DNA of 64,000 bases, taken from contig NC_086097.1 of the NCBI RefSeq assembly GCF_963921235.1, positions 127,226,001 through 127,290,000 of the forward strand, in the 5' to 3' direction. Positions 1-64,000 of this stretch are shown here, in pieces. Origin of the DNA: Mobula hypostoma (Eukaryota). Every line of letters starts with the position of its first letter. The stretch's first letter is position 1. The notes below the pieces were generated by a model. That model was not told the origin of the DNA, did not search any database, and saw nothing but the letters and a program-made list of their open reading frames with translations. The position numbers and the translations under genes were made by a program.

Positions 1-208
1 TTTTTTACTCAGAGAGTGGTTGGTGCGTGGAATGCACTGCCTGAGTCAGTGGTGGAGGCAGATACACGAGTGAAATTTAAGAGACTACTAGACACGTATA
101 TGGAAGAATTTAAGGTGGGGAGTTAAATGGGAGGCAGGATTTAAGGGTCGGCACAACATTGTGGGCCGAAGGGCCTGTAGTGTGCTGTACTGTTCTCTGT
201 TCTATGTC
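1..208 (+). mobile_element. CR1 3' end fragment
   Basis: ttttttactcagagagtggt...tggaatgcactgcc...gggccgaagggcctgt...tgttctatgt matches the CR1 3' ends at 30440-30657 and 31470-31700. Confidence 0.8.
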
Positions 209-214
209 TGCAGT

Positions 215-510
215 CTCCTGTCCCTCCTCTTTGACGGTAGCAATGGGAAGAGTGCATGTCCTGGGTGATGGGGTCAATGATGGATGCTGCCTTTTTGAGG
301 CATCACCTTCTGAAGGTGTCCTAGATACTGGCGAGGCTAGCCCATGATGGAGCTGGCTGAGCTTCCGATTTTTCTGCAGCTTTTTCCGATCCTGTGCAGT
401 GGCCTCTCTGTAACAGATGCTGATGCAACCAGTTAGACTGCTCTCCACGGTACATCTGTGCAAATTTGCTGGAGTCTTCAGTGGTATAGGAAATCTCCTC
501 AAACTCCTAA
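215..510 (-). mobile_element. Rex1/Babar LINE 3' fragment
   Basis: HRCTVESSLTGCI...AQDRKKLQ is homologous to 25570-25760. Confidence 0.75.
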
Positions 511-2934
511 TGCATGCACAGCCTAACGTAGCCGCACACGTAGGTGGTCATCCGGGTGAGGGAGACATAGTTACGTTTTAGCCCCCATTGCTGTGGGACT
601 TTGCCTCCATTGTCCAGACACTCTAGGGTTGTGATGTGAAGAATTCTTATCATCAGTTCCTTCGTAAACATAATAGGTAGAGTGAACAACTAACAGCTTT
701 TTAAAGGTTTTAATAAACATTTGTGTAGCCAGTGATCTCATGTGGGAGGTGACCATGTAGCAAGGACTGCAGCACACAAAGGAAGAGCAATTTTAACAGC
801 TGTGAAGTGTGGGTGTGTCTGCCTTTTGGTTGTAATTGTTAATTTGGCTCCATTACATACTGTATCTTGTACATTAACTCTCAGTAAATCCCTCAAAGCT
901 CAGTGCACACTTTTAAGTTCTGCTTTCCAGAAGCAAAAAACAAGTTTGATTTGACTTTTAGTTTAATTCAAAGAGAAGGCAATTCATTCCTGGAGCTGCA
1001 GGGCCAGTAAATAAGTGTGTTGTGTTTAGTTTGGATTATATCCTGATCTGTCTGTTTTACTCTTCTTGAAACAGGAAGGCTAAACTTGGGAAATGTTGAC
1101 AACTGATGCAAACCGTAAAGTGGTGGAAACTCAGTAGACAATTCTAAAGTGTGGTAATTGACTTTTTAAACTGTTCACAAAATCACTGGATTTGGTGTGG
1201 ATTGACCACATTTTATAGAATGGGGGGTGGGGTGTTCTGCTTTTATGGTGGGAGGGGTTGCTAAAGGTGAACTGCTTGCAGAGAACATCAAATTCCAACA
1301 GGTGGTGAAGGGTACAAAACAAGGGACTAATCATTAGTTCCTTTAAAAACCTTCATTCAAAGTCCATCCTGTTTAACTCCTTTTTAGACCTGATCCAGCC
1401 CCTCATCTTCCTCTCTTTCCAGCCTGATCCGACATGGTTACAAGGGAATCACTAATTGCAGTAAACAACCTAAATATAATTAATGATAATTGATATAAAT
1501 CACATGGATGCAATTAGCATGAATGGGAATAGTTGCTTAACTCTGCAGATCAGGAAGTTTTATGCAGGAATTTTCCTCCTACAAATTGAGTGGCTGGGCC
1601 AGTTTTGTAGAAGGATTGGATTACTGTTTAACCATAGAAAAGTGCAGCTTTGATGGGTGGGATGGCATTTTCTCATTCCACTTATAATTACTGCCATTCA
1701 GGGTGGGAAAGTTTAATGAGTGGAGTGCTGAAAAGCTGTGTGTTAAACATGGTAGTCATCGGAGAAACAGTGGAATGAAAAACTCTGTGGAGGGAGTTGC
1801 AGGTTTTTGCATCAGTTCTGGTTGTGGCTGACTCATCTTGCTAAATGGTTTGTAAGCCTTTTTGAATGTATAGTAATATGTTTTATAGCTACCACAGAAT
1901 AGACTGCAAGGTGACTTATTGAAGGACTTGCCATTAGAAATATTATGTGCTGTGAATGTATATTCATTTCTTGCAGTAGATTTAAGGTATGAATTGAGTC
2001 TCTTCATAACTTGGGCAGGGCAGATCAGTGAAGCTTTATGAAATAACACCGGTTTACTCCTCTAAGTTGCTCCTGAGCATAGATAGAAAGAGCAAGGATT
2101 CGTATAGGACTCCAAATCCTAAAGCATATTTTTCAGATGGATTTGCTCAAGGCAGTGTCCACAAAAAAGAAAACTGAGGGATTATCAGCTTATCCTTGCT
2201 GGTGTTTTATAGAAGGAAGTTGGCCAGTGAGCTCTGAACTGCTCAATTTAGCTGCTTTCACTCACATTTCTCTCTGTTGTCTATTGTCCAGTGATTTCAT
2301 GTTCACATAGGAAAAATCATGTCCTCTGCAAGCACTGTCCTTGAGCAGTGGGAATAGCTAGAGGTGCTGGGCAATCTGTCTCTCTGCACAGCCCTTGGGT
2401 TTGCTGCTGATTTCCACTTTCACTTGTTGCCCCTTGACTTGCTGATTTGCATATGGAGGAGCTATAGACCCCCAACCTCTCAACCCCAAACCACTAGCTT
2501 ACCCTAGTTAAACTCAGTGTCAAGATGTGAGATGTTGTGTCACTCTTCCATGGACAGTCACAGGTGTGATATATATACCATCCTGCACAAGTTGGTGTAC
2601 CGGACCTCTGATTCTACCGGAATCACCTCCGGACTGGCGAAACAATTTTGCCAGCCCCAGTTCCAATGACCCAAAGTGGATCCAGACCCTGGATTCCACT
2701 GCTACCAACTCCAGTTCCTATAACCCCGGATGCCTTCTGTCCAGCTGCAGCCTGGACCTTGGCTGCTAGCATCTCCAGGTGGAGATTTTCCTCACTGCCA
2801 CTGGGTCCCGGGCTCACCTTCCCCTACCTCCACTCTCCAACCCCGGTGTACTTAGTCTCCTCAATCACCACTTGGGTCCACAGAGCCTCCATCTTACTCC
2901 CACCCCACTTTCCCTGAATATCCAAACCCTCCGC

Positions 2935-4885
2935 TTAGCTTTTCTTTTGGTCAACCCTTCTCCACCACTGCCCGCCCCCCCCCCCCGATCTCAGGTCTAA
3001 TCCTTGCCATGTCTTCACCATTCCCTCTAACCTTCCCCTCTCTGAGGCTGCATGTTCTGTTCTCAGCAGGGGCCTTAACTTTGTCTCCCCTGGCCCACAC
3101 CTCAGTGAGTTCAGAGCCCACTTCTTTGGCAAGAATTCCCCTCCCCACACTGATAATCCCCTCTCCCATTTCCAACCCTCCTCTTACTTGGACACCCGAC
3201 TCTGATTGTCTACCTGATCTGGATCTTTTCATCTTGTATTGCTGATGAGATGTCAACTGACTTAACTTCAGCACTCCTCCCTCCCTCTCGAACTTTACCC
3301 TCTCTAAATGCACTGCCCTACATTCTCTCCACACCAATCCCGACCTTGCCGTCAAACCTGAAGACAAAGTGGGTACTGTTGTAGTGAGGCGGACTGAACA
3401 CCACCTTGCAAAAGCCAGGCGGCAACTTGCATGCACCTCCTCATACCCACCCCTTGAAGAGGACCCTGCTCCAGACCATCAGAAAACTGTCTCCAACTCT
3501 AGCACTGACCTCACCAACCCTGGAGAACTCTCATCCACTGCCACCAAACTCGCCCTTCCCTTGGCCCACTCTACTCGCTTACACCTCCTAGCCAAGATCC
3601 ACAAACATGATTGTCTGGGTAGATCCATTGTCTTCACCTGCTCCTGGCCCACTGAACTTGTGTCCTCATAACTTGACTCTGTTCTATCCCCCTTGGTTCA
3701 GTCTCTTCCCATCTGCATCCATGACAGTTCTCGTGCTAACGAAGTAATTTTTAATCCCATGGCCCTGACCACCTCATTTTCACCTCTATCACCTACACTT
3801 CTCCGTATGGAAGAACTCATTGTCACTCTCAGCAATTATCCCTTCAGCGTCTCCCAGTTTCTCCAGACTCGAGGGCTTCGTAGAACAGTCTATGTTCCAA
3901 GCCTTCCCTGGTAATGCTCCCCATCTCTTCCTCCACTACATTGGTTCTGCTTCATACACCTACACTGAGCTCACCAATTTCATCAGCTTTACCTCCAACT
4001 CCACCCTGTGCTTAGATCCATTTGGTCCATTTCTGACATCTCCCTTCCCTTTCTCGATCTCTCTGTCTCCACCTTAGAGACAAATTGTCAGCCAAGATTT
4101 TTTTATAAACCTACTCATTCCCATGTCTACCTTGACTATATGTATTCCTACCATGTCTCCTGTAAAAATACTATTCCTTTTTCTCTGTTCCTTCATATCC
4201 ATCACCTCTAATCCCAGGACATTAGGGATGTACTCCTTCTTCATGAATAGGGTTTCCCTTCCTCCACAATTGTTGCTGCCCTCACCTGCATTTCCTCCAT
4301 TCCCCAGACATCAGTGCTCATCCCATCTTCCCGCTGCCTTAACAGTGAAAGAGTTCCGCTTGTCCTTACCTACCACCCCAATGGCCTCCACATCATTCTC
4401 CACAACTTCCAACATCTCCAAAGGGATCCTACCACCAAACATCTTTACCCCCCGCTCCTCTCTCCGTGGGGATTGCTCACTCAGAGATTCCCTTGACCAT
4501 TTGTCCCTCCTCACTAACTCCCTCCCAGCACTTCCCTGCAAGCAGCTGAAGTGCTACGCCTGCCCATTCACCTCCTCGCTCACCTCTGTTCAGAGCCCCA
4601 AACTGTCCTTCCAGGTCCACTCTTGTCTTCTATCAGCTTCATCCTCTTCAGACCTTTATCATTTCCACTCTCCTGACTTCACCTAACATCTTCTAGCAAT
4701 CTTCTTTCCCCTCCTCCCACCTTTTTATTCTGGCATCTTCCCCCTTCCTTTCCAGTCCTGAAGAAGAATCTCAGCCGGAAATGTCGACTGTTTGTTTCCA
4801 TAGATGCTGCCTGACTTGCTGAGTTCCCTTGGCGTCTTGTGTGTGTTGGTTTGGATTTCAAACATCCGCAGAATTTCTTGTGTTT
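2935..4885 (+). mobile_element. Degenerate Penelope-like element (RT remnants and 3' repeat with decayed hammerhead at 4753-4790)
   Basis: Frameshifted homologues of the 34521-36608 ORF (KIHKHDCLGRSIV, YKPTHSHVYLDY, RVPLVLTYHP). Tail cagtcCTGAAGA...GAAAtgtcgactg. Confidence 0.85.
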
Positions 4886-6382
4886 GGCTGCTGCAGAGGG
4901 ACTCCACACGGAGTGTTCCGTAATATATATCTTCCTCCACTTTGGTGCTTGGCTGTCTGGAGTTTGAATGACCAGTGGTAATACCACAGCAAGGTTACAT
5001 GAAAGATTGACTGTGTTAGGACACTTAGTAACAATTCGGCAGCTGCCCTTCAGTTTGGGGTTGGGTTTTCTTGTGCGAGTGGAGCTGTACTAGTAGGGAC
5101 AGTGTAGAAGCCACATTGAATACAGTGTGGGCTTGTTCGTGCCTGAAAGAAGGGCTTGAACCTTGCTCATTGCCCTCTGATAATTTTCACTATTCATGAG
5201 AGCTCTTATTGACCCTCCTTCAGAGCCTTTTGGGAAGAAGAGCTCTAGGTATTCAGAGTGCACGTTTAAAACTCTGATCAACAAAATCCATTCCTGCCTG
5301 GACTGCACATCAACCATCTGAAGGAAAGATGTTTGAAGAATGAAGAATTACCTTGATGACAATCAAGTTTATTGGGCGGCATAGTCATCCTGTTTCCTTC
5401 TGAGACATGGACTACCTATGCTAAATACCTTGAAGCACCAAAGAAGTACCACCGTCTCTGTCTCTGTCTCTGTCTCTGTCTCAATCCAGCCAAACCAATA
5501 TGAGCATCTACTTCCAGGCCAAGGTTCCATTTGTGGTTTTGATTGTGCTCCAGTAGTCAGCTACCATTGACACCGTGCCAGTCACTGGATCTCAAATAGG
5601 ACTCTGTTCAAAAGCTCCATCAGAACTGGCCTACTCTGGTGAAATTGTTCCTGTTTCTGCTCTCCATTGGATTTATTCTGGCTTTTAAAATATTCCCCAT
5701 CCCAAAAATCGACATTTTTTTCCCATATTTATGCTCTGAATCTGATTTTAAGGTGGATATGGGAAACGTCTGAAGGATGTTCTTGAATACAACATCCTTA
5801 CCCAATGCCTGCTCAAATTGGTTGAGAGGCTAACAGGAAGGCATCAAGCAATTTGAATCTCACCAGAATGCCACGTACAAAGAACTTGTTGTCCCAGCAA
5901 TCCAACTGCTCACATGACCTGTGGCAGAGACTATAGATCCCACATTGGACATCAGTTACCTCAGGATATCCAGAGCTGGAGGTGATGCAAGTCCTCCTGC
6001 ATCCCAAGAAGCTCTCCAAGAAATAACTGGCCTACCCTGAGCAAAATGCATATCCGATTCTGATTTCTGTTGGATTTGCTCCCATTCCAAAAATAAGAGG
6101 AAATAATTTTTTCCATATTTATATCTTATCAAATCATTAAATATTGTTTACCTTGGTACTTTTTGTTTATATTGGTTGCACATGAAAAAACGTAGACAAA
6201 ACAAAACGGTTCTGTCAGCAAGGGTGCATACTCAAGACGTGTTTGTGCTTGAGCCATAGTTTTCCGCTCCCTTTTACATCAATTAAAATTTACCCCATTG
6301 CATCATCTTTTAAGAACATCTTGCCATGAAAGTGACTTTGGGCTAGAGACAGTGAGCAAATTTTAAGTTTGTCTTTTTAAAA

Positions 6383-7245
6383 ACAAGGGAAAATCTGCAG
6401 ATGCTGGAAATCCAAGCAACACACACAAAATGCTGGAGGAACTCAGCAGGCCAGGCAGCATCTATGGAAAAGAGTACAGTCGACGTTTGGGGCCGAGACC
6501 TTTCAGCAGGACTGGAGAAAAAAGCTGCGGAGTAGATTTAAAAGGTTGGGGGGGGAGGGGAGAGAGAAACAAATGGTGATAGGTGAAACCTGAAGGGAGA
6601 GGGATGAAGTAAAGAGCTAGGAAGTTGATTGGTGAAAGAGACGGAAGGCCATGGAAGGAAGAAGAAGGAGGGAGGAACACCAGAGGGAGGTGATGGGTGG
6701 GCAAGGAGATAACATGAGAGAGGGACAAGGGGATGGGAAATGGTGAAGAGGGGGGTGGGGGGGGCATTACCAGAAGTTTGAAAAATCAATGTTATGCCAT
6801 CAGGTTGGAGGCTACCCAAACAGAGTATAAGGTGTTGTTCCTCCGACCTATGTGGCCTCATCACAACAGTGGAGGAGGCCATGGATAGATATATCGGAAT
6901 TGGAAAGTGGAATTAAAATGGGTGGCCACTGGGGGATCCCGCTTGTTCTGGCAGATGGAGCATATAGATGCTCGGCAAAGCGGTCTCCCAATCTACGTCA
7001 GGTCCCACCGATATACAGGAGGCCACACCAGGAGCACCGGGCACAGTATATGACCCCAACTGGCTCACAGGTGAAGTGTCGCCTCACCTGGAAGGACTGT
7101 TTAGGGCTCTGAATGGTAGTGAGGGAGGAGGTGTAGGGGCAGGTGTAGCACTTGTTCCACTTGTAAGGATAAGTGCCAGGAGGGAGATCAATGGGGAGGG
7201 ACGATTAGACAAGGGAGTAGCATAGAAAGCACAAAGTGTGGGTAG
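6383..7245 (-). mobile_element. Penelope-like element 3' portion (GIY-YIG remnant and terminal repeat; decayed hammerhead at 6477-6514)
   Basis: Minus strand encodes EEQHLILCLGSLQPDG. The terminal repeat tctgcagatgctggaaatccaagcaacacacacaaaatgctggaggaactcagcagg is shared with the other copies. Confidence 0.88.
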
Positions 7246-7559
7246 GGAGGAGAATGTCTTCGTTGATGCAAGCAGATGTACGATGAGCATCTCCTTCATT
7301 TTCTCTGCCAACGAGCAACTGGCTGATGGGGTAGACTTGCAGTACTTTAAGCTCTTCATGTTTTGCACGATCTTGTGATCATTTCAATTACGGTTAGCTA
7401 GGACCTTTTGCTGACCCCGTAGAAGCTGCTACGACCGAGAGTGCTGCCATCTTACTGGAAACACATCATGTACGCTCATGTAATGCCTCTGCAGTGGATG
7501 CCTTTTCTGTCATTCTGAGAGATGACCAGATAGTACTCACTATCTGCCTGGGACTCAGG

Positions 7560-8590
7560 ATTGCTGAGTGTATAAAGTCTTCATATTGCAAATGCTCCTC
7601 ACATGTTAATCCTTTCTTCCCTACAATCATCCTCATGAACTTTTTCTGGACCCTCTCTGATACCAACAAATATTCTTAGATAAGGGGCCCAAAACTGCTT
7701 ATTATACTCTGTGGTCTGACCAATGCCCATGAAAGCCTCAGTATTACATCCTTGCTCTTATATTCTAGTCCTCTCAAAATGAATGTTAACATTATATTTG
7801 CCTTCTTTACCACCTCTAAGTTGACCCTTAAGGAATCCTGCACAAAGACTCCTGAGTCCCTTTTTAAATTTTCTCCCCATTTAGGAAAAAAAAAGTCTAC
7901 CTTTTTTCCCTTCTACAAAAGTGCATGACCATACACTTCCCTACACTAGATTCCATCTGCCCCTCCTTTGCCCATTCTCCTAATCTAAGTCCTTTTGCAG
8001 ACTCCCTGCTTCCTCAACACTACCTGCCCCTCCACCCATCTTCATATAGACTGCAAACTTGACCACAAAGCCATCAATTTTGTTATTCAAATCATTGACA
8101 TATAATGTGAACAGAAGTGGTCTCAACACTGACCACTGTAGAACACCACTAGTCACTGGCAGCCACCCTTTATTCCCATTCTTTTCCTTCTACCAGTCAG
8201 CTAATCTTCCATCCATGCTAGTATCTTTCATGTAATACCATAGGCTCGTAGCTTGTTAAGCAGCCTCGTGTGTCACCTTGTCAAAGGCCTTCTGAAAATC
8301 CAGGTATCTAACATCCACTGACTCTCCTTTGTCTATTTTGCATGTTATTTCCTCAATGAATTCCAACAGATATGTCAGGTAAGGTATTTCCCTTAAGAAA
8401 ACCATACACTCCTTGGCCTATTTTATCACGTGCCGCGAAGGAGCACAAGACCTTATCCTTAGTAATGGACTCTCCTTAGTAATAGTCACTTCTGCTCCCT
8501 GATACTCTTGTATTTCTGGCATACTGCTAGTGTCTTCCACAGTGAAGACTGACATAAATACTTATTCAGTTCATACACTATTATCTGCCA
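7560..8590 (-). mobile_element. Decayed CR1 LINE with internal deletions
   Basis: Reverse-complement homology to the CR1 copies at 47445-48441 and 56060-57410 (e.g. tattctagtcctctcaaaatgaatg, acaccactagtcactgg). Confidence 0.8.
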
Positions 8591-10680
8591 CCAAGAAGGC
8601 CTTAAATCTCCCCGCTTCTTTCTCAACAAATTCTCAAATTCCCAAGCAGTTCTCCTCCTCCATCTGGCAGAGCTGGTCCTCACCCTCAACTATTCCTCCT
8701 TTGATTCCTCCCACTTTCTGCAAACTCGAGGCATAGCCTTGGGCAACCGACTGTACTTGCTTTTTTGTTGGCTACTTGAAACAGTCCAGATTCCAAGCCT
8801 TTCATGGTAATGCTTCCAAGCCTTTCATGGTAATGCTCCCAAGCTCTTTTTGATGCCACATTGACAGCTGCGTTGCTGCTGCTTCATCCACCCATGCTGA
8901 GCTTGTCGATTTCATTAACTTTACCAAGTTCCACCCTGCTCCTAAATTCACTTGGTCCATTTCTGATACCTCCCTTGCCTTTTTGGAGACAAACTCTACT
9001 GACATTGTTTATAAACCTACTGCTTCCTATGGCTATCTTGACTATATTTCTCCTGTATAAAATGCTATTCCCTTTTCTCAGTTCCTGAATCTGCTCACAG
9101 GATGAGGTTTACTTTCCCAGGATATCAAAGATGCCTTCTTTCTTCAAAGAATGGGTGGGGTTTCCCTTCCTCCACCATTGACATTGCCCTCACCCACATC
9201 TCCTTCATTTCCCGGACATCTGCACTCACCCCATCTTCCCGCACCTTAACAGGGAATAGAGTTCCTCTCGTCCTTGCCTACCACCAAACGTATCCCTACT
9301 TCCCACTCACTCTCTGCTTTCTTCAGGGATTGCTCCCTTCATGATTTCCCCTTTCTATTCACCTGCCCCCCCCACTGATCTCACTCCTGGCACGTAACCC
9401 TGCAAGCAACAAAGTGCTGTACCTACCCATTCACCTCTTCCTTCACCTTCTCACATGGCTCCACACAGTCCTTCCAGCTGAGACAACACCTCTCCTGCAA
9501 ATCTGCTGGGCCCTTGATTGCGTTTGGTGCTCCTGATGTGGCTCTTCTTCACTGGTGTTAGAGTGGATTCTTTTTGGGTAGATGATTTGTTAACACTTAA
9601 ATGACTTTGGCCACCAGACTTCTATTTTAACGGTTTGACAAAGGACTGTGGATTGAGTCCACCACAATGGGCTTCCCAAAAGGAGTGAATACCAGATGCT
9701 TCTGGTGCCTGATGCTGTAGTTTTGAAGGCAGTATCACCTATACATTATAAATATTAATTGTATGAATTGTCTTCTATGTTAGCACGGGAAATGCCAAAT
9801 AAATGTGTTGTAGACTTAACTTACATTCCTAAAGGCTGTAGATACCAACCCAGACATGTTGGCGTCAGGAGGAAAGGATGGTGTGAGATTTTGTATGTAG
9901 CTTCAATAGGAAGCATTGTCTATGCATTGTCTGTAACTTTTTAAAGTAGCGATTGCCTTTGTGTTTAGATATAAATATCGAGCCCACATTTAGCTAGCAG
10001 ACCTTTCTGCAGAAAGCGTCTCCGTGCGTAAGATGCCTGCTGTACCTTGTTGTGTCGAATAAAGAAACTGCTTTGTATCTACCAGTGACTGTCTCGCCGG
10101 TAATTTCATCCACGTTACAACAGCTGGTGAGACCCAACATAAATTGGGCAACCGCTTTGTCAAGCACCACCGCTGCACCTACCAAAAGCAGAATTTCCTG
10201 GTGGTCGGCCACATTAATTCCTATCCCTATTCTATTCTGATGTGTCGGTCCACGGCCTCCTCTTCTGCCACAATGAGGTGACTTTCAGGATTGAGGAGCA
10301 ACAGCTTATATTCAATATAATTATCCCCAACCTGATGGCATGAGCATCAATTTCTCCTTCAATTAATTTTTGTTTATTTTTTCCTTTTCCCCTCCCATTC
10401 CTTCTATTTCCACTCTGGCCTCCTACCCCTGCCTATCACCTCTCCTTTGTGCCCCTCCTTCTTCCTACCTGGTTTCACCTGTCATCTTGTCTTCCTTCCT
10501 CCTCCCCCACCCCCCCCACTTTTTTTTACTCTGGCTTTTTCGCCCCTTTTCCAGTCCTGAAGAAGGGTCTCAGACAGAAATGTTGACTTATTTCTATAGA
10601 TGCTGCCCGATCTGCTGAGTTCCTCCAGCGCTTGGTGGGAATTGCTCTGGATTTACAGTTCCTGCAGAATCTCTGGTGTT
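8590..10680 (+). mobile_element. Degenerate Penelope-like element interrupted by a solo LTR
   Basis: GFPSSTIDIAL and NRVPLVLAYH remnants. The endonuclease sequence resumes at 10123 (gctggtgagaccc). Decayed hammerhead at 10552-10588. 23-bp tandem duplication at 8791-8836. Confidence 0.8.
9556..10122 (+). mobile_element. Solo LTR (567 bp)
   Basis: Starts TGTT and ends AACA, with an imperfect terminal inverted repeat (gtggat/atccac). Flanks are actgg/gctgg (5-bp TSD, one mismatch). TATA-like atataaat near 9969 and AATAAA at 10058-10063. It splits the surrounding PLE sequence. Confidence 0.75.
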
Positions 10681-10862
10681 AATAGATTTGAGGGACTGCA
10701 TGGCCCTTTAATTTCAGAATCAAGTTTATTATCAGTGACTTATTTAATGTGAAATTTGATTTGCGGCAGCAGTACAGTGCAAGGACAGAATGGCTGAGGG
10801 TAAAAAGCTATTTCTGAGTTGTTGAGTGTGGGTTTTCAGACTTCTGCATGTTTTAGGAAAAT

Positions 10863-10995
10863 GAGTCCTGATGAAGGGTCTTGGCCCAAAGCGTCGACTG
10901 TACTCTTTTTCATAGATGCTGCCTGCTCTGCTGAGTTCCTCTAGCATTTTGTCTGTGTTGCTTAGATTTCCAGCATCTGCAGATTTTCTCTTGTT
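10863..10995 (+). mobile_element. Short PLE terminal-repeat fragment with decayed hammerhead
   Basis: gagtcCTGATGAagggtcttggcccaaagcGTCgactg followed by the shared tail catagatgctgcctg...cagcatctgcagattttctcttgtt. Confidence 0.8.
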
Positions 10996-12246
10996 AGAGA
11001 AATACCTTAACTTCATTTAGCTCCTCTGCCATTTTTGAAAAGGAAGATGAGAAAGAAAGTGTTCATTGTCAAGTATAGGTAGGTGTTAATTGTCAGGTAT
11101 AGACGGAGTATCAGTGAACTGTGGTTATATAGGGCTGCTTAAAACATGGGTCAATCATTTTCAATCTGGAGGTTTTGTTAGGACTTTCTTGTATCATTTT
11201 GCACTGGGATTGAAGTTGGGTTTTCTTTGATCAGTCAATCCGGGGTCACGTTTGTGCTGTTAACTGCAAAATTATAAATAAGTTACACAAATATGAGGTG
11301 AGACTTGTACCCCATGCAGACCATTCAATTCAATTCAATAAAAGTTTAATTGTCATTCAAGCATACATGAATACTCATGAATACAGCCAGACGAAACAGC
11401 GTTACTTTGCAATCGAGGTGCCAACAGTCATTCGCAGCACAAAGCACATATAAGGTAGAAAGGTAGCCATGCTATAAAAGAGTCCAAACTCGGGCCATTG
11501 AACACTACAGAAATGTACAGGTGACCATAAAAGAGCTTGTCAACTGCTGAGCGAACAGGGGGGTGGGGAGGGGGGCAGCAGTGACCCCCCGGCTGGGCGC
11601 CGCACCACAGCACCCTCAGTGGAGTGCACTGGCTCCGACGCCTCTCTCCTGGCGGCTGTGAACAGGCAACACCGTGGCTTGAGGCATAGTCCACGTTCCA
11701 GCTGAGGCCACGCAGGCCCCCCCCCCCACCGCCATCTGCCCCTGCTCACTGCAATAAATCAGCGAGTCGAATGTGGGGCATTCCACATTAACCATGTCCA
11801 AAGGGGTCCTGTGATCCTTATTGCCTCTGCAGCGGATGCTTTTTCTGTTGTTCTGAGAGACGGCCAGATAGTACCCGCTATCTGCCTGGGACTTGGGATT
11901 GCTGAGTGTATAAATTCTTTGTATTGCACAACAGTGCCAGCTTCAACTTGCATGGGGGGCCATGAATGTTGCAATCACATCTCGAGGAGCTCCTGACAGA
12001 TATAGCACTTGAAATACTGCTGCCACGAGTTATCCTGTTTCCTTTCAATTAGTTATTAAAAAATGTTTTGGAGTTGCAAAGCACAGAACACAACAGGTTT
12101 ACAGTGCTGGAGAAGATGGGATTTACAGGGGTTTGGGGTAGACATTAGAAAGAATTGGAAATGGGCTGGTTAGGAGCCCAAGTAGATCAGTAGTCATGGA
12201 GGTAAAGGCTGAATGGGAACTATATTGTGGTTACCATGTGAATTTA

Positions 12247-13028
12247 GGTTACGTCCACACTAGACCGGATAAATCTGAAACAAAGCTTTTTTGCTTCATT
12301 TTGACCCTCTGTCCACACTGAAATGGCATTTTCCTCCCCCAGAAATGGAGCTTTTCTAAAATGCTCTCCAGAGTGTTTAAATCTGAAACGCTGGTTAGGT
12401 GTTGTAGTGTGTACGGGGTAACCGGAGGTTTTAAAAACCTGTCATCCATTTTATCAGTGAAGAGACTATAGCTGTAGGAAATGTTTCCAGGGTGACCCCT
12501 CTGTGGAAGTGGGGAAGATGTTGGCGGGGCCACTCAGGGGTCTGTGTGCTCGTATGTGTAGCTATTGTAGTGGCTGTGAGGCTGATATTGTGGCGATGAA
12601 AAGTACTGTGGGAGTGGGGGAGCCATCATATTCCTCATCATTGCAAATCCCTCTGCAACAGAGTTAGTCAGTTTTTCAATGTTCATCGTCAGCCGGGTCA
12701 TACTGTCCGTGAACTCCTTGTCGGTTGCCTCCGGTATTTGATTTTTAGTTTTAAGTCCTCCTGCGCGAGAGCCAACAGCTGTCTGTCGTTTGACAATTTC
12801 CTTTTAAATTTTTTTTTCTGTAACTGGACAAACGCGCACCAAGTATACCGTTTCCTCTTCGCTTCTTTTTTGTAGATGTGTGCTGTGCATGCCCGGTAGG
12901 AGGAGATTCGCCCAATTACGCGTTTTAATGTGGACGGAGGTATTTTCAAAAACTCCTGGTGTGGACGCCTATTGTTTTTACACAAAACTGGCATTTTCAA
13001 AATTATCCAGTCTAGTGTGGACGTAGCC
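12247..13028. mobile_element. PIF/Harbinger-type non-autonomous DNA transposon
   Basis: TIRs GG(T/C)TACGTCCACACTAGAC(C/T)GGATAA at both ends. TTA TSD at 12244-12246 and 13029-13031. Confidence 0.85.
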
Positions 13029-14644
13029 TTAGATAGAGGCAGCAGAATTTCTACAGAGATGTAGCACTTGTAATGCCATGAAGGTATTTCACACTTCTAA
13101 CAACAGCATCCATCAGTTATTTAGTTCAGTTTCTCAACTTGCTATGGGGGAATTTCCCAGCCTGATATTCTTGGTTAAGTATCTGTGAATATCTGTTTCC
13201 CATTTCGTCATGAACATCTATTCACATTCTCTTCAATTCTGATCTTTGGGCTTCCTTTGAATAGCACTTTTTCATTTACAGTAGAACGTTTTTACCTTAA
13301 GAGTAAGCTTGCTTATTTTCAATGTGCAACATGTGGATGATTTGTGACTGTTGGTTTTCACATTGAGTTTTTGGAGTGTATTGGGATGATAATTGCCTGA
13401 GAAGTAATGAACTGGAGGTTTCAGAATAGCATATGCATATTTGAAAATCCTTAGGTCAGAGAAATATTAAATGAATTAGCTGGAGCTGCCAAGAGCACTT
13501 TATATTTTCCATGGTTTTAAAGATTTTTTTTTACATATTTTAAAATAATTTCCAAGATCTAACATGTACAGGAAGTGGGAAACTCCAGGGTGTGTGGCTT
13601 ATTGACTGAATGTGGTCTTCTCAAACTGTGGTAACTTTGTCATGCTAAAGATTATTTCTTTTCAGTCCATCTGTGCTGCACCATTTATTGTGATGATGTG
13701 ACTGGTGTGATCTTGGTTGGGTCGAACTCTGGCAGGTTGAGCAAGAACGCCCTGGCAACACAAGTCTAGCGGTAATCCTTGCAAAGTAAACCCTTGCTAA
13801 TTTGCTGCTGTGCCACTTATTCAGAGACCTCTCACATTGCGTCATCCTGTACTCCAGTGTCTTTGAATATGAGATCCAGTGAATGCAGGTTTTGCTGAGG
13901 AAGAATAGCCAAATAATCCAGTTCTACATTAACAAGGTTGGCTTTACCTGGTGTTTGGCCACTCAGATGCTAATCTCAGAAGAGACATCCTTACTTTAGT
14001 AGAGGAACCAAAATTCATCCAAATCATATTGTGAAGAATCTGCTTCAGAACCATTCATTGTTGCAAAGTCAGGCATGCACAATAATTCTAAAAGCATTTG
14101 TTGAGGTCACGGAAAGAGCAAAAAATGGACTTGGAGGTGGAGAATAGATAACAGACTCTTTTCCACAACCCCCTCCCCCATCCCTCACAGCTAACCCATT
14201 CTCAAGAGATGGGAATCCATTATCTTGTTCACCGACCCACCAAGAAGTTCGTATACCTCCCAGTTCCCAATGGGACCATTTGTTCCCTGTTGTCTTGCCT
14301 CACCCCTGGCTGCCATCTGCTCTGCTTTTGGTGCCTACTGTGTACAAATCCATTCCGAAGCAGCATTTGCCCATTCACTTGCCCTTCTGGCATTTCCCTG
14401 TGCTGTGAGACAGCAGCTTACATGCACACGCTTAACTGTGTCTATGGGGACGGCAGATTACATGTCCACTGGGAAACTTGCACAGGAATAGTGAGATCAC
14501 TTAGTTGGACACTGATGTTTGTAATTAAGCCAAGTTTCTATTTCAGTGAAGCTTAAAACAAGTTCGATGGACATCACCTCATCAATTTTCAGACACCTTT
14601 TGTAATCGTCTGGCTAAAAATATTGGCTTAGCAATGGTTGCCGT

Positions 14645-14728
14645 TCTGTCTCTGTCTCTCCCTTGCTCTTTCTCTGTCTCTCTCCTTCTCTCTTGCTCTT
14701 TCGCTGTCCCTGTCTCTCTTTCTCTCTG
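14645..14728. repeat. Imperfect (CT)-rich microsatellite
   Basis: tctgtctctgtctctcccttgctctttctctgtctctctcc... read directly. Smaller simple repeats occur at 5455-5482 (TCTCTG)n and 16261-16278 (ATAG)n. Confidence 0.9.
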
Positions 14729-16984
14729 CAGCTGTGATAAGACTGCTCCCAGTGTCAGTCATTTCATTGGCCTCACTGATTATCAGCTTTGAACGTGAAG
14801 ACACAAGTTGATTGTTTCCATAGCACCCTTTACCCTCCACAGTTCTTTACACTGAGCTCTTCAATGATTGCATCAAAATAGCCAGGGCTCTCAATTTGTG
14901 CATAGCAAGTTGCACAAGTAACAGTTCTGACACTGATTCAATAAGCTACTAGAGACCTAGACATGGTGAAAGAGGAATACATATTTTATTAGCAAGGGAG
15001 GGCAGAAATACATCTTATGCTCTTTGTTGAAATAGCATTGGAGGCAGATCAGAAGAGATTCACTAAACTAATTCTTGGGATGAGGGGGTAAACGCATCAG
15101 AAAAGGCTTAAAAAATTTAGATTGAACATGAATTAAGGAACAGGTTCTTCAACTCATGGAGCTGTGCTGAATTAATTGAGCTAATGATGCCTAATCGAGT
15201 CCCATCTGTATATTTATGAGCTTGTCTGAAAACACTTCTATTGTATCAGCCTTCATTGCCCTTGGCAGCACATTCCACGCAGCCATCCACCACTCTCTGT
15301 AAAAATGAAAAAAACTTACCCTGTACACCAAGTTTTCTTTGCCCCATCACCTTCAATGTATGCCTTCCAGAATTAGGTATTTCAACCCAGGGAGAAAGAT
15401 ACTGGTTGTCTATCTAAGCCTCTCATAATCCTGTAAACCTCGACCATGTCTCCCCTTGGCTGCAGAGAAAACAACCCTAGTCTGTCCAATCCCTCTTCTG
15501 TACTATTTAGAGTTTAGAAGGTTGAGAGATGATCTTATTGAAACTATACAAGATCCAAAAGGAACATGGCAGTGCAAACATTGAGATGGTCCCATTAATT
15601 GGAGAATGGTGGGTGTAGTTAGTCACTTGAATCTGAGTTGTCTGGGTATTTCATCTCTTGGGGCAGGGAATACCCAGAACTCTTTGTCCTAGGAGTGTTC
15701 TGGAGGCTGGCGGGGGTGGTATAGAGAAAGTAGATCAGTTCTTCAAGTGTGGGGGAATTGAGGGCTGTGGGGAGCTGACAGATTGATACAGAGAGTTGTA
15801 GCCTTGATCGTATTGAATGTCAGGTCAGGCTTGAGGGGCAGAGTGTATTTGTGAAGCTCCCTGGAACCTTTTACGCCACCGGAAGGCCTCAGTTCGACAC
15901 CTCTGTCAAAAGATGGCACCCCTAGTCGTGACACTCCCCTTTACTCAGTTTAGACTTTTGTGTTCGGTTTCCTGAAGCAGTACTTGAACCCACTACCTTC
16001 AGGTTTGAGAGTTTAAAGTTTTACAAACTGACTCGTGGCAAAAACCATCAGAAAATTTTTTTTTGTTCTTTTAAGTCCAGGACCCTAAGGAAATGTGCAT
16101 ATCTTATTTATTCATGACAGACACTTCCCTTCCAAGCATGTGGATAAAGTAGTTTCTTTTTGCGTCTGGTATCTGCGTCGATTGCTGCTTTTTGCCTTCA
16201 GGTTCTGTTTTGTGGATCATGGGATTTGTCTATAAACAGCAGCGTATCAGAGTCAGGTTTATAGATAGATAGATAGATATACTTTATTGATTCCGAGGGA
16301 AATTGGGTTTCGTTGCAGCCACACCAACCAAGAATAGAGCATAAATATAGCAATACAAAAACCACAAACAATCAAACAACAAAATGCAAACTATGCCAGA
16401 TGGAAAATAAGTCCAGGACCAGCCTATTGGCTCAGGGTGTCTGACCCTGCACCGGAGGAGCTACACGTTCGATGGCCACAGGCAGGAGCGACCTCCCGTG
16501 CTGCCCAGTGTTGTATCTCGGTGGAATATGGCCGAAGTCCAACAGCAAAAAGTTCAATATCCAGTCTACAAACACGTTCCTCGATCGTAATATGACTGAC
16601 GTATGTCCTGTAGTTTTGTGGCCACAGTACATTGCAATGCATGATAATAATAAAAACTATGCATTGCAATAAGTTGTATAGTTAGTAGTTGGAGTTGCAG
16701 AAATCCTGGCAACCTCCTTCCACTCCCGCTATTAATGTTTTCCTTTCTTTTATAGTTGGTGTTCTACATCTATGACACTAGCTTTCTCAACTTTTTTTCC
16801 CCCAAACTTGTGTGGAAATGGGGATGAGGGGGAGAAATTATGGAAGTGGATTTTAAAGAGAAAATCAGTACGCTTTATACCCTGTGTGTGCGGTTAACAT
16901 TTAGCATATTGGTGCAGTATGGCTCCACCTGTCCTCCGTGACAATTCTTGAAGACTGCAAAGAAGCAAAATACAATGCAGGCTT

Positions 16985-17275
16985 TTGTTCCTTCCCCTCC
17001 CCTCCCCACCTTCTAGCTTTCGGCCCAAAATGTTGACTGTACTTCTCTTTCATCGATGCTACCTGGCCTGCTCGGTTCTTCCAACATTTTGTGTGTGTTG
17101 CTCAGATATCCAGCATCTGCAGATTTTCTCTTGTTTGTAGCTTCTTTCAATTTCCTCTCCAGTCCTGCTGAAGTGTGTTTGGCCTGAAATGTTGACTGTT
17201 TATTCCCTTCCATAGATGCTGCTTGACATGTTGAGTTCCTCCAGTATTTTGTGGGCATCTGCAGAATCTGTGTTA
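16985..17275 (+). mobile_element. Two nested or tandem PLE terminal-repeat fragments with decayed hammerheads
   Basis: Partial motif cggcccaaaatgttgactg at ~17021-17039 and cagtcCTGCTGA...GAAAtgttgactg at 17160-17198, each followed by the shared tail. Confidence 0.75.
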
Positions 17276-18939
17276 CAGATTACTGCTCTTTTGTGCCTGG
17301 GAGAAGCGCATCTTGTCCGTGACGTGATCTACATAGTTGCCATTAGTGATCTTATTTCAAAGGTGGTCTTTATCCAATCCTCGGAGGTGTTGCCTCCTTT
17401 CAGGGAGAAGAAGCACATGTTCCTTTGTCTGCTGACTTTTTAAATGGGCACTGCAGTGGCAGAAGAAAATGACAACTTCCCATTTAATTATTCCAAGGGC
17501 AATCAATATTTAGGTAAATATGTGGATATGAAAGGTTTAAAGGAATAGGAGCCAAACAGGGGCAAATGGGACGAGCTTGGTGCATGCAGTGGTCAACATG
17601 GACAGGTTAGGGGAAAGGGCTTTTTTCCCTGCTGTATACTTTATAGCTCTTTTGAATGAATCCATCATTTTTTTCCGTTCACCAACTCCTTTCCCTGACC
17701 ATTGCATTAGCTACATACATCCTTATGATGTAGGAGGAGGCCATTTGGCCCATTGTGTCTATGCCAGTTCACAGGGAAGTCCTATTATCCATTTTTCCAG
17801 TAACTTATTCTTTTCAACCACCACCCCCCCAGATTCCGCCATTCACCAACACACTGTTGTTTGTTAACTTAACAGCAGTTAATTAACCTGACAACCTGTA
17901 CACTTTGGGAATCGGAGATTGTGAAAACTCCGCACAGAGAGGACCAGAAGTCAAGATTAAACCCTGGTTTCTGATGCTGTGAGAGAGCTGCACTACCATC
18001 TCCTTTTCCTCGTTGCCTTCCTACATCATCATCATGGTGCCTCTGTCTCCAAACTCCATGCTCTCCACTCCTCTGTCCTCCCTGGATGCAATCTATCTTT
18101 AACAACACCTCAGTCCACCAATCCCGCAGCCTCCTGTCTCATCACTGCCTCCCTTCCTCTCCCCTATTATATTGGCCATCTCCCCACTTCACCTGGTGCA
18201 GGGTATCAGCCTGAGTCATCAACGTTCTCCCTCCCCCCTTCCCCCTACCAAGTACTGCTTGACCTACCAAGTTCCTCAAACTGATTACTCCTCATTCATG
18301 CCTTCATCTCTTCCCCAGAAGCAGGCCAAAAATAAACCAGATTATCTGTAACCTTGGCACCATACATGAACCACAGTAGGCTTCAGGGCCTACACTCTGC
18401 ATTCCTCCAGTACTTGCTGCTATACATCTCTGAGCTCTTTGGTAACTACACTGTCAGCTGCCAAGCCTCAAAGCTCCCTTTAAAACCTCCCTCCCCCCGA
18501 CCCCGCCACCTTCTAAAACATGCCTCTTTGAACAATTTACTTGGGATTTCTGCCTTCCATAGTTTGACATCAAGACATGTTTTTGTGTCTAATAATCTAT
18601 TTTTTAAAATGTTACATATGTAAGTGATGGTTGTGAATTACTTATCAAGTTTAACAATCTTGAGCATAAATATTGGACAAAATTGGTGAAGGAAAATCTG
18701 GTGTAATCTTGGTGCATTTAAAATGAAATCCTGAATGTTAATAATACAATACGGGTAATTTGTCTGCTGTTTGGTCTAAAGACTAAATGCACAACACTAT
18801 TCAGTGGACAGACAGTGACTCTGCTTAATGTTTATCCAACTGAACTTCATTGAAGGAGAAAGATAACTGGGAACGATTAGGGAGCTTCAAAGTCTCAGCA
18901 ATATTTTTGATGCAAAGAAGGATGTTTGAGCATAGGGGT

Positions 18940-21900
18940 CAAACAGTTTATAAAAGGTCATGTGGTTCCTGGGATTTAAATTGCTCTCTATAACACCAGC
19001 CTCCTGACTTGATTTTGTTGCTGATGTTATGGGGTTTGGCGAGAGGGTGGTTTGAAACCGCCTCTATACAGTGCAGCTGGAGGTGGTGAAGATTTACAGT
19101 GAAGCACCACAAATTTAACATGTCCTTTGGCCTTGGGGCATCCACTGCTGTTTGAATTTTCTCAGCACACTTGTTTAATTCTCATGTGTCAATGGTGTGG
19201 CCACAGTAAGTGATGCTTGGTTTAAAGAATTCACAATTGTTGTGTTGTGCCCTTGGCCCACAGTCTTCTATTCTTTTTAACACTGTCTTGAGATTCTGGA
19301 GATGTTCCTGGGCTGCCTTGAAGTACCTGGTCCATAGCTTTCTTGCAGAATGCAGATGCTACTCCAAAAATAAACCTATTATAGAGATAAAGACCTTGGT
19401 GAGTGTTTATGGTGAGATACATTTTGGAATCTTCCACGTCCTTCTGTAAATAGGGCACACCTAAGTCCACTTTGCTGAAGTTTCCCTCCAGAAAAGTTTG
19501 CAAAGATATCCTGTGTCCTGGACAGTGTGTATTGACCTATATTCAGTACTGGATGATCTTAGAATCACCACAGATCCTGAAAGACCCATTCTTCTTGGCT
19601 ACTGGGACCACTGGTATTGACCATTCCACTTAACTTTGGAAAAAATTCCTTTGGTCTCCATGTAATCTAGCTCACCGGCTACTTTATCATAGATAGTATA
19701 AGGATGTGCTTTGCAAAACTTGGGTGTGGAATTTTCATTTAATGCTATTTTACCCTTGATATGTTTGAGTCATCCAGTGCCATCCTTGAACAGTGCTACA
19801 CTTGCCCCTACACCTCCTCCCTCACTACCATTCACCTGTGAGTCTGTTGGGGTCATATACTGTTTTTGGTGCTCCCAGTGTGGCCTCTTGTATGTCGGTG
19901 AGACCCGACGTAGATTGGGAGACCACTTCGCCGAGCATCTACGCTCCATCCACCAGAACAAGCGGGATCTCCCAGTGGCCACCCATTTTAATTCCACTTT
20001 CCATTCCCATTCAGATATGACTGACAATGGCCTCCTCCACTGTTGGGATAAGGCCACACCTAGGTTGAAGGAACAACACCTTATATTCTGTTTGGGTAGC
20101 CTCCAACCTGATGGCATGAACATTGATTTCTCAAACTTCCAGTAATGCCCTCCATCCCCCCCCCCCCGTTACCATTTCCCATCCCCTTTTCCCTCTCTCA
20201 TGTTATCTCCTTGCCTGTCCATCGCCTCCCTCTGCTGCTTCTCCCCCCCCCCCCTTTTCTTTCTTCCATTGCCTTCTGTCTCTCTCATTAAGCAACTTCC
20301 TGGCTTTTTGCTTCATCCCTCCACCCCCCCCCAAGTTTCACCTATCCCCTGGCGTTCATTCCGCCGCCCCCCCCCCCCACTTTTCAAATTGACTCCTCAG
20401 CTTTTGTGTCTCCAGTCCTGCCAAAGGGTTTCAGCCTGAAACGCCAACTGAACTTTTTTCCATAGATGCTGCCTGGCCTGCTGAGTCCCTCCGGCATTTT
20501 GTGTGTGTTGCTCGAACACTGCTGTTGGCTTTCCATTGACTCTGTTGCAGGGGAAGCAAATGGCAGATGGATTTCCAATCGATTTGTAGTAGTCTCAGCC
20601 AATCATGACCCCAAATGCTGGGCCTCGTGTTTTTACCATATACAAGCCCAATGTGACTTGTTGGTTGTTGTATTTAACTGCTACAAATGATATTCCCATA
20701 GGAGTTTTCCTTTCTCCAGGGCAAGTTCTTAGTTGGATATCTGCAGTTTCTGTATCTTTGAAATGCTGTTCAGACTCATTTTGTGGAATGACTGAAACAA
20801 TAGGTTTCAATAGGTGCATTTAATGTCAGATATGTATACAATATACATGGTGAAATTCTTTTTCTTCACAAACAGAGGAGTGCCCCAAAGAGTGAGTAAC
20901 AGTTAAAACCACAAAGAAACCCCAACTCCCCCCAACACACAAGTAGCGGCAAATCAACGACCCCCACTCCACCCCCACCACCAAATAGCACCAGCACCCT
21001 CCACCAAGCACTTAAGCGTGCAGCAAGCATCAATGAAGACAGACTTGCAGTACCCCAAACACTACTTGTTCACCCGATAATTCAACATTCTCTCTCTCGC
21101 TCTCTCTCATAGGGAAAAAAGGGGTGTTCCCATTTCACAGTGAGAGGGGAGACATAACAAACAATTCACTGGTTTAAGATGTTTAAAGTCTGTTGTGCTG
21201 CTTTTTCCAAACTCCGGGCAAACAACCCCCGGCCGCTAACCCGCTGCTCCTGATGTTCTGTGTTCTCCCGCAATGCTTCAGTCAGGGGTATTGGCCTAGG
21301 ATCAGCACGTTCCCAGAGCCACAAAATCCTGGAACCCTGAAGGTGCACTGTCTTCCAGGCCGCATGCTTGGGATATCAAAAAGCGTCTGGTTGTGAGGCC
21401 CTGAGGGCATGTCACATTCCTGCAAAGAACCGGTCAGAGTGTAACTCCAGGTCATGGTCTTCAAAAGAACACCCCACACCCTGAAACAGGAAAAAGAAGA
21501 GACAACAAAGATGGAAATAAAGCTGTTTGCAAAGATGCAAGCAAAGGAGTTGTGTTTAGCACCATTTTAACTGGCCCCACCAATGGCCGATCGAATATCC
21601 AATGCCGTTTTAATTTGCTGTTCACTTCTGGTGCAAGTCATATTCTCTTGTTAGTTTTGGCATTGTAAATCTCAACGCTACTCAGTCCTGAGTCACTCTC
21701 CAGGATTATCAGATTTATTTTATCAACAGCACACAGATTAGTGCTCTTTTTAAAATTTCAACTTGCCTTTTATCTTTCCCACTTCCTTGTGCAGTCCATT
21801 TACTTTTGTCTGCCTGACATGCTCTTTGTAGCTATCCTACTTTGCTGCATTTTCTTCAAGTCCCACAGGAGACCTTAAACATTGATTAGATGCTGCGTTG
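18940..21900 (-). mobile_element. Decayed Gypsy-type LTR retrotransposon internal region, interrupted by later insertions
   Basis: Minus-strand RT remnant NFSKVDL...DSKMYLTINTHQGLYLYNRFIFGVASA (19231-19503). Protease-end-like GPA..G.DWL remnant near 20590-20625. Boundaries approximate; no LTRs identified. Confidence 0.65.
19798..20510 (+). mobile_element. Penelope-like element 3' portion (GIY-YIG and terminal repeat) inserted in the Gypsy remnant
   Basis: GVIYCFWCSQCGLLYVGETRRRLGDHFAEH...GMNIDFSNFQ. Probable TSD cttgaacagtgct (19785-19797) / ctcgaacactgct (20511-20523). Decayed hammerhead at 20413-20450. Confidence 0.88.
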
Positions 21901-23407
21901 TTCAGTTTATAACAATTACCTTCCAATGGAGTAATAGTGAGCATTAACAACTTAAACACAGGACTCTGTCGTTCACAAAACCATTTACAATTTGTCTTTG
22001 TTATATCAGATCAGAAAATATCTAAAATATATGGAAAGAGGAAGACATAAGAGGAACCCGAACCCTAACTCTTTCAAAATATCTAAAGAATCACTTATAG
22101 TAATCTTGGCGCAAATGTGAGAGCAATAACTGATGTGGCATCTTTACAATTCTCTTCAATGTTATTCATTGTTAGAACCTCCGTCTCAGCAGGGTGGGTT
22201 CAATGATTGAATCATGACTGGGTATTTTTTGTGCTCAAGCTCGTGGTGGGCTGCTTCCCGTCTTTACTGACGCACAGGGCTGGGGATGTGAAGAAGAATC
22301 AGTATGAACTTGTAGCTTCGCTTGTAGACTTGCGGGCCCCAGACCTGGGGTATGTGCACCTCGGAGCACATTCCTTCTGTGCTACTTTGCACTACTGTAT
22401 TGTAAATCAGCCCAAGTGGCATAATGAGCTGCTACTGATGTCGATAGTTCATCATTTCTGTCTTATTTTCTTGCCAACTTGACTACACATTAATGAGGGA
22501 TCCAAATCTTGGCTGTCACTCCAAGTTTCTTCAAAATATGCAATGGATTGAAGCTCAGCAAGGCCAGTAGAGGTTAGTGGTGTGAGAGAGACAGAGATAA
22601 CCAGGATCAGGATGGTCATTCCAGATTAATGAAGAGCTTAGCTCTTCCAAAACTGGTGATATGACAACGTGGAAGTCAGACAACATAATCCTTTGAAATC
22701 TCGAAGCCGAATCACAGATGTAACTGGCTGTCCTGTACAGCTGGCAGTATCTATTCATCCAAGTAAGTTTTGGAAGTGAACAGACATTGTAGGGTGTGTT
22801 AAATCTTTTAAGTCCAGTGGAATCCCTGTTAAAGTGATAAAGACTGAAATGTGCATTCCTTTTTGACAACTCGCCATTTGTTTGCTATTTGAGACTTTGA
22901 GAGTGTGGGTTGCTTAACCCCTCTTGCATTTACTTGCACTCTATCCCTCACTTGCAGGCTTGTATATCTGCTCTCCCTGTTCACCATCTGTTTTCTGGAC
23001 AGCCATCTCCAAGAAGCCTGGCTTTTATTTCTAATGATGTGCAAAATGGCTTTATTTACGAAAAATTAGTATCACTGCAGCCACATTAACACATTTGTCA
23101 AAAGTCTAATTTTCACTGCTGTGGCGTTAATGTCATTCACTGACAAGATACACACTGGTGTAAACAGCATTTGTTGTTTAGCAGCTCTGTGAAGTAAGAG
23201 ATATGATCAGAAAGGTATAAACACAAACAACTGTCCTGCTTTACTTTACAGCCTGTTATGCCACTGGTGTTTGGGGCAGCAATGATGGTCCTTCACCTTT
23301 GTACGGTCGCACACAGATATAGAAAGGAGGACTCTTCATTGCTGTTCCCGTAACTTTATTTTGACCAGTCAGGATCAAGGTACAGTTATTATCAGAGTAC
23401 ATACATG

Positions 23408-24077
23408 AGTTGGGGAGGGGAAGATGGCAGCACGACGCAGTGCGCGTGGCCGCTCTGAATTGATATCGTATTTGTTAAATGGGGCCGTGCACAATCCTGA
23501 TTGACGTGAGAAGCACGGAGGAACATCTGGAGGAACTTCTGAAATGCCCGCTTCGCTGCCGTTGCTACTGTGCGCTTGAGAATCTCCGGAGGGGAAGGCC
23601 CCAAATCCTCAGCTTTGCCTATTGCCTGTTGCTGGGGACGGGGTCGAAGCACTCGGCAGAGATGGTGCTCGGTGTCAGAGAGCTGGTCGGAGGCTCGAAG
23701 TTTTCGGACAGAGTCGGAGTCGGACTGTGGTCGGGTGCTTCCAGGGTGCAGCATCGGCAAGTTTGCGGTGCTGAAAACTCATGGCAGGAAGAGTTTCTCC
23801 CTTCAACCGTCTGCGTGAGATGTTGGGACTTTCGAGAGACTTTGAGACTTTTTTTTTACCATGACCATGGTCTGTTCTTCATCAAATACGGTATTGCTTT
23901 GCACTGTTGTAACTGTATGTTGTAATTATGTGGTTTTTGTCAGTTTTTTAGTCTTGGCTTTTCTTGTGTTTCTGTGATATCATTCTGGAGGAACAAATTG
24001 TATCATTTCTTAATGCATGCATTACTAAATGACAATAAAAGAGGACTGTGTGTCCTCATAATCTAATCTAATCTAAT
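23408..24077 (+). mobile_element. Non-autonomous LINE-mobilised element (~670 bp)
   Basis: 5' AAGATGGC at 23421. 3' AATAAA (24034), stem-loop GAGGAC-tgtgt-GTCCTC (24041-24057) and (ATCTA)3 tail. A homologous copy lies on the minus strand at 49497-50118. Confidence 0.75.
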
Positions 24078-24269
24078 GTCACCACTACAACCTTAATATT
24101 TGTCCTGTGGGCATACTTAGCAGATCTATTGAATAGTGACTGTAAACAGGATCAATGAAAGGGCAAGAGCACAGAAGACTAGAAACTCTAAAAATGCAAA
24201 TATAAATAAATAGCAACAAATAATGAAAGCAAGAAATAACAAGATAAAGAGTCCTTAAATTGAGATCAG

Positions 24270-26098
24270 TAGGCCAACGGCAGCTGCAATCTCAATGACT
24301 CTTCACACAGCCTTAGACCACCTAGATTATACAAACACCTATATGAGGATGCTGTTCATTGACTATAGCTCAGCATTTAATACCATCATTCCCACAATCC
24401 TGATTGAGAAGTTATAGAACCTGGGCCTCTGTACCTCCCTCTGCAATTGGATTCCCAACTTCCTAACCAGAAAACCACAATCTGTGTGGATTGGTGATAA
24501 CATCTCCTCCTCACTGACGATCAACACTGATGCACCTCAGGGGTGTGTGCTTAGCCCACTGCTTTACTCTCTGTATACACATGACTGTGTGGCTGGGCAT
24601 AGCTCAAATACCATCCATGAATTTGCTGATGATACAACCATTGTTGGCAGAATCTCAGATGGAGATGAGAGAGCGTACAGGACCGAGATATACCAACTAA
24701 TAGAGTGGTAACACAGCAACAACCTTGCACTCAACGTCAGTAAGATGAAAGAGCTGATTGTGGACTTCAGGAAGGGTAAGACGAAGGAACACATACCAAT
24801 CCTAATAGAGGGATCAGAAGTGGAGAGAGTGAGCAGTTTCAAGTTCCTGGGTGTCAAGGTCTCTGAGGACCTAACCTGGTCCCAACATATCGATGCAGTT
24901 ATAAAGAAGGCAAGACGGCGACTATACTTCATTAAGAGTTTGAAGAGATTTGGTATGTCAACAAATACACTCAAAAACTTATACAGGTGTCCCCCACTTT
25001 ACGAAAGTTTGCTTTACGCCACTTTGCTTTTACGAAAGACCTACATTAGTACCTGTTTTCGCTAACTGAAAGAAATCCGGAGGATTTTCGCTTTTACAAA
25101 AAAAGGCACCCGCTTTAAACTTGTGTTTACCCCGAGAAAGTCTACCATGACCGTGAAGCCTTGCGCGTGTAGGTGTGTGCGCATACGTGTACGTGCCGAT
25201 TTTTTTTTCCTACAAATCGGTTTTCGGCTAAATCTTCCAGATTCTAGTAAGTGAAACTACACTGTACATACATTATTTCTACTTTATATAGAAAAAAGGC
25301 GCCCACTTTAAACTTGTGTTTACCCGAGAAAGGCTACCATGACCGTGAAACCTTGCGCAGGCAGGTGTGTGCGCATGTATGTACGTGCCCTTTTTTTTTA
25401 GGTTTTATGTGCTATTTGGTATGATTTGGTAGGTTTTTTTTGGGTCTGGGAATGCTCAAAAAACTTTCCCATATAAATTGATGGTAATTGCTTCTTCGCT
25501 TTACATCATTTCGGCTTACGAAAGGTTTCATAGGAACGCTCTACTTTCGAGTAGCGGGGGAAACCTGTATAGGTGTACTGTGGAGAGCATTCTGACAGGC
25601 TGCATCACCGTCTGGTATGGGTGTGGGGGGGCTACTGCACAGGACAGAAAGAAGCTGCAGAGGGTTGTAAATTTAGTTGGCTCTATCTTGGGTACTGTCC
25701 TACAAAGTACACAGGACATCTTCAGGGAGCAGTGTCTCAGAAAGGTAACGTCCATTATTAAGGACCTCCAGCACCCAGGGCATGCCCTTTTCTCACTGTT
25801 ACCATCAGGTAGGAGGTACAGAAGTCTGAAGGCACACACTCAGCGATCCAGGAATAGCTTCTTCCCCTTTGCCATCCGATTCCTAAATGGACATTGAACT
25901 CGTGAATACTACCTCACTTTTTAAATATATATTAGTTTTGTTTTTGCATGATTTTTTAATCTATTCATTATATGTTTACTGTAATTGATTTACTTGTTTA
26001 TTTTTTCTTCTAGATTATGTATTGCATTGAACTGCTGCTGCTAAGTTAACAAGTTTCACATCACATGCCGGTGATAATAGACCTGATTCTGATCTGAT
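24270..26098 (+). mobile_element. Rex1/Babar-type LINE, 5'-truncated, split by a MITE
   Basis: [77 protein letters not shown]. Tail ctgattctgatctga. Confidence 0.88.
24984..25567. mobile_element. Tc1/mariner-pogo (Tigger-like) MITE with TA TSD
   Basis: TA|CAGGTGTCCCCC...GGGGGAAACCTG|TA. Removing it restores the LINE frame KNLYRCTVES. Internal ~95-bp direct repeat at ~25100-25198 and ~25292-25388. Confidence 0.88.
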
Positions 26099-26787
26099 CA
26101 TTGGTTGTGGGAACATCTCAATAGATGAGTGTAGTTACCCTCTTTTGTGCAAGAGCCTGATTGTTGAGAGATAGTAACTGTTCTTCAACCTGGTGGTGTG
26201 AGTCCTGAGGCATCTGCACCTTCTACCTGGTGACAACAGTGAGAAAAGGACATGGCCTGGGTGGTGAGGATCTTTGATGATAGATGCTGCTTTCCTACAA
26301 TAGTGTTTCATGTACAGTAGATATGCTTAATGGTTGGGACGACTTTACCCATGACGTACTGGGTTTTCCACTACATTTTGTGGGATTTTCTGTTGAAAGG
26401 CATTGGTGTTCCAATACCAGGCTGTAATGAGCCAGTCAATACACTTTCCACTACACATTTATATAAGTTTGTCAAGGTTTTTTGATGACATGCCGAATTC
26501 CTGCAGCCCTCTAAGGAAGTAGAGGCATTGTTGTGCTTTCTTCGCAATTACATTTATACGATGAGTCCAGGACTGGTGCTCTGGGATGGTGACAACCAGG
26601 AATTTAAGCTACAGACCCTCTCCATGCCTGGTCCTCCAATGAGGACTGGCTCATGGACCTCTGGTTTCTCTCCCCTGACCTCTACAATCAGTTCCTTGGT
26701 CTTGCTGACATGGAGTAAGAGAACACAAGAACCTGATTCCAGCCAGTGTAGCTATCTGGGTCATTGAGACACACAAGCCTCCAAATG

Positions 26788-29300
26788 ATAGAAACATAGA
26801 AACATAGAAAATAGGTGCAGGAGTAGGCCATTCGGCCCTTCGAACCTGCACCGCCATTTATTATGATCATGGCTGATCATCCAACTCAGAACCCCGCCCC
26901 AGCCTTCCCTCCATACCCCCTGATCCCCGTAGCCACAAGGGCCATATCTAACTCCCTCTTAAATATAGCCAATGAACTGGCCTCAACTGCTTCCTGTGGC
27001 AGAGAATTCCACAGATTCACCACACTCTGTGTGAAGAAGTTTTTCCTAATCTCGGTCCTAAAAGGCTTCCCCTTTATCCTCAAACTGTGCCCCTTTGTTC
27101 TGGACTTCCCCAACATCGGGAACAATCTTCCTGCATCTAGCCTGTCTAATCCCTTTAGGATTTATACGTTTCAATCAGATCCCCCCCTCAATCTTCTAAA
27201 TTCCAACGAGTACAAGCCCAGTTCATCCAGTCTTTCTTCATATGAAAGTCCTGCCATCCCAGGAATCAATCTGGTGAACCTTCTTTGTACTCCCTCAATG
27301 GCAAGGATGTCTTTCCCAGATTAGGGAACCGAAACTGCACACAATACTCCAGGTGTGGTCTCACCAAGGCCTTGTACAACTGCAGTAGTACCTCCCTGCT
27401 CCTGTACTCGAATCCTCTCGCTATAAATGCCAGCATACCATTCGCCTTTTTCACCGCCTGCTGTAACTGCATGCCCACTTTCAATGACTGGTGTATAATG
27501 ACACCCAGGTCTCGTTGCACCTCCCCTTTTCCTAATTGGCCACCATTCAGATAATAATCTGTTTCCCTATTTTTGCCACCAAAGTGGATAACTTCACATT
27601 TATCCACATTAAATTGAATTTGCCCACTCACCCAACCTATCCAAGACCCTCTGCATCCTCTTAGCATCCTCCTCACAGCTAACACTGCCACCCAGCTTCG
27701 TGTCATCCGCAAACTTGGAGATGCTGCATTTAGTTCCCTCATCCAAGTCATTAATATATATTGTAAACAACTGGGGTCCCAGCACTGAGCCTTGCGGTAC
27801 CCCACTAGTCACTGCCTGCCATTCTGAAAAGGTCCCGTTTATTCCCACTCTTTGCTTCCTGTCTGCTAACCAATTCTCCACCCACACCAATACCTTACCC
27901 CCAATACCGTGTGCTTTAAGTTTGCACACTAATCTCCTGTGTGGGACCTTGTCAAAAGCCTTTTGAAAATCCAAATATACCACATCCACTGGTTCTCCCC
28001 TATCCACTCTACTAGTTACATCCTCAAAAAATTCTATGAGATTCGTCAGACATGATTTTCCTTTCACAAATCCATGCTGACTTTGTCCGATCATCTCACC
28101 GCTTTCCAAATGTGCTGTTATCACATCCTTGATAACTGACTCCAGCAGTTTCCCCACCACCGACATTAGGCTAACCGGTCTATAATTCCCTGGTTTCTCT
28201 CTCCCTCCTTTTTTAAAAAGTGGAGTTACATTAGCCACCCTCCAATCCTCAGGAACTAGTCCAGAATCTAACGAGTTTTGAAAAATTATCACTAATGCAT
28301 CCGCTATTTCTTGGGCTACTTCCTTAAGCACTCTAGGATGCAGACCATCTGGCCCTGGGGATTTATCTGCCTTCAATCCCTTCAATTTACCTAACACCAC
28401 TTCCCTACTAACATGTATTTCGCTCAGTTCCTCCATCTCACTGGACCCTCTGTCCCCTACTATTTCTGGAAGATTATTTATGTCCTCCTTAGTGAAGACA
28501 GAACCAAAGTAATTATTCAATTGGTCTGCCATGTCCTTGCTCCCCATAATCAATTCACCTGTTTCTGTCTGTAGGGGACCTACATTTGTCTTTACCAGTC
28601 TTTTCCTTTTTACATATCTATAAAAGCTTCTACAGTCCGTTTTTATGTTCCCTGCCAGTTTTCTCTCATAATCTTTTTTCCCCTTCCTAATTAAGCCCTT
28701 TGTCCTCCTCTGCTGAAATCTGAATTTCTCCCAGTCCTCAGGTGAGCCATTTTCTCTGGCTAATTTGTATGCTTCTTCTTTGGAATTGATACTATCCCTA
28801 ATTTTTCTTGTCAGCCACGGGTGCACTACCTTCCTTGATTTATTCTTTTGCCAAACTGGGATGAACAGTTGTTGTAGTTCATCCATGCAACCTTTAAATG
28901 CTTGCCATTGCATATCCACCGTCAATCCTTTAAGTGTCATTTGCCAGTCTATCTTAGCTAATTCATGTCTCATACCTTCAAAGTTACCCCTCTTTAAGTT
29001 CAGAACCTTTGTTTCTGAATTAACTATGTCACTCTCCATCTTAATGAAGAATTCCACCATATTATGGTCACTCTTACCCAAGGGGCCTCTCACGACAAGA
29101 TTGCTAATTAACCCTTCCTCATTGCTCAAAACCCAGTCCCGAATAGCCTGCTCTCTAGTTGATTCCTCGACATGTTGGTTCAAAAAACCATCCCGCATAC
29201 GTTCCAAGAAATCCTCTTCCTCAGCACCTTTACCAATTTGGTTCACCCAATCTACATGTAGATTGAAGTCACCATTATAACTGCTGTTCCTCTATTGCAC
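26788..29300 (-). mobile_element. Young CR1 LINE, 5'-truncated (end of AP endonuclease, RT and 3' UTR)
   Basis: ORF 27609..29246 has [47 protein letters not shown] and KFADDTKLG. The C-terminus continues in shifted frames (LVRPHLEYCVQF). Tail (TTCTATGT)n at 26788-26810. Confidence 0.95.
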
Positions 29301-29438
29301 AACCTTACGACAAGGTTGTGGTCCTCTTGGATGTCCTCCTGCTTTGAGTTTGCAAAGTTTGCATTCCATCTGCCACTGTTGCAGCTATGGCACAGGAATC
29401 CTGCAGTTTCACTATTCATTTTACCAGTCAATGCCCAA

Positions 29439-30657
29439 TTGAGGATGTGACTAAACTCATTGATGAAGGAAGAGCAGTAGATGTAGTGTATATGGATTTC
29501 AGCAAGACATTTGATAAGGTACCCCATGCAAGGCTTATTGAGAAAGTAAGGAGGCATGGGATCCAAGGGGACATTGCTTTGTGGATGCAGAACTGGCTTG
29601 CCCACAGAGGGCAAAGAGTGGTTGTAGATGCGTCATATTCTGCATGGAGGTCGGTGACCAGTGGTGTGCCTCAGGGATCTGTTCTGGGACCCTTACTCTT
29701 CATGATTTTTATAAATGATCTAGATGAGGAAGTGGAGGGATGGGTTAGTAAGTTTGCTGATGACACAAAGGTTGGGGGTGTTGTGGATAGTGTGGAGGGC
29801 TGTCAGAGGTTACAGTGGGACATTGATAGGATGCAAAACTGGGCTGAGAAGTGGCAGATGGAGTTCAACCCAGATAAATGTGAAGTGGTTCATTTTGGTA
29901 GGTCAAGTATGATGGCAGAATATAGTATTAATGGTAAGACTCTTGGCAGTGTGGAGGATCAGAGGGATCTTGGGGTCTGAGTCCAAAGGACGCTCAAAGC
30001 AGCTGTGCAGGTTGACTCTGTGGTTAAGAAGGGGTACGGTGTATTAGCCTTCATCAATCGTGGAACTGAATTTAGGAGCCGAGAGGTAATGTTGCAGCTA
30101 TACAGGACCCTGGTCAGACCCCACTTGGAGTACTGTGCTCAGTTCTGGTCACCTCACTATAGGAAGGATGTGGAAACTATAGAAAAGGTGCAGAGGAGAT
30201 TTACAAGAATGTTGCCTGAATTGGGGAGCATTCCTTATGACAACAGGTTGAGTGAACTTGGCCTTTTCTCCTTGGAGCAACGGAGGATGAGAGGTGACCT
30301 GATAGAGGTGTATAAGATGATGAGAGTCATTGATTGTGTGAATAGTCAGAGGCTTTTTCCCAGGACTGAAATGGTTGCCACAAGAGGACACAGATTTAAG
30401 GTGCTGGGGAGTAGGTACAGAGGAGATGTCAGGGGTACGTTTTTTACTCAGAGTGGTGAGTGCCTGGAATGGGCTGCTGGCAACGGTGGTGGAGGTGGAT
30501 CCGATAGGGTCTTTTAAGAGACTTCTGGATAGGTGCATGGAGCTTAGAAAAATAGAGGGCTATGGGTAAGCCTAGTAATTTCTAAGGTAGGGACATGTTC
30601 GGCACAGCTTTGTGGACCAAAGAGCCTGTATTGTGCTGTAGGTTTTCTATGTTTCTA
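29439..30657 (+). mobile_element. CR1 LINE 3' portion, second subfamily
   Basis: [48 protein letters not shown]. Tail ttctatgtttcta. A shorter copy of the same 3' end lies at ~31432-31700. Confidence 0.93.
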
Positions 30658-33600
30658 TTAGACCATCCAGCCCCTTAACTCTCTTCTGCCAATTGATCAT
30701 ATCCACTTCACTTCCTGAATACCTTGAAATATATCAGATGATGCAATTTTTCACAAACGGCTAGAAGTTTATCCGCATTTGAAATTTTTGTTCCATTGAC
30801 TTCAATGAAACCAATTTTAAACACGAGGTCTGGCAGAGGATTGGATTGGGCCATTAAATAGAAATAGATTTCCTGTTTGTGCCTGGTATTTCTCAAAAGA
30901 GCTTTGCTGAGGCCTTGGGTGCTGAAAACTCGTGTATGTCTTAAAAATTTAGTCATCAGCTTGCATCTCAACATCTACCTTTTGACGTACACACATTTAA
31001 CTCCCTAATGTGTCCCAATGCAGGACCTCCATCAGAAATTCATACTGCCTGATCCACTGAGTTCCTGCAGCTTGTTGTGATTTTGCTCCAGATTCCAGCA
31101 TCTGCATTCCCTTACCTTCATTCTGACTTCAGGCACCCTTTGAAATTGAGAAGGGCAAAATATGAATAGAGTCCTGTAACGAAACAAAGGTGTCTGCCCC
31201 ACAATCTTTGTGGGATTACTGAAATGCAGGCCTTTCTTTTCCACTCTCCCTGCTCCTGTAACCTAATCTTGCATGCTGCCTGTGCAGAGTTTGCACGTTC
31301 ATTGTGACCATATGATGCCCCAGTTTCCTCCTGATTAGCTTCCAAGAGAATTGAGGTGATTTGGATGAAATTTGATGAAAATGAAACAAAAACAGGGAAT
31401 GTTGAAAAGATTTGGCAGGTCAGGCAATGACTAGTGCTTGGAAGTAGGTACAAGGGAGATATCAGAGGTAATTTTTTCCACACAGAGAGTGGTGGGTGTG
31501 TGGAATGCACTGCCGGCGACATTGGTAGAGATGGATGCAATAGGGTCTCTTAAGAGACTTGATAGGTACATGGAGCTTAGAAAAATAGAGGGCTATGTGG
31601 TAGGGGAGTTCTAGGCAGTTTCTAGAGTAGGTTACATGGTCGGCACAGCATTGTGAGCCGAAGGGCCTATAATGTTCCGTAAATTTATATGTTCTAGGTT
31701 CTGTCCATACATCCAAAATTTTGATTGTTTCTATTTCTACAGATACTGTTGACTCAAGTTTTGTCAGCATTTTCAGTTTTTGTTTCAGATTTCTGGCATC
31801 GGCAGTTTTTTTTATTTGATTTCCAGTACAAAGGGATTTGTTCTGTTGGTCAGCATGGACTTGATGGGCCGAAGGATCTATTCCCCTGCAGTATGATTCT
31901 GTACTTTAAGTTGTGACCAGGTGCTATAATGGGTTGAAATGCTGGAATGCTGCTCCCGCTGACAATCAGACTTGTCCTGATCAGCCTGTATGTGTATTGT
32001 TCGTGAGTGTATGGCGTCATGGAAGAAATGAGTTCACGAATCCAAAGCCCACCAGTCACTGGTTGCACAGAAGCCAACTGTAAGGAGTTTGTATGCTCTT
32101 CCCCATGGCCACGTAGGTTTCTCTGGGTGCTCCAGTTTCCTCCCACAGTCCAAAGACGACAGGTTGGTCAGTTAATAGTTGTCCTGTGATGAGTCTCAGA
32201 TTAAATCGGGGGTTTGCTGGGTGGCGTGGCTCAAAGGGCGAGAAGGGCCTACTCTGAACTGTATCTCAATAAATAAATAAACAAAGTAAGTGTTTGTGGT
32301 GCTGCATACTGTGTATCTGCACAATTTGCAGGCTCTTCCCTGATTCCCAATCCCTGGAAGCCAACTCGAGTCCTCGTTAGGGTTTCTGACCTGTCTTGTC
32401 TCCTGTGGGGCTCATGATCTTTGTCCGAACTCACTAACCCACTAGGCAGCATGGCCCAAGCTCTTGGATCACTGTCTACCGTGGAGCCCCTCCAATCTCT
32501 AACTAAACGAATGGGTACATGTATAGGAAAGGATTAAAGGGATATGGGTCAAGTACAGGCAAATGAGACTAGGTCAGGGTGGCTTAGGTCCTGTTTCTAT
32601 GCTCTATGACTTTTAAATTGATCTCACTTTGGCCCTCGAACTGTCTGCCTGCCTTTCCACAGTTGCAATATGGAGAGGAAATATCAATAAACTAATAATT
32701 CAGACTGGGTAAATAAACCTTTTAGTAGGAAGGATATTTGCTGCGGTCTTTGTAACACAATTCCTGATTATTTTGAGGTGGGATGAAAATCAGCAAGACA
32801 ATTTGGTTTGCTTGCTCCTTTGCTAAGAAGGTTATGGACCAGGATTTTGGTAAATGGGGTGAAAGTGGATGGACAATTGACAGTCAGAATTGGAAAAGTT
32901 GACTGGGAAGATGGTTTCTGTGCTGCATAACTATGCAGTGAGTGATTTTTTTTGGTTTAGTGTCATGGCTGTGCAGCTGTTAATAAAAGCAGTGAAGATT
33001 GCTCTGTGCCACGTTCTATCCCCATTGTACTCTCCTCAGCTTCATGTCCCATGGGCATGTCCCTTTGGTACCTCTTTCCCACACGCTAGCCTCCACTAGC
33101 TGGAATCCCCGTTACTGGATTCCTGGAGATCCCAGGATGGACTAAAAACCTTCCAGTAAAGTGAAGCCATTTAGTTCTGAATTTCCTGGAAAAATTCTGA
33201 ACAGAAAATGCGTCCAAATCAAATGTTAACAATTAAGAGCGCAAGTTTCCTGTGGAACTTGTGAGAATGGGATTTATTTTATTTGGAGATACAGTGTGGA
33301 ACAGGTCCTTCTAGTCCTAAAGCCCACGTATTTCAACACTAGCCTAATTGCAGGACAAGTACACTGACCAATTAGCATGCTAACCAGTGTGCCTTTGAAA
33401 TGCGTGAGGAAACGAACCACCCAGAGGAAACACACACAGTTCACGGGGAGAGTGTACTAACTCCTACAGGCAGTGCTGGAATTGAACTTCGAACTCTGGA
33501 ACTAATAGCATCAATGAACCGCTGGAAGATCAGATGGAAAATTGTAACCCACGACAATGAATGTGTTTTTCATTCAACTGCTATCTACCAAAGGAATTGA

Positions 33601-34005
33601 CCGCCATTGTGCAACCTTCTGAAAATCAATTGTTGGATGCTATGCTCTGGGTAAATTGGAGCCAAAAGCCCAACGCCATATTGGTCTTATCTTACAGTCA
33701 CTGTGTTTTTGCCTGTAGCTTTCGGACAAGGAAGAGGAGTAGTAGGCCATTAATGGGCGTTCTAGCTGAGGCAGTGCTGCTGCTTTTGAAAGATCAGCCC
33801 CTGGTTTTTGGCCCAGACTGAACCATCAGCTTAATTTACTGCTTCATGAAATAAAGCAAAGCAGTCAAACAGCAGAATCGTAATCCATCACAAGGAGAAT
33901 TTAAACGCAAACAACAGGAATTCTGCAGATGCTGGAAATTCAAGCAACATACATCAAAGTTGCTGGTGAACGCAGCAGGCCAAGCAGCATCTATAGGAAG
34001 AGGCG

Positions 34006-34047
34006 CAGTCGACGTTTCAGGCCGAGACCCTTCGTCAGGACTAACTG
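34006..34047 (-). ncRNA. Minimal type I hammerhead ribozyme motif in the inverted PLE arm
   Basis: Reverse complement reads cagttagtc-CTGACGA-agggtctcggcct-GAAA-cg-TC-gactg. Confidence 0.85.
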
Positions 34048-34520
34048 GAGGAAGAGTGAGTAAGGGATTTGAAAGCTGGAGGGGGAGGGGGAGATGCAAA
34101 ATGATAGGAGAAGACAGGAGGGGGAGGGATAGAGCCGAGAGCTGGACAGGTGATAGGCAAAAGGGGATACGAGAGGATCATGGGACAGGAGGTCCGGGGA
34201 GAAAGACGGGGGGGGGGACCCAGAGGATGGGCAAGGGGTATATTCAGAGGGACAGAGGGAGAAAAAGGAGAGTGAGAGAAAGAATGTGTGTATAAAAATA
34301 AGTAACAGATGGAGTACGAGGGGGAGGTGGGGCATTAGCGGAAGTTAGAGAAGTCGATGTTCATGCCATCAGGTTGGAGGCTACCCAGACGGAATATAAG
34401 GTGTTGTTCCTCCAACCTGAGTGTGGCTTCATCTTTACAGTAGAGGAGGCCGTGGATAGACATGTCAGAATGGGAATGGGATGTGGAATTAAAATGTGTG
34501 GCCACTGGGAGATCCTGCTT

Positions 34521-36608
34521 TTCCGTGTTCGCCACGATGCGGAACTTTTCTTCCGCTGTCTCCGTCTCCGAGCCTACTTCTTCGGCAAGGACTCTTCCAC
34601 CCCCACCGATGACCCCTTCTCCCGTCTTCAACCCTCCTCTTCTTCATGGACACCCCGCTCTGGTCTTCTGCCTGCTCTGGATCTCTTTATTGCCAACTGC
34701 CGACGGGACATCAACCGTCTCGACTTCACCGCACCTTGTTCCCATTCCAACCTCACTCCTTCGGAACGCTCTGCTCTCCACTCCCTCCGCACTAATCCTA
34801 ACCTTATTATTAAACCCGCTGATAAAGGGGGTGCTGTTGTAGTCTGGCGTACTGACCTCTACCTTGCCGAGGCACAGCGACAACTCGCGGATACCTCCTC
34901 TTATTTACCCCTCGATCGTGACCCCACTAAGGAGCACCAGGCCATTGTCTCCCACACTATCAACGACTTTATCCGCTCAGGGGATCTCCCATCCACTGCT
35001 ACCAACCTTATAGTTCCCACACCCCGCACTTCCCGTTTCTACCTCCTACCCAAGATCCACAAACCTGCCTGTCCTGGCCGACCTATTGTCTCAGCTTGCT
35101 CCTGCCCCACCGAACTCGTTTCTGCATACCTCGACACTGTTTTATCACCCCTTGTTCAATCCCTTCCGACCTATGTTCGTGACACTTCTCACGCTCTTAA
35201 ACTTTTCGATGATTTTAAGTTCCCTGGCCCCCACCGCTTTATTTTCACCATGGATGTCCAGTCCTTATATACTTCCATCCCCCATCAGGAAGGTCTCAAA
35301 GCTCTATGCTTTTTGGATTCCAGACCTAATCAGTTCCCCTCTACCACCACTCTGCTCCGTCTAGCGGAATTAGTCCTTACTCTTAATAATTTCTCCTTTT
35401 GCTCCTCCCATTTCCTCCAAACTAAAGGTGTAGCTATGGGCACCCGTATGGGTCCTAGCTATGCCTGCCTTTTTGTTGGGTTTGTGGAACAATCTATGTT
35501 CCGTGCCTATTCTGGTATCTGTCCCCCACTTTTCCTTCGCTATATCGACGACTGCATTGGCGCTGCTTCCTGCACGCATGCAGAACTCGTTGACTTTATT
35601 AACTTTGCCTCCAACTTTCAGCCTGCCCTCAAGTTTACCTGGTCTATTTCCGACACCTCCCTCCCCTTTCTAGATCTTTCTGTCTCTGTCTCTGGAGACA
35701 GCTTATCCACTGATATCTACTATAAGCCTACTGACTCTCACAGCTATCTGGACTATTCCTCTTCTCACCCTGTCTCTTGCAAAAACGCCATCCCCTTCTC
35801 GCAATTCCTCCGTCTCCGCCGCATCTGCTCTCAGGATGAGGCTTTTCATTCTAGGACGAGGGAGATGTCTTCATTTTTTAAAGAAAGGGGCTTCCCTTCC
35901 TCCACTATCAACTCTGCTCTTAAACGCATCTCCTCCATTTCACGTACATCTGCTCTCACTCCATCCTCCCACCACCCCACTAGGAATAGGGTTCCCCTGG
36001 TCCTCACCTACCACCCCACCAGCCTCATGGTCCAACATATTATTCTCTGTAACTTCCGCCACCTCCAACGGGATCCCACCACTAAGCACATCTTTCCCTC
36101 CCCCCCTCTCTCTGCATTCCGCAGGGATCGCTCCCTACACAACTCCCTTGTCCATTCGTCCCCCCCATCCCTCCCCACTGATCTCCCTCCTGGCACTTAT
36201 CCGTGTAAGCGGAACAAGTGCTACACATGCTCTTACGCTTCCTCCCTTACCACCATTCAGGGCCCCAAACAGTCCTTCCAGGTGAGGCATCACTTCACCT
36301 GTGAGTCGACTGGGGTGATATACTGCGTCCGGTGCTCCCGATGTGGCCTTTTATATATTGGTGAGACCCGACGCAGACTGGGAGACCACTTTGCTGAACA
36401 TCTACGCTCTGTCCGCCAGAGAAAGCAGGATCTCCCAGTGGCCACACATTTTAATTCCACATCCCATTCCCATTCTGACATGTCTATCCACGGCCTCCTC
36501 TACTGTAAAGATGAAGCCACACTCAGGTTGGAGGAACAACACCTTATATTCCGTCTGGGTAGCCTCCAACCTGATGGCATGAACATTGACTTCTCTAACT
36601 TCCGCTAG
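34521..36608 (+). CDS. Penelope-like reverse transcriptase plus GIY-YIG endonuclease; open frame, N-terminally truncated
   Basis: Part of ORF 34374..36608. RT motifs PADKGGAVVVW, FTMDVQSLYTSIP, GVAMGTRMGPSYA and LRYIDD; Cys-rich linker CKRNKCYTC; endonuclease GVIYCVRCSRCGLLYIGET. The first 49 aa of the listed ORF come from the inverted arm and are not native. Confidence 0.93.
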   Translation, partial: FRVRHDAELFFRCLRLRAYFFGKDSSTPTDDPFSRLQPSSSSWTPRSGLLPALDLFIANCRRDINRLDFTAPCSHSNLTPSERSALHSLRTNPNLIIKPADKGGAVVVWRTDLYLAEAQRQLADTSSYLPLDRDPTKEHQAIVSHTINDFIRSGDLPSTATNLIVPTPRTSRFYLLPKIHKPACPGRPIVSACSCPTELVSAYLDTVLSPLVQSLPTYVRDTSHALKLFDDFKFPGPHRFIFTMDVQSLYTSIPHQEGLKALCFLDSRPNQFPSTTTLLRLAELVLTLNNFSFCSSHFLQTKGVAMGTRMGPSYACLFVGFVEQSMFRAYSGICPPLFLRYIDDCIGAASCTHAELVDFINFASNFQPALKFTWSISDTSLPFLDLSVSVSGDSLSTDIYYKPTDSHSYLDYSSSHPVSCKNAIPFSQFLRLRRICSQDEAFHSRTREMSSFFKERGFPSSTINSALKRISSISRTSALTPSSHHPTRNRVPLVLTYHPTSLMVQHIILCNFRHLQRDPTTKHIFPSPPLSAFRRDRSLHNSLVHSSPPSLPTDLPPGTYPCKRNKCYTCSYASSLTTIQGPKQSFQVRHHFTCESTGVIYCVRCSRCGLLYIGETRRRLGDHFAEHLRSVRQRKQDLPVATHFNSTSHSHSDMSIHGLLYCKDEATLRLEEQHLIFRLGSLQPDGMNIDFSNFR

Positions 36609-36900
36609 GCCCCACCTCCCCCTCGTACCCCAGCTGTTACTCATTTTTATGCACACATTCTTTCTCTCACTCTCCTTTTTCTCCCTCTGTCCCTCTGAAT
36701 ATACCTCTTGCCCATCCTCTGGGTCACCCCCCCCCCCCCCGTCTTTCTCCCTAGGCCTCCTGTCCCATGATCCTCTCGTATCCCCTTTTGCCTATCACCT
36801 GTCCAACTCTCGGCTCTATCCCTCCCCCTCCTGTCTTCTCCTATCATTTTGCATCTCCCCCTCCCCCTCCAGCTTTCAAATCCCTTACTCACTCTTCCTT

Positions 36901-36942
36901 CAGTTAGTCCTGATGAAGGGTCTCGGCCTGAAACGTCGACTG
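36901..36942 (+). ncRNA. Minimal type I hammerhead ribozyme motif in the PLE 3' repeat
   Basis: cagttagtc-CTGATGA-agggtctcggcct-GAAA-cg-TC-gactg. Conserved core, short stem II, stem I (t)agtc/gact(g), and helix III reduced to the palindrome ACGT. Predicted cleavage after GUC at 36937. Confidence 0.85.
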
Positions 36943-37561
36943 CGCCTCTTCCTATAGTATGCTGCTTGGCCTGCTGCGTTCACCAGCAACTTTGATGTAT
37001 GTTACAAGGAGAATTTATCGCATTTCATCATCTGACCTCCAGGCTTACTGATCTCGTGTAAAATTGGAAACTGTTTCATGGGTACTGTATGACTTGCAGC
37101 TAATCACTGAAATGACCAGTGGCCTTGGTACCTTGATTACATTATGTGCTAACAGCCTCATTTTAACCCCCACAGAATCTATGTTGACCGCCAACTATCC
37201 ACTTACATTAATCCTGCACGAGCGCCATTGAATTCTCCACATACCCATCAATGCCCCACAGATTCTACCACTCACCTCTATATATCTGGGGCAATTTGCA
37301 GCAGTCACTGATAATTTACTGACCCACATGCCTTTGAAATGTGGGAGGAAACAGGAGCATCTGGAGGAAACCCATGTGCTCACAGGGATTTTACAGTACT
37401 ATAATGAAAGGTACCATATCAAGTGATCTTTGTGTATTTTCCAACTTGCAGAACTGTCAACTTAAGGATGCCTTTGAAAACACAACCAGTTTGTTACCCT
37501 GTATATGAAGCCATCAAACTGTTGTTTAAAAACCTGACTCTGTCTTTAATGTCTTCTAGGG

Positions 37562-37760
37562 CAGGGGTCCCCAACCTTTTGCGCACCGCGGACTGGTTTA
37601 ATATTGATGATATTCTTGCGGACCAGCCAACAGGGGGGTGGGGGTGTTCAAGTTCAACAGTGCATGACAGGGAACGAGGAGAGGTGTAGCTGACTCATAT
37701 CGTTTCATATCGCCAAACATATTGTTTCTGCGCATGCTCGCGGCCCAGTGGGGACCACTG
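37562..37760. mobile_element. hAT-type MITE
   Basis: CAGGGGTCCCC...GGGGACCACTG termini. 8-bp TSD ttctaggg (37554-37561) / ttccaggg (37761-37768). Confidence 0.8.
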
Positions 37761-38160
37761 TTCCAGGGGCATTAGTGGAATCTGCTCATCCCTAGTGGCC
37801 TCTGCTTGACTCTAACATGGATGTTAGGGTTTCCTGCTAGCAGATGGTTGTGTACAACTGGAGCAGGAGGGAGAATATATTTTCACAGTGAGAATTTTGT
37901 CCTTTTTCTTTGAAGGGGATTCATTTGTACAGAGTGAATACGTATTTGAGACCATGGATGAAAATGCATAAAGTGGAATCCTCATTTGTTCAGAAGTCTG
38001 TTTATCATACAGTTAGAGCATGAATTCCTTGCTTTTTATGTTGTTTAATTCTTAGTCCCTTTTCTGTTTGTTTCCAGCATTTGGCAAAATCAGCCATTTA
38101 TAAAAAGTGATGAGGTACTAACTTGGAAATTGCTGAAATTAAGTTGGTAATGTTGGTGTT

Positions 38161-38945
38161 TAGTGGATTCCAGTTAATTGGGACACATCGGGAGTAGTGT
38201 GTTTTGGCCCAATTTAGCTGCTGCCCAAATTAGCTGAAGTTTCATGGAAATAGCTGGAAGTTATAAAAAGGGTAAAGTACCATTTAACTAAGTAACAAAT
38301 TGTGTATTTAAATGAAATACAGAACAAATCAGAACACTACCAATGGTACTACAGTACTATAAAACTGTATTAATTCCTAATAGTTATGGACAGAGGAATT
38401 CATCCAGTGTATGCTGTCGTGTTTGTTTAATTGACTGCAATTGAACAAAATCAGCGCGGGCACCTGGTGCAGGTAATGACTTGGAGATGTGCTAAAAGGC
38501 CAGGAGCGAAAAGGAAACAATTTCACTCCTTCAGCAAGTTAGGAACTACGAAGATCTAGAAGGTATCAGCAATCATTTTGAAATGTTACAATGAAAATTA
38601 AGATTTGATGGATGCAATCTTTGAAAGCATTGTATGAAGACGGCCCATTATCTGCACTAGGTGTCTGCGCTGATTTTGTTCATTTATAAATCAAAAGAAC
38701 ACAACAGTGTACACTGAATTCCTCCATCAATAACTACTAAAAACTAATGCACGGTTTTATCGTACTATAGTACCATTGGAAGTGTTCTAATCTTCTGTAT
38801 TTCATTTAAGTACATAATTTTACTCAGTTTGACCTTTTTATACCTTTTTTAACTATTTCCACGAAGCTTCAGCTAATTGGGTCTGCCACTTAATTCGAAC
38901 AAAATGTACTGACCCCAAAGTGTCCCAATTAACCGGAATCCACTG
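38161..38945. mobile_element. Fold-back Tigger/pogo-like non-autonomous transposon with ~300-bp imperfect inverted arms
   Basis: Ends agtggattccagttaattgggacac and gtgtcccaattaaccggaatccactg|ta. Inverted similarity continues inward (aaatgaaatacagaa / ttctgtatttcattt; ccaatggtacta / tagtaccattgg). Confidence 0.85.
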
Positions 38946-40215
38946 TAATTTGTTTTGAGTGAACTTAGTGATGATTAAATAAGAGATTGTGACAGTTTAA
39001 GAGATTTGGTAATTGACTTGTGAGAAGAGCTGGAAAATAAATAAGATGAGAAACCTTTATTCTCTCTGGGGAGTGATTTGTAGTCGAAGCACATTGAGCT
39101 GGAACTAAGATGGTTCCTTCTCCATCTTCCTTCCCCTTTCTCCCCAATTCCCACTGCAGCTCTTGTCTACTCTTTGTCCTGTGGCTGCTCTGTTCAGTAC
39201 TTAAACATGAGGCCGACAGCAGTAATTTAGTTTACATAACCATCTGGGCACACCAACCTGAGTAGAGCAGTGGTTCTATTTTTTTTTAATGGAAAACCTG
39301 AAAAGCTACCTAAGGAAATGGTGGTGGGCTTCAGTAAAGCTCATGCTTGGCCAAACAGGAGGGTCGAGAGACAGAGGGCGCAGATTGATAGTGATCAGCA
39401 GAAAGGTGATGTGAGGGAGTAACTCCCTAACACAGTGAGTCATTATGACTTGGAATGTCAGAGCCGAAGGATGGTGCAGGCAAATGCAATCATAACTTTT
39501 AAAGAGACTCCCATCCGGTCTCCCACATCTCCGCACAGTTCAACAGACAGCTGAACAATACTGTAGTGAAACATTTCGGCTAGAAGAGCTGCAGCTTATA
39601 GCGACGAAGACTGAGTTCAATTCAGACACTCTGTGTGGAGTTCATATGTTCTCCTTGAGACTGTGTGCGCTTCCTTCAGTTTCCCCTCACACCTGTAGAT
39701 GTGCAAGGTGGTAGGTAACTGGCCAAAGTATATTGTCCCCAATGTGTAGGTGATTGGTAGAAACTGGGGTGAGGGGGAAATTGATGTCAATGCAAGGAGA
39801 ATAAAAGAAATTGTACAGCTAGTATAAATAGCTGGTTGATGGGCCAAAGGACATGTCTCCATGCCTGTTTATGCCTCTGACTATGACTTATGTTAGTGGT
39901 TTTGATGAGAGGAACAGAGAGGTGGTGATAAAGGGATGGAATTCTAAGGTTTCTTCCTCGAGTTGCTGCCTGACCCCACAGTGTATTGCTAGTACTTTCT
40001 GGTTTTGTTTTGGAATTCCGGCATCTGCAGTTTATTTTCTTCCTTGCCAAATGACATAAGGTAGCTACCATTCGGTGGTCTTCCACAAAGTTAAGTGTTC
40101 CATTCACCTGCATTCGTCCGTGATATATGTTTATCAAGGATTAACAACATTGAGTACAAATCCTCGTTGGGTATTGTTTGGGTGCTGTTTGGAAATATTT
40201 ATAAATATATTTACA

Positions 40216-40528
40216 GGGCCGGCTGGTGGCGCAACGACATTGGTATTGGACCCAGGAGCGGAGGTTCCCGGGTTCGAAACTAGTCGGGTCCGCTCCTGAG
40301 TATGCTTTCCATCCGTGCCGGGTTGAGTGTCGAGGTTGCAATTCGACCTTGTAAAAGTAAAAGGGAAAATACTGCGAAAATGTCTGTGAGGAGTGGTGCG
40401 CCACACTGTCTCACTCTCGCTCCGCGCCTTGTAAAAAGCCATGAAAAAGACATCATCACGGACTCACGCACGCACACGCAGACGTGCACACACTGACACA
40501 CACACAGGCACATGCCAAAAATAAATAA
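40216..40528 (+). mobile_element. Full-length tRNA-derived SINE
   Basis: A-box-like TGGCGCAACG (40227) and B box GGTTCGAAAC (40271-40280), CA-rich tract and A-rich tail. 15-bp TSD ataaatatatttaca (40201-40215) / ataaatatatctaca (40529-40543). Confidence 0.85.
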
Positions 40529-40901
40529 ATAAATATATCTACAAGTAGTCCCTGGGTAATGTAAAGGTTCCCTTCCCAAGAACATGTACCAGGCTATTTT
40601 TCTGTAAATTGGAGCCATTTCTTTTTCATAACTATCCATGTCATATCACTTTGGATACTCTTCCTACAATTCTTTCATTTCATCGAATATTCATCCTGAC
40701 TACCAATAATCAAGCCAATGAAATTTTATGCAATATCTAATTGTTAATACCATATAACATCATACTAGCATGAAAATATCTCTCAATGTGTATGGGAGAA
40801 TTTGTAGGAGATTGGATTTTCTTCTGGATCAAGGGAGGCTACTGTATAACCCTGTGTAGTGTTGGTGCATTCATTTAATTTTTAATTTCTTTTCCTTGCA
40901 G

Positions 40902-41094
40902 TTGAGCAGGAAGAAGACTTTACTCTTTACCAGCCACACCGACAGGAGTACAAATTTAATCTGTCCCAAATTCCAGAGGGAGAAGCTGTCACGGCTGCAG
41001 AGTTCCGAATTTACAAGGAGTGGGTCAGAAGCCGCTTTGAAAACGAGACATTTGAGATTGGCATCTACCAGGTGTTGCGTGAAAATGCAGACAG
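40902..41094 (+). CDS. BMP6: Internal coding exon (equivalent to exon 2) of a BMP5/6/7/8-subfamily gene, TGF-beta prodomain; most like BMP6
   Basis: Polypyrimidine tract and acceptor (tttccttgcag) ending at 40901, GTAGGT donor at 41095, length 193 bp. Translation (V)[63 protein letters not shown](R) contains the subfamily motif [24 protein letters not shown] is BMP6-like. Subfamily call is firm; the paralogue (BMP6 vs BMP7) is less so. Not in the ORF track. Confidence 0.88.
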
Positions 41095-44000
41095 GTAGGT
41101 TTATCTTACTCATTTCAACTGACCCATCCACTCCACTCCCCTGACCCTCGCACACTTTTGCTGGGCTCTGGACAGTTCTGTAATGAAATGGGTAAAACGA
41201 TGTCTTATTTGACATCAGAAGAGACTGAGTGAGTCAGGCCTCCTTTCTCCAAATCTTGGAAGATTGACAGTTTGAAACTTACAAAGGTTTTGAAGCACTC
41301 AATGGGACAGACGTGGGGAAAATGTTCCCCCTTGATCAGGGAATCTCAAAAGCTTTTGGTCAAATCACATCAAGTTGAGTTTATTGTCACATGCACAAGT
41401 ATACTGAGGTACCGTACAATGCGAAACCTGCATGCAGTAACTTTGCAGGCACGTTGGTACGGGCAACACACAAAGTAAATTGTACAGCCATAAAGAGAGA
41501 AAAAAGATGCAAAAAAAAGCAAGACCTTAGTACAAAAAAAGGGGAAATAATCAAAGAAGCCCATGATAGTGCAAGAGGAATCCATTGTTGAGTAAGTGAG
41601 ACAAGGAGAAACTTCACTTGGAGTGTAGTAAATCTGTGAAATTGTCCAGTATGGATATCTGTTGAGGTTCAGCTGATGGGTTTGTGTAAACTGTTCTCCC
41701 TGTGACGGTGTGGGTTTCCTCCATGTGCTCCAGTTTCTCCCCCCGCCCGCCCACATTCCATTCCAACAACGTACGTGTTGGTAGGCTGATTGGTCACATG
41801 GGTGTAATTGAGTGGCACGGGCTCTTTGGGCCGGAAAGGCCTGTTGCCATGCTTTATCTCTAAGTAAATACAAAAAATAAAATAAATAAATGGATGTTAA
41901 AGGAGCAAAGGGAAATGTGGATAGGGCAGCTGTAGATTAGAAAGCTGAATGGTGGCATTGACCCCATTGGCTAAATAAACTCCTATCTCTCTTACTTATG
42001 TCGAATGGCTGTCAAACCAATACTGCATCGTGTCTGCTGTGCAGGGGAATAGTTATCAGTACTCTTGATTTTTGACTTATGGAGGCAGGCAGTACCGAAA
42101 CAGGCTCACAAAGGACTTAACCATGCCAATCCCATTTACCAGCACTTGTTCTGCAGCCTTCCATGCCTTGACAATTCAAATGTTGGTCCAGCTACTCAAA
42201 TGTTGTGAGGGTATCTGCCTCCACCACAGACAGCGCTTTCCATATTCCAAACACTCTCAGGATAAGAATGTCTTCCTCAGATCCCCTCTTAACCCTTGCC
42301 CTTTTGCCCATAAAGTCTTTAGTTGTAGACACCTCTGCTTTGGCGAAAAATGTTTCCTACTATTCTCTCCAATAACCTCCAACAATTGTTTTAATCTTTC
42401 ATCGTTTGCCCTCTGCCTATCTCCAAGGCAGGGGTTCCCACCCTGGGGTCCACAGACTCCTTGCCTAATGGCATTGGTCCGTGGCATAAAAAGAGGGAGT
42501 CACCAATCCCAGCCTGGTTACTGAAATATTCAATCCCAGGCAGCGTCCTGCTCAATTTCCCTTGCATCTTCTTATGTGTAACCAAAGTTTTATATAAAGT
42601 TGTATCGTTATGTTCTGTTCCCTTGGCTTTCCCCTTTTGAGCGATACTTACCATGTAAAGACAAGTCTAATGAAGAGGTATTGGGTTTATGTTTGCTGTG
42701 CTGTGCTACAGACTTACAAATATGCTTAAAATGCAGTTCTTGCACAAAATGGACTGATTATATATCTGGTTTACGTCCGCTAATACGATGAACCGAGATC
42801 GAGGATTGGGCCTACTCTGGCTGCTCCGGGGACTCAACCTGGTTCAGAATGCTATCGTTTGGTGTGTGTGTGTACACCAACATGTACGTCCTCTTTCTCT
42901 GCGCAATTGTTATGGTCTTCTTTGGGTTCTTCGGGTTTCTTGCTTTGTGGCTGCCTGTAAGCAAACAAATCTCAGGGTGTATAATTTTTACATTCTTTGA
43001 TAATAAATCGACTTTGAATCTTGAACATCCTGACCTCATTTCAGCTGGTGCAACTGTTTTGCGACGCTTCCCTCCAGATTTGCCCTGTTGAGTCCTACCA
43101 GTTGCAGCTTTGTGCTGTTTATCCTGAGTGAGTGAACAGATCCAAAGTAGATCAACTAGAGCTGGTGTTGCTTGCCAGATATTCTCCTCAGTGACACTAG
43201 GTGATATTGCAGTTTAAACTCTCAACGTGGAGGTTCTTGGTTAAAAGCAAATCTGTTTCAAAGCAACATGGCTCAAAAAAAGCCCTTCAATGTGTTAACT
43301 TAGCAGTGGTTCCTCTTGGCAATCAGGCCTGTACATTCAGGTCAAAAGGAGCTTTTCTCATGCCTTTGATATTCTTGTATAGCTTTCAAGATACTGCGTT
43401 TTTAAAGTCTGACTTTACTTCTCCAGATATGGGTAGCCTGCTGTTTTTTTAAGGATTTTTGTTGTTGAAAAGCAGAGCCTTCTGGAAATGGCCTCCTAAG
43501 CAGTGAGTGTGAAAGGTGTGATTTAAGAGCAGCCCTTTTGGACTGAGCAGACAGTGACGGATGTTTTTTTTTGCCTGCACAATTGACCTTCTTGTGCATT
43601 CTGAGAGGGCAGTCCTGAACCACTCGTGATTTATCAGATTATGTTGTATTAAAAATTATTTTCATTGGTGCAGTTGGAGGTTTTGCGAACTACAAGTTGG
43701 CTGTTGGCAGTGCATGGCAAATTAAAAGGGTTTTGTTGCTGGACATGTGGAACTTCAGGGAATTTTCTGACGTTGCTGGGAAAGGTGGTGGAATTAAACA
43801 CTGGAGCATGTGGTTGACAATTGACAGTGCTTAAGCACGGAGAGGCTGTAGAATCTGGCTGAAGTACAGACCCAGGTTCTGTGATTGTACTGAGAATTAA
43901 GGTCTCTTTACACTGTGTATCTGATGTTAACTCCAGGAGTCTCCACGTGGTTAGAAGTTGCTGTACCAATTGTCTGGCTGCTCAGTTGGCCATGCAGTTG

Positions 44001-44686
44001 AAATCTTTAGAAACAGATCTATTTTGAAACCATTGCATCTTTCAGCTCACTTTTCCAGTTGGAAAGATTCCTTAATGAGTTGATTCCCACTCTAATGAGG
44101 CATGACGGAATTGAATTGAATACCAATGCATAAGCTACCTTGGGGTTAACAACCCTGACTAGTCAAACAAAGCTGTTACGGAACCAGCAAAGAAGGATCC
44201 TTCTACACCTGGGTGCAATGGTGTTCGTGCATGACTGGCAGTAAACCGCGAGGAAGCTACTGATGTGATGAAGGAAGCCGTGAGCGCTACGAGAGATGGA
44301 GGACCTTCACTGCTCCCTACACACCAGCAGTGTGACAGGCAAAAAAGGAAGAACGCTTAAGATGCTGCTCAACACTCTTAAACTCAAGAATCCCGCAAAG
44401 AAACCCAGAGGAACTCAGCAGGTCAGGCAGCATCTTTGGAGAGGAATAAACAGTGGACATTTCAGGCCAAGACCCTTTATCAGGTTAACAATCTTTCTAC
44501 TGCTGAAAAACTTGGGGCTTTAGGATGTAAGAAATGTCAAATTTCTGTATTCCGTGATAGTTTCATTTTTAATTTTTAAAAAGTTTGAAACTTCAGTTTC
44601 TGATTCTACTCCTTGTATGTGTCCTAGTCTTTATCTCATCTTTGTATGAGCTGTGTGATAATTCCCACTTGGTTCTACCTAGTTGT

Positions 44687-44895
44687 CCACATCAAAGTTG
44701 CTGGTGAACACAGCAGGCCAGGCAGCATCTCTAGGAAGAAGTACAGTCGACGTTTCGGGCCGAGACCCTTCGTCAGGACTAACTGAAGGAAGAGCTAGTA
44801 ACATCTCTTCCTAGAGATGTTGCCTGGCCTGCTGCGTTCACCAGCAACTTTGATATGTGTTGCTTCAATTTCCAGCATCTGCAGAATTCCTCGTG
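44687..44895. mobile_element. 209-bp fold-back PLE-derived mini-element carrying a hammerhead
   Basis: Flanked by tctacctagttgt (44674-44686) and tctacctagctgt (44896-44908). Inverted arms at ~44689-44739 and ~44806-44857 match the terminal repeat of the 33904-37003 element. Confidence 0.85.
44744..44785 (-). ncRNA. Minimal type I hammerhead ribozyme motif with intact core
   Basis: Reverse complement reads cagttagtc-CTGACGA-a-gggt-ctcg-gccc-GAAA-cg-TC-gactg. Confidence 0.85.
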
Positions 44896-47800
44896 TCTAC
44901 CTAGCTGTGTTGTCTTTGGGAAAGCTTCATTGTAGTTGGTTGATTAACTGCTTGCTGTGTGCCAGAGCTCCCTTGGAGCTAATGACAGAATAGAATTACT
45001 GCTCAGAAGACTCTGATACTGACTGTAAAATTCCAGGTCATTAACCTGTTTTTCCTGTTCAAATGCTGATTCCTTGTACAGAATTCTTGCTGTGACACTG
45101 AAATTTCTGTTATCCAAATGGTGCAAAAATGATTAACCATTTCACATTGAATGCGTCATATTTTCTTTCCAATTCATTGCTTTCATGAAGTTTTTCTCAA
45201 AAGATTTTCAAACAGTGGCTTCATTTCTCCCAGTCTGATCTGGGTTCAAATATTATACATTCACCCAGAGTAACTGTGATTTAGTTTTCTCTGTCAAGCT
45301 GTTTCAGGTAAGTAATTGGAGTCAAATTCCAATAATCCAACACCTAAGGTCAAGGTAGAGTTATTACAATATTCACAAGAACATGTATGCACAGGCACAG
45401 TGACAAACATATTTGTAGCACCATCACAGGCACTTAGCATTACAGACACATCATTCACAAGAAAAACATAAATTAGACATAGATTATACGCAATTTCTAC
45501 AAGAAAGAATGCAATTAGAACAAAAACATTAATTGTAGTGCAAGTATGGTCGTCGTGTTGCTACTCTTGAGGTAGTGAGTAGGGTTGAGGAGGTTGGTAC
45601 AAGAACTGAATAGATGAAGAGAAATAGCTGTTCTTGTACCTGGTGGTGTGGGACTTAAGGCTTCGGTACATAGTGTCCACTGGGAATTTGATAGTGAATT
45701 TTCTGGACTATTGGTAATTACACTTTCCTTTCATCACTCTGACATCTGATGCAGTAATATAATAATTTTTGCCGTGGCTAGAATTCAAAGGGAGCAGGAA
45801 ATATACAAGCAATTGAGACCACTGGCTCTGGCTACAGACGTGTCTATGTTCCTGAACCCTATTGTTTCAGACTCCAGTTCCAATGATATACCTGGCCTGC
45901 ACTCCCAGCACATATTTCCAGACTGATTTGACCCGGATGCTGGATCACCAGGATTTCCAAAACAATTGGATATTGGCTTATTGGAGTTTGACTGCATTTT
46001 TTTCCTTTGCTACTATCTTTGTATATCACCAGACAAAAAGCCTGGGTTTTGCAAAAACAATTTAGTGCACTGTGTGGTATGAGTTTTGACTTTTGGCTGG
46101 AGTGAACAAGAACAGATGTGGGAGATGAGAGGGGGGAGAAACTGAGGCATCCAGTAGGTTTCCGCATCTTCGTAAAGGAAGTAGTGGCAAAAAAGGCAAG
46201 TGAAAACTCATTTCAGTGGCAGCTTCAAAATCCAACAAAGTACTGAGTAAGTGTGATCATTGTTTAACATGGGAAATCCCCCAGCTAATGTGTGCACGGC
46301 AGGCTCCCACAAGTATCAGGTTAAATTGTTTCGACGACAGTGGTTGAGGGATAAGTATCGGTTTGGGACTATGGATAACTCACACCTAGGAGGCTGCATG
46401 TATGGAATAAACTGCCAGAGAAAATAGCTGGGACAGGTGCAATAGCAACATTTAAAAGACACATTGATGCGTACCTGAATAGGAAAGGTTGAAAGATATG
46501 AGTCAAATGTGGACAAATGAAACTAGGTCAGATGTACACTTCCCTACTCCCGCTGAGGGTAGTATCATGAAATTAGTTTCCATTTCACACTCTCCAGCAA
46601 TTTAGCATTTCCTCAACAGCCTAGATTTTTGTGCTGGAGCAGAATTTGAACCAACAAACAGGCAATAGTCCTGAAGAAGGGTCTCGGCCTGAAATGTTGA
46701 GTGTTTATTCGTTTCCATAGATGTTGCCTGGCTTGCTGAGTTCTTCCAGCATTTTCTGTGATTTGAACAGGAGATAATGCTACTGAATGAGCCACTGCTG
46801 GGGAGTCTCCCCTTTCTTATCATTCCAAAACTGTGCATTGCAAAGAAACAAAAATTTGAAAAGGGAATATCAAAGCAGATGATCTTGAAAATACTTTTAG
46901 CGGACAAGTAGTTTTGAGTAAAATGCACAAAGTACTGGAGAAACTCAGCAGGTCAGGCAGCATCTATGGAGGGGAATAAACAGTCAACTTTTCGGCCCAA
47001 GACCCTTCATCAGGAAGGGTTCTTGGTTCTTGCCGCAATTTTTGCGTGTTACACTGGATTTCCAACATTCTCAGAATGTCTTGTGTTTACATCCATTTTG
47101 ATATCTGTTAACTTCTACCCACAGAACTTGTTGGGCTGCGTTGAAGGTGCCTTGTCCTAAGTGAAGATTCAAACAGTGGCACTGGAAAAAACGTCAATAA
47201 TCTAGTACTGTCTGGGCTTTGGTGCCAGAATAGCAGTTTCAGCTCATCAAGCAGACCCCATCTCCAGTATGAAACCTACCCACAGTCCTGACCACCACCC
47301 CCCGTGTTCCTGTTCCTGATCCTGACCCAGAGTCCAGCTGCACACTGGTCCCAGCCACACAAAAGACCTCCAGCTCAAGTTGTACATCCCAAACCATGTC
47401 AGGTTAATGAACGAGCCAAATTCCAAATGACTGGAATTTCTGAATAATTAGATTCTGGATTAAAGAAATTTCTCCTCATCTCCTTTCTAAATGGACGTCC
47501 CTGTCGCCTGAGGTTGTGTTCTCTGGTCTTTGACTCCCCCACTATAGTAAATGTGCTGTCCATATCCACTCTGTCTAGGCCTTTCAATAATTGATAGGTT
47601 TTAGTGAGATCCTGCCTCATTCTTCCAAACTCTAGCAAGTACAAGCCCAGAACCATCAGAGACTCCTCAGACATTACTGTTTCCTTCCCAGAATATTCTT
47701 CATGAACCTCCCCTGGATTCTCTCCAACCCCAGCACATCCTTTCGTAGATTGGGGCCCAAAACTGCACACAATGCTCCAACCAATGCCTTAGAAGCCTGA

Positions 47801-48441
47801 GCAATACATCCTTGCTCTTGTATTCTAGTCCTCTCAAAATGAATGCTGACATTGCATTTGCCTCCTTTACAGCTGACTCAACCTTCAACTTGGCCTTTAG
47901 GGAAGCCTGCACAAGGACTCCCAAGTCTCTTTGAACCCCTGATTTTTGAATTTTCTCCCTGGTTAGGAAATAGTCTATGTCTTTATTCATTCTATCAAAT
48001 TGCCTGACCATACACACCCGGACACTATATTCCATCTGCTACTTCTTTGCCCATTCTCCCAGTCTGCCTATGTCTTTCCAGTCTCCCTGCTTCCTCAAAA
48101 CTACCTGCTTCTTCACCAACCTTCGTATCATCTGCAAGCTTGGCCACAATGCCGTCAGTTATGTCATCCAAGTCATTGACATATAACATGAAAAGAAGTG
48201 GTCCTAACACTGATCCCTGCCGAACACCACTAGTCACTGGTAGCCAATCAGAAAAGGCCCCTATTATTCCCACTCTTTGCTTCCTGCCAGTCAGCCAATA
48301 TTGCATCCATGCTAGTATCTTTCCTGTATGTAGTACCATGGGCTCTTACCTTGTTAAGCAGCCTTGTCAAAGGCTTCTAGAAGATCCATGTAAACAACAT
48401 CCATTGACTCCCATTTGTCTATTTTGTTTATTACTTTATCA

Positions 48442-50978
48442 CGAGACAACCCGGTGACCCATTGCAGTCTAATGTGATGTGCTTTGGAAATTAAAGAAGA
48501 AAAACTCAGTTTATTAAAGAAGAAAGACGCGTGGAAAGACAAATAGAGCTCCTCCTCATTTAACGAAGGACACTTTTGATGACAACATTTCTGGTTGATC
48601 CGCCACCCCTCAGGAATGCTCTAACGTTTTCATTTCTTTTTCCCTGGCTTAAAGCCACGTACAGCTGACCATGCTGGAATACTGGTTTCTCCAAATAAAT
48701 CAACACATTCTCCATTGTTTGGCCTTACACCTTATGTATAGTCATAGCAAAGCGTGACTGTATCGGGAACTGGCTCCGCTGAAGAGGGATATCTTCCCCT
48801 TCTGATAAACAGAGTAATTCTTGGGATCATGACAATGTCATTTTTGAACGCACCAGTGTTTATCTTTGCTATGATGAGATTGTCGTGTAGTTCTTCCACC
48901 ATCATTCGCGTTCCATTGCAAAGCCTTGGTGGATCCAAGTTCCTCGTTGAAATGATGGGAGATCCCCTCTTCAATTCCAGTTTATGTGGTGGCAATCCGG
49001 AGAGTTCGACCGAATCAAGGAATTCTGTTGGAAAATGAGTGGTGTTAGTTCCTTCACTTACGGCATTGAAGGAACAGTATTCTTTCATGATTCCAGGGAA
49101 GTGTCTAATGCATGTGAAGTTGGGTTTTTTTTTTGCATCATTTCATTGAGTGGAACCAAGATAGAATTCCTCGAGAACAGTTCTGCACGATTGTCAAATG
49201 TCGGGTAGATGAAATTAATCCATTCTTCCATAGTTTTTGCTGTCAGAATCATATCTTCAGGTAATTCAATTTCATCATTTTCATTTTTCTCAATTTTGTC
49301 TTCTCCAACATCCAATAAGAACTCAGAATATCATCCTTCTTCCTCACTCAATCGCATGTTTCTCTTCAATTGAAACTTGATGAAGCTTCTCCATAAGTAG
49401 AACTTTTTTATGCATGAATTCTCCACATCAGCATCATTTCCATGTTTCACAACTGCTAGAAGCTGACGGAAATCGCCACAGCAAATGGTTAAAATATTAG
49501 ATTATGAAAACACGCAGACCTGTTTTATTGTCATTTAGTAAAGCATGCATTAAGAAATTATGCAATATTCCTCCGGTGTGATATCACAAAACACAGGACA
49601 GACCAAGCCTGGAAAAAAACTAACAAAACCACATAATTATAACATATAGTTACAACAGTGCAACAATACCCTAACTTGATGAAGAAGTCCATGAGCACAG
49701 TAAAAAGCTCAAAGTTTCTCAAATGTCCCACATCTCATGCAGACGGGAGAAGGAAGAAAAACTCTCCCTGCCATGCCCGACCATAGTCCGACTGAGTCAT
49801 CCGAAAACTTTGAGCCTCTGATCAGCTCTCCGACACCGAGTACTGAGCACCATCTCTATCCAAATGATTCGACCTCAATCTCGGTTGCCAACAGCAGGCA
49901 AAGCCAGGGATTTTGAGGCCTTCCCACCAGAAGATTCCCAATCTCGCAGTAACAACAGCAGCGAACTGGCGTTTCAGAAATTTCTCCAGATGTTCCTCTG
50001 TGCTTTCACGTCTCTCTCCATCAAATCAGAATTGTCCACGGCCCCTATTTAATGGATACAATATCATTTTTCACCGGAGGGTTGCGCACGCTCTCTCTCT
50101 CCTCCTGCTGGCCCCCTGAATACCCCCGAAGGCCTCATTCTTGCTGCATACATCACGAAGAGTCCAGTCCACGGCTTTGAAGTTCTCCCTCCTAATCATA
50201 GAGCACTCATTCCAGACAATAAGCCTCGCATTTTGGAGTAACTTTGCAGTATTGGTGTTTTTATCGATGTTACAAAGGGCATCTTCATTGACTTTGAGGG
50301 GTATTTTGAATCTTGAATGTGCTGTCCTACCACGAGGCATCAGGCGTTGCTGCAATACCTGATGATGCTACAGCAATAGCAACACCTCCATCTCCCCTAT
50401 CTCTAGCGAGGATCAAGTTCATGATAAATGTCTCCCATTCCTCCTGGTGCATCAATGAAAGTCATTGAAGAGAGATTCCTTTCTGGTGTCATCTCTTGAC
50501 CATAATGTCCCCCTTCTTTTTCCACGCAGCATAACTAGGCTGTCCATATTTTTTTACCCTAATGCTTGATAGAAGATACGAGGCAGTAACACCAAAGCCT
50601 CCAGGATGCTGATTTTTCTTGATGATGTGGTTGGCGGTCTCTTAAATGGACATGATAGCCCTGCCCTTTTGCTGTGGTTGGTGTCACTGCTGTGAGCATC
50701 ATGAGGTGCTGCTGAGGCTGGCCGTGCGCATGCGTCGTGGTGTCATGTCGCAGTTTCCATTAAAGCTGGAATTGGCTCGGGTGGTGGAAAGCAGAGCCTG
50801 TTGATTGATGAGTGAGCAATCTTGTGCGAATATATAACCTGAACTTTGCATGCATTCTGTAAGTTAGTGCATTTTAAGTCGATTTAGTCAAAAAAAAGTG
50901 CTGCTGTAATGCATTGTTTGGGCTAATTGGAGGTCACAAACAGACAAATAGAGCATGAGAATTTTAGTAGTATATAAA
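48442..50978 (-). mobile_element. Internally deleted Helitron with a pseudogenised PIF1-family helicase
   Basis: Minus-strand motifs FIDAPGG.G/TF, AVASSGIAA, GRTAHSRFKIPL, FGGILTICCGDFRQ, GLPPHKLELKRG, RNLDPPRLCNGTR, QFPIQSRFAMTIHK and HGQLYVALS. Inserted between A and T of CR1 gaggcaca^tgataaa with no TSD. 5' end TTTATATACTACTAAAA, 3' end GTCTCG. Confidence 0.88.
49497..50118 (-). mobile_element. Copy of the 23408-24077 family inserted in the Helitron helicase
   Basis: Shares gaggaacatctggag...ttctgaaa and the 3' end ...caataaaa...cataatctaa. aata is repeated at 49493-49496 and 50119-50122. Excision rejoins FGGI|LTICCGDFRQ. Confidence 0.82.
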
Positions 50979-53324
50979 TGTGCCTCCAAGTAGTCTGAAA
51001 CCATACCCTTATTGTCTTCCTAACCACTGAATTCAGGCTAACTGTGCTATAATTTCCTTTCTTCTGCCTCCCTCCCTTCTTAAAGAATCTTGTAACATTT
51101 GCAATTTTCCAGTCCTCTGGAACCATTACAGAATCTAATAACTCTTGAAATATCATTAGTAATGCCTCCACAATCTCTTCAGCAGCCTCTTTCAGAACCC
51201 TGGGATGCAGTCCAGGTGATTTATCTACCTTCAGACCTTTCAGCTTCCCAAGCACCTTTTCCTTAGTAACAGCAATTGCACTCACTTCTACCCCGTGATA
51301 CTCTTGAATTTGTGACATACTGCTGGTATATTCCACAGTGAAGACTGGCACAAAATACTTGTCAAGTTTGTCCGCCATTTCTCTTCCCCCATTACTACCT
51401 CTCCTGTGTCAATTTCTAGCGGTCTGATATCCTCTCTTGCCTGAAAAACTTTTTGTATCCTCCTTTATATTATTGGCTAGCTTACCTTTTCCTCCTCGTG
51501 GCTTTTTAGCTGCTTTCTGTTAGTTTTTAAAAGCTTCCCATTCTTCTTACATCCCAGTAATTTTTGCTAAATTATATGCCCTCTCTTTGCTTTTGTTGTT
51601 TTTGACTTCCCTTGTCAGCCATGTTTGCCTCATCCTCCTTTTAGAATGCTTCTTCAATATTGCTTCAATATTTTAACAGAGACACTTGATTCTATTTTAG
51701 AAAGTAATATACACATTATTGCATGCTCTATATATCTGGTTTAATTGAATATTAGTATAACTTTCAAGTTGGCTTTTTTAATCTTACTGATTTCTTAAAA
51801 TATCGACAGGGACCACTGCCATTATTTCAGAATAGCTATCTTTTTGAAGGAAGGTTAGAACCAAATATCGAGGTTTAAGTGAAGAACTGCTGTTTGGCAA
51901 TGTGTGTAATAAAAAAGCCATCAATTAATAATCACTGGGTAAAAGTTCAAATAAATTTCTTTATGAAACAGGTTACCCCAAACATGAATTTATTTAGTCA
52001 GAGGAACCAACTGTGCTCCAAATTTCTGTGAAGCCCTAAGCCCTACAGATGCTTCAGCGATTTTCTGACCATCGAAAGCATAGTTTACCTTTGAGTTCAC
52101 CGCTTATCAACTTAATAGCTGGGGATGTTGTTGAGCTTTCTTCTGCACATGTTTATAATAGGAATGGATAGAACACATCCACTCTTGATGTTTTCAAAGG
52201 TTATGAATAATCTGATTTCATGCTTAGTTGGAGAGAAACAAATGGGTATTTTGTAGATTACACAATGGACAGCATTGTATTAGTTCAAAATCATGTGTTC
52301 TTTGTTCTATTGCAAGCAAAACTGAGTTTGCCGATAGAGGTACAAGGACATCTCTCTCATTGCAGATCACTAAGGGGAGTATGCCAATAAACATGGTGTA
52401 TCTTGTTGCAAAGTAACTATTTAAAGCAATTGGCATTTTTTCTCCTCATGATTGTTAGTTATGTTTTTCTGATCTGGTGGAAGGAGACTTAAACCAAAGG
52501 ATTATTTTTAAATACTGGGTAGTTTTTTGAACTTTACATAGAAAGGTCACGCTTGCGCTGGTCAAACCAAAAGCCTAATCTAACTGGTAGAACTGAAGGG
52601 GGCTTCAAAGTGTTGGAAGTGAAATGAAAGAGTTACTTGTTGCATCACCTGCATTTGACCGCCTGCCTCCAATACACCTGGTTAATTACAGGGTTTGGGG
52701 CAGATCTGAGGGCCTTGGGAAAAGCACTAGAACAAATATATATCTTTCTTTTTCACTTTGCAATTGCTATTGTCCCATAGCTTGCTTTGGTAGCAGGTTT
52801 GTTGAAATTCTAGTAGGTGCACAATGAGTCTTTTTTTTAAAAAGATCCACACCACGTGCTATTGGACCAAAGGCTTGAAGAGGGTCATTTATTGGAACAA
52901 TTGAAAACTGTTGGCATTGCACGTACCCTGCATCCTCATGTACTGTGTTTCAAGTTTTAGAAGAAAGATTGCAGTGGCTGGTGCCTGCAACTAATTATTT
53001 CATGTTATGGTAACCTGTTACATAAAGAAATTTATTTCAACTCCTATCCAATAATTTTAATTAATGGCCTCTTCATTATATATAGTACATCAAAATGTTC
53101 CTCTTTCAAATCACTTTTGATTTTAAGATGCTGGATAATTGTTGATTTCAGTAAAACCTGTTTCTTTGGGCTCAGTTGTTTTGGATGAACATAGTTCACA
53201 TTTGAGACAAGTGAGTATTAAATTAAGGAGCAGCATCTGTCGGGGGGGGTGGGCAGTTGAGTGGGGAAGGAATTCCTTTGCTCCTGAGCCAGTATTTACA
53301 GTCTCCATCAAGAGATTGCAAGTT

Positions 53325-54780
53325 CATAGTCATAGTCATACTTTATTAATCCCGGTTTTTGTTACAGTTGCTTCATAAATAGTAATAAACCATAAATAGT
53401 TAAATAGTAATATGTAAATTATGCCAGTCAGGTAGTCAAGAAGCCATGATACCAAGGAAGTATCCACCTGCATCGCTGTCAGCTTCTCCCCCAGCAGAGC
53501 AGGGCGGATGGTGTTGAACGCACTGGAGAAGTCAAAAAACATGACCCTCACAGTGCTCGCTGGCTTGTCCAGGTGGGCGTAGACACGGTTCAGCAGGTAG
53601 AGAATGGCATCCTCAACTCCTAGTCGGGGCTGGTAGGCGAACTGGAGGGGATCTAAGTGTGGCCTGACCATAGGCCGGAGCAGCTCCAGAACAAGTCTCT
53701 CCAGGGTCTTCATGATGTGGGAGGTCAATGCCACCGGTCTGTAGTCATTGAGGCCGCTGGGTTGCGGCGTCTTCGGCACAGGAACGAGGCAGGACGTCTT
53801 CCACAGCACAGGAACCCTCCGGAGCCTCAGGCTCAGGTTGACTACATGGCGAAGTACTCCACATAGCTGAGGGGCACAGGCTTTGAGCACCCTGGTACTG
53901 ACACCATCCGGTCCTGCAGCCTTGCTTGGGTTGAGACGTTTCAGCTGTCTTTTCACCTGTTCAGCTGTGAAGCCCACCGTGGTGGTTTCGTGTGGGGAAG
54001 GGGTATAGTCATGAGAGCAGGGTGGGGGACTGTGAGGAGGGGTAGGAGGGGAGAGTGGAATATGTGTTGGTTGGGGGCCGACAACAGATGGCTCATGTGT
54101 GGGATGGGCAGGGGCCACAATGTCAAATCTGTTAAAGAACAGGTTAAGTTCATTGGCCCTGTCCACACTGCCTTCCGCTCCTCTGTTGCTAGTTTGCCGG
54201 AACCCAGTGATGGTCCTCATCCCCCTCCAGACCTCTCTCATGTTGTTCTGCTGGAGTTTTCACTCAAGCTTCCTCCTGTACCTGTCTTTAGCCTCCCTGA
54301 TCCTGGCTTTCAGGTCACTCTGTATTGCCCTCAGCTCCTCCCTATTTCCATCTCTAAATGCCCTCTTTTTAGTGTTCAGGATGTCCTTAATGTCCTTTGT
54401 CACCCATGGCTTGTTATCTGAATAACAAAGGACAGTTCTTGTCGGAACATTGCAGTCCACACAGAAGTTGATGTAATCAGTGATGCACTCTGTGAGCCCA
54501 TCAATATCCTCTCCATGTGGCTCACAGAGTGCCTGCCAGTCTGTCACCTCAAAACAGCGCTGGAGCGCCTCATAAGCCTCCTCCAACCATTTTCTCACTG
54601 TCCTCGAGGTTGCAGATTTACTCTTCACCAGAGGCATGTAGCAGGGTTTTAGATGCACCAGGTTGTGATCTGACCTTCTCAGTGGGAGGAGGAGAGAGGA
54701 GCTGTATGCATCCTTAACGTTAGCGTACATCAAATCCAGAGTCCTCTCCCCTCTGGTTGTACAGCTCACATACTGCTGGC
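53325..54780 (-). mobile_element. Rex1/Babar-type LINE with AP endonuclease end and first half of RT; distal RT deleted
   Basis: TLDLMYAN...SDHNLVHL, KAAGPDGV, DYRPVALTSHIMKTLERL, DPLQFAYQ and FFDFSSAFNTIRP, then an abrupt jump after WLLDYLTG to an AT-rich 3' end with AATAAA and (TATGAC)n. Confidence 0.9.
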
Positions 54781-56059
54781 CACCATTGATCAAGTGTCTG
54801 TTGCTCACACTTTACACGTGTCTGTACAAAAAGCACAGCTCTTGGGACACCCTTTCTCACCCACCCCTGGTCCCGCTGGGAGTCTCCTTCCTGCTGAGTT
54901 TAAGAGGAGCTGCAACATGAGGGGAATGAGGCCAACACGCTTGAATGGCTGCTAGTCTAGAGTTCCCTGAATTTCCCAGGTCAATCCAAATGGAACAAAG
55001 AATCAGGATAAGAGACTGTGGAAATCCAAGCACAGAATTCCCAGGACACCCAAATAAGTGGTTTTATGTCAAATGGGCCCACCTGTAAATATTGGTTGTG
55101 CCAACAATGTATGCTCAATTGTAGCCCGTGCTTTAGTTGGGTGTGTTTGGGGGAATTTGGATTCAGTCCTGGGTTGAGAGATTGGCAGAAATGTAGGTGT
55201 AGCATTGGTTAGATGATGGAAGTGCTTGGTTAAGTGGCAGAGATGCCTCTAGGTTGCACTGGTTGGAAGGTCCAGAAATTTGAGGACTAAATGTTGCAAC
55301 ATTGATTAATTCTGTCATGCATGTTTTATATAATTTATGTTTGTTGTCTTTGTAATATACTGTGCTTCTGCACAAAGCTAATTTTCACGGTATTTATGTA
55401 TGCCTCTGACAAACTTGAACCTGGCGTGGGGTTAGTGCAAGAACGTGGTGCTGATCTTATTGACCATTGGAACAAAGGGCTGAACAGCCTACTTTTGTTT
55501 CTATTTCTTAGATAAGTAGGGAGCTTGCTTACAAGGGTCAAAGTCTGGTGTTGCATTGTGAAGACTATGTTGTCTTTGAAGTGTCCAGCCAGTGGTTACT
55601 CCCACAGCAACTTGGCCTGTCTCTCTCTGCAATACTTTGAAAGGAGCTTTGCACTGGAACTGCTGTAACCTTGTGCATAAAGAAGCGGAAATCACATCAA
55701 GTCTACGAGGATGACCCACATCAGGAAGTACTCAGTCAAATTTCCAGAGCATTACAAGTCAGTTTGGAAATGGCCACTATTACATTTCGCTCTGAAAATA
55801 ATCAACAGCGTTGATTATATGCTTCTGTCCAGAAACTGAATTTCCAGGCATAGATGTTCCAATTTAAATCGAGAAATGTTCCTTATATGGATGTGTATAG
55901 TATTCCCTGAGATTAAGTCTCAAATGCTTTATTTTAGTATTGTATATATTTGTTATGAGTCTCTGTGTGATAAGTATCTAGTGTATTTTTTATAAATTTG
56001 TAATAAATATATAACCTAGACAATAATATAAAAGAGAATACTGGAAGATTTTTCCAAAA

Positions 56060-57410
56060 TATAAAGAGTAAGTGAGAGGCTACTGTGGATATTAGACTGC
56101 CGGAGAGGAAGTAATAGGAGACAGAGAAATGGCAGACAAACTTAAGTCTTTTGTGTCAGTCTGCACTGTGGATGACACTAGCAGTATGCCAGAAATTCCA
56201 GTGTCAGGGCTGAAGTGGGTGTAGTTGCTATTACTAAAGAGAAGGTGCTTGGGAAGCTGAAAGGTCTGAAGGTAGATAAATCACCTGGACTAGATTGACT
56301 ATACCCCAGAGTTCTGAATGATGTTACTGAAGAGATTGTGGAGCCATAGTAGAGATCTTTCGCGAATCACTAGATTCTGGAATAGTTCTGGAGGACTGGA
56401 AAACTGCAAATATCACTCCACTCTTTAAGAAAGGAGTGAGGCAGGAGAGAGGAAATTATAGCACATTTAGCTTGACTTCAGTGGTTGGGAAGATACTGGA
56501 GTCCATTATTAAGGATGAAGTTTCAGGGAAGATGCACGAAGCGGCGGGTTGTGTTGAGGAATCGGGGAGATTACAGAAGGATTTAGACAGACTGGGAGAA
56601 TGGGCAAAGTGGCAGATGAAATATACTGCAGGGAACTGTATGGCTATACACTTTGGTAAAAGGAATAAAGGCGTAAGTTATTTTCCAAATTGAGAAAATT
56701 CAAATATCAGAGGTGCAAAGGGATTTGGAAGCCCTTGTGCAGGATTCCCTAAAGGTTAACCTGCAGGTTGAGCCAGTGGTAAGGAAGGCAAATGCAAAGT
56801 TGGCATTTATTTCAAGAGGAGTAGAATATAAGAGCAAGGATGTAATGCTGAGGCTTTATAAGGTGTTGGTCAGACAGCACTTGGAGTATTGTGAGCAGTT
56901 TTGGGACCCTTATTTAGGAAAAGACATGCCGACATTGGAGAGGGTCCAGAGGAGGTTCACAAGAATGATTCTGGGAAAGAAAAGGTTAATGTATGAGGAG
57001 CGTTTGGCTCTGGGCTTGTACTTGCTGGAGTTTAGAAGAATGGGTGGGGCAGTGGGGAGATCTCTTTGAAGCATATTGGATATTGAAAGGTCAGGAAAGA
57101 GTCGATGTGGGAGGTTTCCTATAGTTGGTGAGTCAAGGACCAGAGGACACAGTTTAGGAATAAAGGTTTAGAACAGAGATAAGAAACTTCTGTAGACAGG
57201 TGGATGTCACAGATGGCTGTGGAGGCTAAGTCATTGAGTATATTTAAAGTGGAGGATGATAAGTTCTTGATTAGTAAGGGCACCAAAAGTTATGGGGGTA
57301 AGGCGGAAGAATGGGGTTGGGAGGGAAAATAAATCAGCCATGACGGAATGGTGGAGCAGACTTGATAATCTGCGTGGCATAATTCTACTCATGTCTTATG
57401 GTCTTATGGT
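56060..57410 (+). mobile_element. Decayed CR1 LINE with internal deletion, ending ~75 bp upstream of the exon at 57485
   Basis: [45 protein letters not shown]. Tail tcttatggtcttatgg. Confidence 0.88.
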
Positions 57411-57484
57411 TTTATAATACTTGATGGAAGTTCAACTGTGTTTTCAAACTCAACCATTTAATGATCCTCCTCCTCTTTCGGCAG

Positions 57485-57633
57485 AGATACAGATCTGTTC
57501 CTTCTGGATACGAGGACAGTTTGGGCCTCTGAGGAAGGCTGGCTGGTGTTTGACATCACTGCTACAAGCAACCTGTGGGTGATGAGCCCCCAACACAACC
57601 TAGGACTCCAGCTACGGGTGCAGACCATCGACG
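57485..57633 (+). CDS. BMP6: Next coding exon (equivalent to exon 3) of the same BMP6-like gene, prodomain
   Basis: Acceptor (cctctttcggcag) ending at 57484, donor GTGCGT at 57634, length 149 bp. Phase joins the previous exon (AG|A = Arg). Translation [49 protein letters not shown](G); LDTR-VW, SNLWV and PQHN are BMP6-type residues. Confidence 0.88.
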
Positions 57634-59544
57634 GTGCGTCAACTCAAGCAGTTCTGCTTTGTACTAAGTGAGGTCAAAGACAGCCCCTCACAGTGTAAAG
57701 TTCAAACAAATTCAAAAAGTAAAATTTAAGATCAAAGTGCGTATATTTTACGGCATGTTGTCTTGAGATTCATTTTCTTACAGGCATACACTGGAAAGTA
57801 AAGAAATGCAATTGAATTTATGAAAACGAAAACTATACATAACAAAGACTGACAACTTAACCTTACAAATGAGCAAAATGTAGACATTAATGTGGAGAAT
57901 GAAGTTGTATTGATTATAGTTGGCACAACAGCATAGCAGAAGGTGCAGCTGCCGTACAGCTCCAGCACCTGGGTGTGGGTGATATCCCCGTTGTGCAATT
58001 ATGTGTATCTTCCCAATGAGTGCCCTGGCTTGCTCCCACATCTTAAAGATGTGTTAATTGTGTTAAAAGTGAAGGGGAGGTGGGGGTAGTGCAAACTGGT
58101 AGATATGTGAAGGGGCAGATTGCAGGGAATTAACGGGGGACTGGAATTGAGGGAATGCTCTACAAGCCACCATGAGGCAAGGCAAGCAGCCTCCTATCTC
58201 ATAAAAAAAAAAATATGAGATAACATTATGACCTCAGGAGCATTTTCCTAACTTCTCTTGGTTCATTCCAGTAGTTGACTTGATCGGAAGAGTTTTTAAC
58301 TGTATTCCTTGGATTAAATTAATTTAAACCGCGTCTATTTTCAGTAGAATCAATTGCTTTTACTGTGTTTGGTCTGAAGATTCCTACTTTGACGATTAGT
58401 TACTGAATTTGCTGCTGGTTGATGTTTGAACAGAAGCTCTTTATTTTGAGAATCATGATTATTTGACAACCAATATAATGTGCAGTTTGCTCCTTGAACT
58501 TTGCCTGCGTACAACTTATAAAATGCATGGCGTAAGAGGAGAAAACATTCAAAACGTTTGGCAGCATTTGTGGAAAGAAAAACAGGATTAGTGTATCATG
58601 TCGCTGACACTTTTTTTGGAAAAAGAAACAGCCCGTGTTTACCTGAAATACTATCTCTGTTTCTCTTTCCACAGAAGCTGTCTGACCTGTTGAGTATTTC
58701 CAGCATTTTCTGCTATTACTGAAAATAGTTTCTGTCATCAAATATTTGGTCAATAGTTGATTATAATCCAGTGATTTAGCTCTGAATGGCAACGATAGAT
58801 TCCTTTCTAATCTTTGACCCTTTGTCATTTTGGGTCAGCAGTATAACTGATCTCAACCATGCAGAGAGAACCATCACTTTAGATCTTGGATTAAGTCTTA
58901 TGAAAGCAGCTCCAACACTTTGATTAAACTTGCATGAGTTGAAATTACAATCCATGGGGAGGAACTGAAGGAAATATTTCCTGCATCCTAGATTGAAATA
59001 TTCAAGCTTTGAAAATCTGTTAAAAGCACATAGCCAGCAGTCAACTCAATACAACAGGATCTTGTATGCAAGAAACAGACATTGCTGTGTGAGAACAGAT
59101 TTCTTCTGCAGCACTCTATATGCAGACAGGATGGAAAAAAAAACAGAGCTATCATATAAAACAGCATAGGAAGTCAAGTGATATATTCATAAACTGACAT
59201 GCATTCTTACAGTCAAACCAAAAAAGTGCAGATGTTGGAAATAACTATCCATTGGAATGGTCAGCTGCTTGAAATGTTAACCCTCTTCCTCTACACAGAT
59301 GCTCCTCGGCACACGTTTTCTGACTATATGAATGCCAATATTTCCCTCATCTGTAGGGTTTGTTTTTTGCTTAATCTTGTTTAACGATCACTTGTCAGTT
59401 GCCTGATCCGACTGGAGAGTTTTTACAGTACCCCTTTCTCCGCTGTTAGCATGGCTTGGATCGTTTAGTATGGCACAGACCAACACTGGAAATGGGACTC
59501 TGCCTGGTGTTTATTGCTCACCAGCATTCCGGTTATCTTCCCAA

Positions 59545-59980
59545 AGTAGCGACGCTGCTTTACAGAGCCAGCTGCAAGATCAGGGTTTGATTCCTGCCAC
59601 TGCCTGTAAGGAGTTTGTATGTTCTCCCTGTGACCCCATTGTGGTTTTCTCCAGGTGCTCCAGTTTCCTCCCACATTCCAAAGCAAAACCCATGGGTGAG
59701 GGTTAGTGAGTTGTGGGCATGCTACGTTGGCGTCAGAAGCATGGCGGCACTTGCGGGCTTTCCAACGCAGTCCCCCAGTCGCAACCAAGAGAAAATGTGC
59801 AGATGCTGGAAATCCAAGCAACACACACAAAATGCTGGAGGAACTCAGCAGGCCAGGCAGCATCTATGGAGAAGCGTACAGTCGACATTTTGGGCCGAGA
59901 ATGCAGCCCAGTCCTCACTGATTTGATGCAAATGACGCAGTTCACTGTACATTTCGGCGTACCTGTGACAAATAAATCTA
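59545..59980 (+). mobile_element. V-SINE/HE1-like SINE with an inverted PLE terminal-repeat fragment inserted at ~59785-59900
   Basis: Core gtaaggagtttgtatgttctccc...ccaggtgctccagtttcctcccaca recurs at ~32080-32150, ~39630-39690 and ~41690-41760, and on the minus strand at ~33400-33470 and ~37340-37385. Family name is from recall. Confidence 0.7.
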
Positions 59981-62039
59981 ATCTTTTTCCTGGATCAGCT
60001 GTGCGATGACTAGGATAGTCTGTGTCCACTCTGTTGTTTGAGCTTTAACGTGATGTTTCTGTTGCATGCACAAGGTCTTGTGATTGTTAGAGATTGAGCT
60101 CTCTCAAATTGTATTTGGAAGTAATCTACAGTTATCTGACAGAGCACTGAGCGTGATGGGAAATAGTGAAACAGCCTGTAAAACTGCTTCTTTAACAGGG
60201 CTTACTGAATAATGTCAATGCTACAATGCAGCCGCCTGTTTCACAGGCATCCCATGAATAACCATTCACTTGCACCAAGACCAATTAGGCAACACCTTCC
60301 ATACCTATAAGCTGGACCAGTTAGATGGATCAGGGCAGAAAAAACAAGGGAACATCACTACCTGGAAGTTTCCCACCAAGCCACGCACCATGCTGACTTG
60401 GAAGTACATAACCTCACAGGTGTTGGGTCAACATCCTGGAACTCCCTCCCGAACAGCATTGTGGGTATACTCACACCTCAAGGACTGTTCACCCCACGAC
60501 CTCCCCAGGAACAATTAAATGCGGGCTTAGCTTGTGAAGTCCACATCCCCTGAATTAATATATCTTCTTCTTCTTATCATGTCCACAGACAGCCTATACA
60601 TGGCCCAGCCAGAACTGGACACATTTTTGCGCCTTGTTGTTGAATTCAGCAAGATCTGCAACAGTACAGGGTTCCTCTAGCGACGGGCTATATATCTTAA
60701 AAAATAATCTCTCCATTGCTTTTTTGGGCATTGTGCCCAAAAGAAGGGACAACTCGTCATCTTAAGCCCAGAAGTGTAACTTGTTGTGTAGGAAGAGAAT
60801 CTCAACTTGTGTTTCCAGTGACTGCACATGCTGCCAGTGGTGCTGGCTGTCCCTTGTCCAAGTTACAACCCGTGAGGATCTTTGCAGAGCCCAACTTGCA
60901 TCCCACCTTGGGTGTTTGTCGCACACACACAGGAGGGAGAGCTCCGACCTGTCCTGGGGTTGGAGAATTGTGCATGTGTGTGGGTGAGTGAGAGGGAGGA
61001 GCAGGGCATGTTTTGCCATTGATTTATTGCTTGGAATGTTCTGTTTTTTTTTGTTGAGTTCCATGTGGTTCTGCCAAGCACTGTGGGCATGTTACGCTGC
61101 TGCCAAATGTGTGGTGACACTTGCTGGCTTCTCCCGGCACATCCTTGGGTGTGTTGGCTGTTAACATAAATGACTCACTGTAGTTTATGATGTACGTGTG
61201 ATAAATAAATCTGAATCTGGCTCGTACTGACACTGTCCTCGTTTGGGCAATTGGGATTTGAGGTTAAAGCAATGGAAGGTCCTAAGCTGACTCCCTCTTC
61301 TTCTCCCTCTGGAACTAAGGATACAGTTGGTTTCAAAGCTTTATCTCCCACCACGTAGGACGTATGTTTACCACATGTCAGTCAGCAGCTGCCAAGTGTC
61401 TGGCCAGATTGAAAAGAGTGCAGCCAGTTTTCTTTCTCTGGGACATATGGCAGAATGCTTTCCAAGTGGCGGGAGCTATTGGCATATCCCCATTATTCCC
61501 GTGTTGTGGCTGGTGTGCGTAAATACCGTCTCCCAGCCTCCACCAGAGGAATGTTGCTTAAATTACCAGTTAGCGTTGAGGTGGTTGACTCCTGCCATAC
61601 AGTTCTCTCTCCCCACAAGATCCCTCATCACCCTCATCACCCCACACATGAGGTCAGGAACCATGCCTGGTAAACTGATTAATAATGTTTGCCTTTTGCA
61701 GTCTTCAGCCAGAGTGGGGCCATTTTCAAGTTTATGGCCTCCAACCTGAAACCCACTCTGGGTGTTAATCTTGGCAGCTTGTTGGTTTTGGAAAACTTGT
61801 TAGATCCTGCCAATGGGTTGGGTGAAGTTTGATGCCAAAGAAAATGGCTAAACAAAATGCTTGCTTATTTCTGGCAGTCATCCCTCCACGGGTTGGGTCA
61901 TTTGATGTCAGCCGCACTGACTTTAAAATCGAGCAATATGGAGCAACTGAACTCAACAAGTCAACCAGCATCTGTGGGAGGAAAGGAATAGTGTCTGATT
62001 TGGGTCTTAACCCTGCATCAGGGTTCTTTTTATAGGAAG

Positions 62040-62350
62040 TCAAAAGAGAAGTTGTTCAGGGTAAGAACAAGTTCAGCCAGGCAGATGAAAACGTTGGTGG
62101 AGTGAAACTGATTGGATGTTTGGAGTAGAAAGGAGCAAAGGGTTTTAAGCCTTTCCTGATGGGGGGATGGAGGTGTAGAAAGACCAGACATCCATGGAGA
62201 AGATGAGGTAGTGGGGGCTGGGGAATAGGAGTTTTCAAAATAGTGGAGGGCAGGCGAGACATCCCAGATGTATGGTAAAGGACTAGAACAGGGCAATCAA
62301 GAGAGGAAGAAATAAGTTGGCGAGGCAACAGCAGGTGGAAAGGAAGCATC
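62040..62350 (-). mobile_element. Penelope-like RT fragment
   Basis: CLAELVLTLNNFSF and PHQERLKTL match the 34521-36608 ORF. Confidence 0.8.
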
Positions 62351-62454
62351 TACCTGGACAACCTTACTTGTAGATCAGGATCAGGACTGCTGACTGATTG
62401 CATCTTGAAGCTCGAATTGGTTGTGTGCTCTTTGTCCTTCAAACTGATCAATTA

Positions 62455-62810
62455 TCTGGGCTGATACTCCAGTGTAGTATTGAGGGAGAGCCCCACTGTC
62501 AGAGGTGCAGTTTCTCATGTGGGGAACCAAAAATAGGAACAGGCTCCCTCCACTCTCTCAAGAACCCATGTACTCACAGTACTCTTCAACAGAAGAGTAG
62601 GGAAGTCCTCCCTAATGTTTATTCCTCGATCGAAATTTCAGGGATTATCTGGTCAGTATATCATTGCTGCTATTGGGAGACTAACATGCACAAGTTGATG
62701 TTTCCTGTGTTTTAGCTGTGACTACTCTTCAAATATTTCTTTGGCTATAAAGTGCTCTGGCATGTCTTGGAAAGTGGCGTGAAAGGTGCTAAATCAATGC
62801 AGTCTTCCTC
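62455..62810 (+). mobile_element. Ancient DeuSINE (SacSINE1/AmnSINE1-like) copy
   Basis: ctgatactccagtgtagtattgagggag...gattatctggtcagtatatcattgctg...tggctataaagtgctctgg...gtgaaaggtgcta resembles the Deu-domain SINE consensus as recalled. A minus-strand fragment lies at ~15880-16010. Confidence 0.6.
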
Positions 62811-64000
62811 TTCTGCATTTAGAATGTTGCACACGATTCTGGGCAGATTTTGTTCATGTTCCCCAGCCCCAATAGACTCTTTGCTGTGTTCAACCCAAGA
62901 GCTATATTTTCTAGAGCTTCATCCCTTATTAGAGGAATATATAGAAGGAAGTAACAGTTTGAAGTGGAAAATGTCTTTTCTTGCCACAGGTATTTTCCCT
63001 CACTTTACTTTGCTGTAATTATTACCCATTCTAACTTGATTGTTCGTAGCTGCTTCTAATTTGTCAACTGATTTTTCTCTCTCTATTTCCTTTGCGTATT
63101 TGGCATCCTGTAATGTGATCCGTGGATGATGGCTGGACTCCTGCTATTCCTTCAGGTGGTCCACAGAGAGGACTGTCCCTACACTGTCGCTGTCGCAGTT
63201 TTGCCTCTTTAATGTCCCACCGCTCCTCCTTTGCTTCCCATTCCTCAGGTGCAGTGCTTCCCTGAGCCACCACATTCATCCCTTTATCAGGGCAGGGTCG
63301 GAATAAGGTACTAATAATTACAAAGTAGCTTTAGCACTACCTTTAGAACAAAGCAGTAGTAACCTCTTCCCTGGGGTTAACTGCTGCTGTGTTAAATTCT
63401 GTACCTCTCTGCTTGGACTTTTCCATCACTGAAGTGCCTCTATACAAACTGGAATATTGTCCTCTCGGATCACTTCTGACACAGTTGATGGCTCTATCCC
63501 TGTGTAGGTGAGTGGGGTTACCTTTGGGTCCATCCCCCATCATCCTAACTCCAGCTCCTGTGCAAAGACCTCCGGCTGGCCCCTTTTTGAAAATCAAAGT
63601 AACACAACTTACAGGTGTAGGTGTTCTCATAGAGACGTAGGTCCATTGCAGTGGACTTTTACTCCCTCAGTCATTGGATCCTCGGGCATTTGGTGTGGCC
63701 ACTGCCTCTGCCTGCTTTATATGAGTGCTCGGGTTTGTAACTTCTTGAGAAATTTGCTTATTTAATAGTATAAAAGCTCCAATAAGCTGAATTCTACACA
63801 CTTGGAAGTTTGCTTTTATATAGCAACTTCCACAGCTTGGGTTGTACCAGAGGATTTCCCAGACAAAAAGTCCTTCTCGTCTCAGTGTAAGTGTGGATAA
63901 CATTAAACATAGAATAGTACTGCACCAGAGCATCTTGCAGTGAACTAATTAAATGCTGAACTAAATTAATTACTTATGCTTACAATATGCCCACATCCTC

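Follow-up and report, generated by a model that had tools for sequence, protein, structure and literature searches.

A likely non-autonomous Neptune-type Penelope-like insertion with two inverted, hammerhead-bearing arms, inserted after a species split in a mobulid-type ray

Published insertions of EN+ Penelope-like elements (PLEs), as the accessible parts of PMC8557442 and PMC3846280 describe them, contain an inverted 5′-truncated copy and carry a tail of 30-40 bp on one end only. According to the same portion of PMC8557442, a CX2-5CxxC linker between RT and EN is present in Neptune and Nematis and absent from Penelope/Poseidon, and Neptune itself is reported to be paraphyletic. For the anole PLE, the available sections of PMC11167929 report that in vitro both target strands are nicked and extended with no need for target homology, that reverse transcription starts at two adjacent internal sites bounding the tail, and that the protein is a predicted dimer; these sections give no explanation of inverted insertions and draw no link between tail and strand. 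A literature search on twin priming in Penelope returned nothing on PLE structure, the term being absent from those sections of PMC11167929, and a search with most subscription journals outside its reach returned no paper on Penelope together with Mobula or manta ray.

Within the window, the 64-kb stretch of ray DNA that we analysed, one insertion displays this layout (Table 1). We consider it likely to be a non-autonomous, 5′-truncated, double-primed insertion that belongs to a very abundant Penelope-like family of Neptune type and was made in a mobulid-type ray after its split from relatives. The anatomy given in the original prediction was reproduced. The 14-bp TSD is perfect (14/14), a match with a chance of ~5e-9 at one fixed pair of places; an inverted copy of the 3′ end is joined to the truncated 5′ end, the family match of the left arm running to 34521; the left arm is 42 nt longer than the right; and the "dozen or so" differences between the arms (576/582 bp, 96.4% identity over 583 columns) are 13 substitutions, 11 of them transitions, plus 3 indels. 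The frame begins with the codon at 34521, and the 1-base overlap at the junction was deduced from the residues of a shark relative. The 42-nt overhang is the Penelope "tail" of the available descriptions (PMC8557442, PMC3846280, PMC11167929), and the inverted truncated copy conforms to the textbook Penelope layout. There is no target homology at the right end of the insertion. EN+ PLEs are characterised by terminal repeats in direct or inverted orientation, a tail at a single end and TSDs of variable length; the inverted arrangement with its one-sided tail and TSD recurs in a second insertion at 44.7 kb; in 2/2 insertions the tail sits on the shorter piece, and both junctions join unrelated truncation points (2 cases). 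Both TSD-bearing insertions lie in non-repetitive sequence and show no bias to microsatellites, a preference hypothesised for Neptune and not strictly defining.

Table 1. Positions of the features discussed, numbered from the first letter of the window
Feature	Position	Strand	Remarks
Left TSD copy	33890..33903	.	14 bp, 14/14 identical to 37004-37017
Tail	33904..33945	-	42 nt; inverted arm only; same tail sequence ends older copies in window
Inverted 5′-truncated copy (left arm)	33946..34521	-	last 62 ORF codons, 3′ UTR/pLTR, hammerhead
Left-arm minimal type I hammerhead motif	34007..34042	-	core 34011-34038
Inversion junction	34521	.	at most 1 base common to both pieces; no palindrome
5′-truncated PLE ORF	34521..36608	+	695 codons + stop; RT, linker, GIY-YIG
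CX4CxxC zinc-finger-like linker	36204..36230	+	aa 562-570; Neptune/Nematis type
GIY-YIG endonuclease core (VIY, CxxC, YIG)	36315..36584	+	codon 623 (36387-36389) His, elsewhere Arg
Right arm	36422..37003	+	ORF end + 3′ UTR/pLTR; ends without tail
Right-arm minimal type I hammerhead motif	36906..36941	+	core 36910-36937; predicted cut after 36937
Right TSD copy	37004..37017	.	identical to left copy
Host exon, part of TGF-beta propeptide	40902..41093	+	Pfam PF00688, E 5e-15; exon prediction, splice sites
Miniature insertion, same family and anatomy	44674..44908	.	13-bp TSD, one mismatch
Tail-less piece of second insertion	44688-44801	-	carries hammerhead
Inverted tailed piece of second insertion	about 44804-44895	+	

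The uninterrupted RT and GIY-YIG frame, counted at 696 codons in the original prediction, comprises 695 codons and a stop. It encodes both the RT and, C-terminal to it, the GIY-YIG domain in one ORF, as in EN+ PLEs, judging from motifs and from Pfam matches below the curated cut-offs (RVT_1, aa 187-348, 23.5 bits vs 29.6; GIY-YIG, aa 598-672, 16.1 bits vs 22.6). A DKG motif lies at aa 98-104, and the RT catalytic Asp residues at aa 245, 343 and 344 are intact. Scoring 8000 candidates gave 2080 homologues at E<=1e-20, which come without clade labels; PDB sequence searches returned no relevant structure, the sole match being unrelated (E 0.16). The three linker Cys residues are conserved in 116/117, 113/116 and 115/115 homologues, and this motif, which Nematis shares, would place the element in the Neptune clade, an assignment by motif and not from a tree. 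Inside the GIY-YIG core, Cys 605 is kept in 115/116 homologues and Cys 608 in 111/115, and candidate endonuclease His residues follow residues 626 and 642. Position 623 is His in this copy and Arg in 113/113 covering homologues; from the "R, H, E, N" statement in the available part of PMC8557442, we infer that this Arg is the catalytic residue.

The earlier description of the element as near-intact has to be withdrawn, as ~200 N-terminal residues are missing and the endonuclease carries the Arg-to-His change. In the 50 of 120 homologues that are 850 aa or longer and whose alignment begins at the start of the frame, the N-terminal extension beyond that start has a median of 200 residues (range 118-304), and the missing part includes a conserved GxKF-like motif. 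The first methionine within the PLE part of the frame is residue 244; in-frame ATGs come from the inverted arm (34470, 34476 and 34494), and one codon is absent near 35304. The attributes of an autonomous copy, namely a complete ORF with its start and N-terminal motifs, a preceding direct pLTR and intact endonuclease catalytic residues, are lacking, and only the inverted arm lies upstream of the ORF. The copy is probably dead and would have lost its activity.

Hammerhead motifs occur in the terminal repeat of both arms, as is typical of EN+ PLEs, and their cores fall inside the stretches originally predicted at 36901-36942 (+) and 34006-34047 (-); the element class then proposed, a Penelope-like element, is upheld as an EN+ PLE with minimal type I hammerheads, recognised by motif. 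The left-arm motif consists of helix I, the core, an extra A and a 4-bp helix II, with no helix III loop, and in both arms a G.U replaces G-C at the base of helix II. The canonical GUC rule sets the predicted cut position. A motif scan found 3 hammerhead motifs in the window, compared with an average of 0.24 and never more than 2 across 100 dinucleotide-block shuffles, and a single intact motif on the sense strand of the 64 kb. An Rfam search at E<=1 gave 0 matches. Minimum-energy folding of the single strand predicted the hammerhead in neither arm (z -0.50 and +0.77), and the 44.7-kb copy was predicted to fold nearer to it (z -0.70).

A TGF-beta-family exon lies 3.9 kb downstream of the element and on the same strand, so that the element is in sense orientation; a short-motif search for an upstream host exon found none. 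This sense position, together with the open 695-codon frame, the intact RT catalytic residues, the ATGs supplied by the inverted arm and an arm duplex predicted in silico to be very stable (-1209 kcal/mol), could suggest that the copy is a present or recent autonomous source, or else a regulated ribozyme or dsRNA switch in a host transcript. We regard either role as very improbable in view of the absent N-terminal residues and GxKF-like motif, the lost invariant Arg, the lack of an upstream direct pLTR and the one intact sense-strand hammerhead motif in the window, of a type that, in the available part of PMC4209133, did not cleave as a monomer in vitro. For the same reason there would be little for the arm duplex to mask, and any host role would be young because the element is absent from two relatives. 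By its position, a putative duplex attracting ADAR or Dicer in the host pre-mRNA is plausible.

Absence from the relatives was judged from contigs of this species (A), a closer relative (B) and a second relative (C). A contig of B matches 33289-33903 and continues with 365 unlike letters, one of C matches 33128-33903 and continues with 28, and one of A extends 20 nt into the tail. An empty site in both relatives is supported by sequence matches that end exactly at the TSD end (33903). The flanks of A and B differ at 26/1118 positions (2.3%).

Among the listed differences (40 of 200, chosen by the tool), 18 were element positions at which most A contigs differ from this copy. Taking as the copy's letter whatever was not the listed other letter, and counting contigs and not reads, we found it at 19.6-49.0% of depth in A vs 0-9.7% in B at 9 of the 18, at 3.3-9.5% vs 0.2-1.0% at 4, and without excess in A at the remaining 5; in two runs some differences went uncounted, and the DNA of this species (X1-X4) is one sample that may be the source of the window. 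Summed contig depth in A amounted to 26,000-257,000x that of the flank, or 840-8,300x after division by 31, figures that are not copy numbers. The family is very abundant and 3′-biased in depth, and the subfamily probably has thousands of copies. For one run, presumed to be RNA, contigs covered the element, with few or none in unique flank; this says nothing on expression, strand or editing. Shared ORF changes were synonymous in 7/11 cases against a neutral fraction of 0.29 (p 0.018), and private ones in 0/4 (Fisher p 0.051 vs shared). The best explanation is a source lineage under purifying selection that was still expanding after the species split. The recent activity proposed for the family is accordingly borne out as post-speciation activity, by the empty site in two relatives and the species-enriched alleles.

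Divergent arms had seemed puzzling in an insertion whose TSD is perfect and whose frame is open. There is no puzzle, because both are probable at this age: the probability of a perfect TSD is 0.73 at 1.1% per copy, and that of a frame without stop is 0.51-0.80 after 30 to 10 substitutions. They are also expected if the arms were identical at the start and aged simply, with all differences post-insertion, a reading to which we give an even chance. Mutation is faster in a CpG-bearing element than in its flank. Simple ageing is consistent with the 11 transitions among the 13 changes and with the 3-4 of 13 changes at CpG (p 0.027-0.004), and it yields 13 or more substitutions with a probability of 0.21-0.54 if 10-13 are expected. 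The CpG check named in the original prediction therefore came out as ageing predicts, whereas the number of differences is as high as the species split allows. Ageing would require an insertion nearly as old as the A-B split, and it fits less well with the few clearly private sites, at least 5 in 2.5 kb among the listed 40 of 200 differences.

Somewhat short of an even chance, in our estimate, is an origin of the arms from two separate templates, be they distinct RNAs or distinct repeat units such as the two pLTRs, upstream and downstream, in a tandem source; with a similar reserve, part of their difference would then predate insertion. The 13/576 substitutions (2.3%) equal the whole A-B flank divergence, though the insertion must postdate that split, and many ORF departures from the family are inherited and not private, which lowers the ageing estimate; the probability of 13 or more is 0.027 for an expectation of 7 and 0.002 for one of 5. 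Set against other copies, the right arm is odd at 8 substitutions and 3 indels and the left at 3, with 2 sites unassigned, and the right-arm letter occurs elsewhere at two sites (in a loose end of 13 contigs in B and in the 44.7-kb copy). However, this asymmetry falls short of significance (p 0.23, or 0.057 if indels are counted), the differences cluster only weakly (p 0.047-0.36 across 8 settings, with one <0.05), the left-arm letter at 34313 is plainly private (0.9% in A), and both arms share species-enriched alleles (33950, 34004) as well as the helix II G.U. Protein searches with UTR reading frames for the alleles of other copies yielded 0/553 and 1/147 candidates, the one being already known, and a degenerate pattern for the variable UTR stretch matched no metagenome contig. 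We rejected ADAR editing of the template as an explanation of the arm differences (at most 3/13 A/G sites, p 0.50).

To account for the inverted structure, we propose that the element's endonuclease would nick both target strands 14 nt apart, each target 3′ end then priming its own cDNA near the RNA 3′ end. Synthesis at the left nick would start at the outer site, tail included, and copy 618 nt; at the right nick it would start 42 nt further in, without tail, and copy 2.48 kb. Head-to-head joining of the two cDNAs would involve no more than one common base, and fill-in would yield the TSD; the copy would then age neutrally and lose the invariant endonuclease Arg. This double priming and the order of its events are what we infer from the observed anatomy, truncation, empty sites, species-enriched alleles and second insertion. 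An inverted arm might instead be made by fold-back self-priming or a template switch in a single cDNA synthesis, and palindromes at inverted rotifer Penelope junctions have been read as self-priming in the accessible part of PMC3846280. That origin is improbable here: the junction has no palindrome and brings together two points 1.9 kb apart, one at about codon 200 in full-ORF numbering and the other 62 codons short of the stop, and the inverted piece contains 42 nt that the long piece lacks.

Double priming may, more specifically and only tentatively, be the work of one dimeric RT-endonuclease complex carrying two RNA templates and priming both staggered nicks, one from the outer start (tail) and one from the inner. 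Start-site use in the anole PLE, alike on both strands in the available sections of PMC11167929, counts against the strand-specific outer and inner starts of the double-priming proposal as a whole. If the dimer reading is true, the arms of one insertion should often differ in subfamily haplotype, with the tail on the shorter piece, and a young species-enriched ray subfamily with nested diagnostic alleles would be its natural test. Long-armed young insertions allow the inverted structure and one-sided tail to be tested directly in the genome for one versus two templates. The locus also reveals a Penelope family still expanding after speciation in a ray, with a species-enriched subfamily making up a fifth to half of family depth in the compared contigs.

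The insertion itself is ordinary Penelope architecture. In LINE-1 twin priming both target nicks prime cDNA, the inversion is accompanied by a TSD and short microhomology, and each of the two cDNAs covers its own part of a single RNA, without overlap. The ray element resembles it in the proposed priming of both nicks, the inversion, the TSD and the short microhomology, but its cDNAs would share 576 nt, each starting close to the 3′ end. With the minimal hammerheads of metazoan PLEs, as far as PMC4209133 was available, it shares the conserved core, the unpaired base between positions 9 and 10.1, the palindromic 15.2-16.2, the missing helix III loop and the short helix I; unlike them, the ray arms have a G.U in place of the conserved G10.1-C11.1 pair and a helix II of 4 bp, and their two motifs occupy opposite strands and cannot form a dimer together. 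Adineta vaga Pen2a/Pen2 (PMC3846280, in part) are alike in inverted terminal repeats, a tail at one of them and a similar TSD size (8-10 bp there), whereas their arms are short pLTRs (about 200 bp) with often palindromic junctions and the ray arm includes 62 ORF codons and a non-palindromic junction. Poseidon of Anolis carolinensis (PAc), in the available sections of PMC11167929, likewise has two end classes separated by the tail, an AT-rich target end, no primer-template homology at the right end and a hammerhead upstream of the ends, but as a member of Penelope/Poseidon it lacks the linker zinc finger. Closest are the Neptune-type EN+ PLEs in the accessible part of PMC8557442, which share the single RT and C-terminal GIY-YIG ORF, the DKG motif, the CX2-5CxxC linker, two Cys inside the GIY-YIG core, 5′ truncation, the inverted truncated copy, the one-end tail and the terminal-repeat hammerhead; the ray copy differs from them in having no upstream direct pLTR or partial tandem, in lying in ordinary sequence and not in a microsatellite, and in a tail of 42 nt against the published 30-40.

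The Penelope-like element (PLE) copy has the anatomy foreseen in the original prediction, namely a perfect 14-bp target-site duplication (TSD), inverted arms each bearing a hammerhead, a left arm 42 nt longer than the right and an uninterrupted RT and GIY-YIG frame; all four were recovered. The hammerhead motif in each arm is of the minimal type I: helices I and II measure 4 bp each, the core is followed by one extra A, and a helix III loop is lacking. The window holds three matches to this motif against 0.24 expected (100 shuffles). An Rfam search gave no match, the hammerhead fold was predicted in neither arm taken alone, and the RT and GIY-YIG matches both lie under the Pfam cut-offs.

Features of the focal copy and of its surroundings
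Feature	Position	Strand	Remarks
PLE insertion (focal copy)	33890-37017		bounded by direct repeat
Direct repeat (14 bp)	33890-33903, 37004-37017		100% identity
Left arm	33946-34521	-	96.4% identity to right arm
Right arm	36422-37003	+	
Left-arm surplus (tail)	33904-33945		42 bases
Open frame	34521-36608		695 codons
Second, miniature inverted insertion, focal family	44674-44908		anatomy as focal copy; 13-bp TSD matching 12/13
TGF-beta propeptide exon	40902-41093	+	Pfam TGFb_propeptide, E 5e-15
Further TGF-beta-family exon	~57480-57630	+	short motifs; ~16 kb from propeptide exon

Of 8000 candidates scored, 2080 are homologous to the focal protein at E<=1e-20; among the matches listed the highest identity (92-93%) is to Mobula hypostoma gene models, which points to a mobulid-type ray as host. 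The earlier description of the copy as near-intact did not survive this comparison. The 50 homologues of at least 850 aa aligning from the focal frame start, out of 120 listed, extend beyond it by a median of 200 N-terminal residues, and the missing part includes a conserved motif directly before the breakpoint. One codon is absent near 35304, residue 623 is His (Arg in 113/113 homologues covering the position), residue 367 is Gln (His in 102 of 120), and no direct repeat lies upstream of the copy. The open frame is unremarkable for the age of the copy, because the probability of staying open is 0.51 at 30 substitutions and 0.80 at 10. On sequence features the copy is classed, by the definitions in PMC8557442, as a Neptune/Nematis type EN+ PLE. 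It is a real, well-preserved, non-autonomous insertion of known architecture. The truncated ORF is continued upstream, in the same reading frame, by an open stretch on the antisense strand of the inverted arm, giving a chimeric frame (34302-36608, +, 768 codons stop to stop) to which the arm contributes ATGs at 34470, 34476 and 34494; this in-frame joining is probably chance. Two ray models in the homologue list, P0018 and P0035, named as isoforms of 'divergent protein kinase domain 1C' and 'chitinase domain-containing protein 1', consist mostly of PLE ORF and are likely annotation artefacts or exonised copies.

Contigs from 4 of 24 listed runs were aligned over 32800-36421, with minus-strand coordinates taken in the record's own orientation, in agreement with another record overrunning the stretch start. 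In organism A, the window's species (flank share 0.94), a 642-nt contig covers flank sequence and 20 nt of the adjoining tail. In the closer relative B, the match of a 980-nt contig spans 33289-33903 and is followed by 365 unlike letters; in the more distant C, that of an 811-nt contig reaches as far as 33903, with 28 unlike letters beyond. Both matches stop exactly where the duplication ends, which is what an empty site would give, seen from the match ends and not from the letters beyond; the insertion is therefore younger than the A-B split (flank divergence 2.3%; 5.8% for C). At elasmobranch rates this would still amount to millions of years. The A contigs and the window disagree at flank positions 33587 and 32945, the A letter at 33587 being that of B and C; the A contig covering 33587 nonetheless extends into the element, so the insertion may lie on two haplotypes, or the window may be in error there.

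The difference table gave 40 tool-chosen rows of 200, 31 of them in the element, of which 13 where the focal copy agrees with most of A were set aside. Among the 18 remaining listed rows, the depth without the other letter was 19.6-49.0% in A versus 0-9.7% in B at nine (6.8-34.7% in a second study of A) and 3.3-9.5% versus 0.2-1.0% at four, with no A excess at five; these shares come from contigs, not reads, with counting partial in two runs. The A-enriched letters therefore place the origin of the copy in a nested subfamily whose expansion took place in A, and the predicted recent activity of the family holds in that its source subfamily was active after speciation. Shared ORF changes are synonymous in 7/11 cases (neutral 0.29, p 0.018) and private ones in 0/4, as expected of a source lineage under selection whose copy then decayed neutrally. 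The Gly-to-Cys change at aa 294 (35400) is not private, the same letter occupying about half of A depth and <1% in B.

The arms differ by 13 substitutions, of which 11 are transitions, and by 3 indels. Their letters were compared with the read-through of P0019, a homologue from the protein search, with contig loose ends plus one table row, and with other window copies. The right arm was the deviating one at 8 substitutions and at the 3 indels, the left arm at 3 substitutions, with 2 sites undecided (p 0.23; 0.057 with indels). Ageing alone, to which we give an even chance of accounting for the differences, is favored by CpG enrichment (p 0.027-0.004), by young alleles common to both arms and by one clearly private left-arm site. 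Different templates for the two arms, a reading we hold at slightly below even, would suit an arm distance of 2.3%, equal to the whole A-B flank distance, the largely inherited ORF divergence and the presence of two right-arm letters in other copies. The differences cluster weakly (corrected count). An edited template as their source was not supported.

The copy lies in sense orientation 3.9 kb upstream of the propeptide exon, most likely in an intron; a search of the window for the upstream host exon gave nothing. The host gene probably belongs to the BMP5-8/Gbb group, in line with Atlas leads that score below 0.9. Pairing within transcripts is common among intronic inverted repeats, and the arms are predicted to be able to pair in the host transcript.

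Many fragments of older PLEs, with 66-85% identity to the focal copy, occur at 3111-4886, 6381-7218, 8860-10995, 17020-17238, 19831-20516, 44411-44484, 46666-47015, 59780-59900 and 62042-62225; several of them end at the tail sequence of the focal copy. By eye, the translations show long RT-like frames that belong to LINE-type elements of other kinds (27266-30559, 50923-51408 and 53336-54811, all -; 56677-57069, +), and the frame at 48732-49142 (-) resembles part of a PIF1/Helitron-type helicase. A left-flank short repeat (~33200-33430), at ~150 times flank depth and related to 37329-37352, is probably a SINE fragment.

In the miniature insertion, the tail sits on the shorter, inverted piece, and the longer piece, without tail, holds a hammerhead with a canonical G-C pair. 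The right end of the focal copy has no homology to the target, and its two pieces share at most one base at a junction without palindrome. Fold-back self-priming of the inverted arm fits poorly. A dimer carrying two templates may make inverted insertions, a reading we hold at well below even. Double priming at a staggered cut, suggested by the two insertions and anole biochemistry, fits the geometry and is the likely mechanism. The cut would leave 3' overhangs of 14 nt, and a cDNA would be primed from each; the left cDNA would start at the tail end and copy 618 nt, the right one would start 42 nt further inside and copy 2.48 kb, and the two would be joined with at most one common base. In vitro, according to PMC11167929, nicking and extension occur on both target strands, the tail is the stretch between two internal reverse-transcription start sites and hammerhead cleavage is dispensable; minimal hammerheads as single units show no cleavage (PMC4209133). 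A literature search with partial coverage returned no paper that names twin priming as a Penelope mechanism, and the accessible portion of a 2026 retrozyme preprint adds nothing further on inversions. Inverted pLTRs carry a tail on one of the pair, with duplications of 8-10 bp (PMC3846280), and PLE copies have at the 5' end an inverted 5'-truncated copy, with a 30-40 bp tail often on one end only (PMC8557442). The focal copy, with its inverted 5'-truncated copy and one-ended tail, has the EN+ PLE layout published there.

What the first reader, a model, noticed from the sequence alone, without database searches (positions are those of the whole stretch)
44674..44908. 209-bp non-coding fold-back element consisting of a hammerhead between inverted arms, with its own TSD
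Seen: a 13-bp TSD (one mismatch) encloses ~50-bp inverted arms around a hammerhead with a perfect core, and there is no coding sequence. All parts match the terminal repeat of the PLE at 33904-37003. Inferred: either an extreme truncation-plus-inversion product of PLE integration, or a member of a minimal ribozyme-bearing non-autonomous family (retrozyme-like) mobilised by the PLE protein. The second would be the most novel system in this window.
Basis: partly seen in the sequence, partly recalled or inferred. Interest (0 to 1): 0.7.

Follow-up and report, generated by a model that had tools for sequence, protein, structure and literature searches.

The report
Stub of a Penelope retroelement insertion
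This 209-base hairpin is a real insertion built from two back-to-back end pieces of a very abundant Penelope-type jumping gene in a ray, in a layout already described for this class, and it is most likely a dead one-off by-product, not a self-spreading ribozyme element.

Summary
In detail: a 13-bp TSD (1 mismatch), a 209-bp insert, 52-nt inverted arms and a hammerhead motif on the minus strand. The insert is two head-to-head, 5'-truncated pieces of a Penelope-like element's terminal repeat (pLTR): a 114-nt arm with the hammerhead and a 91-nt arm with a one-sided 38-nt tail. The long element at 33904-37003 and published PLE insertions share this layout; the stub is 91% identical to the long element (sister subfamily). 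The hammerhead is the known minimal PLE type (no helix III, extra A) and occurs once, so retrozyme criteria fail. Three junction bases copy the adjacent arm, a likely cDNA snap-back. In public-run contigs, the 15 of 330 joints shown are all head-to-head joints with 15 different breakpoint pairs, none this one. No genome was held, so the junction's copy number was not counted; one imperfect look-alike contig exists. Best reading (0.85): two target-primed cDNAs, one per nicked strand, aborted early and were end-joined. Re-mobilised family: about 0.07. The scan noted this pattern many times elsewhere in this genome. Interest is low.

The parts
44674..44686 (+). Left copy of 13-bp target-site duplication
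   Evidence: 12/13 identical to the right copy
44687..44687 (.). One base matching neither the long PLE's pLTR nor the right TSD register (non-templated or mutated); boundary uncertain by 1 nt
   Evidence: alignment A1
44688..44801 (-). Hammerhead-bearing arm: 114 nt of 5'-truncated pLTR 3' end without the tail
   Evidence: 10 differences in 113 nt from the long PLE
44744..44781 (-). Minimal type I hammerhead motif: helix I 44781-44777 / 44748-44744, CUGACGA 44776-44770, extra A 44769, helix II 44768-44757, GAAA 44756-44753, loopless palindromic ACGU, predicted cut 3' of 44749
   Evidence: features as in PMC4209133; cleavage not tested
44800..44821 (.). Inversion junction: 3 extra bases (44802-44804) complete a perfect 9-bp hairpin 44800-44808 / 44813-44821 with a 4-nt loop; likely snap-back templated insertion
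   Evidence: 1 of 64 possible 3-mers completes the stem
44805..44895 (+). Tail-bearing arm: 91 nt of pLTR 3' end, starting 8 nt downstream of the hammerhead cut position, so it has no hammerhead
44858..44895 (+). 38-nt one-sided tail
   Evidence: the long PLE has a 42-nt one-sided tail at 33904-33945; 30-40 bp tail in PMC8557442 and PMC11167929
44896..44908 (+). Right copy of 13-bp target-site duplication
33904..37003 (+). Comparison element (sister subfamily, not the donor): inverted 618-nt arm with tail (34521-33904), then a 5'-truncated RT + GIY-YIG element (34522-37003); 14-bp perfect TSD at 33890-33903 / 37004-37017

Best explanation
The 209-bp insert consists of two head-to-head, cut-short copies of the end piece of a Penelope-like retroelement between a 13-bp target duplication, and it is most likely a dead by-product of one insertion event. 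Shown: the layout, the one-sided 38-nt tail, the TSD, the single minimal hammerhead, and three junction bases complementary to the adjacent arm. Inferred mechanism: the element's GIY-YIG endonuclease nicked both strands 13 bp apart. Each 3'-OH primed reverse transcription on element RNA, one from the outer and one from the inner of two internal start sites about 38 nt apart. The two cDNAs aborted after about 91 and 114 nt. The shorter cDNA's 3' end folded back on a 4-bp micro-hairpin and copied 3-5 of its own bases, and the two ends were then joined. The hammerhead is a passenger because it lies just upstream of the reverse-transcription start sites. Each arm holds sequence the other lacks (hammerhead in one, tail in the other), so neither arm can be a pure copy of the other.
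For: Same divergent-arm, one-sided-tail, TSD layout as the PLE at 33904-37003. That PLE encodes RT (below the curated cutoff) plus CKRNKCYTC and GVIYC..C..YIG motifs, and its relatives carry RT and GIY-YIG domains. The layout is described in PMC8557442 (inverted 5'-truncated copy, 30-40 bp tail at one end; passages) and PMC3846280 (8-10 bp TSDs, palindromes at the inverted junction; passages). A purified PLE protein cuts and extends both strands and starts RT at two internal sites that bound the tail, and hammerhead cleavage is not needed in vitro (PMC11167929). In public contigs the arms are hugely repeated (summed depth 1e6-1e7 against 7-50 in the flanks of the three deep runs). The 15 of 330 joints shown are all antisense-arm to sense-arm joints with 15 different breakpoint pairs; 2 have no hammerhead at all, 4 cut through the core, and none is this junction. 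The best-supported loose ends at 44801 and 44805 run on as ordinary pLTR in all four runs and all four. Snap-back: 1 of 64 3-mers completes the stem, and a terminal 4-bp snap-back exists at 1 of 187 truncation points of the long PLE's pLTR; snap-back 5' junctions are documented for R2 TPRT (PMC11371274, passages).
Against: The junction could not be counted in the genome. Only 15 of 330 joints were visible, picked by support and not at random. Some other joints have contig depths up to about 30 times the flank depth (e.g. 202 against 7 in X1), which may be inflation by repeat words or modest amplification of those junctions. One X3 contig (55 nt, depth 25.7, about twice the flank depth) crosses 44773-44814 with 3 differences, and one X8 contig (42 nt, depth 5.5) crosses 44773-44812 with 4, so a look-alike junction may exist at another locus. 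The two-start-site data come from a Poseidon-clade protein in vitro, not from this Neptune/Nematis-type family. The snap-back test was set up after the hairpin was seen. The empty site was not observed.
Confidence: 0.85

Rival explanations
1. The fold-back is itself a non-autonomous element: it is transcribed as a hairpin, processed by its hammerhead (as a dimer or with PLE protein help) and re-inserted by the PLE protein, so the junction defines a family.
For: Non-LTR retrozymes derive from PLE pLTRs and occur in the one chondrichthyan sampled (bioRxiv 10.64898/2026.07.22.740005). PLE proteins can act in trans on pLTR-flanked cargo (PMC3846280). All core letters are intact. One imperfect junction look-alike contig in X3.
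Against: One hammerhead, no tandem unit, no helix III. Single minimal motifs showed no cleavage in PMC4209133. Predicted helix I pairing is about 5% in the full fold, and the cleavage-ready shape costs 5.8 kcal/mol. The sequence next to the RT start sites is predicted to be locked in a 52-bp stem. The two outer ends reproduce the two PLE start sites, which re-copying a hairpin RNA would not obviously do. The 15 joints shown all differ. The junction occurs once in the window.
Confidence: 0.07
2. A longer inverted PLE insertion that later lost its middle by deletion (or was collapsed in assembly), leaving only the two outer ends.
For: Long near-perfect inverted repeats are unstable (general knowledge), and long inverted copies exist here (33904-37003). 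No public contig bridged the junction, so the window assembly is its only witness.
Against: The junction has templated extra bases that fit a cDNA 3' end at a snap-back site. Many other short head-to-head joints exist. The window assembly resolves a 580-bp, 96% inverted repeat nearby and has no N.
Confidence: 0.06
3. One cDNA folded back and copied itself to make the whole second arm (pure self-priming), as proposed for PLE palindromes.
For: There is a snap-back hairpin at the junction; self-priming is proposed in PMC3846280.
Against: Each arm has sequence missing from the other: the hammerhead region in one, the 38-nt tail in the other. Snap-back accounts for only 3-5 bases.
Confidence: 0.02

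Closest known systems
Inverted (head-to-head) insertion units of endonuclease-positive Penelope-like elements with a one-sided 30-40 bp tail (PMC8557442 Fig. 2 legend; Pen2a_Av in PMC3846280; PAc mechanism in PMC11167929)
   Same: Inverted 5'-truncated copy joined to a direct copy, tail at one end only (38 nt), TSD of similar size (13 bp against 8-10 bp in Adineta), palindrome at the junction, hammerhead in the pLTR.
   Different: Both halves are extremely short (114 and 91 nt), so no ORF is left; the family is Neptune/Nematis-type from a ray; only one arm retains the hammerhead.
Minimal type I hammerheads (min-HHR) of metazoan PLE pLTRs (PMC4209133)
   Same: [quoted passage not shown]
   Different: Helix II is short here (3-4 bp against 7-8 bp in Schistosoma); the activity of this sequence is untested.
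Non-LTR (animal) retrozymes (PMC7761336; bioRxiv 10.64898/2026.07.22.740005)
   Same: Non-coding, type I hammerhead, pLTR-derived, size in the 150-300 bp range.
   Different: Retrozymes are head-to-tail repeats with a hammerhead in each unit and give circular RNA; this is one head-to-head pair with one hammerhead.
Snap-back 5' junctions of R2-protein TPRT insertions (PMC11371274)
   Same: The cDNA 3' end appears to prime synthesis on itself before joining.
   Different: Here the snap-back is 3-5 nt and the join is to a second cDNA, not to target DNA; inferred from one genomic fossil.

Membership tests
EN+ PLE inverted insertion unit | Sequence is the pLTR of an element encoding RT plus C-terminal GIY-YIG endonuclease | tested here: met
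   91% to the pLTR of 33904-37003; RT and GIY-YIG motifs in that ORF. The stub's own subfamily master was not seen.
EN+ PLE inverted insertion unit | Inverted 5'-truncated copy adjacent to the direct copy, head-to-head | tested here: met
   44801-44688 (-) joined to 44805-44895 (+)
EN+ PLE inverted insertion unit | 30-40 bp tail at one end only | tested here: met
   38 nt, 44858-44895
EN+ PLE inverted insertion unit | Target-site duplication | tested here: met
   13 bp, 1 mismatch; empty site not observed
Neptune/Nematis-type PLE (parent family) | CX2-5CxxC linker motif upstream of GIY-YIG, and two Cys between GIY and YIG | tested here: met
   CKRNKCYTC at 36204 and GVIYCVRCSRCGLLYIG at 36312; definition from PMC8557442
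Neptune/Nematis-type PLE (parent family) | Placement in the Neptune rather than the Nematis clade by RT phylogeny | not tested
   No named reference sequences were held
PLE minimal hammerhead | Conserved core, extra nt after A9, G10.1-C11.1, palindromic 15.2-16.2, no helix III | tested here: met
   against PMC4209133
PLE minimal hammerhead | Self-cleavage as dimer or with protein | not testable with these tools
   Needs in vitro assay; in a computed dimer of the 38-nt motif the active shape is -13.9 kcal/mol against an MFE of -34.1
Non-LTR retrozyme | Head-to-tail repeat with at least two consecutive units each holding a hammerhead | tested here: not met
   One motif between 44600 and 45000; no direct self-repeat found there; definition from the bioRxiv paper
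Non-LTR retrozyme | Multiple dispersed copies of the same unit | tested here: inconclusive
   No genome; once in the window; the 15 joints shown all differ; no exact bridging contig listed, one imperfect look-alike
Non-LTR retrozyme | Circular RNA in vivo | not testable with these tools
   Only assembled contigs were available
LTR retrozyme | Direct ~350-bp LTRs with type III hammerheads, PBS/PPT, 4-bp TSD | tested here: not met
   Inverted arms, type I motif, 13-bp TSD; definition from PMC7761336

The most novel reading that the evidence does not exclude
Short fold-back PLE stubs like this one are transcribed and re-inserted by the PLE protein, so that some junctions (this one included) found small non-autonomous hairpin families: an inverted-repeat route to ribozyme-bearing retroelements distinct from tandem retrozymes.
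Probability: 0.07. Interest if true: 0.6.

Novelty: new member of a known kind. Interest (0 to 1): 0.13.

Why it matters
As it stands it is an ordinary fossil. Its modest value is mechanistic: the two outer ends and the templated junction fit a model in which both nicked strands prime their own cDNA and the two cDNAs are end-joined, a step of PLE mobilisation that PMC11167929 says is not yet validated. A genome-wide catalogue of such junctions in a ray could test that model in vivo. If the junction were amplified, it would show a new way for ribozyme-bearing non-autonomous elements to arise.

Tried and rejected
Rfam gave 0 hits at gathering threshold in the whole window and 3 sub-threshold generic hairpin matches in 44600-45000, none a hammerhead model; these were rejected as chance. 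The junction pattern gave 0 hits in metagenome contigs, and a pLTR core pattern gave 0 hits in metagenome, prokaryote-genome and viral contigs; these collections are not expected to hold the host, so they are uninformative. On 44766-44841, none of the 32 listed pieces (of 17,011; the longest, plus some at a joint) in runs X8, X3, X13 and X14 bridges the junction by the tool's 31-letter rule; the longest aligned piece is 42 letters. Filters drop records, so this does not prove a single copy. No RNA holder was listed; this says nothing about expression. The empty-site joint (44686 to 44909) was not among the 15 joints shown. The promoter/terminator scan is bacterial and irrelevant. Look-ups of earlier findings by sequence and by relatives returned nothing. 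Of 8 other old pLTR loci in the window, none showed a head-to-head partner.

Full report
1. Observation. The 13-mers at 44674-44686 and 44896-44908 match at 12 of 13 bases and enclose 209 bp. Such a match has a chance of about 1e-6 per register, or 1e-4 allowing 11x11 registers. Inverted arms of 52 nt with 3 mismatches lie at 44688-44739 and 44806-44857. The minus strand folds at -119 kcal/mol, z -12.5, with 0 of 200 shuffles as good. No ORF of 120 aa or more overlaps the insert. In public contigs the unique flanks run into the element. In run X1 (organism A) one contig covers 44500-44716 and another 44871-45099, both at depth about 7; X8 covers the left end; X3 (organism B) covers 44873-45099 with no difference. 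These contigs enter the element by 23-30 letters, short of the tool's 31-letter bridging rule. That is what contigs entering a high-copy repeat are expected to do (inference). So both ends appear real, and at least the right end is shared by two organism labels.

2. Anatomy. Against the terminal repeat (pLTR) of the long element at 33904-37003, the insert splits into two pieces pointing away from each other. On the minus strand, 44801-44688 is 114 nt of pLTR 3' end including the hammerhead. On the plus strand, 44805-44895 is 91 nt of the same region; it begins 8 nt downstream of the predicted cut site and runs 38 nt further 3' than the other arm. The 'arms around a hammerhead' are simply the overlap of these two pieces. 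The long element has the same plan at larger scale: an inverted 618-nt piece with a 42-nt extension, a junction at 34521/34522, a 5'-truncated body that stops short of the extension, and a perfect 14-bp TSD. Its ORF has RT (PF00078 at 6e-5, below the curated cutoff), a CKRNKCYTC linker and a GIY-YIG with two internal cysteines, i.e. Neptune/Nematis type by the definition in PMC8557442 (passages). Its closest protein hits by identity are 92-93% matches from Mobula hypostoma, so the host is a ray. The stub differs from the long element at 10 of 113 and 8 of 91 positions. Its diagnostic letters recur in the loose-end consensus of many public contigs, so it comes from a sister subfamily. At 44740, 44855 and 44866 it departs from the large majority of laid contigs (table 3). 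Each of the three arm mismatches has one arm agreeing with the long element, and none is compensated. This fits plain decay, though three sites are few.

3. The hammerhead. All conserved core letters are present: helix I of 5 bp, CUGACGA, an extra A, helix II of 3-4 bp, GAAA, then CGUC with no loop. This is the minimal PLE hammerhead of PMC4209133 (parts 1-2 of 4 read). That paper lists the extra nucleotide after position 9, the G10.1-C11.1 pair and the palindromic 15.2-16.2. It reports no cleavage for a single Schistosoma motif and low cleavage for dimers, and says most such motifs are singles probably related to truncated PLEs. PMC11167929 (parts 1-2 of 4 read) found that an Anolis PLE hammerhead cleaves only with protein and is dispensable for insertion in vitro. 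In the stub there is one copy. Predicted helix I pairing is about 5%, and forcing the cleavage-ready shape costs 5.8 kcal/mol. Activity is untested.

4. The junction. Three bases (44802-44804) belong to neither piece. With their neighbours they form a perfect 9-bp hairpin, 44800-44808 with 44813-44821, with a 4-nt loop. Only 1 of 64 three-letter words would complete it, and a terminal 4-bp fold-back is available at 1 of 187 truncation points in the long element's pLTR (control devised after the hairpin was seen, and run on the sister subfamily). The simplest reading is that the cDNA of the tail arm stopped at a micro-hairpin, copied 3-5 of its own bases, and was joined to the other cDNA. If the T at 44820 was in the template, this also gave 2 nt of microhomology; if it is a later mutation, the stem was 7 bp. 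Snap-back junctions are reported for R2-protein insertions (PMC11371274, passages), and palindromes at PLE inversion junctions in PMC3846280 (passages).

5. One-off or family? The direct test could not be run because no genome is held. Indirect evidence comes from contigs of public runs. The arms are extremely repeated (summed depth 1e6-1e7 against 7-50 in the flanks of the three deep runs; not a copy number). At both sides of the junction the best-supported loose ends continue as ordinary pLTR. Of 330 joints, 15 were shown. All join the antisense arm to the sense arm, with 15 different breakpoint pairs (10 left and 12 right positions), each on 1-4 contigs per run. Two contain no hammerhead, four cut through the core, nine turn at 44776-44780, and none is this junction. 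This is what a continuum of independent aborted insertions looks like. Against over-reading: the 15 are chosen by support; some have depths up to about 30 times the flank depth; one X3 contig (depth 25.7) crosses 44773-44814 with 3 differences and one X8 contig (depth 5.5) crosses 44773-44812 with 4, so a look-alike junction elsewhere is possible. Because the micro-hairpin is built into the subfamily, the right half of this junction could recur independently. The junction occurs once in the window.

6. Mechanism. Shown: layout, tail, TSD, single minimal hammerhead, templated-looking junction bases. Established for the class: inverted 5'-truncated copies with a one-sided 30-40 bp tail (PMC8557442, passages); a PLE protein that cuts and extends both strands and starts reverse transcription at two internal sites bounding the tail (PMC11167929). 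Inferred here: staggered nicks 13 bp apart, two cDNAs primed from the two nicks at the two start sites, early abortion at 91 and 114 nt, snap-back and end-joining. Pure self-priming cannot make the whole structure, since each arm has sequence that the other lacks. Confidence 0.85. Re-mobilised family 0.07, later deletion or collapse 0.06, pure self-copy 0.02.

7. Comparison and novelty. It meets the four tested features of an EN+ PLE inverted insertion unit. It fails the tandem criterion of non-LTR retrozymes (bioRxiv 10.64898/2026.07.22.740005, part 1 of 5 and passages; PMC7761336, passages) and the layout of LTR retrozymes. It does not work like a retrozyme either, as far as can be predicted, since a unit-length RNA needs two cuts and there is one motif. 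Earlier scan notes on other windows of this genome reached the same reading many times; these are unchecked AI notes and not independent support. Their one recurring point of interest, that fold-backs turn at the front edge of the hammerhead, agrees with 9 of the 15 joints shown, but this stub is not of that class: its arm extends 20 nt further. Verdict: real, ordinary, new member of a known kind, interest 0.13. Supplements and figures of the cited papers were not seen and may show equally short insertions.

Noticed in passing
window 44776-44780 (joints): 9 of the 15 head-to-head joints shown from other loci turn at the front edge of the hammerhead (helix I 5' strand). The selection is by support and may be biased by where older subfamilies diverge. 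Earlier notes report the same pile-up.
   Followed up: partly
window 10864, 46666, 47015, 44484: By eye in the alignment, 4 of 11 older pLTR ends in the window also begin at or within a few bases of the hammerhead front edge.
   Followed up: partly
window 46669-47015: Two older pLTR ends (81% alike over 90 nt) face each other tail-to-tail about 170 bp apart, the rarer orientation; no TSD was sought.
   Followed up: partly
window 44411-44484: An older solo pLTR fragment with a decayed hammerhead lies 190 bp upstream of the stub, on the same strand as its hammerhead arm; unrelated insertion by divergence (76%).
   Followed up: partly
window 10553-10996 and 17019-17253: Two head-to-tail pairs of old pLTR ends (73-75% alike); decayed, and only one of the four retains a recognisable hammerhead pattern.
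   Followed up: partly
window 34521/34522: The long PLE's inversion junction opens a chimeric 768-codon stop-free frame (34302-36608) in which the inverted arm reads into the RT frame; probably incidental.
   Followed up: no
window 38162-38944: Nested inverted repeats (arms 38162-38253 / 38853-38944 and inner pairs) suggest a MITE-like DNA element.
   Followed up: no
window 48732-49142 (-): Short frame resembling a PIF1/Helitron-type helicase fragment (label recalled from motifs, not tested).
   Followed up: no
window 27266-30517, 50923-57069: Several decayed CR1/L2-like and Rex-like LINE reverse-transcriptase fragments (labels recalled from motifs, not tested).
   Followed up: no
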